64,000 nt of DNA, taken from positions 39,662,635-39,726,634 of the forward strand of contig NC_057718.1 in the NCBI RefSeq assembly GCF_004010195.1, given 5' to 3'. The position numbers and the translations under genes are program-made. A model generated the notes under the pieces. That model searched no databases, was not told where the DNA came from, and saw only the letters and a list, made by a program, of their open reading frames with translations. The stretch is from Chiloscyllium plagiosum. Taxonomy: Eukaryota. This document shows, one piece after another, positions 1 through 64,000 of the stretch. Each line of letters starts with the position of its first letter. Position 1 is the first letter of the stretch.

Positions 1-63
1 TTTGTTTCCCACCTCACTGCAGCCGTGGAGAGAGACGTGCACTGGAAAAACTTGCCAAAGAAG
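1..63 (+). CDS. Creatine kinase-like gene, 3' part of the exon equivalent to CKB/CKM exon 4 (truncated by window start)
   Basis: From nt 3 reads CFPPHCSRGERRALEKLAKE, matching CK 'FCLPPHCSRGERRAIEKL'. Phase-1 GT donor at 64-65. Confidence 0.93.
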
Positions 64-466
64 GTGATTTATTTTGTTTGTTCATTATTGAAGAAATTAG
101 AAATAACAGAACATTTACCTAAATCTCCAACATTATCCATATTTGAATCCTGCCAATGATACCAGAGGTCACATGATATCAACTTTACAAATGACTTCTG
201 ATATGCCTGTGACAAAAGCAACCTTCTTTGTTTGTCTCAATGTATGCAGTCTTTGACAAGGTTGACCACAGCATTCTCCTTTGAGACCTCTCCCTGTTGT
301 CCAGTGCATGAGACCATTCCCCTTCCGCCTCCACCCTCATCTCCCTAACATCCCCTGACATTTCACTTGTCTCAGATTATCTGTTGTTTAAACCCTCATT
401 TGTGGCTTTTTAAAAGAAAATCTCTAGTGTGGACTATTCCAACGCATTCCTCTTGGTCTGCCACAT

Positions 467-605
467 TTAGATTACTTACAGTGTGGAAACAGGCCCTTCG
501 GCCCAACAAGTCCACACCGACCCGCCGAAGCGTAACCCACCCATACCCCTACATTTACCCCTTTACCTAACACTACGGGCAATTTAGCATGGCCAATTCA
601 CCTGA
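467..605 (-). mobile_element. HE1-type SINE, 3' fragment
   Basis: Reverse complement of the 3' half of the SINE at 60081-60403. Confidence 0.85.
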
Positions 606-795
606 CTTCTCATTCTCATTCAAGATCATCCAGCACTCTAATGCTTAACTCAATTAAGCTTCATTCACTTGTCCTACATTGACTCCTGGTAAAGCAGAAT
701 TTTAAAATTCTCTTGCTCATTTTTAAATCCTTCTCTGATTTTTGCTCTCCTTAATGCTATCATCTCCTACTATCCCCACAACCCTCCAAGGTATA

Positions 796-1258
796 GAGTC
801 ATTGCGTCTTACAGCACAGGAACAGACCCTTTGGTCTAACCAATCCATGCCAACCATAATCCCAAACTAAACTAGTGTCACCTGCCTGACCCTGGCCTAT
901 ATCCCTCCAAACATTTCTTGTTCATGTAACTGTACCCACATCCACCACTTCCTCTGGAAGTTCATTCCACACACAAACCACTGTCTGTGTAAAATAAATT
1001 GCCCATCATATCTTTGTAAAATCTTTCTCCTCTGACTTTAAAGATATGCTCTCTAATTTTGAAATCCCCCACAGGGAAAAAAAAACACCTGCCATTCACC
1101 TTATGACTTTATAAACCTAAACCGCCTATAGTCCAGTGAAAAAAAGTCCAAACCTATCCAGCCTCTCCTTATAACCCACACTTCCATTCTTGGCAACATC
1201 CTGGTAAATCTCTTCTGAACCCTCTCCAGCTTGATAATATCCTTCCTCTAACAGGGCT
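796..1258 (-). mobile_element. CR1/HER1-type LINE, 3' fragment
   Basis: Reverse-complement similarity to the 3' ends of the CR1 copies at 18293-19372 and 14080-15005. Confidence 0.8.
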
Positions 1259-1936
1259 GATATCTGTGCTCACATTTTGAGCATTACTGAGTTTAATCAT
1301 TCCACCATGGTTGACTGTGCTCTGGGCTCTGGAATTCCTTTTGTAAACATCTGATCTCTACTCATTGTCCTTTCCCTTTGACCAAGCCTTTGATCACCTG
1401 ACTGCATATATTCTTATGTCACGTCATTGTTTATGCCTTGATGCTCCTTTGCTGTGTTTTATTAAATTAAAGGTGCTATATAAATGCCATAAATCCCATT
1501 TCTCTGGCTCAATAATACGTTTGTTGCATATATATTGACATTAATGTCAACCCACCTTTTCAGCCATGGCATTACTCACATTACCAGTCAGTCTCAATTT
1601 TGCTCCCATCAAAGTTTTGTTTTATTTACTGATACCTTATGACTGGTCGCAAGGGATCAAGCAGGTAATATGAGCTCTGTTGTGAATATGAAACAACACA
1701 TCGACTTTTTGCATTGGATGCTTACAAAATTTCAAAACAACACACCCACTCTTACTTTTATATTTGGTGCATAAGTCAACAATGGTTTTTAGAGGGATTT
1801 TTTCAATGTTTTAAATGTTGATTCAGACACCAATGTCTACGGTATAATCTGGTGTTTCGTTTCAGCTTTAGCATTCGCTAAACTATTGAGTGAATTGAGT
1901 TTTATCACCATCTAGTGGTAATCTAGTGATACAACA

Positions 1937-2130
1937 TTAGGTAAAAACAATGACTGCAGATGCTGGAAACCAGATTCTGGATTAGTGGTGCTGGAAGAGC
2001 ACAGCAGTTCAGGCAGCATCCGAGGAGCAGTAAAAATTCCTGATGAAGGGCTTTTGCCCGAAACGTCGATCTTACTGCTCCTCGGATGCTGCCTGAACTG
2101 CTATGCTCTTCCAGCACCACTAATCCAGAA
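1937..2130. mobile_element. Short fold-back Penelope-derived element with hammerhead motif
   Basis: Inverted arms at about 1975-2032 and 2072-2130. TSD tagtgata(c/a)aaca at 1924-1936 and 2131-2143. Sequence matches the PLE terminal repeat at 53145-53265. Confidence 0.8.
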
Positions 2131-5100
2131 TAGTGATAAAACACTACAACTGTTGCTCTTGTCATCAGACAGAATAAGCAGCTATTGATGATCCATCAAC
2201 AGTCGCATCCGAAAATAACATTCTGCTTTATGCTATTTTTATCATCTTCCATTCAAAGAATATTTAGGATGCTAATGAAGCATTCACCCACACTTCTTTG
2301 TCTATTTGTCTGTCTATGATCCCATGTAACCATACAGTTTTAGATAAATGTAGACTACTGTACACATAATTTGATCATTGTTCATTTAAACTAAAAATTT
2401 CCAACATTTTTGCATTGCAATAGAGGAATACTTCTACAAAAAGAACAAAATGTGGAGCTTTTAAACAAGATGATACTCAGATAAAACCTCTTGCTTTAAG
2501 TTTATACCTCTCTAAACTCATCAGCTAATATTCCATAGAAATCTGTTTTTGGGCTGACATTGCGCTATGCTGAAATTTTCAATGTTTTATAATTTAATAA
2601 TTACCCCACCATTGAACCTAGCTCACATATCCCCACAATTTGTTCACTTCATTTGATATAATATAATTTAACTCATGAGTAATATTTGTTAAATTTGCAG
2701 TACATGAAATCCACTTAAATGCAAATACTTTGTTAGAATCCATACAACATCAGATTAATTTGAGATGATTCATTGCAACCATATTCTTGATTTGTCATGT
2801 ATGAAACTCCATCTTTACAAGTTCTATTTAAATGCATGAAAAGCCTCTTGGTAACATTCAGCCATAGTGATAATTTTCTTGTTTGTTACAAAGAGTCCTT
2901 TGGTCAAACAATGTCTGCCAATTGGAGATAAAATGTTCTATGATTCAATTTAAAACAAAAAGAAGAGAATTCTCTCTTTATCCCAGGAAGCATTCTTCCT
3001 CAACCAAAAAGACCAAACCTATGTGGAAGCTTCATGCAGACAATTTGACTGCCAAGTTGTATATATATCAACTGTGACTACAGAACTAACTGATTGGCTG
3101 TGGTTCATTTGATACGTGGTGATGTAAGGTGTTTTGTAATTATTAATTTACACTTTTCTTCCTCTGCTTATTCACTTTAGAGATTGAAATAGGTCATGGT
3201 CTTAAGATTGCTTGCCTCGATATTTTTGAATTGTAGCTTTCTTTTTACTCAACTTCCTCCTTGTTTCTCACACTAGCTGCCCATCCAACCTAATTACATT
3301 TCCTGATACCATTCAAGGAGCCCTATATGTTGTTTTGAACTTCAGGTCACACCCTAAGCCATATCTTTCTATTCCATTAATTGACCTTTCTCCACAATTA
3401 CTTGTCATCAACACTCACTTGTTACCAGGTCGTGAATGCTTCAATGTTTTGTGATTAATATGATTTCAATGGGTCTTCTTTGTTTCCTCAGAAAATGTCT
3501 CCAGAAACTGAGCCTCGATCGGCCACCTTACATCCTAAATCAGAGAAGGATTCAACCCTATTTGCCCTTTGTTTTATTTCAGGCCTTACCCCTCACCTTT
3601 GTCCATAAATAGGATCAATGTATGTGTTGAAACTATAATATAGAATCAGTTCATTTGCCTGACCCATTTAGGCTGGTGTTCGTTCCTTTCACAAGCAGTA
3701 ATCCTAATCCCTTATTGTCGACTTTGTCTCCATTTTTCCTTATCCTTCTTTTCTTCAATCTAGCAAATTACTAAGTGATCACTGCTTCAGTCAGTTATTC
3801 CACTTTCCACAGTTTCACAACCTTCTGTGTGGAAACATTTTGTGTGCTTTTTGTCCAATATCAGTCACATTTAAACATATATTTTTATTCTTCTCCATTA
3901 TAAATCCTACAATTACATAAAAATGTCTTCATAATTTTAAATATGTGATTTGCCCTGTTCTCTTAATAATATTGCCAATTTTAGAAGTCTTCTGTTGTAA
4001 TTGTACTTTCCTATATCTAGCAACATTCTGGTTACTCTGTGTTGCACCATTTCTATTATCCCAATATGCTTCCTATAGAAAGGAACCTAAAATGGGATAC
4101 TCTACTGTACCTGCGGTCTTACTACTGGTTTTATGCAGATTCACCACTACACCCTCAGATATGCCACTCTAAATGATGTTTCTAAAAAGATAATGTTGTT
4201 ACAGTCTGTTCCTACCTCACTCCATTACAAACTCACTTCACATATGCTTTCTGCTCAAACTGTCCAGAATATCTATCTGACAGTCCATCTTTTATGACAG
4301 AACACCAAATCAGACCAAGTAGATCTATGGGAAAACAGTGTATAGTAATGGATGGATGCCTGTATGAAAGGAGATAACTAAGCGTGAGGCCATTTCCATT
4401 GAAGAATGCAACAGTTGTTCAAGTGCATCAATAAACTTGCTATCTTTTAAATTCCTGATTGTGATATGGATATCTACTATTATTGCCATCAATTATGTAA
4501 ATGGCTGCTTTGAGTCAACTTTTATTGTTCTGCTGTGATGTTTTACAGTGCAGCCTTTCTTAATGTCATAACTTCTGATTTTGTCAAGAGATTGGCACCA
4601 CTAACAACTAACTAAGGTGCTGTCACTTAAGGATGTCTAATTTTAGCAGATTTCCCCCCAAAAATATTAATTACAAAATGCTATTTAAAATTGCATCTTT
4701 TATTATTCTTTTCCTGTTTTTATTTTTACTTTTAACACTTTGAAAAAAAAAATGTTGTGAGTGAACAGTTTTCATTTCCATACCACTGCTGATATTTTTG
4801 TCCACTGCTTTTGGTCTCTTTGTGATTTGCCCAAAGAGACCTCTGAAAATTTGTTTAAGAAAGGAACAACCTGGAAACTGGCCAGTTTCCCTGTCATGCA
4901 TAGAACGTACACTGACAGCTGAATAGTGGCAGCAAGCATTCCTACAACAAAGACTGGTATTTGCTGTGGCTGCTAAGTTAACATCAGCATTGTTGCACAC
5001 CATGGATTGAATGCAGTAGAGCTATAATAGACTCTTTGGTTTTCAACAACTAAGCAGTTAGTTTACACTTTTTGGTGACTTGGATTGAGGAGAATGACCT

Positions 5101-5479
5101 ATGGTGCATTTTGTATTGCATTGCTGATACGTTATATGGGCGTATCCTAAATTATGCTAATATATTTTAATCAAAATGATTACAATGTCGAGCTATGGAG
5201 TATAATATTTTCCCCAAAAGTAATTAGACATATTCAATTGCACAGATTGCAATTTAAAAAAAACTAAAGGAAGACTTGCATTTATATAGTGTCTTTCATA
5301 TTTGTCTTTTACAAGTATGGGCCAAACCAAGGCAGGTGTTACTGGTTTAGTTTGGGAACATGGTTGGCATGGATTAGTTGGACTGAAGAACTATACAGCA
5401 TCCAAACAGGCTCTATGATTCTGTAAATGCATTATAATCAACAAAGTGTTTTTGAAGTGTAATGTTGTAATATTAGAAC

Positions 5480-5720
5480 CACAAAAGCTATTTGCACACA
5501 GCACTCTCCCACAAACAGCAATGTAATAATGACCATATCATTTGTATTCTTCTAACTTTAAGGGATAAATATTGGCCAGAATACAGGGAATGCCCAGATG
5601 GACATGTAAATGGGACTTCAGTTTACTATCTCCTCTGAAAGATGCATTTCTACATGCACAGTATTCCGTCAGTACTGCACCTAATGGCAACCTTCATTTT
5701 TGTGCTGGTTTGGAAGTAAT
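5480..5720 (+). mobile_element. Ancient SINE fragment (DeuSINE/SacSINE-like)
   Basis: 'cccacaaacagcaatgtaataatgacc...gggataaatattggccag' resembles the Deu-domain core from memory; a weaker copy lies near 15775-15900. Confidence 0.45.
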
Positions 5721-5843
5721 TAAAAAAAAACTTTTTTGTAAAATGATGTTTTTATGAAGCTAAAAGCTCATCATCTATAGTCTATGCAGGTATTAACCAT
5801 AAGTGTTTTCATTTACTTTCTCTTGACAAATTATAAACTACAG

Positions 5844-6015
5844 CCCTCAGTGCATTAGATGGTGAATTTAAGGGAACGTATCATTCGCTGAAGAACTTAA
5901 GTGAGGAGAAACTTCAGAAACTGACTGCTGCTGGAATCCTTACTGATAACCTTATTTCTCCAATAATGCTTTCATCTGGTATGGCCAGAGATTGGCCAGA
6001 TTCTCGGGGAGTCTG
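5844..6015 (+). CDS. Creatine kinase-like gene, exon 5 equivalent (172 nt)
   Basis: cag acceptor 5841-5843, gtaag donor at 6016. Encodes ALSALDGEFKGTYHSLKNLSEEKLQKLTAAGILTDNLISPIMLSSGMARDWPDSRGVW (CK motif GMARDWPD.RG.W). Phases fit both neighbours. Confidence 0.95.
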
Positions 6016-7056
6016 GTAAGTTTTCATTTTAATCTAAAATGTTTATCAAGGGCAATGGAACTGCATATTGCAACCAAGAATGATAAATCCTGGGCTTGCT
6101 TTTTCCATGTTATTGACTTTCTGATCTTGGTTGTTCTGAGGCACTGGAATCTTATGCCAATCACAAGTGGACTTAGGCCACCTTGTTTCTCCTGCTGGAA
6201 ATCCAAAGTAGCATCAAGAGACTGCTGAGCATTTGGTGAGCAAAATAGTTGGTTACAAAATATCTATAGTCTGGAGATAGCTGTATCGCAAAAGAAAAAA
6301 GAATGGAATCAAATGGAGGTCCTGCCTCAGATTGGTTTCATCCATCCATGAGGGTGACTTTGGAGAAACTATGAGAAATTTGTTTGGCCATAGCAGGAGA
6401 GAATGGGGAACTTACATTTATTAAAAAAAACATTGACATAAGGCAGTTTGTACAAATTGGATCTTCCTGAGAATCTGAATAAATTTGCATGCATTTGTAA
6501 AAATGTTACATCTTCAAGAAATTTTTTTAAAATTATCTTCTTGTTTTTCAAATTCAACCTTATTGCTTTATGATACTTAACAAAGTAGGTGAAAATTTCT
6601 GACTTTCTCAAAACTTAGTTCTCTCAAAACAATAGTTGTGCATTAAATGAAAATTAAATGCTAAAAAGTTAAGATAGTCAGGTGCAGAGAAAGAGCTCAT
6701 GAACAGAATTTAATTGCCGCACCAGGGGTGGGTGGTGGGAAAGAGTTGGAAAACTGGTCAAATCCCCATTGTGGCCATTTTTAGGAAGTCCTAAGGGATT
6801 AAGTCCAAATCTGGCACATACCTGCTCATTGTCGGTCTTCCTGGTTTTCTGGGGGAAATTCCACCAATTCACAGACTTCCTGCTGCTGTGCAGAGAACTG
6901 TTGGCTGATTCAAGGTATTGCAACAGTATTGCAGAGCGACCTACATCAGAGATTGATGATGGAGCCCAAGAAAAAAGGTGGAGCAGTTCTATCAGGGCCT
7001 GCAAGAGGAATTGAATTTCAAAGAAATTTACGTGATCATAAATTTACCTTCTGCAG

Positions 7057-7180
7057 GCACAATGATATGATGAATTTTATTGTCTGGGTCAATAAAGAAG
7101 ACCATCTTCGCATTACTTCCATTCAAGATGGTGGAAATATGAACCAAGTGTTTACACGCTATTGTTTGGGTCTTAAAAAG
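7057..7180 (+). CDS. Creatine kinase-like gene, exon 6 equivalent (124 nt)
   Basis: ctgcag acceptor, gtatg donor. Encodes [41 protein letters not shown] (the CK NEEDHLR box, here NKEDHLR). Confidence 0.95.
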
Positions 7181-7839
7181 GTATGCAATTGCTTTCATTT
7201 TCTCATTACATTCATTTCAAAAAGACCAAATGAATGTAAAATTAAAGCGAAATACAGCAGATGCTGAAAAACTGAAATAAAATTGAATGTTCATAATTTG
7301 TCAACATTAGGATACAAGAAATTTCCTAAGATGTTTCCAACTTCATTTTTTCTATCTGGCAGAAATGTCTGCGAAGTCATAAGTTTATTCTGTGGAATGG
7401 TAAGGCAAATTTCATCAGTATACTCTTCTGCACTTTCCACGAATTGGCTAGATACTTTCTAGATGAAGCTTCAATATTCTCCATTTGGATCAGTGTGTGT
7501 GGCATCAAAAAGGCTAAAATTAAGAATGGTAATTCAGGGAAGATACAAATTAGTTACGTTGCTTTATTCCTTTCTTAGCATAGCGCTTAGCATATTGTTT
7601 GGTATTTCCCAGTAGAAAGCAAGGGAGACTCTTTGCCAGGCTGTAGTTTCTATTGAAAAGCAGCTAATGCGTGTGATGTTGGTAGAAGTTGGGAATCCAG
7701 TCTCACCAGAAAGGAAGGATTAGTGGTGAAAAGATTAGAAAACGACATTCCTTCAAAAATGACATGTATGAGAGTGCCTATATTTATGATGATGTACAGC
7801 TCGACTGCTATTACTTAGCTGGAATTAAGAGTTAGCCTG

Positions 7840-8834
7840 ATAGTGGGTTTGGAGAAGATTTGTAGCTCAGGTTGAAGTTCTGGATGTAGGTTTGCTCGCT
7901 GAGCTGGAAGGTTCATTTTCAGATGTTTTCGTCACCATCCTAGGTAATATCGTCAGTGAGCCTCTGGTAAAGCACTGCTGTCACGTCCTGCTTTTGATTT
8001 ATATGTTTGTTTCCTTGGGTTGGTGAAACAATCATCCCAACACCCACAAATGAAGCTGCATTAGAACATTATCTTAACGAGCCACCACAAACTGCAGCAC
8101 AGGGGAACGATGAGGAGCAGAGGAAAATCACCTATATAGCATATCGAAAAAGAATGGGTACCCAATGAACACAGTCTGTCGGTTTCTCAGCAACAAAACC
8201 AAACAAGCAGACAAACACGCCCAGAAACCCTAGACACTCTCCTCTACATCAAAGACATCTTGGAAATGACTGCCAGACTACTCAGACCTATTGGAATCAT
8301 GGTAGCCCACAAACCCACCAACACACTAAAACACCAGCTAATGAGCTTAAAAGACCCTATACAGACAAGCAAAATGAACATCATTTACAAAATACCTTGC
8401 AAGAACTGTAACAAACATTACATTGGACAAACAGACAGAAAACTAACCACCAGGATACATGAACATGAACTTGTCACAAAAAGACATCACTAGTATCCTT
8501 ACATACAGATGAGGAAGGACACCACTTTGACTGGGACAACCCGTCCATCCTAGGACAAGCCAAACAGAGACATGCACGAGAATTCCTAGATGCATGGCAT
8601 TCCAACCGGAGCTCTATCAACAAACACATTAATTTGGTTCACATCTACTACCCTCTGAGAAAAAGAACAGGAAATGACATCACCACAGGAAATGACATCA
8701 CTAACCTAAGGAAACCCAAGCACATAAACAGAAAGTAGGACATAACACCTGTGCTTCACTTGAGGCTCACTGATATGGTGACAAAACATCTGAAAACGAA
8801 CCTTCCACCTCAGTGAGCAAACTTACATCCAGAA
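7840..8834 (+). mobile_element. Penelope-like element (family A), 5'-truncated, with inverted terminal repeat
   Basis: GIY-YIG endonuclease remnant IIYKIPCKNCNKHYIGQT...RIHEH (ORF 8260-8493). About 7878-7977 is the inverted copy of 8750-8834. 8-bp TSD ttagcctg at 7832-7839 and 8835-8842. Confidence 0.88.
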
Positions 8835-8955
8835 TTAGCCTGGTATTTGAAGAGAAGACTGTTGTTGGAGAGTGTGTCTTTTTCTATTTGTTGATGACTA
8901 GCATTGAGCCATACACCTTTGGAAGTTGAAGAACTTACTCTTGTTCTTGATTTAG

Positions 8956-9145
8956 CTTGAAGAAATATACCAGCAGAAAAAACACCCCTTCATCTGGAAG
9001 GACAATTTAGGATATGTGTTAACCTGTCCTTCAGATCTTGGCACTGGTATGCGGGCAAGTGTCCTTGTTAGACTGAAGTACATCAGTAAACATCAGAAGT
9101 TCGGTGAGATCTTGCAGAGATTACGTCTAGAAAAGAAGCCTACTG
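8956..9145 (+). CDS. Creatine kinase-like gene, exon 7 equivalent (190 nt)
   Basis: tttag acceptor, gtact donor. Encodes LEEIYQQKKHPFIWKDNLGYVLTCPSDLGTGMRASVLVRLKYISKHQKFGEILQRLRLEKKPT; phosphagen-kinase signature CPSNLGT is present as CPSDLGT. Confidence 0.95.
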
Positions 9146-9737
9146 GTACTGTATTATAAGAAAACACTTCTCACTAATGTAAATAACCAATGAAATAGAA
9201 AAAAAGAAGTATGTGGTAACCAAAGTCTGAATAAACTGACAATAACAAACATATAATAACATCTAACACTTCTGCACCTCATGTGAAAAGCTCATGCTAC
9301 ATCATCATAACATACTAACTTCTGACTTGATTTTATTTCAAGAAAATGCACAGAAAGTTTTTACATTTCTGAGGCGGATATCTGATTTGAATATCTTTTT
9401 TGCTTGTTCAATATCCTAACATATATATTTGCATATTGGGCTTATCTATGCACATATTCAAAGCTGGGATATACATATTTTATTATCCAAGTAAATGGTT
9501 TTGTTTTTCCAGTATAGCAATTTTACTGAACTATATAATTTGGCAAATACTTTTATCTTTTAGAATCACCTGTTGGGAGACAGTTACATCAGTGTGATTA
9601 AGTCTTGCACCCATCCCCATAACTGTATTTCAATCTCTATCAGCATTCTTTCCTTGCAAAAACATTAACTAGTCCCTCAAAGTCACAAATAACATCCAGG
9701 AAATATATTTCCCATACCTCTCCAAGCTAAAATTTTC

Positions 9738-9925
9738 AGTCATAGAGATGTACAGCAAAGAAGCAGACCCTTCGGTCCAACTCGTCCATGCCGGCCAGAT
9801 ATCCCAACGTAATCTAGTCCCATTTGCTAGCACCTGGCCCATATCCCTCTAAACCCTTCCTATTCATATATCCATCCAGATGCCTTTTAAATAATGCAAT
9901 TGTACCAGCCTCCACCATTTCCTCA
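9738..9925 (-). mobile_element. CR1/HER1-type LINE 3' tail
   Basis: 'gtcatagagatgtacagc...agacccttcggtccaactcgtccatgc', the same tail as at 25939 and 62770. Confidence 0.8.
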
Positions 9926-11519
9926 TGCTCATGTTTGAATCAGTTCATGGCCAACTTCTATCTCTGTAACTTCTAAACCCAGAAATTTCATTTTGGTTCA
10001 ACTCTGGTGTTTTAAGACACCCCTATTGCCTTTGCCTCACCATTACTGCTTCTATCCTACCCTAAGTTCTGAACTGTGTTCACTAAACTGCCCTCCAACT
10101 TTAAATGTAACCACTCTTTAGTCGAGACTTTAGTCATCCCTTCATAATATTTTTTCCTCAATTTATAAAAACTTCTGTATTTCATTATAGTTGCATTTCA
10201 TCAGTTATACAAGGTGGCATCAGTTGCTTACAACTAGCCTACAGTCCACACTTCTAATATTTACCCCATCTTCAGCCATCAATGTCTTCCAGTGTCCACT
10301 GATGTGCCAGTCCTAAAGCAGGCCATTCCAACTGGGATATTAAACTATTAAAATTGCTTTCCAGACTCTGAGCCTAAATGTGATAGCTCCACTCCCACCA
10401 GACAGGTTGCTTTAAATTCTCCTAATCGGTTTCCATCCACATACCCACTTTGAATTCTGCTCTTGTACTTCAGGATTAAGCAACAACTCTGAGTGCTTTC
10501 ATGCTGCTCCCCAACAAATCTTAACTGTAATCCTGGGCATCAACTATGAACAGCACAGTACTTTTAAAGTGCTGAAATATTTACAATACATATTCCAGAA
10601 ATAGTATACTATAGGAATCTGAGCTCATTTCATTTTGGATTCATTATTGTTTATCTTTTGTTTCACAACAGTGCATTTTTTGGTCTGCTAAATTCTTAGA
10701 AACTCTTAAGTTCCTGTAATGAAACATAAGTTCATTGACCAATTCTTCTATTAGCTATTGATTTACAGCAAAAACTGATTAAATGATAACAGGGCTATAA
10801 TTTGCTGCAGTAAAACAACACATTTGATCACAACATTTATAGGCCATACATTGCTGGAAGTGCTAGCCAATAATGGCACTGAGGTAAATGAGGCAACTGG
10901 GACCAGAGTGAAAAGAGCAAGCAATTAGATTAAACTAATTAGATTGAAGAATTGTGAAATGAACACGATGAGGACTGCGAAGAAAGTTTGAATTAGAATG
11001 GGCAAACAACACCAAATCAGTACAGCAAGACCGCATTGAGAGAGAATGAAAGTACATAACGGCAAAGTAAAAAAAATTAAATACCCCAAAAAACAACACT
11101 GTACTTGTTGTAGTTATGACGGTGTCAGAGAGGTTCATTACCAGTAATTAACAATACATACTCTTTTAAAAACATTTTATAGACAGACAGAATTTTGATT
11201 GGCGTACTTTGTATCTACTGCATAAGTAAGGCAACTTAATCTAGATAAGTGTTGAGACAGTGAGATGTCATTTTCATTAACTTAATGGTGGAATGGAACA
11301 GGAACTTCTTAATTTTTGCATTAAAATGTACATCTGCTTCTCACCTGAAGTTGCTGTAAAATTTGGCATAATTTGAGTTCTATTAGCCTCATGATTTCTA
11401 ATTATTACACCAATATTTGCAGAATCCTTTTCAACATCCTGTTCACTTTTATAGACTATTACAATCACTGAAACTATAGTTATATTTATTAACTGATCCT
11501 GAATCACTGTATCCTGTAG

Positions 11520-11710
11520 GTGCTGTGAATGCTTCTGCTGAAGTCTGGGACATTTCCAATGCAGATCGAATTGGTTTCTCAGAAGTGGAATTGATGCAGT
11601 TGCTAGTTGATGGCATTAAGCTGCTGATCAACATGGATAAACATATTGAACAAGGGAGACCTATTGAAGATCTTTTTCCCACTCAGAAGCAGATGGACAT
11701 ACATGAATAA
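11520..11710 (+). CDS. Creatine kinase-like gene, last coding exon
   Basis: cctgtag acceptor. Encodes [63 protein letters not shown], similar to CKB/CKM 'FDVSNADRLGFSEVELVQ..VDGVKL..PAQK'. Confidence 0.95.
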
Positions 11711-11799
11711 TTATTTACAGCATAGAGATGGAAATTAATATTTCAGAGGAAGGATTCCTGCAAAAAATAACCTATTGATACAAATAAATATGCTTCTGA

Positions 11800-11969
11800 A
11801 ATAAAACTAATTTACAAATGAGAACTGTTACATATTAATTATACATTTTTAAGATTTCAATACTTTTGAATGTAATTTTCTATACAAAGATCAATATCCA
11901 GGAATAAGAAATGTGATTCTTACACTACTGTCAGCAAATCGCAGTGAGCTAGAGGCTCACAGGAATAAA
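11800..11969 (+). terminator. Candidate polyadenylation signals of the CK-like gene
   Basis: AATAAA at 11800-11805 and 11964-11969, downstream of the stop at 11710. Confidence 0.5.
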
Positions 11970-12747
11970 CTGATACATGATAAAATGTAGCTTTGGGTAT
12001 CTAAAGTGATCTCTAACAAATCAATACATGGTTTCTAGTGTGATTTTTTTTCGCCAAATTACTTTTGAAAGAAATAACATCTTGCTAAAGGTACAATTCC
12101 ATGGATCCCAACTGCTCTTAAGAACCCCAGCATTATTCGTTTCTGCCTTGACAGTTAAATCCATCAAGTTGTTCTCTGCTAAACGCGTAGACTGCAGAAG
12201 TTTCTGCATATTCATCCAAAGCAGATACTCTGGCCAGTTTTCTAAAGAATAGACACATTGAAGGCATTTGTCTAAGCACATCTTAGCACAGACTGCAAAT
12301 TCAAACAGATATTCTTCATTTGTATGAATTCAATGAATTGCGAGTGAGAATTTAAAATATCTTAATGCATTCTTGTGGATTGAGGAACAGGAAGAGGATC
12401 TTCAAATCTTCTTGTCTTTGTCATTTTAACAAGTGCTTAAAGAATAACTACCAGCAAGCACTGGACTTGAAATGAAAGTCAAAAGCTGAACTCCTGCCTT
12501 TTCCAGTAAACGAGTGTATGAAAGTACGAACCAGAAAAATAAAGGTGAAACTTTTAGAATTAATCTTATTCTTTAATAAAAGTTTCCTGACATTTTTAAA
12601 TAAAGTGGTCATGAATAGACATACATAGAAGATAAGTAAAATAGAAATGTAAATCTCCATCATCAATTATCAGGTCTTAAAATTACCCAAATGCTCTGAA
12701 CACAACAGGTAATTTCCAAAATTAAATCATTATACATAACGTGCAAC

Positions 12748-12753
12748 TTTATT
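12748..12753 (-). terminator. Candidate polyadenylation signal of MRPL57
   Basis: TTTATT on + (AATAAA on -), about 100 nt after the MRPL57 stop. Confidence 0.55.
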
Positions 12754-12849
12754 ACTAGTTGGAGTTCACAATAATTTGCAGGAGGCACTTTTTAAATCTC
12801 TTCAGTATATCTGGCAATGTAATTAAAAAGGATTCTTCTGCCAAATTTT

Positions 12850-13161
12850 TCACATGCCCCACTTTTTGGTTACGTTTAGGTGATTTAAATGTTCTTCAAT
12901 ATATTTGAATTTAGGGAAGTTTGCAGATTTGGCATTCTTGAAAGCCTCCCAGCGTTCAGCTCTGCGTTGTGCTGCATGACCTCGTTCCTGCTCCACAGTC
13001 ATCCAGGGCTGGCTCAGCCAGTACTCTGTCTCCCTTTCGATTTCCAGTCTTTTAATTAAATTACGCTTCATTTGCCAGGTAATTTGCCTAGGGCGTCTGT
13101 ACTTTCCTATCCACTGTTTGCCTGGAATTCCTTTCCGAAGCAGAAATGCCGTAAGAAACAT
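12850..13161 (-). CDS. MRPL57: Mitochondrial ribosomal protein mL63 (MRP63/MRPL57), single coding exon, 103 aa
   Basis: [42 protein letters not shown]...HLNVTKKW matches vertebrate MRP63. Acceptor ttttttcaag lies just upstream (exon starts at 13177). Confidence 0.93.
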
Positions 13162-13389
13162 TCTGCCACAGTTTTACCTTGAAAAAATAGCAACCGTCAA
13201 AATTGGAATATAACTTTCAGCAAAACATTAAAAATTAACATGATTCTTGCACACAAGGGGAGTTTTAAAATTATTTTTAAAAACTGAAAATGACAATTGA
13301 AGTTCAGCAGTGAATCTGTTAAAAACAGTCAACTTGTCAAATCTGAACAGCTGGAAAAATAACTTGCAGACGAGCTAAGTGCCACAAAG

Positions 13390-15005
13390 AAAGATGAATC
13401 TTGCAATCAAATTGTGCCTCTCCCATTTCCTGGATCTCTCAAAGTATTTTGCAACACAATTAATTATTTTTGATAACAAGGTTAGATCACATGGAATACA
13501 AACAGAACTAGCCATTTGGTTACAAAATTGGCTTGAAGACAGGAAATAGAGGGTGGTAATGGAGGATTGGTTTTTCAGACTGGAACCCTGTAACCAGTGG
13601 TGTGCCGCAAGGATCGGTGCTGGGTCCATTGCTTTTTGTCATTTCTATGGAGTCACAGTGCTGTACAGCATGAAACAGACCCTTTCGTGCAACTCGTCCA
13701 TGTTAACCAGATATCCTAAATTAATCTAGTCAAAGTTTGCCAGCATTTGGCCCATATCCCTCTAAACTGTTCCCATTCTTTTCCCCATCCAGATGCCTTT
13801 TAAAATGTTGTAATTGTACCAGCCTCCACCACATTCTCTAACAGCTCATTCCATACACGCACCACCCTTTGCATGAAAACCTTATGCCCTCTAAGTTTGG
13901 ACTCCCCCCACCGCAGGGAAAAGACCTTGTCTATTTACCCTATCCATGCCCCTCATGGTTTTATAAACTTCTATTATAAGGTCACCAGTCAGCCTCTGAC
14001 ACGCTTGGGAAAATACGCCCAGCCAATTTCAGCGTCTCTTTACAGCTCAACTCTCCAACCCTGGCAACATCCTTGTAAATCTATAAATGATGTGGATGTG
14101 AATAGAGGAGGTATGGGTATTAAGTTTGCAGATGACACCAAAATTGGTGGTGGAGTGGACAGCAAAGAAGATTTCCTCAGAGTACAGCGGGACCTTGATC
14201 AGATGGACAAATGGGCTGAGGAGTGGCAGATGGAGTTTAATTTAGATAGAGGTGAGGTGCTGCATTTTGACAGGACAAATCAGAGCAGGAACTGTACACT
14301 AAGTGGTAAGGTCCTGGGCAGTGTTACCAAACAAAGAGACACTGAGGTGCAGGTTCATAGTTCCATGAAAGCAGAATTACAGGGAGACAAGGTAGTGAAG
14401 GCAGTGTTTAGCACGCTTTCCTTTATTGGTCAGTACATTGTGTATGGGAGTTTGGAGGTCATGTTGCAGCTGTACAGGACATTGATTACGCCACTTTTGG
14501 AATACTGTATGCAATTCTGGTCTCCCTACTATAGGAGAGATTTTGCAAAACTTGAAAGGGTTCAGAAAAGATTTACAAGGATGTTGCCAGGGTTGGAGGG
14601 TTTGAGCTGTAGTGAGAGTCTGAATAGGCTGGTGCTGTTTTCCTGGAGTATCGGAAGTTGAGGGGTGACCTTATAGAGGTTTATAAAATCACAAGGGGCA
14701 TGGATAGGGTGAATAGTCAAGGTCTTTTCCCCAGAGTAGCAAAGTCCACATCTAGAGGGCACAGATTCAAGGTGAGAGGGAAAGATTGAAAAGGGATCTA
14801 AGGGGCAACCTTTTCACAGAGAGTGGAGCATTTATGGAAACAGCTGCCAGAGGTGATGGTGGTGGAGGAGGCTGGTACAATTAAAATAATTTAGAGGGAT
14901 ATGGGCCAAATGCTGGCAAAGGGGACTAGATTAGTTTAGGATATCTGGTTGGCATTGACAAATTAGATTGAGGGGCCTGTTTTTGTGCTGTACATCTTTA
15001 TGATC
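13390..15005 (+). mobile_element. CR1-type LINE 3' part (RT domain), interrupted by an inverted CR1 3' fragment at about 13648-14080
   Basis: RT motifs GVPQGSVLGP, KFADDTKIGG and LEYCMQFWSP. The RT sequence breaks at about 13647 and resumes at about 14081. Confidence 0.88.
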
Positions 15006-15049
15006 TAAAGGCAGTTTTGCAACTTTAGTTGCAAAGTGGCAACTAATAT

Positions 15050-15750
15050 TCATGCTACACAAGCTTCAGGTAATGATCATTACTCCTTAATATTTAATGG
15101 CATTTTGCTGAATCCTCCAGTATCGGCATTCTGGTGGGTTACCAGAAACCAAACTATTGTGGCTATAATAGCATGTCAGTGCCTGGTAATTCTATGACAA
15201 GTAACTCACCTCCTGATTCTGCAGAGTCTGTCATCTACAAGGCACAAATCAGTGGTGGGTAGGAATACTGTCCACTTACCTACAAGAATGCGGATCCAAT
15301 ATCACACAAAAAGCTCAACACCATTGAGGACAAAGCACTCTATCTAACACATTCATCATGAATTCCCTCCACCATCAATGCCGTGGCAGCAGCATGTAAC
15401 CACCTACAAGACGTACTGTAACAGCTTATCTAGACTCTTGAAGGCAACACCTTCCAAATGCTATCTCCACCAACTAATATGCATGCAAATATGTAAGAAC
15501 ACCATCATTTACAATGTCCCCTCCAAGCCACACACCACCCTAATTTGGAACTGTATCACCATTACTTCACTGTCACTGGGTAAAAGTGTTAGAATTCCCT
15601 CCCTACAGCACTGCAATCACATCCACACTCTAAGGATTGCAGTGGTTCAAGAAGGCAGTTCACGACCACTTTCTTTACATTAATTATGGATCGCCAATAA
15701 ATGTTAGCCTAGCCAGCGATGCCCACATCTTGTGACTGAATTCAAAAAAG
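15050..15750 (+). mobile_element. Old LINE 3' fragment sharing its tail with the SINE at 37690-38025
   Basis: Ends in 'caataaatgttagcctagccagcgatgcccacatc...aaaaa', similar to 37965-38020. Confidence 0.55.
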
Positions 15751-15995
15751 TAGGAAAATGTGAGTCAATTTCCACTCAAGGTTCTATAAACAGCAATGAC
15801 AAAAGATGGTAATCAGATTCTGATTTTGAAAATATTAATGAAGAACGAAATGTTTCTTGATGCTGGAAATACACCACTTTCCTTGGGAACTTTTACATCC
15901 ACTCATTTCTTACTAACAAGGCAACCCTGTTCCCTCCGCCTATCATTTTAATACAATGTGCATACTTAGATATTCAGTTGCTATCCTAGTAATGC

Positions 15996-16216
15996 ATGTC
16001 TGCGTGGGTTTCCTCCGGGAGCTCCGGTTTCCTCCCACAGTCACAAAGATGTGCAGGTTAGGTGAATTGGCCATGTTAAATTGTCCGTAATGTTAGGTAA
16101 GGGGTAAATGTAGGGGTATGGGTGGTTTGCGCTTCGGCGGGCCGGTGTGGACTTGTTGGGCCGAAGGGCCTGTTTCCACACTGTAAAGTAATCTAATCTA
16201 ATCTAATCTAATCTAA
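15996..16216 (+). mobile_element. HE1-type SINE, 5'-truncated, with (ATCTA)n tail
   Basis: Very similar to 60188-60403; ATCTA repeats at about 16190-16216. Confidence 0.88.
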
Positions 16217-17589
16217 TTTAATTGCTCATATTTGTGACAACTCATGACAATGAGGCTTGATTTCTAGCACACTCATCCCAGCAGAGTGGTGACAATTTAT
16301 TAGTGACCAACACATACATCATGGCTGCTAGCCTTGCAAAGGACTTCAGTCCTCTTTGTACACAACTTGTACTGATTCCATCCTCAGGTTAAGTCCAAGA
16401 ATAGCCTCTTCACTTCAAGCTCACTTTTTTGGGGTTCTTCTTTGGAATGCAAGAGGATACAGGAAAATTTAATTGAGATACAACACTCTGAAAAGCCGAG
16501 ACGAAGAAGGGAAGAATCTAATTCCATTGACAGAGGTTAATTCCCTTTTTTTGTTGGTGGGAAAGAGTGGGTAGTGGGGGGGGGAGAGAATTAATAAATT
16601 GGCAGAAAAGTGAAAGAGAAGTAGAAATGCTCATTGCACTTAAGTTACTTGGACATGCAGTTGAGGCTCCATAGTCTACAGGACCACAGACCAAGAGCTG
16701 CAAACTGGATTTGGCTGAATTGCTCTCGATTGACAGACATTAATATGCTTTGCTGAATGGCCTCCTTCTGTGCATTATATTTTTGTTTTCTAGATCTCTT
16801 TTAATTAAGTATTTGAATAAAGATTCCATTGCCTTTCCTACCTTCAGTATTAAACTGACCCATGGCTTCTCACACTTGCTCCAACTTCATTTTAAAATAT
16901 AAAAAACTTTAGTTGGCTCTAATTCTCTGGCAATAATTGCTTTTCTAATAAAGATATTATAGCAAGAAGTGCCTTTTCCTTAACTTACTTTGCAATCTAT
17001 CTGGGATGGGAGTTTTAATCCAAGTTTGATTAGGTTTATGAAGTTTCTTGTCCTTTTCCAATTTAAATATCATATTACATTTTTAATCCCTTCTAATTCA
17101 TCCACTCTATTAGTCTCATTGGTCCAAAAAAGAGAAAAGTAATGCAATATTTCTGCCATTTCCAAGTATATTTTGTACATTTCTTTTGACCTTCTCAATG
17201 TTCTCATTATCAATGTGCCCGTGGAATGTTTTATATATCAAATGGTCAGAAGCTCAAGCAGCACTAAATCTCAGGATGAAGGATCCAATGGATCCTGGAT
17301 CCAGATGAGTCAGGAGCATTAAACCACCAATCTGGAGCATCTTTCAGGTGGGAGGTTTGAAGTCTAGGAAGGGAGGAAGGGTGTTATTGTCTTTTGGGGA
17401 GTTCTCTCAATGTGTAAAGGACAACCCCCAGAACAGAATTTCATTTCCTTCCCACTCAAACAAACTTAAAGATAGGCTGCCCAAACCAACTGTTAACCAA
17501 GTTCAATTGATTCAATTTTTCAGTGCCCCTTCCAAATTACAGGGGAAAGATAGATGATGGGTAGTAAGCTGGAGACCTGGGAATCAACC

Positions 17590-17754
17590 AAGGAGCAGGA
17601 AAATCGACGTTTCGGGCATGAGCCCTTCTTCAGGAATGGCTCATGCCCGAAACGTTGATTCTCCTGTTCCCTGGATGCTGCCTGACCTGCTGCGCTTTTC
17701 CAGCAACACATTTTCAGCTCTGATCTCCAGCATCTGCAGTCCTCACTTTCTCCT
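17590..17754. mobile_element. Short fold-back Penelope-derived element
   Basis: Perfect 17-bp TSD agacctgggaatcaacc at 17573-17589 and 17755-17771; inverted arms; minus-strand hammerhead core at 17603-17637. Confidence 0.85.
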
Positions 17755-18207
17755 AGACCTGGGAATCAACCCAATATTATGTGTCCCCAACACACTGAAA
17801 ACATATGAAGAACAAATTCTTTCCTATATCTGTCCTGTTCTTTTTTTTCCAACATTCCTGTGAAGGAAATTTGATTCTGTTCTTATATCCTCAATCTTTG
17901 CCTGGCACCCTACTATCAAAAAAAAAAGCCTTTGTATTATCATTATACTTCTCATTATGTTAATCCCTGTTTTAAAGTGATTGCTTATTTTTCTGAATTA
18001 TTTCCAATACAATACAATCAATCCTGTCATCTGCACAGGTCAGCCTCTAACCAAGGGTGTACTGTACATGGAACACCTACACTAGAAATGCACAAAAACC
18101 AGGATAAGGTGTGGCAGCAGCAGGGTCTGGTGAACGCAGGGTGGGTGACACACAAGAACAACAGCAGGTCAGTTAGCTCCTCAAGTCTGTTCCACCATTT
18201 AAATTTT

Positions 18208-19590
18208 GGGGCAGCATGGTGGCTCAATAGTTAGCACTGCTGCTTCACAGCACTCGGGACTCGGGTTTGAATCCAGCTTTGGGTGACCATCTGTGTGGAT
18301 ACAGAACTGGCTCAAAGGTAGAAGACAGAGAGTGGTGGTGGAGGGTTGTTTTTCAGACTGGAGGCCTGTGACCAGTGGAGTGCCACAAGGATCGCTGCTG
18401 GGTCCTCTACTTTTTGTCATTTACATAAATGATTTGGATGCGAGCATAAGAGGTACAGTTAGTAAGTTTGCAGATGACACCAAAATTGGAGATGTAGTGG
18501 ACAAAGAGGGTTACCTCAGGTTACAACAGGATCTTGATCAGATGGGCCAATGGGCTGAGAGGAGGCAGATGAAGTTTAATTCAGATAAATGCGAGGTGCT
18601 GCATTTTGGGAAAGCAAATCTTAGCAGGACTTATACACTTCATGGTAAGGACCTAGGGAGTGTTGCTGAACAAAGAGACCTTGGAGTGCAGGTTCATAGC
18701 TCCAAGTGGAGTCACAGGTAGATAGGATAGTGAAGGCAGCGTTTGGTATGCTTTTTTTTATTGGTCAGCGTATTGAGTATAGGAGTTGGGAGGTCATTGT
18801 TGCGGCTGTACAGGACATTGGTTATGCCACAGTTGGAATATTGTGTGCAATTCTGGTCTCCTTACTATCGGAAAGACGTTGTGAAACTTGAAAGGGTTCA
18901 GAAAAGATTTACAAGGTTGTTTCCAGGGTTTGAGGATTTGAGCTATAGGGAGAGGCTGAACAGGCTGGGGCTGTTTTCTCTGGAGCATCAGAGGCTGAGG
19001 GGTGACCTTATAGAGGCTTATAAAATTATGAGGGGCATGGATAGGATAAATAGGCAAAGTCTTTTCCCTGGGGTCAGGGAGTCCAGAGCAAGAGGGCACA
19101 GGTTTAGTGTGACAGGGGAAAGATATAGAAGAGACCTACGGGGCAACTTTTTCACACAGAGGGTGGTATGTGTACGGAATGAGCTGGCAGAGGAAGTGGT
19201 GGAGGCTGGTACAATTACAACATTTAAGAGGCATTTGGATGGGTAAATAAATAGGAAGGGTTTGGAGGGATATGGGCCAGGTGCTGGCAGGTGGGACTAG
19301 ATTGGGTTGGGATATCTGGTCTGCATGGACAGGTTGGACTGAAGGGTCTGTTTCCATGCTGTACTATGACTATGTGTGTCTGAGTTTCCTACAACAGTCC
19401 AAAGATATGCATACCAGGTGATTTGGTTAAGCTAAATTGCCCAGTGTTCAGGGATGTGTAGGTGAGGTGCATTAGTCATGGGTAAATGTACAGTAATAGG
19501 GTAGCATAGGTCGGGGTGGATTACCCTTCAGAGGGTCACTGTGGATTTGTTGGGCCAAAGGGCCTGTTCCCACACTGTAGGGATTCTATG
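18208..19590 (+). mobile_element. HE1-type SINE (about 18208-18298 plus 19373-19590) split by a CR1 3' fragment (about 18293-19372)
   Basis: SINE tRNA head with A box TGGCTCAATAG and B-box-like GGTTTGAATCC; CR1 RT ORFs 18293-18721 and 18743-19246; SINE body resumes at 'gtttcctacaacagtccaaagat'. Confidence 0.85.
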
Positions 19591-20060
19591 ATTTAATGTA
19601 ATCACGGATGATTTAGCACCTGATTTCATATTTCTGTTCTTTGGCCCACATCCCTTAATAGCTTCAATTAACAACTAATTTAAAATTAACAACTGATCCT
19701 GCATCCACTGTCGTTTGTCAAAGCGAGTTCACAACATCCACCATCCTTTGTATAGAAATGCTTCTTAACGTCTCTCCTCGCCTTACTTCTCAGATTAAAC
19801 CCCTTAGTTCTAAACCCGCAACCAGTGAGAACAGTTTATCTTTACCTCTCCTGTCTTTTCCAGCTAATATCTTGAAGACTTCAATCAGATCACCCCTTAA
19901 CCTTCTAAATTCTGCAGAAAACAGGCCTAATTTGTATAATCCCTCCTCATCACTTAACAGTTTATAACAGTCCCTAATTCTGTAAATTGAATCACAAAGT
20001 TCTTTTGGCCTCTTTCCACACAGAGACATCCTCGGCTGCCGACCCGGCTCCCTCACTTAC

Positions 20061-20115
20061 CGACTTTCCGCTCCAGCCGCTTCTCAACACCACACCGAGA
20101 GCAACTCGGAATAAC
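20061..20115 (-). other. MRPL57: Probable non-coding first exon of MRPL57 (5' boundary uncertain)
   Basis: Minus-strand consensus donor TCG|GTAAGT (plus ACTTAC at 20055-20060) inside a non-repeat CpG-rich patch; the coding exon has an acceptor 16 nt before its ATG. Confidence 0.6.
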
Positions 20116-20119
20116 CTAC

Positions 20120-20260
20120 CATCCCATTGGCCTACGCCTTCGGGGACCAAACCAGCAAACGGAAATATAATTGGCTGTTGCTGGCGGCCTTAGTAATGAG
20201 CGTTCCGATTGGTGACCCGGTGCGATTGGGTTGCTATGGGATACGCCGAAATGGCGAGGG
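20120..20260 (-). promoter_or_regulatory. CpG-rich promoter with four CCAAT boxes and ETS-, RFX X-box- and YY1-like motifs
   Basis: ATTGG at 20126, 20170, 20208 and 20225; ACGGAAAT at 20159; GTTGCTATGGGATAC at 20230-20244; AAATGGCG at 20249-20256; locally high CpG density. Confidence 0.6.
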
Positions 20261-20483
20261 CTGCTTGGAAATGGGAACGGACAGAAATAGTCATCCAGCC
20301 AAAGAGCAAATCAGTCCTGGGCGGCGGTACTGAGAGATGATAGTTGTCGAGCCTCAGTCGCCGCAAGGTGTCCAGGGAGGATCAGCAACAGCGTCTGCCT
20401 GGTTCCTGCCGAACTGCCTCGCCAAGAAACTCCGAAATACACTCATACCTCCCCCAACACCCAGCCGTTGCCTCCTCCCCTCC

Positions 20484-20562
20484 CCCGATGAAGGAGCAAC
20501 GCTCCGAAAGCTAGTGTGCTTCCAATTTAACCTGTTGGACTATTACCTGGTGTTGTGATTTT
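20484..20562 (+). mobile_element. Probable PLE-derived terminal fragment (third family) with degenerate hammerhead core
   Basis: CCGATGA-a-GGAGC-aac-GCTCC-GAAA-GC-TA at 20485-20513. Confidence 0.5.
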
Positions 20563-20702
20563 TCTCTTTTGACATAATGTGTTGGTCGCTAAGCTGGCGA
20601 GGCTCATTCACCAAGTTGGTGCTGAAGCTGAAGGAATAATGGTGACATGGCAAGATGCTGGTTGCTGTAATTTCCTTTATAAGGTAGCAAAAGTGACTTC
20701 AC

Positions 20703-21017
20703 CAGTTTCCTCATTTCCTATTTTCCCCCCCCACCTTACCCCAGTTCCATCCTCATGACCTTTCCTACCTGCCAATCTTTTTCACCTATCTGCTCCACCC
20801 TCCTCTCTGACCTATCATCTCCTCCCCAGCCCCACCTCCACCCCCTTCCCATTTATTTCTCCACGCCGGAGGCTCTCTGCCTTCAGTCTTGATGAAGGGC
20901 TTTTGTCAGAAACGTCGATTTTCCTGCTCCTCAGATGCTACCTGACCCACTGTGCTTTTTCCAGCACTACTCTAATCTAATCTCTGATTTCCAGCATCTG
21001 CAGTCCTCACTTTTGCC
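20703..21017 (+). mobile_element. Penelope-like (family B) terminal-repeat fragment
   Basis: Co-linear with 52920-53265, including 'gatgaagggcttttgtcagaaacgtcgatt'. Confidence 0.8.
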
Positions 21018-22619
21018 AAGGAGTAGAGTCAGCCCAGGCTCTATATGTTCCATCATGGTGTCCTGGGATAATGTCAGTTGGTAAAAAGGACCTGAGGGCT
21101 GCAGGAATGGAAGGCCATCTTCTCCGAATAGTTCTGAAAGTGAAAGCTGTTTTGACCTTCTGTGCTGTTGGCATTTTCCAAGGAGGAATAGATAACCCAC
21201 GTAGAATCTCTGTCATCAGGATAATGACTATGCCACCTTGCAATATCACACCAGATCATTTCATTCCCAATGTCAAGGTCACATCATATCACAATGCTGC
21301 AGAATTTGTCACTAGGAAGTGGTTCCATTCCCTTAATGATTAGGTAATCTGTGATCATGGTTATTACTTTCAGGTGTGCGTCTGCTACCCTGACTATTGA
21401 CTCCCACGTTGTGGAGCAGACCTTGTGTACCTTGTGCATTGATGGTCCAGGTGCTTCACAAGGCTACCCACTGGGTGACAAGGGCTACCCACTATGATCC
21501 TACTTCATGACACCATTGTGCAATCTGCTGCCTATACTTTGACTCGAATTGTGGTCGAGTAGGTGATAGGGCTGCTGAAGATATGATTCTGCTGCTTTGA
21601 TTGATTTGGGGTTCCTTCATTATAGGCTGGATAGAATGTGCTACATCATCCTGGCATACCGTGCTTTTCACAATTTGAGCACACAACTAGGTGATGTGGT
21701 GGATACTGAAGAACTGGGGGAATGGGAACAATTTTCCAAGGAGCAGGGTAAGGACACTAAAGATGCCAGATATGACCAGTTCAACACCCAGCTCCAGATA
21801 AGATCTAGGTACAGCTGACCATCATGGCATGTTCAATTTGATTTGCATTATGGGGTCAACTGCAGCTTCCATTCTCTTTATGTTCACTTTCATTGATGCA
21901 AATAAAAGCTCATGTTTGGACTGCTTGCTGGCGTGTGATATACCCTGAATGGACAATGAAATCTATAGTTTATGTAATATATTTGCCAGCCTTAGACAGG
22001 GTTTATTTTAAACAAAGATTTCCACTCAAAAAACAGCTAATTTATGAACCAGCTGAAACTCTTAGTTTGACTTGCACTAGAATGCCAAAGTTAAGTGAAG
22101 GGAAAGGAAGAAGGGAAAGAGATTTTCTATTGCTTGTGCTTTTCCTAGACCTAGAGAGGCAGGAATTTCTGTGCTACTGAAGAAGCTCGTTATTTGGTGA
22201 GTTTCTGTTCAGTGATTACAGTCCATTCTCTAAATTTTAAATTAATATAGCAACTGGTGGTAACATTAAAATATTTACATTTGTATACATTTTATTAATC
22301 AGGTTTATATTTAGTTGTTCCTTAAAGCAAATTAAGGTTGGAGGATAGGTGATATGTGACAGTTACAGCGTATGGAAGTTCTTGGATAGCAATTTGGTCC
22401 AGAGCAAAGATCGACAGGAGTTATTTAAAACTCAGATCTGTACTCCTTGGGCTTATGAACTCAAATCTAAACTACAAACATTGTGATGCATTAGGAAAGC
22501 TATGTGGATTCTTTGAACTACTAAGCAGTCACTTCTCTGAGGGTTGGATCATCAGATTTTGGTCAAAGGTCAGGGACAGGAGAGTTAACTAACCATGACA
22601 CCATGCTACAGGAAGTCAT

Positions 22620-25590
22620 TCAAGAGGGGGAAGGAAAGAGGAATGTAATGATAATAGGTGACAATAAAATGAGGGAATTGACACCATTCTCTGCAGCAAA
22701 GGGAGTCCTGATAGCTGTGTTGCCTGCCTGGTGCTAGGAGGTGGGACATCTGGTCAAGGTTGGAAAGGAACTTGCAGTGGGAGGGAAAGGATCCAATTGT
22801 CATGGTCTATGTAGGTACCAATGACATTGGCCAGAGGAAGAGTTCTGAACCATCAGTATGAGGAACTGGGTGTCAAATTAAGCAGTAGAACCTCCTATGT
22901 CATAATCACTGAATTACTTACTGGGCCATGCACAAATCAGCATGGTGCAAATCAGAGTGATGATTGCATGGCTTAAAGTGTGGTGTGGGTGAAGGGGGTT
23001 CTAGTTCATAGGGCACTGACACCAGTACAGGGGAAAGTGGATGCGTTCCATTGAGACAGTCTCTACCTGAATGGTGCTGGGTCAGTGTTCTTAGTGACTG
23101 CTGAATGAGACAAGTAGAGAGGGTTTTAATCTAGTGTGGGCAAAGGATCAAATTTGAGAATATGTAATAAATCAAAGTAGAGTCAATGCCAAAATGTGTT
23201 AATAAATGAAAGCATACAGACATAAGAAGGAATCTCAGAGTCGACCAACAGATAAGACTAGAATTTACAAACAGGATAGAGGATGAAATTGAAAGTTCTC
23301 AATATGAATACATTGAAAACAAATATGAACATGTGCATGAGAATGCAAATGGAAATGAGAGAGTACAATCTGATACCCATTACAGAAACATATCTATAGG
23401 ATCATGTGGAATGGGACTGACAGAAAACTATGAAAAGGGTGTTGGGTGGCTCTGTTAATTGTTTAGGATATTAGCACAACAGAGAGGAATGATCCAAGTT
23501 CAGGAAACCAAGATGGGGAAACAATTTGGGAGAAAGAAGAAAAGCAAGTAAAGTCACTTGTGGGATTGATGTACAGGCCCCCCAACAGTAATTACACAGT
23601 TGGGTAGGGCACAAAGGAAGAAATGATTAGTGCTTCTGAGAAAGGCACAATTAAGATCATGATACATTTTAGTGTAATAGAGTTTACAGAAGTCATGTGG
23701 ACAAAGATAACTTAGAGTAGGAGTTCATAATGTTTTTAGGATAGTTTCTTAGAACTGTACGTTCTGCAAGTGACGAGAAAGAAGGATATTCTCAACCTGA
23801 TATTGTGCATGGAGATGTGGTTAATTTTACTTTTAAAAATGTAAATGAGATCTTGAAGGCAAAGCTGACTAATGTGAATTGGTAAATGGGGTTAAAAGTT
23901 AGTTGAAGAGAAATGCTTTGGCAGATATATAAGAGGATACTTCAGAAAACAGGTTAGATCCATTCCAACAAGAAAGGAAAATTCAAAGGATTGGAAGCGC
24001 CATATGTGGTTAACTAGAGATGTTAGAAATACTATCAAAATAAAGAGAAAGAACATAATTGTGCAAAGGCATGGCAGGTAAGAACACAAAACACAACAAT
24101 CATCAAAAATTGAAAGAGAAAAATTCAAGGGAAAGCTTGGGAGAAATGTAAAAATATATGTTAATAGTTTCTACAAATACTTAAAAGAAAACAATTAACA
24201 AAGTGAGCATTTGTCCGATAGAAAGGGAGACTGGAGCATTATTGATACAAAATAAGGAATTGGCGATGAATTGGGCAGGTATTTTGCATCAGTCTTTACT
24301 ACAGAGGTTACAATCAACATCTCAGAAGGAGCAGTCCATCAGGAAATGAAAGGGAAGGATATATTCAAAGTTCTCAATCACCAAACTATTGCTACTAAGT
24401 TATTTATTGGAGCCGCAGGCTGATCAGTGCCTCAGGGTCGGCCCCATTAGTTTGGAAGATAGTGAATGTAACTCCCTTCATTTAGAAAGGGAGACTGCAA
24501 CATGAAAGTACAGGCCAGTTCTCCATCATAGGGCAAGTTTTAGCAGGTATTATTAAAGAAGTTACAGCAAGGCATTTGGATAAGTTTAAGGTAACCAGGC
24601 AGTCACCATGATCTTGTGAAATGAAAATCATAACATCATAAGACACAGGATCAGAATTAGGCTAGTCCGCCCATCAAGTAGTTCTGCCATTCGATCACAG
24701 CTGATGTTTCTCAACCCCATTCTCCTGCTTTCACTCTGAAGTTCTTTGATGAAGTAACGTGGAGAAAGCAGAACTAATGGATGAACTGTATTTAGAATTT
24801 CCAGAAGGCATTTGATAATCAAAGGTTATTGCAGTAAAAGCTCATGGTGTAGGGGGTAACATATTGGGTAGACAATTGGCTGGCTAACAGGAAGCAGAGA
24901 GCAGACATAAATGGGTCTTTTTCAGGTTGCCAAGATGTAAGAGTGCTGCACCATAGGGATCAGTGCTGGGACTCAACTGTTTTCAATTAATCTAAACAAT
25001 GTACATGAAAGGATGAATTGCATAGTTTCCAAATTTGATTATGACAAAGATAGGCAGAAAATAAATTGTGAAAAGAGTATAATGGGGCTACAAAAATATG
25101 GAGACAGGTTGAGTGAGTGAGCAAAAATATGGCAAATGTAATATATTGCAGGAAAATGTGAAATCCTCTGACAGGAAGAATAAAAAAAGCTAATTACTTA
25201 AGTTGTGAGAGATTGCATAGCTCTAAGGTGTAGAGAGATGAGAGCGTTTTCATACACAAATTACAAAAGGTTAGTATGTAGGTACATCAGTAATTATGAA
25301 AGCCAATAGAATGTTAAAATTTATTGAGAGGGGAATTGAATACAAAAGTAGAGTGGTTATGCTTCAGTTATACAAGACACAGTTCAAACAGCATACAGGT
25401 ACTGTGCGCAGTATTGGTCATCTTATTTAATGTGTTGGAGGCAGTTCAGCAAAGGTAGGACAGGCTCAGCTTATACCTACTGGAGTTGTTTTGAAGATTA
25501 AGAGGTGACCTAATTGAAATATACAAAATCTTGAGAGGTCTTCGCAGGAGAGGATGTTTCTTCTTACTGAAGAATGTAAAATTAGGGGTT
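22620..25590 (+). mobile_element. Old, degraded long CR1 LINE (ORF1 esterase, endonuclease and RT remnants)
   Basis: CCLPGA and VGTND (SGNH esterase-type ORF1) near 22717-22830, YRPP near 23571, QGSVLG-like and KFDYD RT remnants near 24955-25045; many stops and frameshifts. Confidence 0.7.
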
Positions 25591-25937
25591 ACTGAACAAC
25601 TGTTGTTGGTAACAATTCTGCTATTCTCAGTTACACTATGAGGCTTCTTCTTGTGTTCTTTTAGTTATCCCATTAATTCCTTGTACCATTACATCTTCAA
25701 ATCATATAATCACTCTCATCTTGCAACCCATCTTAAACCGTCCCTATCATTCTTTGTGCCCCAGCTCTGTACTTGCTTTACCTTGTTCAGTTCTAACAAC
25801 ATAACGTGTAACACTGCACAGATGCTACATGGCTTAGAGTATTTCCAACATTTTCTGTTTATATTGAATTTGAAATTCTTCACCTAGTCTATCATAATCT
25901 CTGGATCCTTACAGGACAACTTGGTATATCTATTAGT

Positions 25938-26702
25938 GTCATAGAGTGGTACAGCACGGAAACAGAATCTTCAGTCTAATTCATCCATGCTGATCAGATA
26001 TCCTAAACTAAATCAGTTCCATTTGCTAGCATTTAACCGATATCCCTCTAAACCCTTCCTATTCATATACCCATCCAGATGCCTTTTAAATGTTGTAATT
26101 TTACCTGCCTATACCACTTCCTCCAGCAGCTCATTCCATGCATGCACCACTCTCTGCATGAAAAAGTTGCCCCTTCAGTCTCTCCTAAATCTTTCCCCTC
26201 TCACCTTAAACATATGCCCTCTAGTTCTGGACTCCCCTACCCTGGGAAAAAGATCTTGTATACTCACTCTCTCCATGCCCCTCATGATTTTATAAATCTC
26301 TATAAGGTCACTCCTCAGCCTCCAACGCTCCAGGACAAATAGCCCCAGTCTATTCAGCCTGTCTCTATAGTGTAAACCCTCCAGTCCTAGAAACACTCTT
26401 GTAAATCTTTGCTGAACCCTTTCAAGTTTCATAAAAATTTTCCTATAGCAGGGAGACTAGAATTGAACACAGTATTCCAAAAGTGGCCTAATCAATGTCC
26501 TGGAAGAAAGTGAGGACTGCAGATGCTGGAGATCAGAGCTGAAAATGTGTTGCTAGAAAAGTGCAGCAGGTCAGGCAGCATCCAAGGAGCAGGAGAATCG
26601 ACACGTCGATTCTCCTGCTCCTTGGATGCTGCCTGACCTGCTGCACTTTTCCAGCAACACCTAATCAATGTCCTGTACAGCCACAACATGACTTCCCAAC
26701 TC
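25938..26702 (-). mobile_element. CR1/HER1 3' fragment hosting a nested fold-back PLE element
   Basis: ORF 26175-26432 (KLERVQQRFTR...RLRSDLIE); interrupted at 26502-26660. Confidence 0.85.
26503..26659. mobile_element. Short palindromic Penelope-derived element
   Basis: 16-bp TSD cctaatcaatgtcctg at 26487-26502 and 26660-26675; about 55-bp near-perfect inverted arms centred on aatcgac-ac-gtcgatt. Confidence 0.87.
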
Positions 26703-27479
26703 ATATAGTTGGAAGACACAAGCAAAGTACTGCAGATATTGGACATCTGAAATAAAAAATGCTGAAAAAAAAACTCAGCGAGTAAACAAACTCAGTTGGT
26801 ATTTGTGTAGAGAAAGAGTTAGGATTTTTAGGTCAATAATCTTCAGAACTGAAAAAAGATAGAAATGTTGAGCCAGTGGAAGAGAAAGGGAGCAGGAAGA
26901 ACAATAAGGAAAGCTTGAGATAGGTTGAAGGGTAGTCAAGATTACATAACAAAAGGTCTCATGTACAAAAGCCAAAGAAAGATGTACTGGATATGATAAA
27001 GAAGCAAAAAAGATGTAGCCAGATGAGATTGCATAGTAGCTGAGTGCATGTGAAGGGCCCAAATCAGCAAAATGCAGAACACAATGGATGCAGGGCTTAT
27101 GATATAAAACTGTTGAATTCAATGTTGAATCCAGAAGACTGTGGAGTGCCGACTCAAAAGATGACGTGCTGTTCCCAAGACTTGTATCCAGCTTGATTGG
27201 AAGGTCGGCGGTGGTCATGGACAGAAAGCTCAGAGTGAGTGGAAGGCAGAAATAAAATGACAAACGATAGGAAGCTGTGGACTGAACAGAAGTGTTCCAC
27301 AAATGATTCACCCCGTATGTTTTGTCTTCTCAATGATGTGAAGATACATGAACAAATAAAGTATACTAAATTGGAAGTGATATGAGTAAATTACTGCTTC
27401 ACTAGGATGGAGAGTTTGAGGCCTTGAAATTTGTGAGGGAAAGAGAAAGGGGGTTACTGAGGAATGATAAACAACTAGG

Positions 27480-29995
27480 ATTCATTGAATGATTTTACAG
27501 TGAAGTCACCCTAGGTTTCAACAATCATAATGATTCAATTTTAATTTAGTTCCAGGGAGAGAGAAGTGGGTTCAGGACTGCCACTTTAAACTTAAACTTC
27601 TGTAGGAAAGCAGAACTTGCAAAAATGAACTGGCAAATTGGATTGAAGGACAGGTTCATACAAACAGTTTAGGGGTATTTCAGATACACAGAATCAAATC
27701 CACAGGCAAGGGATAGCCTAAGCATACAGAATAGGCCATTTCAGACTGTGATGAGGAGAAATTTCTTCACCAATAGAGTGGTGAGCCTGTGGAATTCTGT
27801 CATAGAAAGCAGTTGAGACCAAAATACTGAATGTTTTCAAGGAGTTAGATGTAGTCTTTAGGGCAAAAGGGCTCAAAGGATACAGGAGGAAAGAAGGAAT
27901 AGGACATTGAGCTGGATGAACAAATTGAATGCCTCAGCAGGTTCAAAGGGTCGAATGGCCTACTCCTACTCCTTTTTTCCATGTTTCTCTAGATCGATTC
28001 CAACAAGGAAGAAAAATTCCAAAGGGTGAAACAACAAAATGTTAAAGATGATATCAAACATAAATAAAAGGCACACAATTGCACAAAGAAAGGAGCAAGT
28101 AAGAAGATTAGACAGAATATGTTAAAAAAACAAATAACATTAGGTAATGTTAATGCTATGAAGCAAAGAATGACATGAGGCAATGATATTCATTTCAAGA
28201 GCCAAATTCTGCACCATGACAATTTTGAGAGTAAAAAGGCAAAAAGTAAAGCATGAGTGAAAGCTCGCCAGAAATGTAAAAATTGATAGTAAAAGGTTTT
28301 ATTGATGATTAAAAAGGAAAAGAGCTAATAAAATGAAAACGCCCTGTAGAAAGGGAGTCTGCCGCATTAATAATGGAAAATAAGGAGATGGATGATGAAT
28401 TGAACAGATATTCTACATCACTTTAGAGGATACAAGTAACACCCCAAAAATAGCTGTTATTCAAGAGCTGGGTGGGAGGCAGAAACTAAAGAAAACTACA
28501 ATCATCAGGGAAATGGTACTGACCAAATTGGTGGGCTGACCAGTGCCTGGATCCTAATGGACTTTATTTGAGGATCTTGAAACAAGTGGCTAGTGAGATA
28601 GCTGACGCATTAGTTCTAATTTTGCAGATTTCCCTAGATTCTGTCAAGTTCCATTGGGTTGGAAGATAGTGAGTATAATTTCTTTATTCAAAGAGAGAGT
28701 GAGAAAGAAAGCAGAAAACTACAGCACCATTAGCATACCATCTGTCACAGGAGAAACATTTCAAGTTTTTATCAAAGACATTATAGTAGGGCACTTAGAA
28801 AAAAAATCAGGGTAACCATGGAGAGTCAACATGGTTTTTTGAAAGGGAAATATGTTTAAACCAGTTTTTTTGGTTCTTTGAATTAGTAGTGTGTTATGGA
28901 TAAAGATGAACTGGTACATATATGGTTCTCAGATATCTAGAAGGCATTTGATAAGATGCCATGTCAAAGATTAAGAGAAACAGAGATTCATGGTGTAATG
29001 TGTAACATATTGGAAAATGAGAATATTCATTAACCAACAGAGAAGGAGAGTAGGGATAAATAGGTCTTTTTCTGGTTGGAAATATGTACTGAATGCTGAA
29101 CAACATGTATCAGTACTGGGGCCTCAACTCTTTATCCAAATGACTTGGATAAAGCGGCCAAAGTTATACCTGCTAAATTTGCTGATGACACAAAGATAGG
29201 TAGAAAAGTAAGTTATTAAGATGACATAGGGAAACTATAACAAATACAGATAGGTTACATAAGCAGACAAAGATCTGGCAAATGGAATGTCATGTGGGAA
29301 AATGTGAAATTTTGGCAGTAGAATAAAATAGCATATTATATGAATTGTGAAATACTGCAATACTCTGAGCTGCAGAGAGATCTGGGTGTCTTAGTTTATG
29401 AATTGCAAAAGGTTGGTATGAAGGTACAGCAATTGATTAGCAAAGTTAGTAGAATGTTATAATTTATTGCAAGGGCAATTGAATTCAAAAGTAGGGATAT
29501 CACACTCCAGAGCAATAGCGAGACTACATCAAGAGTACTTCTATTTAAGGAAAATGTAAATGAGTAGCAGTCCAAAGATGTTTTATTTGATTAATACCTG
29601 GAATGGTAGTTTTGCCTTATGAGAAAAGGTTAGACAGGCTATTTGCTGGAGTTTAGAAGAGGAAGAGGCAACTTGGTTCAAATTTCTAAGATCCTGAGGG
29701 GACACGACATGTGGATGAAAAGAGGTTTTCTTTTGTGGGAGAATGTGTTTACTGTTTTAAAAGTAAAAGGCCGTCCGTTTAAGAAAGAATTGAGAAGAAA
29801 TATTTTCTCTCCAAGGGATGCTTTTGGTACACTTTTTCTCAAAAGGCATTGGAAGCAGAGGTGGATAGACTCTTAGTAAGTAAGGTGGTGGTAGGTTATC
29901 TGGAATAGACAGGAATGTGGAGTTAAGGTTAAAATCAGACCTGATCTTGTGAAGTAGTGGAGCAGGCTCCAAGGGCCAATTGGGCTCCTGCTCTT
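27480..29995 (+). mobile_element. Old degraded CR1 LINE ORF2, with another CR1 3' fragment nested at about 27705-27988
   Basis: Remnants PGPNG (near 28546), SQHGF (28824), KAFDK (28940), SVLGPQL (29109) and KFADDT (29176). Confidence 0.7.
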
Positions 29996-31199
29996 ATGCT
30001 GCGTGATCAGGTCAAGAAGGAAGTATAGCCTTTGGAATACTGAAAAGGGAGGGAAAATGAAGATTCATTTTACAATGGCATTACTGGGGGCAGCAGCAAA
30101 TAATTCATTGAAGACAGAAGCTGCTGGGTGCAGGGTGGGGATAGGGGAAATTCCGTCATGATTCTGTAAGGGAGAGGAAAAGGCAAGAATGAAATACAGC
30201 CCTTACCAGAGGGTAGGTATGGGTAAGTGTAGGGAAGATAGCTTTGGGAGGCTTGAGGTGAGCAGCTGAAGTCCAGGAAAGGAAGCAAAAATTAATTTCT
30301 CAGTATGGATAATTTTCTACAACTAACAATTCAAAAACCAGTCTGATGCAGATAAGCATTAGGACTATTATGAAACTGAGAAAAACACATTGTAAAACCT
30401 CATTGTAGAACATGTTAATGCAACAATAGTTTGTATTTCATGTCAATAAAATGGCAAAGTTTGCAACATGTAACTTCATTTTCATAGCCTCTTTAACATA
30501 GTAAAGGATACGGGGGTGCTTCACAAAAATGCTGTCCAACTGAATTTGACACTGTGCCACAAATGATTATGGACAAATGACCATAATCAGGGTAAGGAAA
30601 CTTCATTTTTAGGACAGTCTAAAAGGAGATGAGAGAGCTGGAAATGGAGTGCCTTCAGGAGAGCATTATTAGCAATACTTCATGGTACCTGAAGGCGTGA
30701 TCCCCAATAGTGGTGTTTTAAGGAAATTTGAGACACATATCAGTCCAGAATTGGAAGAACACAGGATTAGAGGTGAGGAGTGTTGAGGCTACAGAAGGAC
30801 TTGAACAGAATGTTTAGAATTTTACATTCACGCCACTGTAAACTGGGTTCCAACATAGTTCATCAAGCACAGGCCTGATTAGATGAACAGGAGTTGGTTT
30901 GAGTTAAGCAGCAAGAAGCAGAATTTTGCACGAGTTACAATTTATGAAGGATGGCAGAAAGAGTTCAGTTGGAAAGCACTAGAGTCTTGAGACTAACAGT
31001 GACATGGATATAGGTTTCAGAAGCAGATTGTCTGAGGCAAGGGTGAAATTGGGCAATATTGCAGAAAAGAAAGTAGACAATATTGGCAATGGAAATGATA
31101 TAGCTTCGGTCAATTCAGCCAGGTTGCAAATAGACTGGATCAGCTTAAGAAAAGCAAACAAGAGTCGAATTTCCTGTGACTAACAGGAAATAGAACGTG

Positions 31200-33179
31200 G
31201 GGCAGAATCAATATTGAGGTATGGTTTTATTTCATCATCTTTCTGTTAGTAACAAGAGACAGCCTCTTTAACTGGGTCATTTTAAATTTTTCCACATGAA
31301 AATAAAATGTATTTAAAGAATTCATGTTTTTAAAACTTAAAGTAAGATCTGTTGCACATTACACATCATAGATGACAGAAGTCCACATTACCTGTTAAAA
31401 AGGAAAATGGTTCTTAACCCAAATTCTTTTTGTTCTTTCAGGATAGCTGGTATCTTGTTGCATGAGCTGCAAATGTTGTACTGCACAAATGTTTTGACTC
31501 CTAATGATCACATTATATTAGAATGGTGTGTTTTGCATCTTCAGTCACGTCTGCTGCTTATGCTATAATTTGCTTATATGGGTCAGATTAAAGACATAGA
31601 ACATTTCTTTTTCAGAACATCTTCACAAAGTAAGTACAAATACATTTTCCACATCTTTTGTATGGTGAAACAAGTTGCAAAGAAAGAAAACTGGCATAAA
31701 CAAAGTAACAGGAAATGTGAAAATTATAAAAGAACAGACTTATGCTATATCACATCCAAATGATTTGAAAAAGTATTTCCTCTAAAGAATTGTAAATGAA
31801 ATAAAACTTGTGCCATGTTCCAATCATTTCAAGTTTGTTTTAATATTGTGCACCAGTGAAATGTACTCCTGTATTTTGCATTGAACTCCTCTCAATGTAC
31901 ATCAAGGGGGAGGTTCAAGTACAACTTTCCAAGCATCTTCTAAGGCAACAAAATCAATGCCATTCTGAAATACAACCGCCAAAGAAGCTACAGCACAGAA
32001 TATTTACAATCCAAAGCTTCAATCGGATGCTGCTGTATGTTTATGCAACCATACAAAGATTGAGTTCACCTTATAATCAGGGTTCCAGATCTGATCACAA
32101 CTTGTACATTGACAGATTTTCATTACTTTTCTAAATCTCCACAAGAGTGCAGGCAGGATCAATTGCTAATATTACAGTAATTACAACATAAAATACAACT
32201 GCACAATTAACCTACATGGTTAATTTGATACAAAACAAGTATTAAATGTACGAGTACTAGTGGTTTTACATAGTACCTCACTAGTTATAAAGGAAAAAAA
32301 TCCTTTAATTGGTGGAGGCCTAACATAATTAAAATGCTGCACATTACAGGTATATTGTCCTGGAATAAATACAAGAAATCTGGTAAACTTTTCAGCACAG
32401 ATGATTACAGTGGGATAGGAAATCATACATTTAACATGTGAGCAGTACCATTTAATTATACAAATTGGAAAGTGAACTTGATAGATGCTTGTAGCTCCAT
32501 ACAGCACAAAAGGAAAAGAAGAGGACCATCTTCCTTAAAGATGAATGTCAATTCCTGAGACAAAATTCCCCAAAAGCTGTTTTGTGCTATCAGTTGAAAT
32601 ATCATGTGGAGGGATGAAAACTGGGCACCTAGATAACACAGGTAAAAAGGTCATAATGGCTTTTTTTCGATGGGTTTACTGGAAAGGGGAAAGCTTTAAC
32701 TCCCATTTCAACGAAGTCAAAAATCTTATTTTATCTGACATCCAGACATGTGGTTAGTGTTAAAGAACTTCAAAAGCTCAAATACACTTCTTGGTACATT
32801 AACATGGGTATTTCTGTACATAAATCAGGACACTACTATACAATACCTGTAGATGCTAGGTATTACTCTTTATTGTACAACTATATGAACATTAGCTGTG
32901 ACAAGGCTCAATATACTTACCTGTACATGTGGAAATAAGATCACAATTATTTAAAGCTAATTCACAACAAGCCATACAGACCTGGGTTTTACAATTCAGA
33001 ATCACAATGTATATAACCTTATTGCGACGGAAATTTCTAACCGTTTAATTTATTTGGGTATGAGGACATGGGGTCAGTGACCAAACTCACACACATTAGC
33101 AATAATACCAGTACATTCGAGAGTGAACTGTACATCACACAAAAAAAAACTTCCCTGATCCCATAATTACAATTTCTCT
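31200..33179 (-). other. MARK1: Probable long AU-rich MARK1 3' UTR
   Basis: About 2 kb without recognisable repeats after the stop. Minus-strand AATAAA at 32869-32874 and 31226-31231; Pumilio-type TGTAAATA at 32002-32009. Confidence 0.55.
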
Positions 33180-33534
33180 TTACAACTTTAGCTCATTTGC
33201 AATTTTGGATGCAATGTTCTTGAATGCTATAGATGTTCCAGATATTCGCTTAAAGCGAACACCATTTAGAGACAAACGTGGCAGCTTGCAGACCTCCATT
33301 TCCCATTGAACCAAGTTGTCCTGCCGAGCATCTCCATGAACGCAGAACAAAAGGAACCTTTCTCTTTGCTCATAGTCACAGTTGTTAGCGTCCAGCACCT
33401 TTCGAATCTCTCGCATCATATCATTGGGATCCATTGAACTGGTTGTCTTCATGCTCCATGTGAACCTCAAAGATCTTGGTTTTGCATCTTTGTTGTCATC
33501 CCTTTCTCTGTCCTTTGCTTCTCCTGCCATATTT
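33180..33534 (-). CDS. MARK1: MAP/microtubule affinity-regulating kinase 1, last coding exon (KA1 domain)
   Basis: tttcag acceptor. Encodes ...[104 protein letters not shown] and HGDARQD fit MARK1 better than MARK3 (DPGD, HGDGHAE). Confidence 0.93.
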
Positions 33535-35999
33535 CTGAAAATAAATGTAGACCATGCAGTCATTCAAGATTAGAGAAACTATATTTAGTTTCTTTGGCTC
33601 CTTTTATAGCCATGAATCCATCATATTTCAAAATCTATTTAAGGTTGTAAATTCAACGCAAATCTCAGAAACTACTTGTGATTTCTTAATGAGGTATTTT
33701 TGCATCATCTACACTATCAGCAATTTCTAGTTAAAGCAGTACCTTTTAATTTAAATAATTTCCAGCTAACACATTTGAGATTGTTTAGCTGTCTTCCAAA
33801 CTTCTTTTCTCCAAATTTCTCATTAAAAAAACTGATACCATATAGCTTGGGCAAAAATATTGAATGGTACTGCAGTTTGCCTGTGGATAGACTAAAGATT
33901 AATATTTCAATCATTTCTATAATCTGTAGTAGATGTTTAATATTAGTTTTTGAAATCTGGTACTGCTACTCGTGGTCTTTGCTAGAGTAATGTCAAATTT
34001 AGATTTATCGGAGGATACACCTCTACAGCACATTTAAGAATTCACTAAAAATTAATTTAGTACTGTAGAGACAGTAGACTGACACTGGAAATAAATCAGT
34101 AAAATAGATTAGTTTTACTGAAGTCCTGTATTGCAACTACTAGCAGTTATTTTTCAAATTTACTTTTAAAACAATAGTTCATCATTTTGGTCTAATCATG
34201 AGGTTATATAACAAATAAATGGCTTCCAGCTTCAGCATGCATAAAAGGACAATTAACAATCAAACATACAGAGAAAATCTGTTTTTCATTGTTTTTAAAC
34301 TCCTTCCCAAAATGTTCTATACTTTATCCACATGATTCTTCCTGAGAGGGAAGATTCAGGAAATGGGTACACTTTCTTAAGTGATGAAATAGTGAATCAG
34401 CATGATCCTCATAATCAGGAATATTGTAACTATTTTAGTAGCATTTCCTGGGCTTCAATGAAGAACTAAGATCTTTTTAACTCACCTCTACTATCTCGGT
34501 GAATTGCACCACACTATGAAAATGGAAACATTGACTAATCATAATTAATCAATCTCCATTAATCTACAACAGACCCCCAACCCACCACCCACTTTCCATT
34601 TCTTAGTGCTAGACCAGCTTTGCTGGAGGGGGAGAAAGAGAGCGCAAGAGAGCAAAACTTAGTAGCTTCATTATTCCAGTTCTCGGTGTCCAACTGGAGT
34701 GACATGTCAGAAATATAAAATCAATAACTAATTGGATCTGATGCAAGAATTATAAGTCCAAAATGCGATTAATTTGCATTGTAAATACGGCAGGAAACTT
34801 CAATGGAGAAGATGATAGCAAAGGTGCAAATTTTCAGTGTTCTCAAGGCATACGGTTGAGTGTTGCAAATCATACAACAATCTGGAGAATCCAAATTAAT
34901 GCATATTCTCTTCGTCACCATAAATGCGCATTACTTTTCCAGCAGTTTCTGCATCAAAGTAATGAGAATATCTCCAAACTATTTTAGGATTTTATAGATG
35001 TATAGAAGTCATATTTTACAAATTAATGTTTCCATTCTCCATCATATTTCAGTTCCATGTGCAGATGAAAAATTCTGTATTAAGTAATCTTTCTGTATTC
35101 ACTGAAAGCCAATCATAAGGTAAACGTATTCCAGGCAAGTGTGTCCTTCGTTGAGTTCTTTGAACCAGAAGGGAGAAATCCTGATTTTAATTTTGAAGCT
35201 GAAATGAATTGTAGACTAATCCAATTGCTGGAAACATGCAAAAACCATTAATAGTTTTAATTAGGGAGTCCATCTCATTCTAAGTTTGTGGCGATTAAAA
35301 GAAAGTTACTTCTTGAATCAAGGATAATATTTTGTTTCAATGAGAAGTCTGTAACAAGAACTACAAAATTATTCTGCTGTATTCCACCTGACTAAAATAA
35401 AGAGATAACACTATTGGAATATCTAAAAATCAACCAACAGCCCAGAGAATTTATGATGAAAACTAGGATAGCAAGATAAAATCTGACATTGTAATAGGAA
35501 TAAAACCAAAGGTAAAGTTGCCCTAGTGCTACCAGACCACACAGCTGCTCTCTCTTATTAGAGAGAAATGACTAATGGTGGTTTAACCTGAGGTTTACCA
35601 TTGCTTCAGGCAAGGAGACAAGTTGGGAAGGAGGATTTTGCATGGTAACCCCAGAGCACATTTTCAGCTCATATCATATTAGTGATCTAACTCACATATT
35701 GAAGGAGTCTTGAGCTTTGTTTTGCACTTAATTGAGGATACTCCAGAGTGAAATCTACTGCTGTACTTGACTCGAATTCCTCCTATTGGAGGTAAAATCT
35801 ATTCATCTGCATAAAAATACAGCAAGCCCCAAAACTAACAGCAGCAATTTGAAGCTAAGGCAGAAACTCGGCAGTCATCCAGCTGTTTAGAACTGCACTC
35901 ACCTGGTGTCATTCATAACTGTCTAGCCATAGCCTGAGAATCACCTGCAGTGAAGTATCTTCCTAGTCCCTCTGGCATATTCCCAAGGAACTATATCTG

Positions 36000-36790
36000 A
36001 CTCTATACTATTTCCCACCTACAGTCAGTCTTGTAGTGACATCATCTGAGCATTTGTATGCTGAGGATACCTCACTACCACCATTCATAACATCGCCACT
36101 GTCTCAAAATTGTCTGATCGGATAACCAGAGATTTCTTTCAAGTCAATATTGGAAAGACCAGAATGAGCCATCATCTTCAGGCACTGCCAGAATCTCCAT
36201 CTCCTAACCACTGATTTCATTTATCTCCCAATTCTGTGTCTGCATAAGACTCTACAACCTTGGTTTCATATTTAACCCAGAGGTGAATTTCCAATCATAC
36301 AGCCATTTTGTTATTAAGACTACTTACTGCCACCTCCATAACATCACCCAACTCTACTCATCTCAGTACAACTATTGCTGAGATCTTCATGTTACCCTAA
36401 AACCTGGCCATTTCAATGCAATTACTACTCAGCTTCCCAGTTTCAAACTCCATAAACTTTAGGTTCATTTGAAACTCTGCTATCCATGTGTGAACTTACA
36501 CCAAGCCTGGTTTACCCATCACCCACGTGTTCTCTGACTTACGATGACTCTGGATTAATCAATGCCTCTATTTTAAAACTGTTATTCATATTTTCAAATG
36601 ATGTGACACGTTCCCATTTCTGTAACCTCTTTCATTCCTAGAACCCTCTGAGGTATTATGCTCCTGGTGATGTTAAGCCTTCGATCATCGACCCTAATCT
36701 CACTTTGTATACTTAAATATCAAATTCTGTTTGATATGACTTCTGTGGCATGCTTTGGGCTTTTAATATATGGAAGGTCCAATATAAATA
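36000..36790 (+). mobile_element. Old L2-like LINE 3' fragment
   Basis: YAED (YADD-like) at 36057 followed by L2-type sequence ('tttaaaactgttattcatattttcaaa'); related fragments at about 600-790 and 40640-40820. Confidence 0.5.
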
Positions 36791-37156
36791 CGAAAGGTGG
36801 TTCTTGGTGGTGCTGTTGGTGGATAGGAAAGTGAACATAGCCTATATTTTCATCCTTCAAAATTAATTTCAAGTTTATGTTCAAATTATATGAACACCAT
36901 ATGTGTTTGCACATTGTTACTCAATTCTGAGCATTACAACTTCAATGGCCTATTACTTTACTGATTTGATTTTTTAGGTTGACCAAATGCAGTTTTGATG
37001 AACTAAAGTATTTTGCAAATATTTTTCAGATTGGATAGGAAAATTGGTTGAATCATAGATTTTCTCCTAAGCTTTTTTGCATTATATCAATTGCCCTTTA
37101 AAGTGTTAACAATCATAGTTACGCACATAAACATCAAGACAATATTACCACCTCAC

Positions 37157-37201
37157 CTTGCAGTGTCAGCTCTGCCACTGCCTTCAACTTCACTTAGGCC
37201 C
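37157..37201 (-). CDS. MARK1: MARK1 45-nt symmetric (phase 2-2) microexon
   Basis: ttttgag acceptor, gtgagg donor. Encodes (R)GLSEVEGSGRADTA(R), alignable to mammalian MARK1 'DPSEGEASGRTDTSR'. Confidence 0.85.
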
Positions 37202-37689
37202 CTCAAAAGCAATCAGAATTAAGGTTCAGTGCAAATAGAGGAAACAAGATAACAAGTTAGAAATATGAAAAATAAAGAGGTTAAGAGAACCTGGACTTTC
37301 ATTAAATGACAGTGAAACAATTATACAACCTTAAAAACATACAGGATAAATAGTTCTGAATAAGGTCAAGTTACAGATGGTTTTGCTAGGAACAAAATGT
37401 TGTAAGCTCTTATTTTATAACTGAGTTCAAAATAAATACAGGAAAAAAAGCGGCAAGCAAAATTATATATCCAGCTTTTCAATTTAACACTAATTTGATA
37501 ATGTAACTAGGCAACTTAATCTTGGCTCTTGAGGGCTTAAAAACAAAATGACAAAGTAAAATACAATTTATTCCAAGAAACGAAATGCATTGTAAATACA
37601 AAAACAAACAATATTACTGTTCAGATGTTATTCTGAAACTTCTGTCAGGGTATTTACTGGTACTATATTATTGACAGTCAGATGTGAAT

Positions 37690-38025
37690 TATCCAGATAC
37701 CCAGCTAATGTCCAGGGACCCCGGTTTGAATCCCACCATGGCAGACGGTGGAATTTGAATTCAATAACTATCTGGTCTTTTCTTAATTAAGAGTGTGATG
37801 ATGACCATGAATCCATTGTTGATTGTTGGTAAATCCATCTGGTTCACTTATGTCCTACAGGGGAAGGTAATTGCTACCACTACCGGGTCTGGCCTACAAG
37901 TGACTCCAGCACCACTAATCCACAGCAGAATGCTTGACTCTTAACTGTCCTGGGCAATTAGGGATGGGCATTAAATGCTGGCTTGGCGAGCGACCCCCTC
38001 ATCCCATGTATGAACAAAAACAAAC
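37690..38025 (+). mobile_element. tRNA-derived SINE (older family)
   Basis: B-box-like GGTTTGAATCC at 37723; body 'ccatctggttcact...ggtctggcctaca.gtgactccag' recurs at 41170-41270. Confidence 0.7.
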
Positions 38026-41019
38026 TAGAAATCTGGAGTCAACTCAGTGTTATTTAATTCAGTGTAAGCACTGTAGACAGTAATCCCAGTACTTCAACTA
38101 ATTTTCCTTCTTAAATGTATGTCAAGAAAGTGCAGATTGACTGTTTTTCTCTGTGGTGCATTTCTGGAGCAGGATGACTACTAAAAATCAGAGACTACAC
38201 TACAAAACAACTCAATGAAGGTTTACATCTTGATACTTTTTTTGACAAAACTATTTCAATGGACTTTGAATTATACTTATGTGGCCCAAATACTTGGTCA
38301 TAGCGTTCAGTCTGAGGAAGGTTGAAAGCAGTGAAAATGAAAAAATAAAACGCAAAGGTGGGGACAGCAGAGGGTGCAAAGAGATATGCTCATTCACATT
38401 TTCTTAACCCAATTCTGTCACATCATACTGTAATTATGCCGTACATTTAATGGTAGTGTTTGGGGAAAAGGGTTGTTGAAAAAAGCAAAGCTGGATCATC
38501 TGACTGCCTTCATTTGCAGAGTTTTGTCTTTTGTGACAAAACAAAATACGCTCACATGAATGAGTTTTGAAATGAAAGAAAATCAAGTAATGTAGGATAA
38601 TTCAGAGGAAAGGATGGTGCCAACGGTCAGCACAGGCCCTGTCCTCCCCCAAGAAATAAAGACAAAAATAAGACAAGATATGGTTGTACAAACAGTTATT
38701 ACTCTGATTATTTTTGGCTTAAAATCAAAATATACATCTACTCTATCCCATTATAATTCTTATGCATTTGCTCGTGGAAGGGGGAGTGTCACCAGCAAGA
38801 CCAGCATTTACTACTTATCTCTCATTGTTCTCGAGGAGGTGGTGATGACCTACCTTCTTGAGCTGCTGCAGCCTGTGTAGTGTAGATACACCCACAGATT
38901 TTGGGTAGGGAGCTGCAGGATTTTCAACCAGCTATTATCTACTTATTCTCAAGAAAATGACCGCTTTTGGGAGGTCAACATATCAGATCCAGTTTATAAA
39001 TTATTCAGACATTGGTCGGCAAATGTCTCCGCTTCAGTTAGCGATTCAACTTTTATAAATAGCAGTTGGAAAATTTTCCATTTACAATTGAGGATACTCA
39101 TTGAAAATTCTGACATATTAAATAACCCCTTCCAGGAAATGTTTTAAATATCTAATCATCGAGACTGACTATAATTTCTCATCTTTCTGATTGGTTATGA
39201 CCTCCTCGTTGGAGCAAGCCTTTTGTTCAGTTATACTCAGAAAGTGCAAATTTCCTAAATGTGCCAAAGATAGTCCCAGAGAGTGAAGACCATTGCTCTG
39301 GTTCTAGATTTTGGGTGAAATCCAGTGGGACACTTACATCTGGTAGGTGCAGGTACCCATATCCCCATCACATCATTTAGGTTGAGAGAGTTTATAAACC
39401 CCTCTTGCTTGAAAGACTAACTATACTATTGACTGTTATAAAGCTACGGAAGGAATATTTATCTTGGCCTGTCAACTGGCAATCAGCCTGAGAACAATGA
39501 TGGAAGAATTCTAAAAGTGTGAACATATGGCAACACGCATACTTCCGACTTCTATTATCCTTTGAACAATGAACCATGAACATTTTACTTCGGGTAAAAG
39601 AAAATAATCAAAGTTTGCTGGTGTCTTTTGAGGACAAGCTGAAGGTTGATACATGAGAAGAAGTGTTGGTTGACACCTGAACAATTCTGACAAACATTGG
39701 TCATCCGCACTCTCAGCTCGCGTTAATGTCAGAATAAACTAGGATGCAAGAAGAAGTTTATTAGCAAAAAAAAAAGGGAAAGGGAAATATAATGCCACTC
39801 ACTTCAACCCTTAAATTGAAGCTTGTTCAAAAGGTCTTCCAATTATGCAAGTTTGACTACTGCATCCAGACTCACAAAACATTTGGATATTGTTTTTCAT
39901 TTTAAAACAACATTCCTTCTAAATCTGATCTTTTGACTGATAAATCTATGCATAGAACCATCCATTCTCAACCAAAGACTGAAATGGTTTATGGAAATAC
40001 AAAGGAATGATCATGAAAGGGCTAAAATGAAAGAACTCAAAATAGGCTAGGACACAGAAAAGAAGCTACAAAGTATTTTTGACCTGATACCACTCTCACA
40101 ATAAGGGGGTGATTCTGTTCTCTGTTGTTTGGAACCAACTTAGTCAAGGGGAAAATTACAACATCATAACATTCATAGTAAATAATGAAGTGAAATCACA
40201 GAATTCAGTCAACTGTGAAGCTATGTTATAATCTCCATCTATATTTTTACTGCATATTAAACAGGTTTTGAAAAGATTTGTAAATGTTTCAAATCTACCA
40301 TTTAGCAATACTCTTGTATATTTATTTCACTTAAATGACAAATAATAACATTATAAAAAGATGTACATCAAAATGTATCTATTTTCCTCAAAATGCTACT
40401 CTTCAATAAAATCATCTGAAAACACAGCATTAGTTTCCTTGTTGCTGATAATACCCAATTTTATTTCTCATGACCCTTCCCACTGTTGCAAAAGTATCAG
40501 ACTGATGGTATGACATCCAACATTGGGTGAGCAACAATTTATCATAATGTTGAGCAGAGTGAAACTACTGTCTCCAGTCCCACCACAAACTCTACTCAAT
40601 AACTACCAATTCCATCCCTTTCTCTGAAAATCCTAGGTTGATTGACACTTTTTGTAAATTGGTGTCATGTTTGACTCTGAGCTGAGTTTGCGATCAGAGA
40701 CATAACCCTGTGCCATCTCTGAAAATGCCTAATTGCACCTCTTGTAGCATGGTCAGAATCATCTGCTGCTGAAACCCTCATCATGCCTTTATTATCTCTA
40801 CATTTGGCTATTTTAATGCATTCCATTGCATAAGCATGTGCCTTCTAGGATTTAAAAAACTGGAAAATGTGATTCATGTAAAATGCCAACTATTCAAATC
40901 CCTGAAATCACCAATGATAGGCAAATAAAACATCATGCAACACAAGGTTCTAACCCTGCTCAGCAAGCACAAATTAAGGCACACTGAATAGATGCAAGCA
41001 ATATTTGGTAGAGACTCCA

Positions 41020-41395
41020 TGACAATGGTGTTGGTCTAGTGGGTATTACTGTCAGTCTATCAACACAGAAACTCGGCTAATAATCTGGGGGCCTGGGTGG
41101 AATCTGTAATTCAATAAAAAATATCTGGAATTAAGAATCCACCTACGATAGTGGTCAATTGTTGGGAAAAACCCATCTGGTTCATTAGTGTTCTTCAGGG
41201 AAGGAAATCTGCCATCCTTACCTGGTCTGGCCAACATGTAACTCCAGGCCCACAACAATGTGGTTAACTCTGAAATGGCCTAGCAAGCCACTCAATTGTA
41301 TCAATCACTATGAAGTCTCAACAAAGAAATGGATCACTTTGCATTGGCCCAGGCACCAGAATAGACAATGGCAAAAACAGCCCTGATGGCCCTGT
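41020..41395 (+). mobile_element. Second copy of the older tRNA-derived SINE
   Basis: Co-linear with 37700-37950. Confidence 0.65.
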
Positions 41396-43640
41396 CCTAT
41401 ATTGGGATTCAACTTCCTCATAATACGTGATAAAATTCTACTGGCCTCCTCAAATACATGCTGCCATGCTAGCCTTTTGCTTTGTATGCACCTGAACACC
41501 CAGATCCTTTCACATCTCAGAGCTCTGTAATCTCTCACCGTTTAGATAAAGTACTTTTAAAACATTTTCTGTCAAAATGGACAATTTCACATTTTCTTCC
41601 ATTTGCTAGATCTTTCTCCACTCACGTAATCTATATCCCTTTGTAACATTCTTATGCTCTCTCCACAACTTAATTTTGTATCTGTGTGTTATCAACAAAT
41701 TTTGCAACCATAGTTTCTGTCTCTTTATCGATATAAACTATAAGCAATCGAGGCATCAACACTGATTTCAGTAACACACTATTCAGTCAAAATCCTAAAA
41801 AGATCCATTTATATCTACATTCTACTTCCTGTTAGCTAGCTAAATTTTCTATCAAGTCAAATATGTTATACCTACATCATGAGATTCTGCAATAACCTTT
41901 GAAGGCACTTTGTCAAATGTCCCTGGAAACGTAGGTTCAATATATTCACTGGTTCCCTTTTAACTACATAACATGTTATTTCTTCAAAGTGGTACAATGA
42001 ATTAGTTAAACATGATTTCCCTTGGGCAAAACCATGTTGATACTGCCTGTTTACCTTCAACTTAGTAGTATTGGACAAGAATGAGAGATCAAAGTTTTGG
42101 GCTAATGGGTGGCAGATTTAAAACAGAGATGAAGAAGCCACTTCTCTCAAAGAAAGAATCTGGAATTCACCACCTCAGAGTGCGGTAGACAGTAGGATAC
42201 TGAAGAGATTTAAGGAAGAGATATATAGACTTTTCATTAGTGACAGGTTAAAGGGTTACACAGAGAGTGGATAGAAAGTAGAGTTGAGGCTAAGATGAGA
42301 TCAGGCATGATCATAACAAAAAGGCAGAGAACGATCGAGGGGCTGAATTACCTACTCCTGCTCTTAGTTCTTATCCAAATGTCTTGCTACGACCTTTTAA
42401 TAATTGCTTCTAACATTTTTCCTATGTCAGATGTTAAGTTAACTGGCCTAGTTAAGCTTTCTGTCTCCCCTCCCTTTGTGAATATGGAAGTTACATTTGC
42501 TATCTTTAAACCTTTTGGGACCTTGCCTGAATCTAGGGAGTTCTGGAAAAACTAGTAGCCAAAGTTCATACATGCAACACTGCTAGTTGCAAACTCATTG
42601 TTTGCATGTACATGTTTAAAGTTGTGTTAATTTTTTTCCCATTCTATTATAACAGATATACTCAAACAAGAACTGCAAGTATAAAATATTATATGGTTGA
42701 ATTAATTTTAAAAGTCTTTACATTACAGCCCAAAGTTTATGATACTTGTCAGAGCACAGTACTGAAGACACCAAGGACAGGATTTTGCATTTTGGGTTAG
42801 GGTACTCACATTGGGTCAAACACAGGCTTTAACTCCAATACTCTTGCTGGGAACAGTCAACAGAGTGTAACTTTATCTGAATTAGCTGGCAGCAATCAGC
42901 AGATGCCGTCATGGTTCCATGAGTGTACAGGGGCATGGAAGCTGCAAGGGTGATGAGAGGTCCTTCAGATTATAAGGAGCTGAATCCTGATGGTGCAGTT
43001 AAGGGAGAGGGGGCTGCCTTATCCTGAGGTGCCCTCTCAGATTCTGACAAAGTGAAGAAAATGGCCACTGCTCTGGGCAATCATTAGGAGGACAATTCCC
43101 TCCATAGGATTGGTTCATTCCAGTAAACCATCAAGTTAGCCTCAGAATCATGTACACATCACTCTAAAGGAAGGATGTGAATGTACCTGAGAGAATGTAG
43201 AAGAAGTTTTAAAACAGCAATTCCAGAATAAGAATTGAAGAAGTTGGGGCTGTTTTCCTTGGAGGGGGAAGGCAAAAAGGAGATTTGATAGAAGATTTTG
43301 TAATCATAAGGGGACTAATAGATGGGGACTAATGTTCTCTTATATAAAAGAATCAAATGCAAGAGACATAGATAAAAGTTAATTACAAAAGCAGCAAAAG
43401 TAATGTGAGGAAAAAAACTCTCTCAAATAGCAAGTAGTTAGGGTCTGGAAGGCACTGCCTGGAAATATGGTGAAGGCAGATTCAATTGAAGCATTCAAGA
43501 GAGCATGAGATGCTTATTTCAATAGAAACAGTGTCCAGGGTTATCAGGTAAAGGCAGGAGACTGCATTTAATCATAAGGTTCTTTCAGAGAGAAACAGGT
43601 ACAATGAACCAAACGGCTCCTATGCTGTAATGATTATGTG
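41395..43640. mobile_element. Cluster of old CR1 fragments on both strands
   Basis: Minus-strand QHGFAQGKSCLTN (ORF 41872-42078); plus-strand CR1 3' tails at about 42085-42370 and 43165-43640. Confidence 0.6.
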
Positions 43641-45028
43641 ATTCAGTTCCCATCTACATTTACAGCAGCATGTACACGGGCCAGTGTACTCTAGTAACCG
43701 ATGCCATTCCTCAGGATCACACTGGATGGTGAAGCAGGCTGAATGGTCTCATTCTGCTCCTATTTCTTATGTTCAAATAAACATTAACCATAAGCTTGAT
43801 CAAGACCTCCAACTAGAGGGGCATCACCGCCAGATATCTTCTTACTGGTTGCCTACAAGCATCAACTTGCTGGCAACTCTGGACAATTAATATCTTGATA
43901 ACTTAAAAGGTATCTGTAGTCTTCTTACTGCCATCCTAGTCATGATCACCCAATTCAGAATAAGGATCAAATCAAGGAACATTGTGGTTTGCGTGGATCA
44001 GCCATTGTGGCAGCTTTGTGAAAGTAGGCTAGAAAAGCCACCTTACATTTTAATGATCATATTATGAATTTTACAAAATTGATAAGTTTTCAATCAGCAC
44101 TGCCTTGGTTATTATGTGGCAGATTGGATGCTCCATTCCTTATTAAGCTTGCAAAGAGCAGGAGGTTTTACAATCAAAGGGTGATCTGCTCCACCAGATT
44201 ATCATCCAAATTCTAATCTGGAAAATTCATGGTTCCCTCAAATAATAAGGTTTCTGATGAAATAATGAATTTGAGCAGCCTTACTATCTGGACCATTCAA
44301 GATTATTAAAGCAGACTGTGCAATTTTATAATGACACGGAAATGCAAATGAGTGAGATGCTTTAGTTCCTGAAAGTTGAGAAGTAGAGGATACAAAAGCA
44401 AGCAAAAACTCAATGTCAGCTTGATGCAAAGCATTGGTTGGAGCTTTGTTTGAAGTTTTGGGTATTCCATTTTAGGAAGGCTATAAAGCAGAGGTAAACT
44501 CCAAATACAGGAAAATCATTTTAAAAATATAGATATGAAAATTCTGTGGGGGTTTGTCCATTAAAGTTCAGAAAGCTACAGAGATTGTGTTAGAAGAGTT
44601 GTGAGAAGGGAAATAGTAGTAGATATTTCACTTGAGAATGAAATGTTAACAGTAGCAACAAATATGAAAAGAAAACTGAAGCAGAGACCAGAAAAAAAAT
44701 TTTCTGCTGCTCAGTGTCTTCACCTGAATTTTTTTTATAGTAGTTACATGAATCAAAACAAATCTTCAATGAGAAGGAGAAACAAAATACCAATTCTTAT
44801 TCATCTCACTTACTCTCAAGTATAATGATAGATGAATTACCACAAGTCACCACTAAGGGAGCTATTGTTAACAGTTTATAACTAAGACAGTGAATCTGCT
44901 ATAAAATATTCTTTATGTAAATAAGAGAGGACATTGGGCTGTGGGGCGGGGAAAGTTAATACACTTTTTATTACTTCTACTCAAAACGCAAAAGATCATT
45001 GAACATTTAGAATCACTCAGTATCTTAC

Positions 45029-45289
45029 CTGCGGGCAAATTTGGACGTGATCTTGCTTATTATACCAGTGGAAGTTCCTCTTCGAGCTTGTGAGAGGGCA
45101 CCAGTATCATGTGACAACGTTGGTGAAGCTGGTGGTCCATTGTACGTGGCAGTTCGTCGTTCTCGTAACTGCCCACCGTGAAAAGTGCTTCGGCTGGAGC
45201 TTCCTCGAGGGAAGTGGGTTCGATCTGGAGTGGTAGTGCTAATACTGTGTGCAGAAGGAGAAGCAGCAGGGACCCTTTGGGCTGCAGTG
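45029..45289 (-). CDS. MARK1: MARK1 spacer-domain exon (261 nt)
   Basis: actcag acceptor, gtaag donor. Encodes [38 protein letters not shown]...[18 protein letters not shown], including the RSTFH aPKC-site motif of MARK kinases. Confidence 0.94.
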
Positions 45290-46108
45290 CTGAGTACAGA
45301 AACAAAAGTCGACACATAAATTGTAATTCATTATGAATTCCTAAAAGCTGCTCTCTCGGTTTCTGCAATGTGAGAAGAGTATATTGTTCAGGGTGTAGAT
45401 TTTAAACACATTCTTCAAGGTAAGGCAAAAAATGAGTACAACTTTGTTTTGATTAAATCTATGCAAACAGACAAATTTACAATGGAACCTAATAAGTGCA
45501 TGATATAGGGATTGTTGCTCAACTGAATTAAATAAAATTAAATTTCTTTCTATAATTAAAATACAAGAGTACAGAAAAGTAAAGCCTTAGTTGCATTAAC
45601 ATCAAGTGAGCTGAATTGAGGCAATAAATTTGTGTTTTTAACCTATTCTCAGTTCATCCCTTCCCACAACAAAAACATACTTATCTATGCACAAATATCT
45701 AGTCGCTTTCACTCAGATCATGTGCACAAATTGGAGAGATTTGCACAATTTCCCCCCAGTGAGAACAGCAAACTTTAGATGCTCCATAGCAGGAACTTTA
45801 TAAATGTACCAAATGTTTTGAAAAAAAATCTTCAGTTCAAATAAAATGTACTCCCAGCTGTAAATGTGAGTCTGGATCTGAATTTTCTTCATCAGTATAA
45901 TACCAATGAAGATTTTTGTTTTACATATTGCTTTCCACTTAACCTCAATTTGGAGGGCAAGAGACTTTAAGAATAAATGGTCTATGTTGTAAATCTCTGG
46001 TAAAGTAAAAGATGAAACAATGTGGGAGTGGAAGAATTGTGTCAGACAGGATTTTTCATCAGGACTTGGAAATTCTGAACTTCACACTCCATACTTGTAA
46101 ATACTTAC

Positions 46109-46285
46109 CTGGGCCGGTAACTTTCACTGCTGTCTTCAATGGAAGGGAGCGTGACCTTGATTGGATGCCCAGAGGCTGACATGGATTTCTGGTGTCGAGG
46201 TCGTGCTGATGGTACTCCAGATGACACTGCAGGGCTTGCGACAGATGTGGAAGTACTGCTTGCACAAGCAGACATTTCAGTTAGG
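46109..46285 (-). CDS. MARK1: MARK1 spacer-domain exon (177 nt)
   Basis: cataag acceptor, gtaagt donor. Encodes LTEMSACASSTSTSVASPAVSSGVPSARPRHQKSMSASGHPIKVTLPSIEDSSESYRP (MARK1 'ARPRHQKSMSTSGHPIKVTLP'). Confidence 0.92.
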
Positions 46286-49015
46286 CTTATGGGTCGAGGC
46301 AAAGAGAAAGATAGAAGCCAAAATGTAACACAAAATACCTGATCAAACAAAGTGGCTCTTTGTAATCAGGGCTCTTCACGTAATGTTTGGGTTTCACATA
46401 ATTGACATGACTACAATAATGGGCAGTGTGGTGCTGGAAAAGCACCGCATCGGAGGAGCGGGAAAATCGATGTTTCAGGCGAAAGCCCTTCATCAGGAAT
46501 GAGTCAGGGAGCCTCGGGGGTGGAAAAATAAATGGGAGGGGGTGGGGCTAGGGGAAGGTAGCGGAAAGTGCAATAGGTGGATGGAGGTGGGGTAAAGGTG
46601 ATAGGTTGCAGGAAGTGTGGAGTGGATAGGTGGGAAGCAAGATGGACAGGCAGGACAGGTCATGAGGCCGGTGCTAAGCTGGAAGGTTGGAACTGGGATA
46701 AGGTGGGGGAGGGGAAATAAGGAAACCTATGAAATCCACATTGATGCCATGGGGTTGGAGGGTCCTGAGGGGGAAAATGAGGCATTCTTCCTCCAGGCAT
46801 CGTGTGGTAAGGGAGTTCCGATGGAGGTGGCCCTGGACCTGCATGTCCTTGGTACAGTGGGAGGGGAAGTTGAAGTGTTTGATCACAGGGTGGTGGGACT
46901 GGTTGGTGCAGGTGTCCTGGAGATGTTCTCTAAAGCACTCTGCGAGTAGGCGCCCTGTCTCCCCAGTGTAGAGGAGACCACATCGGGAGCAACGTATGTA
47001 GTAAATGACATGTGTGGAAGTGCAGGTGAAACCTTGGAGGGCGTGAAAGGCTCCTTTGGGGCCTTGGACGGAGGTGAGAGGGGAAGGTGTGGGTGCAAGC
47101 TTTGCAATTCCTGCATTGGCAGGGGAAGGTGGGTTTTTGGGGGTTGTGGTCCTGACGAGGTAGTCATGAAGGGAATGATCTTTAAGGAAAGCAGATAGGG
47201 GTGAAGAGGGAAATATCTCTCTGGTGGTGGGGTCTGTTTGTAGATGGTGGAAATGGCAGAGGATGATGTGATGTATACAGAAAATGAGCACTAGGGGGGT
47301 TCTGTCCTTGTTGCAGTTGGAGGGGTGGAGTTCAAGGGTGGAGGTTTGGGAAGTGGAGGAGATGCGCTGGAGGGCATCATCAAATCCACCAACTTCCACA
47401 GCTACCTGAATTACACCTTCTCCCACCCTGCCTCCTGTAAAAATGCTAACACTAATTCCCAATTCCTTCACCTCCGCTGCATCTGCTCCCAGGAGGACCA
47501 ATTCCACAACAGAACACACCAGATGGCCTCCTCCTTTAAAGATTGCAATTTCCCCAGAAGATGTCAGTGTTGATTTGGTCATTGTTGATGGAGATGGAGC
47601 AGTCCAAGAAGGGCAGGGAGGTGTCTGAGATAGTCCAATTGAATTTAAGGTCGGGGTGGAATGTTGTTGGTGAAGTTGATGAACTATTCAACCTCCTCGT
47701 GGGGGCACTCAGTGGTGCTGATGCAGTCATCAATGTAGCGGAGGAAAAGGTGGGGAATGGTGCCCGTGTAACTGCGGAAGGTACACAGTTCCACGTCCCC
47801 GACAAAGAGACAGGCATAGCTGAGGCCCATACGGATGCCCATGGCCACCCCTTTTATTTGGAGGAAGTGGAAGGATTCAAAAGAGAAATTAATGAGGGTG
47901 AGGACAAGTTCAGCCAAACGAATTAAGAGTGTTAGTGGAAGGGTACTGGTGGGGATGTTAGGACAGGAAGAAACGGAGGGCTTGGAGGCCCTGGTCATGG
48001 CGGATGGCGGTGTACAGGGACTGGGATGTCCATGGTGAAGATGAGGCATTGGGGGCCAAGGAAATAAAGATCTTGGAGGAGGTAGAGGGTGTGGGTGGTG
48101 CTCCGAACGTATGTGGGGAGTTCCTGGACCGGAGGGATAGGACAGTATCGAGGTATTTGGAGATGAATTCGGTGAGTCAGGAGCAGGTTGAGATGAAGGG
48201 TCGGTCAGGGTAACCAGTCTTGTGGATATTGGGTAGGAGGTAGAACCAGGCAGAGCGGGGTTCCCGAACTTTCCATCAAGACTCTCGCCCACCTTCCGAG
48301 GACTCCTTCGCCTGCCTCCAACACACCACATCCACCTGATACCCTGTGCCGGTCTGTTACCCGCCCGCGACCTCTTTATTTCCAACTGCCGCCGTGATAT
48401 TGACCGCCTCAACCTGTCCACCCTACTCACCCACTCCAATCTCTCATCCTCTCAATGCGCAGCCCTCCACTCCCTCTGCTCCAATCCCAACCTCATCATC
48501 ACAAAGGGGGGGGTGCAGTGGTCGTTTGGCGCACTAACCTCTACACCACTGAAGCCAGGCGTGAACTTGAAGACAACTCCACCTACCGCCCCCTCGACCA
48601 CAACCTCACCTCCCATAACCAAACCATCTCCTAGACCGTACACAACCTCATCACCACAGGGGATCTCTCACCCACAGCTTCCAACCTCACAGTTCGGGAA
48701 CCGTGCATCGCCTGATTCTACCTCCTGCCCAAGATTTTTAGGCCTGTCTATACCAGCCAACCCATCGTCTCAGCCTGCTCTTGTCTCACCAAATTCATTT
48801 CCACCTACCTTGATACTGTGCTATCCCCCCGGTCCAGGAACGCTCCACATACGTTTGGGACACCACCCACACCCTCCACCTCCTCCAAGACTTTTGTTTC
48901 CCTGGCCCCCAACACCACACCTTCACCATGGACATCCAATTCTTAAAAACGTCCATCCGCCATGACAAGAGCCTCCAAGCCCTCCATTTCTTCCTCTCCC
49001 AAAGTCCCACCAGTC

Positions 49016-51717
49016 CTCACTCTCAGCGGAGCAGGTAAGGGCTGTTTGGCAGTGGCTGCTTGAAGGCTCGGTGACGTTTGTTTAACGGTTTAAATTTGAT
49101 AGTTTTTTTTTTAATAAAAGCGTGGAGCGGACCCGGAAGCTGGTGTAGCGCAAGCTTACCTGGGTAGGTTTTTTTCCCTATAAAAGCGCGCAGGAGAGTA
49201 GAACAGGGACAGGATTGGCTGTTGCAGGTTCCAGGGTTTAAATGTTTTAGTAGAATCAGAGGTGGGGGTAAAAGAGGGGGAGGTGTGGCATTGCTTGTCA
49301 AAGATAGGATTACAGCGGTGGAAAGGACGATGGACGAAGACTCGCCATCTGAGGTAGTTTGGGCTGAGGTTAGGAATAAGAAAGGTGAGGTCACCCTGTT
49401 AGGAGTTTTCTACAGGCCTCCTAATAGTCCTAGAGACGTATAAGAAAGGATTGCGGGGATGATTCAGGAGAAGAGTGAAAGTAATAGGGTGGTTGTTATG
49501 GGGGACTTTAACTTTCCAGATATTGACTGTGAAAGCTATAGCTTGAGTTCGTTAGATGGGTTGGCGTTTGTTCAATGTGTGCAGGAGGGTTTCCTGACAC
49601 AATATGTAGACAGGCCAACAAGAGGTGAGGCCATACTGGATTTGGTTCTGGGTAACGAACCAGGCCAGGTGTTAGAATTGGAGGTAGGTGAGCACTTTGG
49701 GGACAGTGACCACAATTCGGTGACTTTTACTCTAGTGATGGAGAGGGATAAGTGTGCACTGCAGGGCAAGAGTTACAGCTGGGGGCAGGGAAATTATGAT
49801 GCGGTGAGGCACGACTTAGGATGCGTGGCTTGGAAAAGTAGACTTCAAGGTAAGGGCGCAATTGATATGTGGAGCTTGTTCAAGGAGCAACTATTGAGTG
49901 TCCTTGATAAGTATGTACCTGTCAGGCAGGGAGGAAAGGGTCGTGTGAGCGAGCCCTGGTTTAATAAGGAATTGGAATCCCTTGTTAAAGGGAAGAGGGC
50001 GGCCTATGTAAAGATGAGGCGCGAAGGTTCAATTGGGGCGATTGAAAGTTATAAGGTAGCCAGGAAGGATCTGAAGAGAGAGCTAAGAGCAGCAAGGAGG
50101 GGACATGAAAAGTCCTTAGTTGGTAGGATTAGGGAAAACCCAAAGGCTTTCTATAGGTATGTCAGGAATAAAAGAATGACTAAGGTAGGAATAGGTCCAG
50201 TCAAGGATAGTAGTGGGAAGTTGCATGTGGAGGCTGAAGAGATTGGGGAGACACTGAATGAATACTTTTCATCAGTATTCAATCAGGAACAGGACATTAT
50301 TGTCAATGTGAATACTGAGTCACAATTAAGTAGAATGAATGGCTTTGAGGTATGTAGAGAAGAGGTGTCGGAAATTCTGGAAAGGGTGAAAATAGAAAAG
50401 TCCCCTGGGCCTGATGGCATTTACCCTAGGATTCTCTGGGAAGCAAGGGAGGAGATTGCAGAACCATTGGCCTTGATTTTTATGTCCTCATTGTCNNNNN
50501 NNNNNNNNNNNNNNNNNNNNNNNNNNNNNNNNNNNNNNNNNNNNNNNNNNNNNNNNNNNNNNNNNNNNNNNNNNNNNNNNNNNNNNNNNNNNNNNNNNNN
50601 NNNNNNNNNNNNNNNNNNNNNNNNNNNNNNNNNNNNNNNNNNNNNNNNNNNNNNNNNNNNNNNNNNNNNNNNNNNNNNNNNNNNNNNNNNNNNNNNNNNN
50701 NNNNNNNNNNNNNNNNNNNNNNNNNNNNNNNNNNNNNNNNNNNNNNNNNNNNNNNNNNNNNNNNNNNNNNNNNNNNNNNNNNNNNNNNNNNNNNNNNNNN
50801 NNNNNNNNNNNNNNNNNNNNNNNNNNNNNNNNNNNNNNNNNNNNNNNNNNNNNNNNNNNNNNNNNNNNNNNNNNNNNNNNNNNNNNNNNNNNNNNNNNNN
50901 NNNNNNNNNNNNNNNNNNNNNNNNNNNNNNNNNNNNNNNNNNNNNNNNNNNNNNNNNNNNNNNNNNNNNNNNNNNNNNNNNNNNNNNNNNNNNNNNNNNN
51001 NNNNNNNNNNNNNNNNNNNNNNNNNNNNNNNNNNNNNNNNNNNNNNNNNNNNNNNNNNNNNNNNNNNNNNNNNNNNNNNNNNNNNNNNNNNNNNNNNNNN
51101 NNNNNNNNNNGACCCAAAGGCACAGCCTTAGACTAAAGGGAAGACCTTTTAGAATGGAGATAAGGAGAAATGTTGCAGTTGTAAAGGACTCTGGTGCGGC
51201 CGCATCTGGAATATTGTGTGCAGTTTTGGTCGCCATACTATAGGAAGGATGTGGTGGCACTGGAACGGGTGCAGAGGAGGTTTACCAGGATGTTGCCTGG
51301 TATGGTAGGAAGATCGTATGAGGAAAGGTTGAGGCACTTGGGGTTGTTTTCATTGGAGAAAAGAAGGTTTGGGGTGACTTGATAGAGGTGTACAAGGTGA
51401 TTAGGGGTTTAGATAGGGTTGACCATGAGAGCCTTTTTCCACGTATGGAGTCAGCTATTACGAGGGGGCATAGCTTTAAATTAAGGGGTGGTAGGTATAG
51501 GACAGATGTTAGGGGTAGATTCTTTACTCAGCGAGTCGTGAGTTCATGGAAAGCCCTGCCAGTAGCAGTGGTGGACTCTCCCTCTTTATGGGCATTTAAA
51601 CGGGCATTGGATAGGCATATGGAGGATAGTGGGCTAGTGTCGGTTAGGTGGGCTTGGATCGGTGCAACATCGAGGGCCAAAGGGCCTGTACTGTGTTGTA
51701 TTTGTCTATGTTCTATG
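49016..51717 (+). mobile_element. Young CR1 LINE inserted into the PLE RT (spans the assembly gap)
   Basis: Endonuclease motifs RGGGVALLV, YRPPN, MGDFN, LDLVL and SDHN, and KSPGPDG, nearly open from 49222 to 50495 (one stop at 49441). 3' RT end and (ttctatg)-type tail at about 51700-51717. Confidence 0.9.
50496..51110. other. Assembly gap (615 N)
   Basis: Run of n characters. Confidence 1.
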
Positions 51718-54700
51718 TACCCTTCCACCGACACTCTAATTCGTTTGGCTGAACTGGTCCTCACCCTCAATAATTTCTCCCTTGTATTCTCCCACTTCTT
51801 CCAGAGGAGAGGGGTAGCTATGGGCACCTGCATGGGCCCCAGCTATGCCTGTCTCTTTGTCAGCTAGATGGAACAGTCTATCTTCTGTAGTTACACCAGC
51901 ACCATTTCCTCCGTTACATTGATGACTGCATCACCACATGACTGCATCGTGCTCCCACGCGGAGGTTAAACAGTTCATCAACTTCACCAATACATTCCAT
52001 CCTAACCTTAAATTCACCTGGACCATCTCAGATACCTCCCTGCCCTTCCTGGACCTCTCCATCTCCATCAACAGTGACCGACTCAACACGGGCATCTTCT
52101 ACAAACCCACTGACTCCCACAGATACCTGGATTACACCTCCTCCCATCCTGCCTCCTGTAAAAATGCTCTCTCTTATTCCCAATTCCTCCACCACCACCG
52201 CATCTGCTCCCAGGAGGACCAGTTTCACCACAGAACACACCAGGTGGCCCCCTTTTTTAAAGACTGCAATTTCCCCTCCAGTGCATCTCATTTCCTGCAC
52301 CTCCGCCCTCAAACCCCACCCCTCCAGAATCTCCCAGTCCTCATTTCCACCCCACCAATCTCCGTATACCTCCCATCATCCTCTGTCATTTTCACCACCT
52401 ACAAATGGACCCCACCACCAGAGATATATTGCCCTCTCCACCCCTATCCGCTTTCCGTAAAGACCATTCCCTTTGTGACTACTTCATCAGGTCTACGCCC
52501 CCCAACAACCCACCCTCTCCTCCCAGCACCTTCCTCTGCCACTGCAGGAATTGTAAACCCTGTGCCGACACCTCCCCCCTCATCTCTGTCCAAGGCCCAA
52601 AAGGTGCCTTCCACATCCATCAAAGTTTCACCTGAACTTCCACACGCCATTTATTATAACCGTTGCTCCCGATGCGGTCTCCTCTACATTGGGGAGACAG
52701 GACACCTACTCGCAAAGCACTTCAGAGAACAACTCCGGGACATCCGCAGCAATTAACCTCACCACTCCGTGGTCAAACTCCCCCTCCCACTCTGCCGAGG
52801 ACATGCAGGTCCTGGGCCTCCTCCATCGCCACTCCTTCACCACCCAACGCCTGGAGGAAGAACGCCTCATTTTCCGCCTTGGGACCCTCCAACCCCAGGG
52901 CATCAATGTGGATTTCACAAGTTTCCTCATTTCCTCTCTCCACACTTTTATCCCCAGTTCCAACCTTCCACCTCAGCACTGCCCTCATGACCTGTCCATC
53001 TTCCTTCCCACCTATCTGCTCCACCCTCCCTTTGACCTATCACCTTCACCCACACCTTCATTCACCTACTGCACTCTCAGCTACTTCTTGCCAGCCCCAA
53101 CCCCCTCCCATTTATCTCTCCACCCCCGAGGCTCCCAGTCTCATTCCTGATGAAGAGTTTTTGCCAAAACGTCGATTTTCTTGCTCCTCTGATGCTGCCT
53201 GACCAGCTGTGCTTTTCCAGCACCACACTCTCGACTCTAATCTCCAGCATCTGCAGTACTTACATTCGCCTAGCAATAGTAGGCAGGCTAAGTCTGGCTT
53301 ACTCAGTAATTTACAGGCTAAACTTTATATTCCAGTGTAATCAAAGTTTATGGGGGAAAACGCAGGAAAGTGGAGTTGAGGTTTTTCAGATCAGCTGAGA
53401 ATTCACTGAATGGCAGAGCAGATTCAAAGGGCTGAACAGTCTACATCTGCTCCTACATTTTACCAGCATATAGCTTCTGCTTTTTGAGAACAAAACATAC
53501 TATTTTATGGGATGTAGGCATTGCTGGCAAAGTCAGCATTTGTTGCTTGTCCCTAAATGCCCTTGAACTAACTGACTTGCTAGATGTTTTCAGAGGGCAG
53601 TTAATTCATATTCCTGGTGACCGAAGGTCAATGCTGTCGATCTAGGATTTAATCTGTGCCAGGCTTAGTGAATACAGCAAATTTTCTTCCCTAAGTGATA
53701 TAAGTGAACCAGACTGGTTTTTATGGCAACTGTCACTAGTTTCACAGTCACCATCATGGAGACAACTTTTCAGTTCCTGATGTATTCATTGAATTTACCA
53801 GCTGTCACAGTAAAACCTGAAGCTGTGTCCCCAGAATATTAGTCTCTGGGCTGCCAATCAATTGACATTACACTAATCCACCATCTCCACCACACTGTCG
53901 TAGATTGTAGGCCACTCATCCACAGGTGGGAAGAAAATATTGCCACTGCCTATATGAGTGGCCTATTTCAGCACACTATGCACCCAGATATTTACACACC
54001 AAAACTAACCAAGCTGTTGTAAAACAGCTTGAATAGTGACACTGAACAGAAACAGATGTCACTTCAGAATTTGAAAACTGTCCTGTTGGTGCTAGAAATC
54101 TGAAATAGAAACAGAAAATGCTTAAATACTTAGGCAACATTTGTAGAGGGACAACAGAGCCATCTTCAGAATGGTCTTGGTTCTCTAGTTGCACACAGGG
54201 AGACAGGCATTAACTGCAGTGGTAGAGCTATATTGCCAAAATAGGGCCACCTCTCAGAATTTACTTCTATTATTGGTTCCACCAGTTGATTTAAGACCTA
54301 ACAATTTTGTCAATCAAAATGAATTTAAAAAATATATGACCTGAATAGAACAAAACATACAACACCTCAAAACATTTACTGACTGCACGTACCAATGTAG
54401 CTTTTAGTCCTTTCTGTTCTGTCACTACCCTTCATAACTCGGATGAAACAACTGGCAGTAGTGTTTCATGTTTAAAGTCAACTGCTTTACCTCATTCAGG
54501 ACAGAGGTTACACACCCTCCCACTTGTCCTGCAGCAGTATTAACAATCTTCTAAAAAATTGTCCAAATTCTCACAATGTAGTATTGTTTAAAATTCTTGT
54601 TTTTAATTAATTTCATCAGCACTGAAAACTTCGCTACCTTTTCTGCCAAATTTGTTTTGACAGTGCTACTTACCTTCTGAAATTCTTGATTAGCCCTTAA

Positions 54701-54950
54701 ATGTCATTAGTAATATCTGTTGTGTTAATGTTTTTCTTCCATTATTTAGTACTTTTATGAATGGTACTTGCTGAATGTGGAATCAATTCATGGCTCAAGA
54801 TTTCAGTTCCAAAACTCCAAAACCAAGACACAAATATAAGAAAATTGGTCTCACATGACCAGAAGAATAACTGAGCAGCATGCACTCAAAATTAAAAGTG
54901 ATGATTTACAAATATTTCTTTGCTCATTGACACCTCCAAACCTACTACTA

Positions 54951-55043
54951 CCCAGGTATATCATAGCATATTACCACCAGGTATATCACAGCATATTACG
55001 ATCCAGGTATATCACAATATATTACCACCCAGGTATACCATAG
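54951..55043 (+). repeat. Minisatellite, about 26-nt unit, about 3.5 copies
   Basis: Repeated ccaggtatatcayarcatattac(c/g)a. Confidence 0.85.
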
Positions 55044-55934
55044 TACACCAAACAATAGATAAACACTAGCAATGGCAAAGAATCATATGGTTTGAGACTA
55101 AATAAAATGCTTTTTCCCTGATTCACTGAAAGTAGAATTTTGGATCCACTGAAGACAGAAGTTTATGGTATAGGAAGTAGTTATTTCGCATGTTATGTCT
55201 ATGGTTCGACTCAAAGTGGAGTTACTCAGTCCCATTCCCCTGGTAATGGCTGCCTCATAATTGTCTAGATTTTCTTCTTCAAATTTTTTTTTAAGATTCC
55301 CTACAAGTCCACAGAGCAACCCAACCAAACCCATTCCCCTACATTTAGACCTGCACCTAACACTATGGACAATTTATCAAGGCCAATTCACCTAAAATGC
55401 ACATCTATTTATTGATTTTCCTTTTTAAAATGATTGTAGATTCTGCTTTCACCACCATCTCTGGATTTTCCATGTTAGGATTCTCATTCCACATGTCATC
55501 TGAAATGAATGTTTTCTTAATCATCTTAATGGCCTGGACACCCTCCCTAAAGTATGGCATATAAAACTAAACAATTCAAACATTGTTTACTCTAAGTTCG
55601 AAGGAGCAAAAAAAAACCCCAGAAAATTGTGTTAACATTATATATGCTTCCAGGGTTTCTCTGGTTTTTCTTCTAAAGATATGACAAGCGGGTGAGAAAA
55701 TACCAGTGGAAATTCACGGCCAGTTGGAGCAAGTGATGTAATAACTCTTGAAACTTTAGCGTTACCACTGTTTTTACTTGATTCTCCTATTCACAAAATT
55801 CAGGATTCCACATTGTATTTAAAAAAACAGAAAAAGACAGCACAATATTTAGTGTTTCTCTTTTATCAACTCACTGCTACTTTCATTAAAGTGAACTCCA
55901 AATATTTGTTAAGCATAATGAGACTTTTTGAATT

Positions 55935-56705
55935 GTGAGAAGGAATAAAAAGCCTTTAAGGTGATTTAGACAAGTTGAATTATTAGACATTTTTGGCCGA
56001 TGCTGTGCAATGTGGATAAGTGTGAAGATATCCACTTCAGTCGGAAGAACGGCAGAGTATTTTATTTCATTTTACAATACAACTATGGAAACCATGGCGA
56101 TAGATTGGGAAATGTTGATGTAAAACAGGACTTGGGTGTGTTTATACATCAATCATTGGAAGCAAGGAATAAGTACAAGCAGTTAGAAAAGCAAATGGTA
56201 TGTTGGGCTTCATTATGAGAGGGCTTAAGTAGGGAAGCAAGAATGTCTTGCTGCAGCTGTGTGGGGCCTTGGTGAAATGACATCTAGCATATTATGTGCA
56301 GTTTTGGTCTCCTTAGCTAAGAAATTATATACTTGTCCATAAAAGGAATACAAGGAAGGTTCATGAGACAGTTTTATGAGAATGATTGTTTTGTTGTACA
56401 AGGAGAGATTTGTCAACTAGGCCTACCTATATTCCCAGGGTTTAGAAAACTTAGTAAGGATCCTCGTTAAAAGGTTCTGACAGGGCTGGACAGACTGGAT
56501 GCGGTGATGATGGTCCCTTGTTCTTGTTTGGGGTGTGGGTTGTTTGTGAAGAGACAATGGTAGACCATTTATTTCTAAATTGCTTTACTCAGAGGGTGGA
56601 GAATCTGTGGAATTCTTTACCATACATTGAAGTCACTGAATATATTTAACAAAAAAAAATGGAATTTCTTGCCATGAATAGTATCAAGGGTTATGGGGAA
56701 AGAGG
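55935..56705 (+). mobile_element. Old CR1 3' fragment
   Basis: NVDKCEDIHF and YYVQFWSP-like remnants; CR1 3' motif 'ctttactcagagggtggagaatctgtggaattc'. Confidence 0.65.
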
Positions 56706-59700
56706 ATATTTGTGGTAACCTGCTGGATGTGCTCACTCAGCTTCATTACCTCTTCTGTCTGCTGATTCCTCTTTAAACAAATCAGATGGCAATTCACCTA
56801 GCTTGTTTTTTTCTCAGTATCACAAACCTTTTGAATCGCACCATGTTGTTACAAATTCATTACGTGAGCAAACATGGATAGGAATATTACTTTCCCCCTT
56901 TACACCCCAGCTTACAAATGAAAAGAATAGAAAATTGTCCTTTCATTTTGCAATATGATTATGAAAACCAGAGTCTTCAGATTTATAAGGAGTTGACACA
57001 AGCAGCATTTAAATATTTAGTGAGTAGAGAAACTGAGAATCAAGTCTGCTTCATGGAACAAGTATTTCAGGTATTTTCAATCATAGTGCTTCTAATTGAA
57101 TATGGAAATAGTTTGCTCTTGACTACATTTCAATTACCTGCAAAGACAAAAGCAAGATGCATTTCCACTTATTTCATCAACCTTCATTCTTTTCAAAAAC
57201 CACTCTTTCTAATTTTTAAATTTTTACTCATCTTGTGCATTCCCACAATTGTCTCATTCAGTTAAATGCCCCTTGCTTTTTCTCAACAGTACGGCACTTC
57301 ACTCTCATTTGCTTTTGATGAATCCAAAGCTGCTGCACCTCATTATAGCTTTTCATGAGCTCCTGCATCACTGCTACTCATCATCTGTTTTAAGAAACAA
57401 AACACAAGGGTATTCAAGAAGGGGGCAGTCTGAACAGTCTGCTGTGTTGGGCTCTGTGCCATGCCCCACCCACCACCACCATCACCACCCTCCCTCCCCT
57501 CCCAGCCATCCCTAAGGAAAATTTATAATGTAAAGTAGGTAGAAGACCTAGAGTCCTTTTAAATTAAGGTTTGACAGATTTGGAGCTGAAATGAAGACAT
57601 CTAAGGGAAAGGGAGCAAAGGCAGCACAGCAGGCAGGGCACTCCCCTACTATGTCGGGCACACCCGCAGGCGTTACCTTGACAGCCATGGCTGCGCCCTT
57701 AAGTTCAGTGGAGCAACAGCATTTACTAACTGAGTTCGCCAAACTCCGTGAAACAAAATCGAGGGAGCGCTGGAACCAATTACTGCCATGTTGACAAAGC
57801 ATGAACAAGAGATCCGGGCTTTGGAACAGCACGTAGAAGCAGTGGAACACAGGACCGTGGCCTCAGAGGCCGCGACAGAGAGCTCCGAGGGGCGGATCCG
57901 AACCTTGGAAGGCCGGGTTTGGGGCCTGCAGGAACAAGTAAACATCCTCAAAAATTGCGGTCGGAGAGAAAAAAAAAATCTACGGATCTTGGCCTTACTG
58001 GAGCATGAAGGAGGTGAAAACCTTGCTGATTTTCTCGAGAGGTGGCTTCCTGAGTTGCTGGGACTGGAAATCGAGTCGGGGGCCGGGTGAATGTGGAGCA
58101 GGCCCACCGGATCGCAATGCGCAGGTCCGGTCCAGTCCAGCGCCCCTGCCCAGTCCTAGTGTGACTCCAGCATTACAAAGAAAAGCATTTAATAATAGAA
58201 ACAGCCAGAAGACTGGGAGGAGATCCAAGGCTTTGGCTTATGAAGGTTCAGAGATAATGTATTTTCATGACTTTTCTGGGGCCATAATTAAGAAAAAAAA
58301 AGACCTTTGATAATGTAAAGAAAAAAATTAAGAGATTTAAACATTCAACATTCTCTGGCAGTACTATGTTTCAATTATGGGGGAGCTTCGACTCAGTGGA
58401 AAAAGTAAAAGGATTTTTGAACTTGCTGAAAAGATAGACTTTGGGCGAGGGGGAAGGAGGAAAAGATGCGTGCGGACAATAGCATAATTTTTTAAAAATC
58501 TTCTCTGTCCTTGTTCTTTTGCCTTTTGGGTTCTCAGGCTTTATAGGCTTGGTATTGCTCTGGTGTAAAATCCGGTATGTTTTATATTATATTTGTTTGG
58601 TGATTATTATTTATTCTATTGTTCAGTTTTGCTGATGAGGAGTGGTTACTCCTTTGATGTAAAGATGTGTGGGGCTGAGATGTTGAGGGGGAGGGGTGGG
58701 GGTCCATTGTTAACTTGTCAGAGTCTAAATAATTTTTTTTTTCATTGCTTGGGCTTGGGGCATGGCCTTAACTGAAAGGTGCTTGGATGGTTGTGAGGTT
58801 GGGAGTGAATGCTCCCGATGGGCAAGGAGGAATAAAAAAAATCACTGGAGATTTGTGTATTTTGTATTAATTTGTTCAAGTTAGGAGTAGAGTTTTTTTT
58901 TTAATTTTAGTAGTTTTGGTAGGGTTTGTAGGAATAGTCTTTAGATTTGATCAAGTCTGTTTTTTCTTCACTCATCGCACATTGAATGGGCTTCTTCCTT
59001 TTGGAGGACTGCGGGTTGTAGTGTGCAGTCATGGCTAGTGATCTGTTCAGGTGATGCATGTGGAATATAAAGGGTAGCCATTCCCCCATTAAAAAGGAAA
59101 AGGTGCTCTCAAATCTTAGGAAGAAAAGGGTTGACATTGTGCTGTTGCAAGTGACACATTTGACTGATAGGGAATATTTGAAGTTGCAGCAGGGGGTACA
59201 ATAGGGTGTTCTTTTCCTCCTTTAACTCCAAAAGCAGAGGAGTGGCCATATTGGTACGAAAGAACCTCCCATTTCAAGTGACAGATCAAATCAAGGATGA
59301 GTATGGACAGTTTGTCAGTCTCAAGGCAGTGAAGAGTATGGCATCCTGAACGTTGACTGTCCCCCAGTGCAATTTTTAGCTGATGCAGTCTCTAAATTAG
59401 TGGCTCTTGGGGTGCGCCGTACGATTATAAGAGGAGACTTTAATTGTCTCACGGACCCCTGGGGTAGACAGAATGCCAAGAGGGTTGTCGGATGCACCTC
59501 GGCAATCTAGACAATTACTGGAGTTGTGTGAGGAGTTGGGGCTAGTGAATGTGTGGAGGTGCCTCCACCCGAATGGGAGGGACTTTACCTTTTACTCCAA
59601 CCTGCACAAGTTCCACACAAGAAATTGATATGTTCTTTGTTCCAGGTCGGTTTGTTTGGACTTGGTGTTGGCCTGCAGAATTGGGAGCATAACTACTTTG

Positions 59701-60080
59701 GACCATGAGGCAGTATATTTAGATATTAAGAGCAAAGGTAGTGGAGTAGGCATGCGGCACTGGCGCATGGATCCATTTCTGTGAATGATGGCAACTTTGT
59801 ACAGAATATCACAAGGGAGTTCAAGGCTTAGAAACCTGGCTTAGCTGGTTAGGAAGAAAAGTGCTCCACAGTCCATTGTGTCTACCAGGGAGAGAACTGG
59901 CAATGTCACTCGTGAGCTGAGGAAGATCAATACCAGATTCCAGGAGTTCTATGCAGAGTTATACCAATCGGAGTGCTTTGGGGATGGAGAATTGAGAATG
60001 GAATCCTTTTTTCAAAACTTGGACCTCCCCGGTTTAAATGCAGATCAGGCCTCCCTTTTAAATGCACTCTGACAAGTACA

Positions 60081-60403
60081 GGGGCGACACGGTGGCACAG
60101 TGGTTAGCACTGTTGCCTCACAGCGCCAGAGACCCGGGTTCAATTCCTGCCTCAGGCGACTGGCTGTGTGGAGTTTGCACGTTCTCCCCATGTTTGCGTG
60201 GGTTTCCTCCGGGTGCTCCGGTTTCCTCCCACAGTCCAAAGATGTGCAGGTCAGATGAATTGGCCATGCTAATCTGCCCGTAGTGTTAGGTAAGGGGTAA
60301 ATGTAGGGGTATGGGTGGGTTGCGCTTCGGCTGGTCGGTGTGGACTTGTTGGGCCAAAGGGCCTGTTTCCACACTGTAATGTAATGTAATCTAATCTAAT
60401 CTA
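60081..60403 (+). mobile_element. Full-length HE1-type tRNA-derived SINE nested in L1 ORF2
   Basis: A box TGGCACAGTGG (60093), B box GGTTCAATTCC (60137), CR1-like 3' tail and (taatg/taatc)n end. Confidence 0.9.
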
Positions 60404-62767
60404 AAAAAAAGAAGGTACAAGAGAGGCGTTAAGGCAGCTTCAAGGTGGTAAGGCACCCGGTCCCGACGGGTTCCCGAGTGAATTTTACAAGAAGTTCATA
60501 CACATGTTAGCTGACCCACTGCTGGAGATATTTAGTCATTCGTATAACCAGGACTGCCTTCCACCCTTTATTAGTGAGGCTAATATCTCCCTTATCTTAA
60601 AGGAAGGGAAAGACCCTGAGGATTGTGCATCGTATAGGCCAATCTCATAGTTGAATGTGGGTTTTAAAATTGTATCAAGGTGTTGGCTCTGAGGTTGGAG
60701 AAAGTGCTGCCTGTTATTATAAAAGAGGACAAGAAGGGTTTCAGCAAGGCTGCAGTTCATTCAACAATATCAGACGGGTATTGAATACGGTACAAATATA
60801 TCAGTCGGGAATGATTCTGTGTTTGGTGGTCTCCCTGAATGCAGAAAAGGCTTTTGATAGGGTGGAATGGTCATATCTCTTTGCTGTTCTAGATAGTTTT
60901 GGTCTGGGAGGGGTCTTCGCCAGGTGGGTGGCAGTGTTATATAAAGACCCCAAAACGGATGTTATCACAAATGGGGTTAAATCGAGCAATTTTGGTGTGG
61001 GGAGGGGCAGCCGACAGGGACGTCCCTTGTCACTGCTGTTGTTCACCTTGGTACTTGAACCACTGGCGGAGGCTATCCAAAAGGACCCTGAAATAATGGC
61101 ACAAAGGTGAGAGTTGGGGAACACAAAATCATTCTCAATGCAGATGATGTCCTTCTGTTTTTGGCTAACCTTAAAAAAGTCCATACTCCGGCTAATACAA
61201 AGAATTAAATTATTCAGCAGCTTTTCAGGATATAGGATAAATTTCACAAAATCGAAAGTCATGCCCGTGGAGGAATTGGTGGAAGTACTGAAGCTGGAGG
61301 ACAGAATGGAGTTTCCTTTTAGATGGTCACAGAAAGGGTTTCTCCGTCTGGGAACTTTTATTACCCCTTACTTCTGGCAGCTGTATGGAACTAACTTTGT
61401 GCAGTTGTTCGAGAGAACAAAACAGGACTTGCAGCGATGGGAGGGACTACCCATATCATGGCTAGGCCGTATAGCCTTCATTAAAATGAATGTTCTTCCT
61501 TGGTTGTTATATCCTATGAGGATGCTCCCGTTGCTATTACACAAACAGGTGCTGCAGATGTTTGCAAGATGGTTTGGATCATTTATTTGGTGCCGTAAGC
61601 ACCCCTTGATTAAATTTCCCAAGTTGCAACTTCCACAGGATATTGGGGGGGGGGGGGGGGGGTTTGGCAGTAGACCTCTCAGATCTGAAAAATTACCAAA
61701 TAGGCACCCAGTTGTCATATGTAGGCAAATGGGTGCACGATGACTCGAAGTCAATATGGCTTAGTGTAGAGGCCTCACAGGCGAGATGTCCCCTCACAAA
61801 CTTACTGTTCATGGATAAATTGAGATCTGTAGGGGAGTCAGATAATCAGAAACATAGTAAAAGCATGGAGGATAATGTGGCAGGGTGAGGGCAATTTGCT
61901 TAAGACTTCGCTGTCACCCCGTTAGTGGGAGCCCCAGGATTAAGATTGGGGTCAATGGACTCTGGCTTTAGAGCATGGGAGGGTAAAGGAATCTCCTGTC
62001 TGGCAGATTTATTTGAGGGAGAGGTCTTGAAGTCTTTCAGCCAATTAGGTCAGAAATACGGAATCCCTAATAGGGACGTTTTCCAGTATTTCCAGGTTAG
62101 GGATTACATACAGAAGACGGCCACGCTGTTGGCCCAGCCCTACAAGTATATAGAACGAAGAGTGCTCTAAAGTGAGGACGCTCTCAGTTAGTACCATATA
62201 TCTACTGCAGAGAGAGAATGCCTTGGGGGATATGGAGAGACTCCATGAGATTTGGAATCAGGAGTTAGGGGAAGAAATCTCATTGGAAACATGGGAGGAC
62301 ATATGGGGGAAATGTAAAGAAAATTTCACTATGCAATAAGGCACAAGCGATGCAATTGAAGATCCTCCACAGGGCCCATATGGCACCAGAGAGACTAGCA
62401 AAGTTTAAGAAAGGACCTTCCCCGAAATATCCCAAATGTAAAAACAGTATTGGCACCCTTACACATTGCTTTTGGTCCTGTTACAAGATTTACGGATACT
62501 GGGAGGGCCATAGTGAATGAACTGGAGATGATCCTGGGAATGGAAGTTAGAGAGGATCCAGTGTCCCTCATTTTGGAACTACTGAATCTTCCCTCTTTGG
62601 GTGAGCACAGGAAGAGGTTATTCAATATCCTTACACACTGTGCGAGGAAGAACATCACAATGAATTGGATATCAGAAAAGCTTCCAGGGTCTTGCAGGAT
62701 GGAGCATGTTCCCTCAAGATTACCTGACAAGTATGGTGTGCCACAGAATGGAGCAATTTTATAAGAC

Positions 62768-63333
62768 ATAGAGTCATATAGATGTATAGCACGAAAACAG
62801 ACCCTTCGGTGCAACCCGTCCATGCCGACCAGATATACCAACCCAATCTAGTCCCACCTGGCCCATATCCCTCCAAACCCTTCCTAATCATATACCCATT
62901 CAGATGCCTTTTAAATGTTGCAATTGTACTATCCTCCACCACTTCCTCTGGCAGCTCATTCCATACACATACCACCCTCTGTTGCCCCCTAGATCTCTTT
63001 TACATCTTTCTCTTCTCACCCTAAACCTATCTAGTTCTGGACCCAACCAGTGAAAAGACTTTGTCTGTTTATCCTATCCATGCCCTTCATGATTTTATAA
63101 ACCTCTATAAGATCACCCCTCAGCCTCTGACACTCCAGGGAAAACAGCGCTAGCCTATTCAACCTCTCCCTATAGTTCAAATCCTCCAAACCTGGCAATA
63201 TCCTTGCAAATCTTTTCTGAACCCTTCCAAGTTTCACAACATCCTTCCGATAGGAAGATGAGCAGAATTGCACGCAATATTCCAAAAGTGGCCTAACCAA
63301 TGTCCTGTACAGTTGCAATATGACCTCCCAACT
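62768..63333 (-). mobile_element. CR1/HER1 3' fragment nested in the L1 3' region
   Basis: ORF 63031-63336 (SWEVILQLYRTLVRPLLEYCVQF...); L1 sequence resumes at about 63334. Confidence 0.87.
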
Positions 63334-63805
63334 CATGGCGGCCCTTTCTAAATTACATAGACATGGATCTGTCAGCAGTACTGATTATGGCCTTTATATA
63401 GCCACAAGAGATATATATGGTGGCCCGAGGACCCGGGGGAGGCCTAGTAAAGATGGATATAATCACAGTTGCTCCTGTGGATGGGAGCCTTGATGGAGGC
63501 GCAGCGAGTGGAGTACTGTAATATAGTACATCGTAGTGTAATTTAGTTTTAGTGGATTGTAATTTAATTTAATGTTATTTTATTTAATTTGAGTTTAAGC
63601 TAATTTGGTTTAAGTAAATATGAGACGATTGTATCTTGAATAGTAGGCAGTTTATTCTCAGCATTACTGTAATATAATATAATAGTACAATATTATTTCT
63701 ACTTTTCTGTACTTCTATAACTGTATGGCTTTTTTCAATAAATGTATATATTAAAATAAGAAATAAAATACACAGACATTTGGCAATAATACTATGGATT
63801 CTCAC

Positions 63806-63903
63806 CTGCTGTCTTTACCATTCTGCATGGCAGAGTATCGATCACTGGTCGAGCGTTCACACACATAGGTGTTCCTCCTTGTCATACTAGGGAGCATGTT
63901 ATT
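63806..63903 (-). CDS. MARK1: MARK1 spacer-domain exon (98 nt); the gene continues beyond the window
   Basis: tttcag acceptor, gtgag donor. Encodes NNMLPSMTRRNTYVCERSTSDRYSAMQNGKDS (MARK RRNTYVC motif). Phase 2 end matches the 46285 exon. Confidence 0.92.
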
Positions 63904-64000
63904 CTGAAATGTTAAATCAATTTATGTCAGTTATCTATGTTTTGTAATAAAACTACTAATTATTTTCGAAACAAAATAATTATATCTTTTGAGTTTCAGA

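Follow-up and report, generated by a model that had tools for sequence, protein, structure and literature searches.

A conserved creatine kinase-like gene with a degenerate active site lies tail-to-tail with MARK1 in the shark Chiloscyllium plagiosum

Textbooks divide the creatine kinase (CK) family into two cytosolic isoforms and two mitochondrial ones. The window, the whole stretch of 64,000 nucleotides analysed here from contig C9 of Chiloscyllium plagiosum, was found to contain the 3′ half of a CK-like gene followed by the presence of MARK1 in the tail-to-tail orientation. The locus raises the question whether this gene is a third cytosolic CK from the vertebrate genome duplications, as an earlier note on this DNA had proposed, and whether its product is an enzyme.

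The CK-like gene was found to be intact and spliced (Table 1). With the first four coding exons taken from adjoining stretches of the same genome, upstream of the window, the full gene contained nine coding exons of 16, 47, 199, 155, 133, 172, 124, 190 and 191 nt encoding 408 amino acids, with no internal stop. The CK-family exons of 172, 124 and 190 nt with canonical splice sites, claimed in the earlier note, were all found; every CK-like exon in the window contained AG/GT ends and an in-phase reading frame, and AATAAA signals were present after the last exon at 11783, 11800 and 11964. The claimed match of exon sizes to CKB and CKM held as well, and the sizes 155/133/172/124/190 gave one AG..GT fit each at the matching exons of CKB and CKM of the same genome, with the CKMT exons differing from this pattern. 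A single transcript contig of 1505 nt (RNA run X1) contained the four exons lying whole in the window, joined directly, together with exons 1 and 2, the coverage of exons 1-2 and 6-9 being equated by the length and depth of the contig. The joint of exons 1 and 2 (GT..AG) was present in 4 of 4 RNA runs from three studies. In the single-cell run X12, of which 2% of the reads were examined, the depth over the CK-like exons was zero. The gene was found to be intact, conserved and expressed at the transcript level, with most catalytic residues lost.

Table 1. Positions of the CK-like and MARK1 features in the window
Feature	Position	Strand	Details
CK-like coding exon 5, 3′ part	1..63	+	133 nt in total; begins 70 bases before the window (C9:39662565)
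CK-like coding exon 6	5844..6015	+	172 nt; H191 to Gly; ARDWPD interface motif retained
CK-like coding exon 7	7057..7180	+	124 nt; NEED to NKED (E231K); E232, D233, R236 retained
CK-like coding exon 8	8956..9145	+	190 nt; C283, S285, R292 retained; N286D, H296L, R320K
CK-like last coding exon	11520..11710	+	191 nt including TAA; D326N and two-residue deletion in the 320s loop
MARK1 last coding exon (KA1 domain, HGDARQD)	33180..33534	-	convergent with the CK-like gene
MARK1 45-nt exon, candidate	37157..37201	-	in phase; one of three 45-nt candidates passing the filter
Open frame with MARK1 exon ending at 45029	45029..45327	-	start only approximate
Open frame with MARK1 exon bearing ARPRHQKSMS	46108..46365	-	ends approximate
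Open frame with another MARK1 exon (TRRNTY)	63805..63921	-	gene extends past the window

The MARK gene was found to run along the minus strand and to end with a stop at 33180, which leaves about 21.5 kb between the two stops of the convergent genes. Its identity as a convergent MARK1, claimed from the HGDARQD and ARPRHQKSMS motifs, agreed with the presence of both motifs and with the last exon, for which the best match in the PDB was MARK1 (3ose, 231.7 bits) followed by MARK3 (1ul7, 196.3 bits). TRAF5 was found upstream of the CK-like gene on C9 in a Pfam scan of 150 of 390 unmasked upstream frames, and RAB3GAP2 was found head-to-head beyond MARK1 at C9:40.08 Mb. The 45-nt exon was chosen among the three candidates by its resemblance to the human MARK1 exon. 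C1orf115/RDD1, a neighbour of MARK1 in human, was found 8.7 Mb off on C9.

The active-site residues were counted in 23 cartilaginous and 103 ray-finned fish orthologues and in 26 canonical CKs, as sequences and not as species. The scored residues belong to the phosphate pocket, the catalytic site or the substrate-binding site according to the available text of PMC12387690 and of bioRxiv 10.64898/2026.08.04.742861. The five phosphate-binding arginines R130, R132, R236, R292 and R320 (PMC12387690, available text) were all present in 26 of 26 canonical CKs and in 0 of 126 orthologues; the CK-like gene of the window retained two of them (R236 and R292), with lysine at position 320. The residues R96, E231 and R320 were each retained in 0 of 126 orthologues. 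H191 was retained in 0 of 23 cartilaginous and about 1% of the 103 ray-finned sequences, R130 in 8 of 23 and 0 of 103, and R132 in 0 of 23 and 16 of 103, respectively. C283 was found to be conserved in 22 of 22 cartilaginous sequences, including the gene of the window, and was occupied by serine in 103 of 103 ray-finned sequences.

The window gene contained R96Y and H191G, the latter at a nucleotide-binding position, and its closing loops (H66/I69 and V325/D326) contained H66Y, I69T, D326N and the two-residue deletion. R130Q and R132S (CKB numbering) were encoded in the upstream part of exon 5, and the exons of the window by themselves already displayed active-site residue loss, a point absent from the earlier note. 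In the NEED cluster of the window gene E232 and D233 were present. Position 231, at which glutamate is important in CK, was occupied by lysine in 23 of 23 cartilaginous sequences and by glutamate in 0 of 103 ray-finned ones. The ray-finned orthologues contained glutamate at position 130 (99/103) and aspartate or glutamate at position 320 (81/103), and their 320s loop was deleted in 102 of 103. Judged from these residues, little or no kinase activity is likely in sharks and nearly certain in ray-finned fish.

Among the sites conserved in canonical CKs, at least 90% retention in both fish groups was found for 14 of 20 at the predicted interface, 1 of 16 in the active site and 64 of 218 elsewhere. 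The difference between the active site and the rest was only marginal (p 0.04-0.10), because the whole CK-like protein evolves fast, with a shark-chimaera identity of 70% against 88.5% for CKB. Interface sites differed from active-site sites with p 1.3e-4 and from the rest with p 6.5e-4 in Fisher tests that were not blind, the conservation of the motifs being known before the interface list was drawn from the heterodimer model.

The fold was found to be that of a CK, with PF02807 (85 bits) and PF00217 (181 bits) over their cut-offs in P0005, a database orthologue of 98.5% identity. The best Foldseek matches of the predicted structure (pLDDT 71.5) were cytosolic CKs with TM 0.70-0.72 by query. 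The dimer-interface motif PPHCSRGERR was encoded in the window part of exon 5, and the residues D54 and R148, which stabilise the CK dimer (PMC12387690, available text), were retained in 123 of 124 and 126 of 126 orthologues, respectively. The heterodimer model of the CK-like protein with shark CKB gave a score of 0.82 against 0.00 for the best control, the runs sharing at least 70% of contacts and the partner having a pLDDT of at least 86. The score mark was reached by 51 of 78 solved pairs and 2 of 108 mismatched pairs; the prediction also passes close cousins of true partners (10/12) and is blind to which family member binds, and the score is one of likeness and not of binding because CK dimers are already solved. 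Dimerisation through the old interface is likely, and the interface residues may also persist for folding.

About 23 extra N-terminal residues, encoded by two additional coding exons, were found in the CK-like protein. A match to the motif of this extension was present in 87 of the 126 orthologues, which include truncated sequences, and in 0 of 26 canonical CKs; the ESM Atlas gave CK clusters only, and no match above 0.9 for the extension. A mechanism may be proposed in which a third CK copy, likely from the vertebrate genome duplications, has lost most of its ATP- and creatine-binding residues and retains the predicted dimer surface. It would form a dimer, either with an active subunit (CKB or CKM) or with a second copy of itself, and its N-terminal extension would anchor or tune the working enzyme. 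As a whole, the gene is probably a conserved CK pseudoenzyme beside MARK1, orthologous to zgc:172076 and likely of genome-duplication origin, that would pair through its predicted dimer surface and regulate by way of its extension. It is about as likely as not that the protein pairs with an active CK and not solely with itself, and a targeting role of the extension can be put forward tentatively, with some doubt. It is conceivable, at a little below even chance, that the jawed-vertebrate ancestor contained this third cytosolic ohnologue, which became a dead subunit more than 400 million years ago, was lost in lobe-finned vertebrates and, in fishes, heterodimerises with CKB or CKM and anchors or throttles the phosphocreatine shuttle of a specific cell type by means of its extension.

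The same pattern of residue loss and retention would also be given by a dead CK that acts by itself, as a homodimer with a structural or scaffolding role, without binding to active CKs, and other eukaryotes contain degenerate phosphagen-kinase domains within long proteins. The fixed interface changes of ray-finned fish, in which F51 was retained in 8%, Q58 in 3%, D62 in 0% and K177 in 7%, suit such self-pairing and may reflect homodimer specificity and not CKB/CKM pairing. In cartilaginous fish, however, 17 of 20 canonical interface sites were retained and an exclusion of CKB and CKM is not evident. Cytosolic CK subunits that differ by about the CKB-CKM divergence do pair, as MB heterodimers. 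A solely homodimeric role is unlikely.

The shark sequences retained E232, D233, R236, C283 and S285 and mostly R292, H296, D335 and R341, and residual or altered chemistry is therefore possible. In cartilaginous fish at least, the protein could still be an enzyme or ligand sensor with a changed specificity, as a slow CK, with another guanidino substrate, or by binding nucleotide or creatine without turnover. The retention in cartilaginous sequences of E232 (23/23), R236 (23/23), C283 (22/22), R292 (18/22) and H296 (19/22), the invariance of N230 and R135 in 126 of 126 orthologues and the kept fold (TM of about 0.7 to CK structures) are consistent with it. It is nevertheless rather improbable: R132, R320, R96, H191 and E231 were gone from 23 of 23 cartilaginous sequences, positions 130 (Q, R, S or C), 320 and 323-326 varied freely among sharks and rays like unconstrained sites, and the ray-finned copies contained the acidic residues at 130 and 320, Ser283 and the deleted 320s loop.

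The trees, which were built without lamprey, hagfish and amphioxus sequences, placed the duplication after the split from invertebrates and before the split of cartilaginous and bony fish. The CK-like orthologues of both fish groups were found in one clade (100/100), situated within the vertebrate cytosolic CKs against CKMT and invertebrate CKs (99/97 and 100/97). The CKM clade (100/99) excluded the CK-like gene and CKB was not found as one clade; AU tests of the three placements of the CK-like gene, as the closest relative of CKB, of CKM or of the two together, rejected none (p values of 0.34, 0.24 and 0.39 among the three). A grouping with teleost alternative-exon CKB isoforms (unstarred, in a 47-row quick tree) was gone once the first CK exon was removed.

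The gene was found to be the shark orthologue of zebrafish zgc:172076, and orthologues were present in sharks, rays, chimaeras, bichir, sturgeon, gar and teleosts, so that the earlier wording "kept in cartilaginous fish" was too narrow. No lobe-finned or tetrapod orthologue was named among 13 matches, the best 120 of 2348 or the best 120 of 725, and none was found in the best 150 of 6271 representatives, in which the five clearly in the CK-like clade were fish-like; a copy could lie lower in the match lists or within a 50% cluster. As the note had expected, the orthologues were hidden under the generic database names 'creatine kinase M-type-like', 'B-type' and 'testis isozyme', with no function beyond the CK name. 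No paper on the gene was found in a search without supplements, subscription journals and the colon-bearing name as such; zgc:172076 may have a mention in earlier work on CK evolution or in a table of genes. The two 'M-type' CKs of tongue sole were set aside as ordinary CKM, active and at 85% to human M-CK (PMC10014616, available text).

The order TRAF5, CK-like gene and convergent MARK1 on C9, a linkage examined in this one genome, was found to be paralleled at two further loci. Contig C10 contained a TRAF gene (70%) and a MARK3-type gene, with the HGDGHAEN motif, tail-to-tail with CKB, and contig C41 contained CKM tail-to-tail with a divergent MARK, which by inference is MARK4-like, followed by a TRAF gene (66%). 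The two nearest of 15 TRAF5 paralogue matches were exactly on C10 and C41, and a fourth MARK was found on C45 with no CK match there. The CKB of C10 was 95% identical to Stegostoma CKB and the CKM of C41 94.5% to Stegostoma CKM; separate CKB-MARK3 and CKM-MARK4-like loci exist, and the clade of both fish groups bears out the view that the gene is no recent duplicate. Because separate CKB–MARK3–TRAF3-like and CKM–MARK4-like–TRAF blocks are present, the CK-like gene is very likely the third cytosolic CK ohnologue. That part of the proposal stands; as far as a third cytosolic CK implies an enzyme, it is not supported, the active site being degenerate in every orthologue examined.

An origin by whole-genome duplication is highly probable. 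A small-scale CKB duplicate from the jawed-vertebrate stem, moved beside MARK1 later, would agree with the grouping of the CK-like gene and CKB, which survives the AU test, and with the N-terminal CK exon, in which a few residues (Leu at 14 and Arg before AT) are those of the alternative, Ba-type exon of CKB. With sequence P0129 left out, the mean BLOSUM was 2.51 to the Ba-type, 2.32 to the Bb-type and 2.29 to CKM, with identities of 0.486, 0.467 and 0.485, respectively. This exon signal is weak, however, and also explained if the gene before the duplication carried both alternative exons; all three loci share the tail-to-tail arrangement with a MARK paralogue and TRAF3/5-type paralogues on their contigs, and a chance landing tail-to-tail beside another MARK is unlikely, which leaves the small-scale origin very improbable. 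A decaying pseudogene or mis-assembled CKB or CKM copy, suggested by many substitutions at conserved sites and a long branch (0.5 substitutions per site), is refuted by conservation in both cartilaginous and ray-finned fish, with intact frame and splice sites, spliced transcripts, CKB and CKM at loci of their own, orthologues of full length in fish ranging from chimaera to teleosts, and 15 clade-specific fixed residues.

The CK-like protein shares with CKB and CKM (PF02807 and PF00217; PDB 3b6r, 1qh4, 1u6r and 1vrp) the two-domain fold at 55-56% identity, the five exon sizes, the tail-to-tail MARK and the predicted dimer interface. It differs from them in the degenerate phosphate-arginine pocket, R96, H191, E231 and both specificity loops, in the extension, in its faster evolution and in having no lobe-finned or tetrapod copy among the matches listed. 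Zebrafish zgc:172076 and the other fish orthologues share its clade, the extension and the fixed substitutions, whereas the ray-finned copies are more degenerate than the shark gene (C283S, R130E and the loop deletion). The degenerate CK of marine metagenomes (P0367 cluster) is likewise without most active-site residues; it was found to group with tunicate (Styela) CK domains, and its union with the fish clade was rejected (AU p 0.018, in a tree with four rows left out), and the active site was therefore lost independently. According to the available text on each, trypanosome prozyme (with AdoMetDC, PMC5201418) and FLIP(L) (with caspase-8, PMC7586951) are dead paralogues that regulate an active twin in a heterodimer; as in the CK-like gene, the duplicate retains fold and interface and the catalytic residues are gone, but the folds are unrelated and the regulation, shown there, is inferred here.

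The gene represents a fifth vertebrate CK lineage, from chimaeras to teleosts, with a dismantled active site, and it completes the MARK-CK paralogon. Among the matches listed, this gene accounts for many of the fish entries that go by the names 'creatine kinase M-type', 'B-type' or 'testis isozyme', and such entries could be mistaken for the CK of muscle, brain or testis when expression is studied. The single named zebrafish orthologue makes knockout, localisation and biochemistry straightforward. The finding suggests that energy buffering in fish cells is under a further, so far unrecognised kind of control that does not involve catalysis. If the heterodimer reading is true, the protein would be the first regulatory pseudo-subunit to be described for any phosphagen kinase of vertebrates, unseen by activity-stained isozyme surveys.

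The active site encoded by the creatine kinase (CK)-like gene beside MARK1 was found to differ from that of CKB, whose numbering is used here, by H66Y, I69T, R96Y, R130Q, R132S, H191G, E231K, N286D, H296L, R320K and D326N and by a two-residue loop deletion; R135, E232, D233, R236, C283, S285, R292, D335 and R341 were retained. The phosphate pocket is described in the available excerpt of one study as R130, R132, R236, R292 and R320, with R96 and R135 supporting (PMC12387690), and an excerpt of another lists H66, I69, V72, H191, E232, C283, H296, V325 and D326 as functional residues (bioRxiv 10.64898/2026.08.04.742861). The survey covered 23 cartilaginous and 103 ray-fin orthologues and 26 canonical CKs, counted as sequences (including isoforms and partials) and not as species. 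All five pocket arginines were present in 26/26 canonical sequences and 0/126 orthologues, and R96, E231 and R320 were retained in none of the 126. The ray-fin sequences contained C283S (103/103) and Glu at position 130 (99/103), and the 320s loop was absent. Judged by these residues, the active site appears dismantled in the CK-like gene and its orthologues, which is the main new point.

Near-invariant blocks were found in the orthologues at E19-P21, G50, D54, H145-R152 and R209-R215, and these fall at the interface modelled between residues 24-402 of P0005 (a 98.5%-identical orthologue) and Stegostoma CKB; D54-R148 stabilise the CK dimer according to the excerpted text of PMC12387690. The heterodimer model reached a score of 0.82; the best of three controls had 0.00 (the score mark was attained by 51/78 solved and 2/108 mismatched pairs), with at least 70% of contacts agreeing between runs and a partner pLDDT of at least 86. 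It shows likeness to CK dimers only, because CK dimers are already solved and close cousins of the partners pass. Among sites conserved in canonical CKs, 14/20 at the predicted interface were kept in both fish groups, against 1/16 in the active site (p 1.3e-4) and 64/218 elsewhere (p 6.5e-4), the interface list being taken from the model and the test not being blind. The ray-fins were found to be changed at interface sites F51, Q58, D62 and K177, which leaves room for homodimer specificity; a homodimeric scaffold is a less likely alternative. A residual or altered enzyme, or a sensor function, is improbable in sharks. Of the five arginines, 1-3 were retained in cartilaginous sequences (0-2 in ray-fin), and positions 130, 320 and 325-326 were highly variable among sharks and rays, as unconstrained sites behave. 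A conserved, clade-specific N-terminal extension of ~23 residues was found to be encoded by two extra exons; its confidence was low in the monomer model (pLDDT ~45-55), and an ESM Atlas search gave no lead.

A search with the 190-nt exon returned 13 proteins of 75-100% identity, 12 named (sharks, rays, chimaera) and one unnamed with skates in its cluster. Their profile found an unnamed sturgeon-cluster protein, likewise with the N-terminal extension, which as a query returned zebrafish zgc:172076, an existing but undescribed database gene of which the CK-like gene is the orthologue, together with its counterparts from bichir, paddlefish, gar and bowfin and from many teleosts. The earlier view that the gene was kept in cartilaginous fish therefore needs widening. 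Among the matches listed in the exon, profile, sturgeon-query and representative-protein searches, no orthologue came from a lobe-finned fish or a tetrapod, which is not proof of loss. Megalops and Albula contained two copies each (P0128/P0130 and P0145/P0175), probably retained from the teleost genome duplication.

The orthologues formed a single clade (100/100) within the vertebrate cytosolic clade (99/97; 100/97), separate from CKM (100/99) and from shark and chimaera CKB, and the CK-like gene is therefore neither a recent duplicate nor the species' CKB, which lies separately on contig C10. CKB was not recovered as one clade, and AU tests rejected none of the groupings CKB+CKM (p 0.34), CKlike+CKM (p 0.24) and CKlike+CKB (p 0.39), in trees built without cyclostome or amphioxus sequences. 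There is a weak tendency for the first CK exon of the CK-like gene to resemble the alternative exon of CKB (Ba-type). Intact CKB isoforms with that exon occur in birds and teleosts; the shark CKB was found to contain a decayed copy with a frame break just downstream of the normal first coding exon (G000:C10:39666105-39665920).

The window spans G000:C9:39662635-39726634. The gene convergent with the CK-like gene stops at window position 33180, and its last exon, containing HGDARQD, matched MARK1 best (3ose, 231.7 bits), ahead of MARK3 (1ul7, 196.3 bits). RAB3GAP2 lies beyond it, head-to-head, as in human, and the MARK1 identity proposed earlier is borne out. C1orf115/RDD1, which adjoins MARK1 in human, was located 8.7 Mb away (G000:C9:48384596-48391102). 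TRAF5 (G000:C9:39.61-39.64 Mb), encoded on the same strand as the CK-like gene, ends ~6 kb upstream of it. The genome contained four MARK last exons, on C9, C10 (90%, MARK3-type HGDGHAEN), C45 (85%) and C41 (58%), the last two of which we infer from divergence and neighbours to be MARK2 and MARK4. Five loci came up in each of two CK exon searches: the window gene, one locus each on C10 and C41, and a tandem pair of mitochondrial-type genes on C40, with no further CKMT locus. The C10 gene is CKB, with MARK3 as its tail-to-tail neighbour (~56 kb apart), and the C41 gene is CKM, whose tail-to-tail neighbour is the MARK4-like gene (~26 kb apart), so that the separate CKB-MARK3 and CKM-MARK4 loci sought were found, the MARK4 label being inferred. 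The two closest TRAF5 paralogues lie 1.3 Mb from CKB and 0.35 Mb from CKM. Three paralogous MARK-CK-TRAF blocks (C9, C10, C41) are the pattern predicted by whole-genome duplication, and an origin by small-scale duplication is very improbable. Of the third cytosolic CK ohnologue proposed in the earlier note, the ohnologue part is supported by these blocks. The gene is a phosphagen kinase by fold and a member of the vertebrate cytosolic CKs by descent, but its residues do not pass the tests for an active CK.

A third TRAF3/5-type gene near CKM and the MARK4-like gene (G000:C41:6708908-6709363; 66% to the TRAF5 MATH exon) may be a further ohnologue with no equivalent in mammals. In the tandem C40 pair (G000:C40:16.13-16.21 Mb), one exon translates identically in both genes, and the upstream copy was altered in the 60s loop, around H191 and in the 320s loop. 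This copy may therefore be another CK that is diverging, a product of gene conversion or an assembly artefact.

The CK-like gene was found to contain nine coding exons of 16, 47, 199, 155, 133, 172, 124, 190 and 191 nt with AG/GT ends, four of them upstream of the window in adjoining assembly stretches, and the intact 172/124/190-nt exons noted earlier hold within this frame. The spliced product has 408 aa and no internal stop, and is identical at 402/408 residues to a protein of Chiloscyllium punctatum entered as 'creatine kinase M-type-like'. Contigs from public runs were spliced across the exons: a 1505-nt contig of run X1 directly joins the four exons that lie entirely inside the window and also contains exons 1-2, and 4/4 runs showed the joint between exons 1 and 2. 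These contigs are most simply mRNA, because they are intron-less with GT..AG joints, the library type of the runs not being on record. A pseudogene is, with this intact and spliced frame, scarcely credible.

CK-family exons and other features in the window
Feature	Window position	Strand	Remark
CK-family exon	1-63	+	
CK-family exon	5844-6015	+	
CK-family exon	7057-7180	+	
CK-family exon	8956-9145	+	
CK-family exon	11520-11710	+	
Retroelement fragment	7830-8830		intron preceding the 190-nt exon; broken frame with GIY-YIG-like endonuclease motif; Penelope-like
LINE reverse-transcriptase fragments	13800-14800		downstream of the CK-like gene
Assembly gap	50496-51110		615 bases, within MARK1 intron

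Searches of main texts in bioRxiv and the open-access part of PubMed Central found no paper on this gene, a MARK1-linked CK or a fish CK pseudoenzyme; subscription journals or supplements may mention them. An unnamed degenerate CK from marine metagenomes (P0367, P0411-P0415) groups with tunicate CK domains and is a second, independent active-site loss. Long unnamed eukaryotic proteins (P0334, P0321, P0292 and others) were found to contain several degenerate phosphagen-kinase domains each.

As read from sequence, the CK-like gene is likely a pseudoenzyme ohnologue of creatine kinase, common to cartilaginous and ray-finned fish. After duplication, one CK copy would have lost phosphotransfer, and selection would have preserved its fold and its surface for dimerisation. 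Such a protein would most simply serve as a dead subunit that pairs with active cytosolic CK, or with itself, and the new N-terminal extension would position or damp the paired CK.

What the first reader, a model, noticed from the sequence alone, without database searches (positions are those of the whole stretch)
5844..11560. Coordinated loss of nucleotide-binding residues in an otherwise intact CK: possible pseudo-enzyme or changed specificity
By manual alignment in human CK numbering, the sequence shows H191G (DDHFLFDKP becomes AAGILTDNL), E231K (NEED becomes NKED), M240I, N286D, H296L, R320K, G321P, G324A, D326N and a 2-residue deletion in the 320s loop ([12 protein letters not shown] versus TGGVDTAAVGGVFD). 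E232, R236, C283, S285, R292, V325 and D335 are kept. Known: H191 and H296 contact the adenosine, R320 binds phosphate, and the 320s loop with D326 closes the active site. No stops or frameshifts occur over about 245 codons. Inference: the fold is under selection but ATP handling is weakened or altered, e.g. a structural or regulatory heterodimer subunit.
Basis: partly seen in the sequence, partly recalled or inferred. Interest (0 to 1): 0.78.

Follow-up and report, generated by a model that had tools for sequence, protein, structure and literature searches.

The report
Ancient fish creatine kinase pseudo-enzyme
This intact, spliced shark gene is a third cytosolic creatine kinase copy, also found in rays, a chimaera and ray-finned fishes, that has lost much of its active site but kept its pairing surface, so it is probably a non-catalytic partner rather than the enzyme databases call it.

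Summary
Observation confirmed and extended. The exons belong to a 9-coding-exon, 408-aa gene with no stop or frameshift, identical to RefSeq XP_043551696.1 'creatine kinase M-type-like' and spliced in transcript contigs. The upstream exons add T59P, H66Y, I69T, R96Y, R130Q and R132S, so the creatine side is hit as well as the nucleotide side. The gene is the orthologue of zebrafish zgc:172076 and lies tail-to-tail with MARK1, as CKB and CKM do with other MARK genes. None of 130 orthologue rows keeps more than 3 of the 5 phosphate arginines; 47 of 47 canonical CKs keep all 5. Ray-finned orthologues also lose C283 (0 of 111). Dimer-interface residues are kept, and a new N-terminal peptide is conserved. 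H296L, H66Y and the 2-residue loop deletion are local to bamboo sharks. Best reading: an old pseudo-enzyme ohnologue that acts through the CK dimer face. Loss of normal catalysis is about 0.9 likely; a heterodimer with active CK about 0.5. Activity, partner and tissue are untested. I found no paper on it in the held library.

The parts
1..63 (+). 3' end of coding exon '4' (133 nt; starts 70 nt before the window, at G000:C9:39662565; carries R130Q, R132S and kept R135, R148). Further upstream, outside the window: exon 1a C9:39647876-39647891 (ATG), exon 1b 39650020-39650066, exon '2' 39655062-39655260, exon '3' 39659917-39660071
5844..6015 (+). coding exon '5' (172 nt): H191G at 5933-5935 in a remodelled 188-198 segment; dimer residues R209, D210 kept
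   Evidence: spliced in contigs of X1 and X9
7057..7180 (+). coding exon '6' (124 nt): NEED motif reads NKED (E231K at 7094-7096); E232, R236 kept
   Evidence: spliced in contigs of X1 and X9
8956..9145 (+). coding exon '7' (190 nt): C283, S285, R292 kept; N286D, H296L, R320K, G321P
11520..11710 (+). last coding exon to TAA: 320s loop two residues short; C-terminus five residues longer than in CK
   Evidence: joint 9145/11520 in 3 of 4 runs
11711..12023 (+). 3' untranslated region (approximate end); AATAAA at 11783, 11800, 11964
   Evidence: spliced contigs reach 11827 (X1), 12015 (X9) and 12023 (X12); signals
33180..33563 (-). context: last exon (KA1 domain) of MARK1, convergent with the CK-like gene, stop codons 21.5 kb apart

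Best explanation
A third cytosolic creatine kinase gene, left by the early vertebrate genome duplications next to MARK1, became a pseudo-enzyme before cartilaginous and ray-finned fishes split and has been kept since. SHOWN: intact gene, spliced RNA, CK fold in the model, loss of active-site residues on both substrate sides, conservation of the dimer face, a new conserved N-terminal peptide of about 23 residues. INFERRED: it cannot transfer phosphate between ATP and creatine at a useful rate (about 0.9). It pairs through the ordinary CK dimer face, most likely with an active CKB or CKM subunit. That gives a dimer with one working site, which damps CK activity or anchors it at a place chosen by the N-terminal peptide (about 0.5, the confidence given here). 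Tissue and anchor are unknown.
For: Five phosphate arginines (R130, R132, R236, R292, R320; passages of PMC12387690): all five in 47 of 47 canonical CKs, two in this protein (plus K320), at most three in 19 of 19 cartilaginous and at most two in 111 of 111 ray-finned rows. R96, H191, E231 kept in 0 of 130. In human CKB, single changes R132H, R96P, H296R and C283S cut kcat/Km to 2.1, 17.6, 7.7 and 10.1% (passages and Table 1 of PMC10557616); this protein differs at R96, R132 and H296 at once, with other substitutions. Interface residues E19, D55, D62, R148, K156, R209, D210 (PMC4754747) and D54: 8 of 8 kept here. Of the columns invariant in canonical CK, both fish groups keep 11 of 16 at the predicted interface, 68 of 192 elsewhere and 2 of 25 in the active site. 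Model of the 98%-identical orthologue P0002: pLDDT 90, TM 0.85-0.87 to CK structures. Modelled pair zebra shark CKB + P0002: score 0.80 against best control 0.01, runs agreeing in at least 65% of contacts, partner pLDDT at least 83, on the canonical face (mark reached by 51 of 78 solved and 2 of 108 mismatched microbial pairs, 39 of 65 and 2 of 126 eukaryote pairs). CK dimers are solved, so this pass shows likeness, not that this copy binds. Origin: MARK and CK lie tail-to-tail on C9, C10 and C41; trees place the family inside the vertebrate cytosolic clade or beside CKB+CKM.
Against: No activity or binding was measured. Cartilaginous orthologues keep E232, C283, S285, R135 and R236 (19 of 19) and an invariant K231, and the net charge of 15 pocket positions is +3 here as in canonical CK, so some ligand binding may remain. 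A conserved dimer face fits a homodimer equally well, and the complex test cannot tell family members apart. In ray-finned rows D62 is E (111 of 111) and K156 is lost (1 of 111). Co-expression with CKB or CKM is not shown.
Confidence: 0.5

Rival explanations
1. A pseudo-enzyme that works as a homodimer (or with another partner) in a structural or scaffold role, independent of active CK.
For: The same interface conservation; 15 family-specific columns and the N-terminal peptide are conserved across both fish groups, which points to constraints of its own; family-wide changes lie near the N-terminal dimer region (H7Y, H26N, N28T).
Against: The interface keeps the canonical residues (E19, D54, R148, R209, D210) instead of drifting by compensatory change, as would be expected if an unchanged partner still had to fit (inference); the hybrid with CKB models well (by likeness).
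Confidence: 0.25
2. In cartilaginous fishes the protein is still a weak or re-specified phosphotransferase, or a non-catalytic sensor of nucleotide or phosphocreatine in which K231 stands in for the lost acid/metal contact or for a lost arginine.
For: E232, C283, S285, R135, R236 kept in 19 of 19 rows, R341 in 18, D335 in 17, R292 in 15; K231 and G191 invariant in 19 of 19; pocket charge +1 to +4. Single CKB mutants keep 2-28% of efficiency.
Against: R96, R132, H191, E231 and R320 are lost in 19 of 19; R130, position 69 and the 320s loop vary freely between species, unlike a selected specificity pocket. The phosphate arginines bind ATP, whatever the guanidino substrate. Ray-finned orthologues have a neutral to acidic pocket (-2 to +1) with R130E, C283S, S285A.
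Confidence: 0.15
3. A decaying pseudogene or an assembly artefact.
For: It evolves faster than CKB (zebra shark against white shark 83% versus 93% identity); a 6-nt deletion allele near the stop codon appears in 2 of 4 runs; no reads fell on the exons in the one raw RNA run (about 2% of it read).
Against: 408 codons without a break; spliced contigs in 3 of 4 runs; open full-length orthologues from chimaera to teleosts; against the paralogues pN is 0.26-0.28 while pS is 0.79-0.80; the loss is aimed at the active site and spares the interface.
Confidence: 0.02

Closest known systems
Vertebrate cytosolic creatine kinases CKB and CKM (EC 2.7.3.2; PF02807 + PF00217)
   Same: Fold, domain pair, exon sizes and phases, dimer-face residues, tail-to-tail position beside a MARK gene; 56-57% identity.
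   Different: Lacks R96, R130, R132, R320, H191, E231, H66, I69, H296; two extra coding exons give an N-terminal peptide; faster evolution.
zgc:172076 of zebrafish and other ray-finned fishes (NP_001107070.1, 'uncharacterized protein LOC563955'; UniRef calls it creatine kinase)
   Same: Orthologue: one clade with support 98-100, shared N-terminal peptide and 15 derived columns; a croaker gene model fuses it with MARK1, a hint of the same neighbourhood.
   Different: Ray-finned forms are further decayed (C283S, S285A, R130E, loop deleted); 45-54% identity to the shark protein. No functional study found.
Other phosphagen kinases (arginine, glycocyamine, taurocyamine, lombricine kinase)
   Same: Same fold, lower matches.
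   Different: They change the guanidino pocket but, as recalled, keep the phosphate arginines and the NEED motif; this protein does the opposite.
Pseudo-enzyme paralogues that regulate an active relative, such as antizyme inhibitor / ODC-related proteins and pseudokinases (recalled; PMC5518511 seen only as a search listing)
   Same: Dead duplicate that keeps the fold and an interaction surface.
   Different: Different families; analogy only, not tested.

Membership tests
ATP:guanido phosphotransferase (phosphagen kinase) fold family | PF02807 and PF00217 domains above the curated cut-off | tested here: met
   85 and 181 bits for P0002, cut-offs 25.7 and 22.4
ATP:guanido phosphotransferase (phosphagen kinase) fold family | CK-type three-dimensional fold | tested here: met
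   model pLDDT 90.1; TM 0.85-0.87 to CKM/CKB structures; the alignment used held canonical CKs
Vertebrate cytosolic CK gene lineage | cytosolic-type exon pattern 193/155/133/172/124/190 nt | tested here: met
Vertebrate cytosolic CK gene lineage | groups with CKB and CKM against flagellar and mitochondrial types | tested here: met
   support 99 and 98 (with three long invertebrate rows inside), quick trees; sister to CKB or to CKB+CKM not resolved (p-AU 0.144)
Active creatine kinase (EC 2.7.3.2) | five phosphate-binding arginines R130, R132, R236, R292, R320 | tested here: not met
   Q, S, R, R, K here; 47 of 47 canonical rows have all five
Active creatine kinase (EC 2.7.3.2) | acidic NEED motif | tested here: not met
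   NKED; E231 kept in 0 of 130 family rows
Active creatine kinase (EC 2.7.3.2) | creatine pocket and loop residues H66, I69, R96, V325 | tested here: not met
   Y66, T69, Y96; V325 kept here but in only 6 of 19 cartilaginous rows
Active creatine kinase (EC 2.7.3.2) | E232, C283, S285 | tested here: met
   kept here and in 19 of 19 cartilaginous rows; C283 and S285 in 0 of 111 ray-finned rows
Active creatine kinase (EC 2.7.3.2) | measured phosphoryl transfer between ATP and creatine | not testable with these tools
   needs an assay
zgc:172076 orthology group | one clade plus shared N-terminal peptide and derived residues | tested here: met
Ohnologue of the MARK-CK block | convergent MARK neighbour on a separate chromosome, as for CKB and CKM | tested here: met
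   C9, C10, C41; no CK match listed beside the KA1 match on C45; MARK identities on C10, C41 and C45 were not tested
Regulatory heterodimer subunit of CK | binds CKB or CKM in cells | tested here: inconclusive
   interface conserved and the model passes by likeness; binding and co-expression unmeasured

The most novel reading that the evidence does not exclude
Most fishes carry a dedicated non-catalytic creatine kinase subunit, an ohnologue of CKB and CKM that tetrapods seem to have lost. It forms hybrid dimers with active CK and uses its own N-terminal peptide to place or throttle the phosphocreatine shuttle at a subcellular site. In sharks the rebuilt pocket (K231, kept C283, E232, R236) may still sense nucleotide or phosphocreatine without turnover. 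It would be the first built-in pseudo-enzyme regulator of the vertebrate CK system that I know of, and zebrafish zgc:172076 makes it directly testable.
Probability: 0.35. Interest if true: 0.8.

Novelty: new variant of a known kind. Interest (0 to 1): 0.6.

Why it matters
The vertebrate CK family is usually given as two cytosolic and two mitochondrial genes, all catalytic (recalled). A further cytosolic ohnologue, kept from chimaera to teleosts with a dismantled active site and an intact dimer face, implies an unrecognised non-catalytic job in the phosphocreatine system. It also means that many fish database entries named 'creatine kinase M-type', 'B-type' or 'testis isozyme' are probably not enzymes, which affects the reading of fish transcriptome and proteome studies. 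Zebrafish has the orthologue, so knock-out, localisation and hybrid-dimer tests are routine. Degenerate phosphagen kinase domains as such are not rare among eukaryote sequences, so the novelty lies in this vertebrate lineage and its likely partner, not in the principle.

Tried and rejected
1. Structure from the 12-row shark alignment failed (pLDDT 32.8); it was repeated with 150 rows. 2. Branch dN/dS could not be computed, because no orthologous DNA was obtainable; against the paralogues dS is saturated. 3. Origin before vertebrates: unnamed degenerate CKs P0285, P0264 and tardigrade P0209 join the family only weakly (support 82) on long branches (0.76-2.12), and all three score higher on the canonical than on the family profile; treated as long-branch attraction, not excluded. 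4. Sister group: beside CKB+CKM in one quick tree (88), with CKB in another (89; p-AU 0.144), open in a third (careful search unfinished). 5. Tissue: no RNA holder on record was listed; the single-cell RNA run X13 had no reads on the exons in about 2% of the run. The gene name was not found in the supplements searched of seven fish expression papers (only digit matches inside numbers). Four files and two were not searched, several tables are marker or differential lists, and Ensembl ids were not tried, so this says nothing on expression. 6. Literature: ten searches listed no paper on this gene; subscription journals are mostly missing. A recalled paper on the acidic cluster was not held, so the role of E231 is from recall. 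7. Lobe-finned fish and tetrapod orthologues: none among the named rows listed (120 of 132, 120 of 853); the two unnamed rows other than the query are nearest to teleosts. Not proof of loss. 8. ESM Atlas gave only ordinary CK clusters. 9. C1orf115 (PF15828), recalled as a human MARK1 neighbour, lies on the same contig but about 8.7 Mb away: weak support only. 10. Earlier scan findings: none. 11. A second or retro copy: the genome search shows one locus for this gene.
Full report
Observation. The four exons in the finding are real. With ends 5844-6015, 7057-7180, 8956-9145 and 11520-11710 they have AG/GT borders and read in one frame. Numbering is that of a 381-aa mammalian CKM (P0091), which matches the residue numbers used in the papers read. 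The window is G000:C9:39662635-39726634. Its first 63 bases are the end of the preceding exon, and two more CK-type exons lie up to 7.6 kb upstream. Two small exons further upstream encode an N-terminal extension. The joined gene gives 408 residues and one stop and is identical to RefSeq XP_043551696.1, 'creatine kinase M-type-like', Chiloscyllium plagiosum. One locus matches in the genome. The genome also holds a CKB (C10) and a CKM (C41) with intact active-site motifs and two further CK loci on C40 whose exon matches look mitochondrial-type (not examined further).

Expression. A 1505-nt contig of run X1 joins all four window exons exactly, with 0-1 differing letters per piece. X9 joins exons 5-6 and 7-8, and X12 joins 7-8. 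These runs are not on record as RNA, but joints at GT..AG in a single-copy gene are best read as spliced RNA. They confirm the short 320s loop. The one raw RNA run (X13, about 2% read) had no reads on the exons. The tissue is unknown.

What is lost. The upstream exons add T59P, H66Y, I69T, R96Y, R130Q and R132S. Of the five phosphate arginines named in PMC12387690 (passages) two remain; I69 of the creatine pocket (passages) is gone. In human CKB, single changes at R132, R96, H296 and C283 lower kcat/Km to 2-28% (PMC10557616, passages and Table 1). The substitutions here are different ones and come together, so near-total loss is an inference. The roles of E231, H191, H66 and D326 are recalled, not read.

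Distribution. Orthologues occur in sharks, rays, skates and a chimaera and in sturgeons, paddlefish, bichirs, gar and many teleosts, where NCBI often names them zgc:172076. For counts I used 19 cartilaginous, 111 ray-finned and 47 canonical rows. Rows are protein clusters or members and include isoforms and close kin. I left out partial or fused rows (P0007, P0011, P0385, P0419), redundant forms (P0003, P0012, P0061, P0318) and odd canonical rows (P0092, P0107, over-long models). R96, H191 and E231 are kept in 0 of 130 family rows. No family row has more than three of the five arginines; 47 of 47 canonical rows have five. Ray-finned forms also have R130E (103 of 111), C283S (109) and S285A (110); their counts at 191 and 320-326 depend on the alignment because those segments are shortened. 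Cartilaginous forms keep E232, C283, S285, R135 and R236 and have K231 and G191 (19 of 19 each). H296L, H66Y and the 2-3-residue deletion are confined to bamboo and epaulette sharks; skates have a separate 1-residue deletion. No lobe-finned fish or tetrapod is among the named rows listed, but the lists were cut at 120 of 132 and 120 of 853.

What is kept. All eight interface residues taken from PMC4754747 (passages) and PMC12387690 are present here. Among columns invariant in canonical CK, both fish groups keep 11 of 16 at the modelled interface, 68 of 192 elsewhere and 2 of 25 in the active site; this protein itself keeps 15 of 16, 131 of 192 and 12 of 25 (the active-site list was my choice). 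Fifteen columns are fixed for a family-specific residue in both groups. An N-terminal MW..P motif is found in 89 of 130 rows; some of the rest are models that start later. The model of P0002 is a confident CK fold (pLDDT 90.1; TM 0.85-0.87); the extension is less certain (pLDDT 51-77 over residues 1-40). A modelled pair with zebra shark CKB scores 0.80 against a best control of 0.01, on the canonical face, with runs agreeing in at least 65% of contacts and partner pLDDT at least 83. The mark was reached by 51 of 78 solved and 2 of 108 mismatched microbial pairs (eukaryotes: 39 of 65 and 2 of 126). Since CK dimers are solved, this shows likeness only.

Origin. The gene faces the last exon of MARK1, 21.5 kb away. 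CKB on C10 and CKM on C41 each face a MARK-type KA1 exon in the same tail-to-tail way; a fourth strong KA1 match on C45 has no CK match listed. Quick trees make the family one clade (98-100) inside or beside CKB+CKM, apart from flagellar and mitochondrial types; the exact sister is unresolved. Three paralogous MARK-CK blocks fit the early vertebrate genome duplications (inference). Against the paralogues pN is 0.26-0.28 and pS 0.79-0.80: constraint over most of the path, but no branch estimate.

How it most likely works. Loss aimed at both substrate sites, an intact fold and dimer face and a new conserved N-terminal peptide describe a pseudo-enzyme that acts by contact. I put loss of useful CK catalysis at about 0.9. 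The likeliest mechanism (0.5) is a hybrid dimer with CKB or CKM that halves the working sites or anchors the enzyme through the peptide. A CK-independent homodimer (0.25) fits the same data. Residual or changed catalysis, or ligand sensing, in cartilaginous fishes (0.15) rests on the kept E232, C283, R236, the invariant K231 and an unchanged pocket charge; it cannot hold for most ray-finned forms. A pseudogene (0.02) is close to excluded.

Comparison with what is known. By fold, exons and descent it is a member of the cytosolic CK lineage. It fails the residue tests for an active CK and should not be filed as EC 2.7.3.2, although databases name it so. Ten searches of the held library listed no paper on it, and most subscription journals, where much CK enzymology sits, are not held. 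Papers seen: PMC10557616, PMC4754747, PMC12387690 and PMC12467219 as passages; PMC12759076, PMC13342237, PMC11291920, PMC8517238, PMC8405809, PMC5939014 and PMC8462739 as supplement searches only; the rest as search listings. Unsearched supplement files and the closed bioRxiv supplements may hold expression data. Degenerate domains are common in the wider family: 213 of 359 domains cut from database proteins lack at least one of the five arginines (alignment-dependent, mostly unnamed multi-domain proteins). The principle is therefore not new; the vertebrate lineage seems undescribed.

Verdict. A real, old and conserved pseudo-enzyme-like CK ohnologue of fishes: new variant of a known kind, interest 0.6.

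Noticed in passing
window 33180-33563, 45028-45270, 46123-46296, 63811-63888 (- strand): Exons of MARK1 run through the rest of the window.
   Followed up: partly
window 11700 (about): A 6-nt in-frame deletion just before the stop codon in contigs of runs X1 and X12, absent from X9: an allele or species difference in the short C-terminal tail that carpet sharks add.
   Followed up: no
P0092 (Megalops cyprinoides CKB-like): A CKB-like copy with all five arginines and NEED kept but H66R, R96Q, G323D and V325E. Glu at 325 is recalled as the mark of glycocyamine/arginine preference: a candidate for a true specificity change in a fish CK.
   Followed up: no
P0285, P0264, P0298, P0209 and many multi-domain proteins P0163-P0308: Independent-looking degenerate phosphagen kinase domains are common in unnamed eukaryote proteins; P0285 shares a few changes with the fish family (N26/T28 region, Y96, C129, S132 by eye) but groups with it only weakly.
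   Followed up: partly
G000:C40:16133401-16146052 and 16186344-16206592: Two CK loci in tandem about 53 kb apart with exon matches unlike the cytosolic pattern, probably mitochondrial CK genes.
   Followed up: no
G000:C10 near 39666000 (L032): A weak second match to the CKB N-terminal exon lies in the intron behind it, possibly an alternative or decayed exon copy.
   Followed up: no
window 5924-5956 (CK residues 188-198): The segment remodelled in the whole family lies in the CKB region recalled as the ASB9 docking site (a CKB-ASB9 structure, 6v9h, appears); escape from ASB9 was not tested.
   Followed up: no
P0419 (Larimichthys crocea): A gene model named MARK1 that fuses the N-terminal half of zgc:172076 to the MARK1 C-terminus; probably a mis-joined model, but it hints that the two genes are neighbours in teleosts too.
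   Followed up: partly
window 7850-8800, 9740-9925, 13804-14661, 18287-19246, 46674-53150, 60655-61743: Fragments of retrotransposon-like and short interspersed repeats; endonuclease and reverse transcriptase Pfam matches at 49444-50480 and 60655-61110; an N run near 50500-51120.
   Followed up: no
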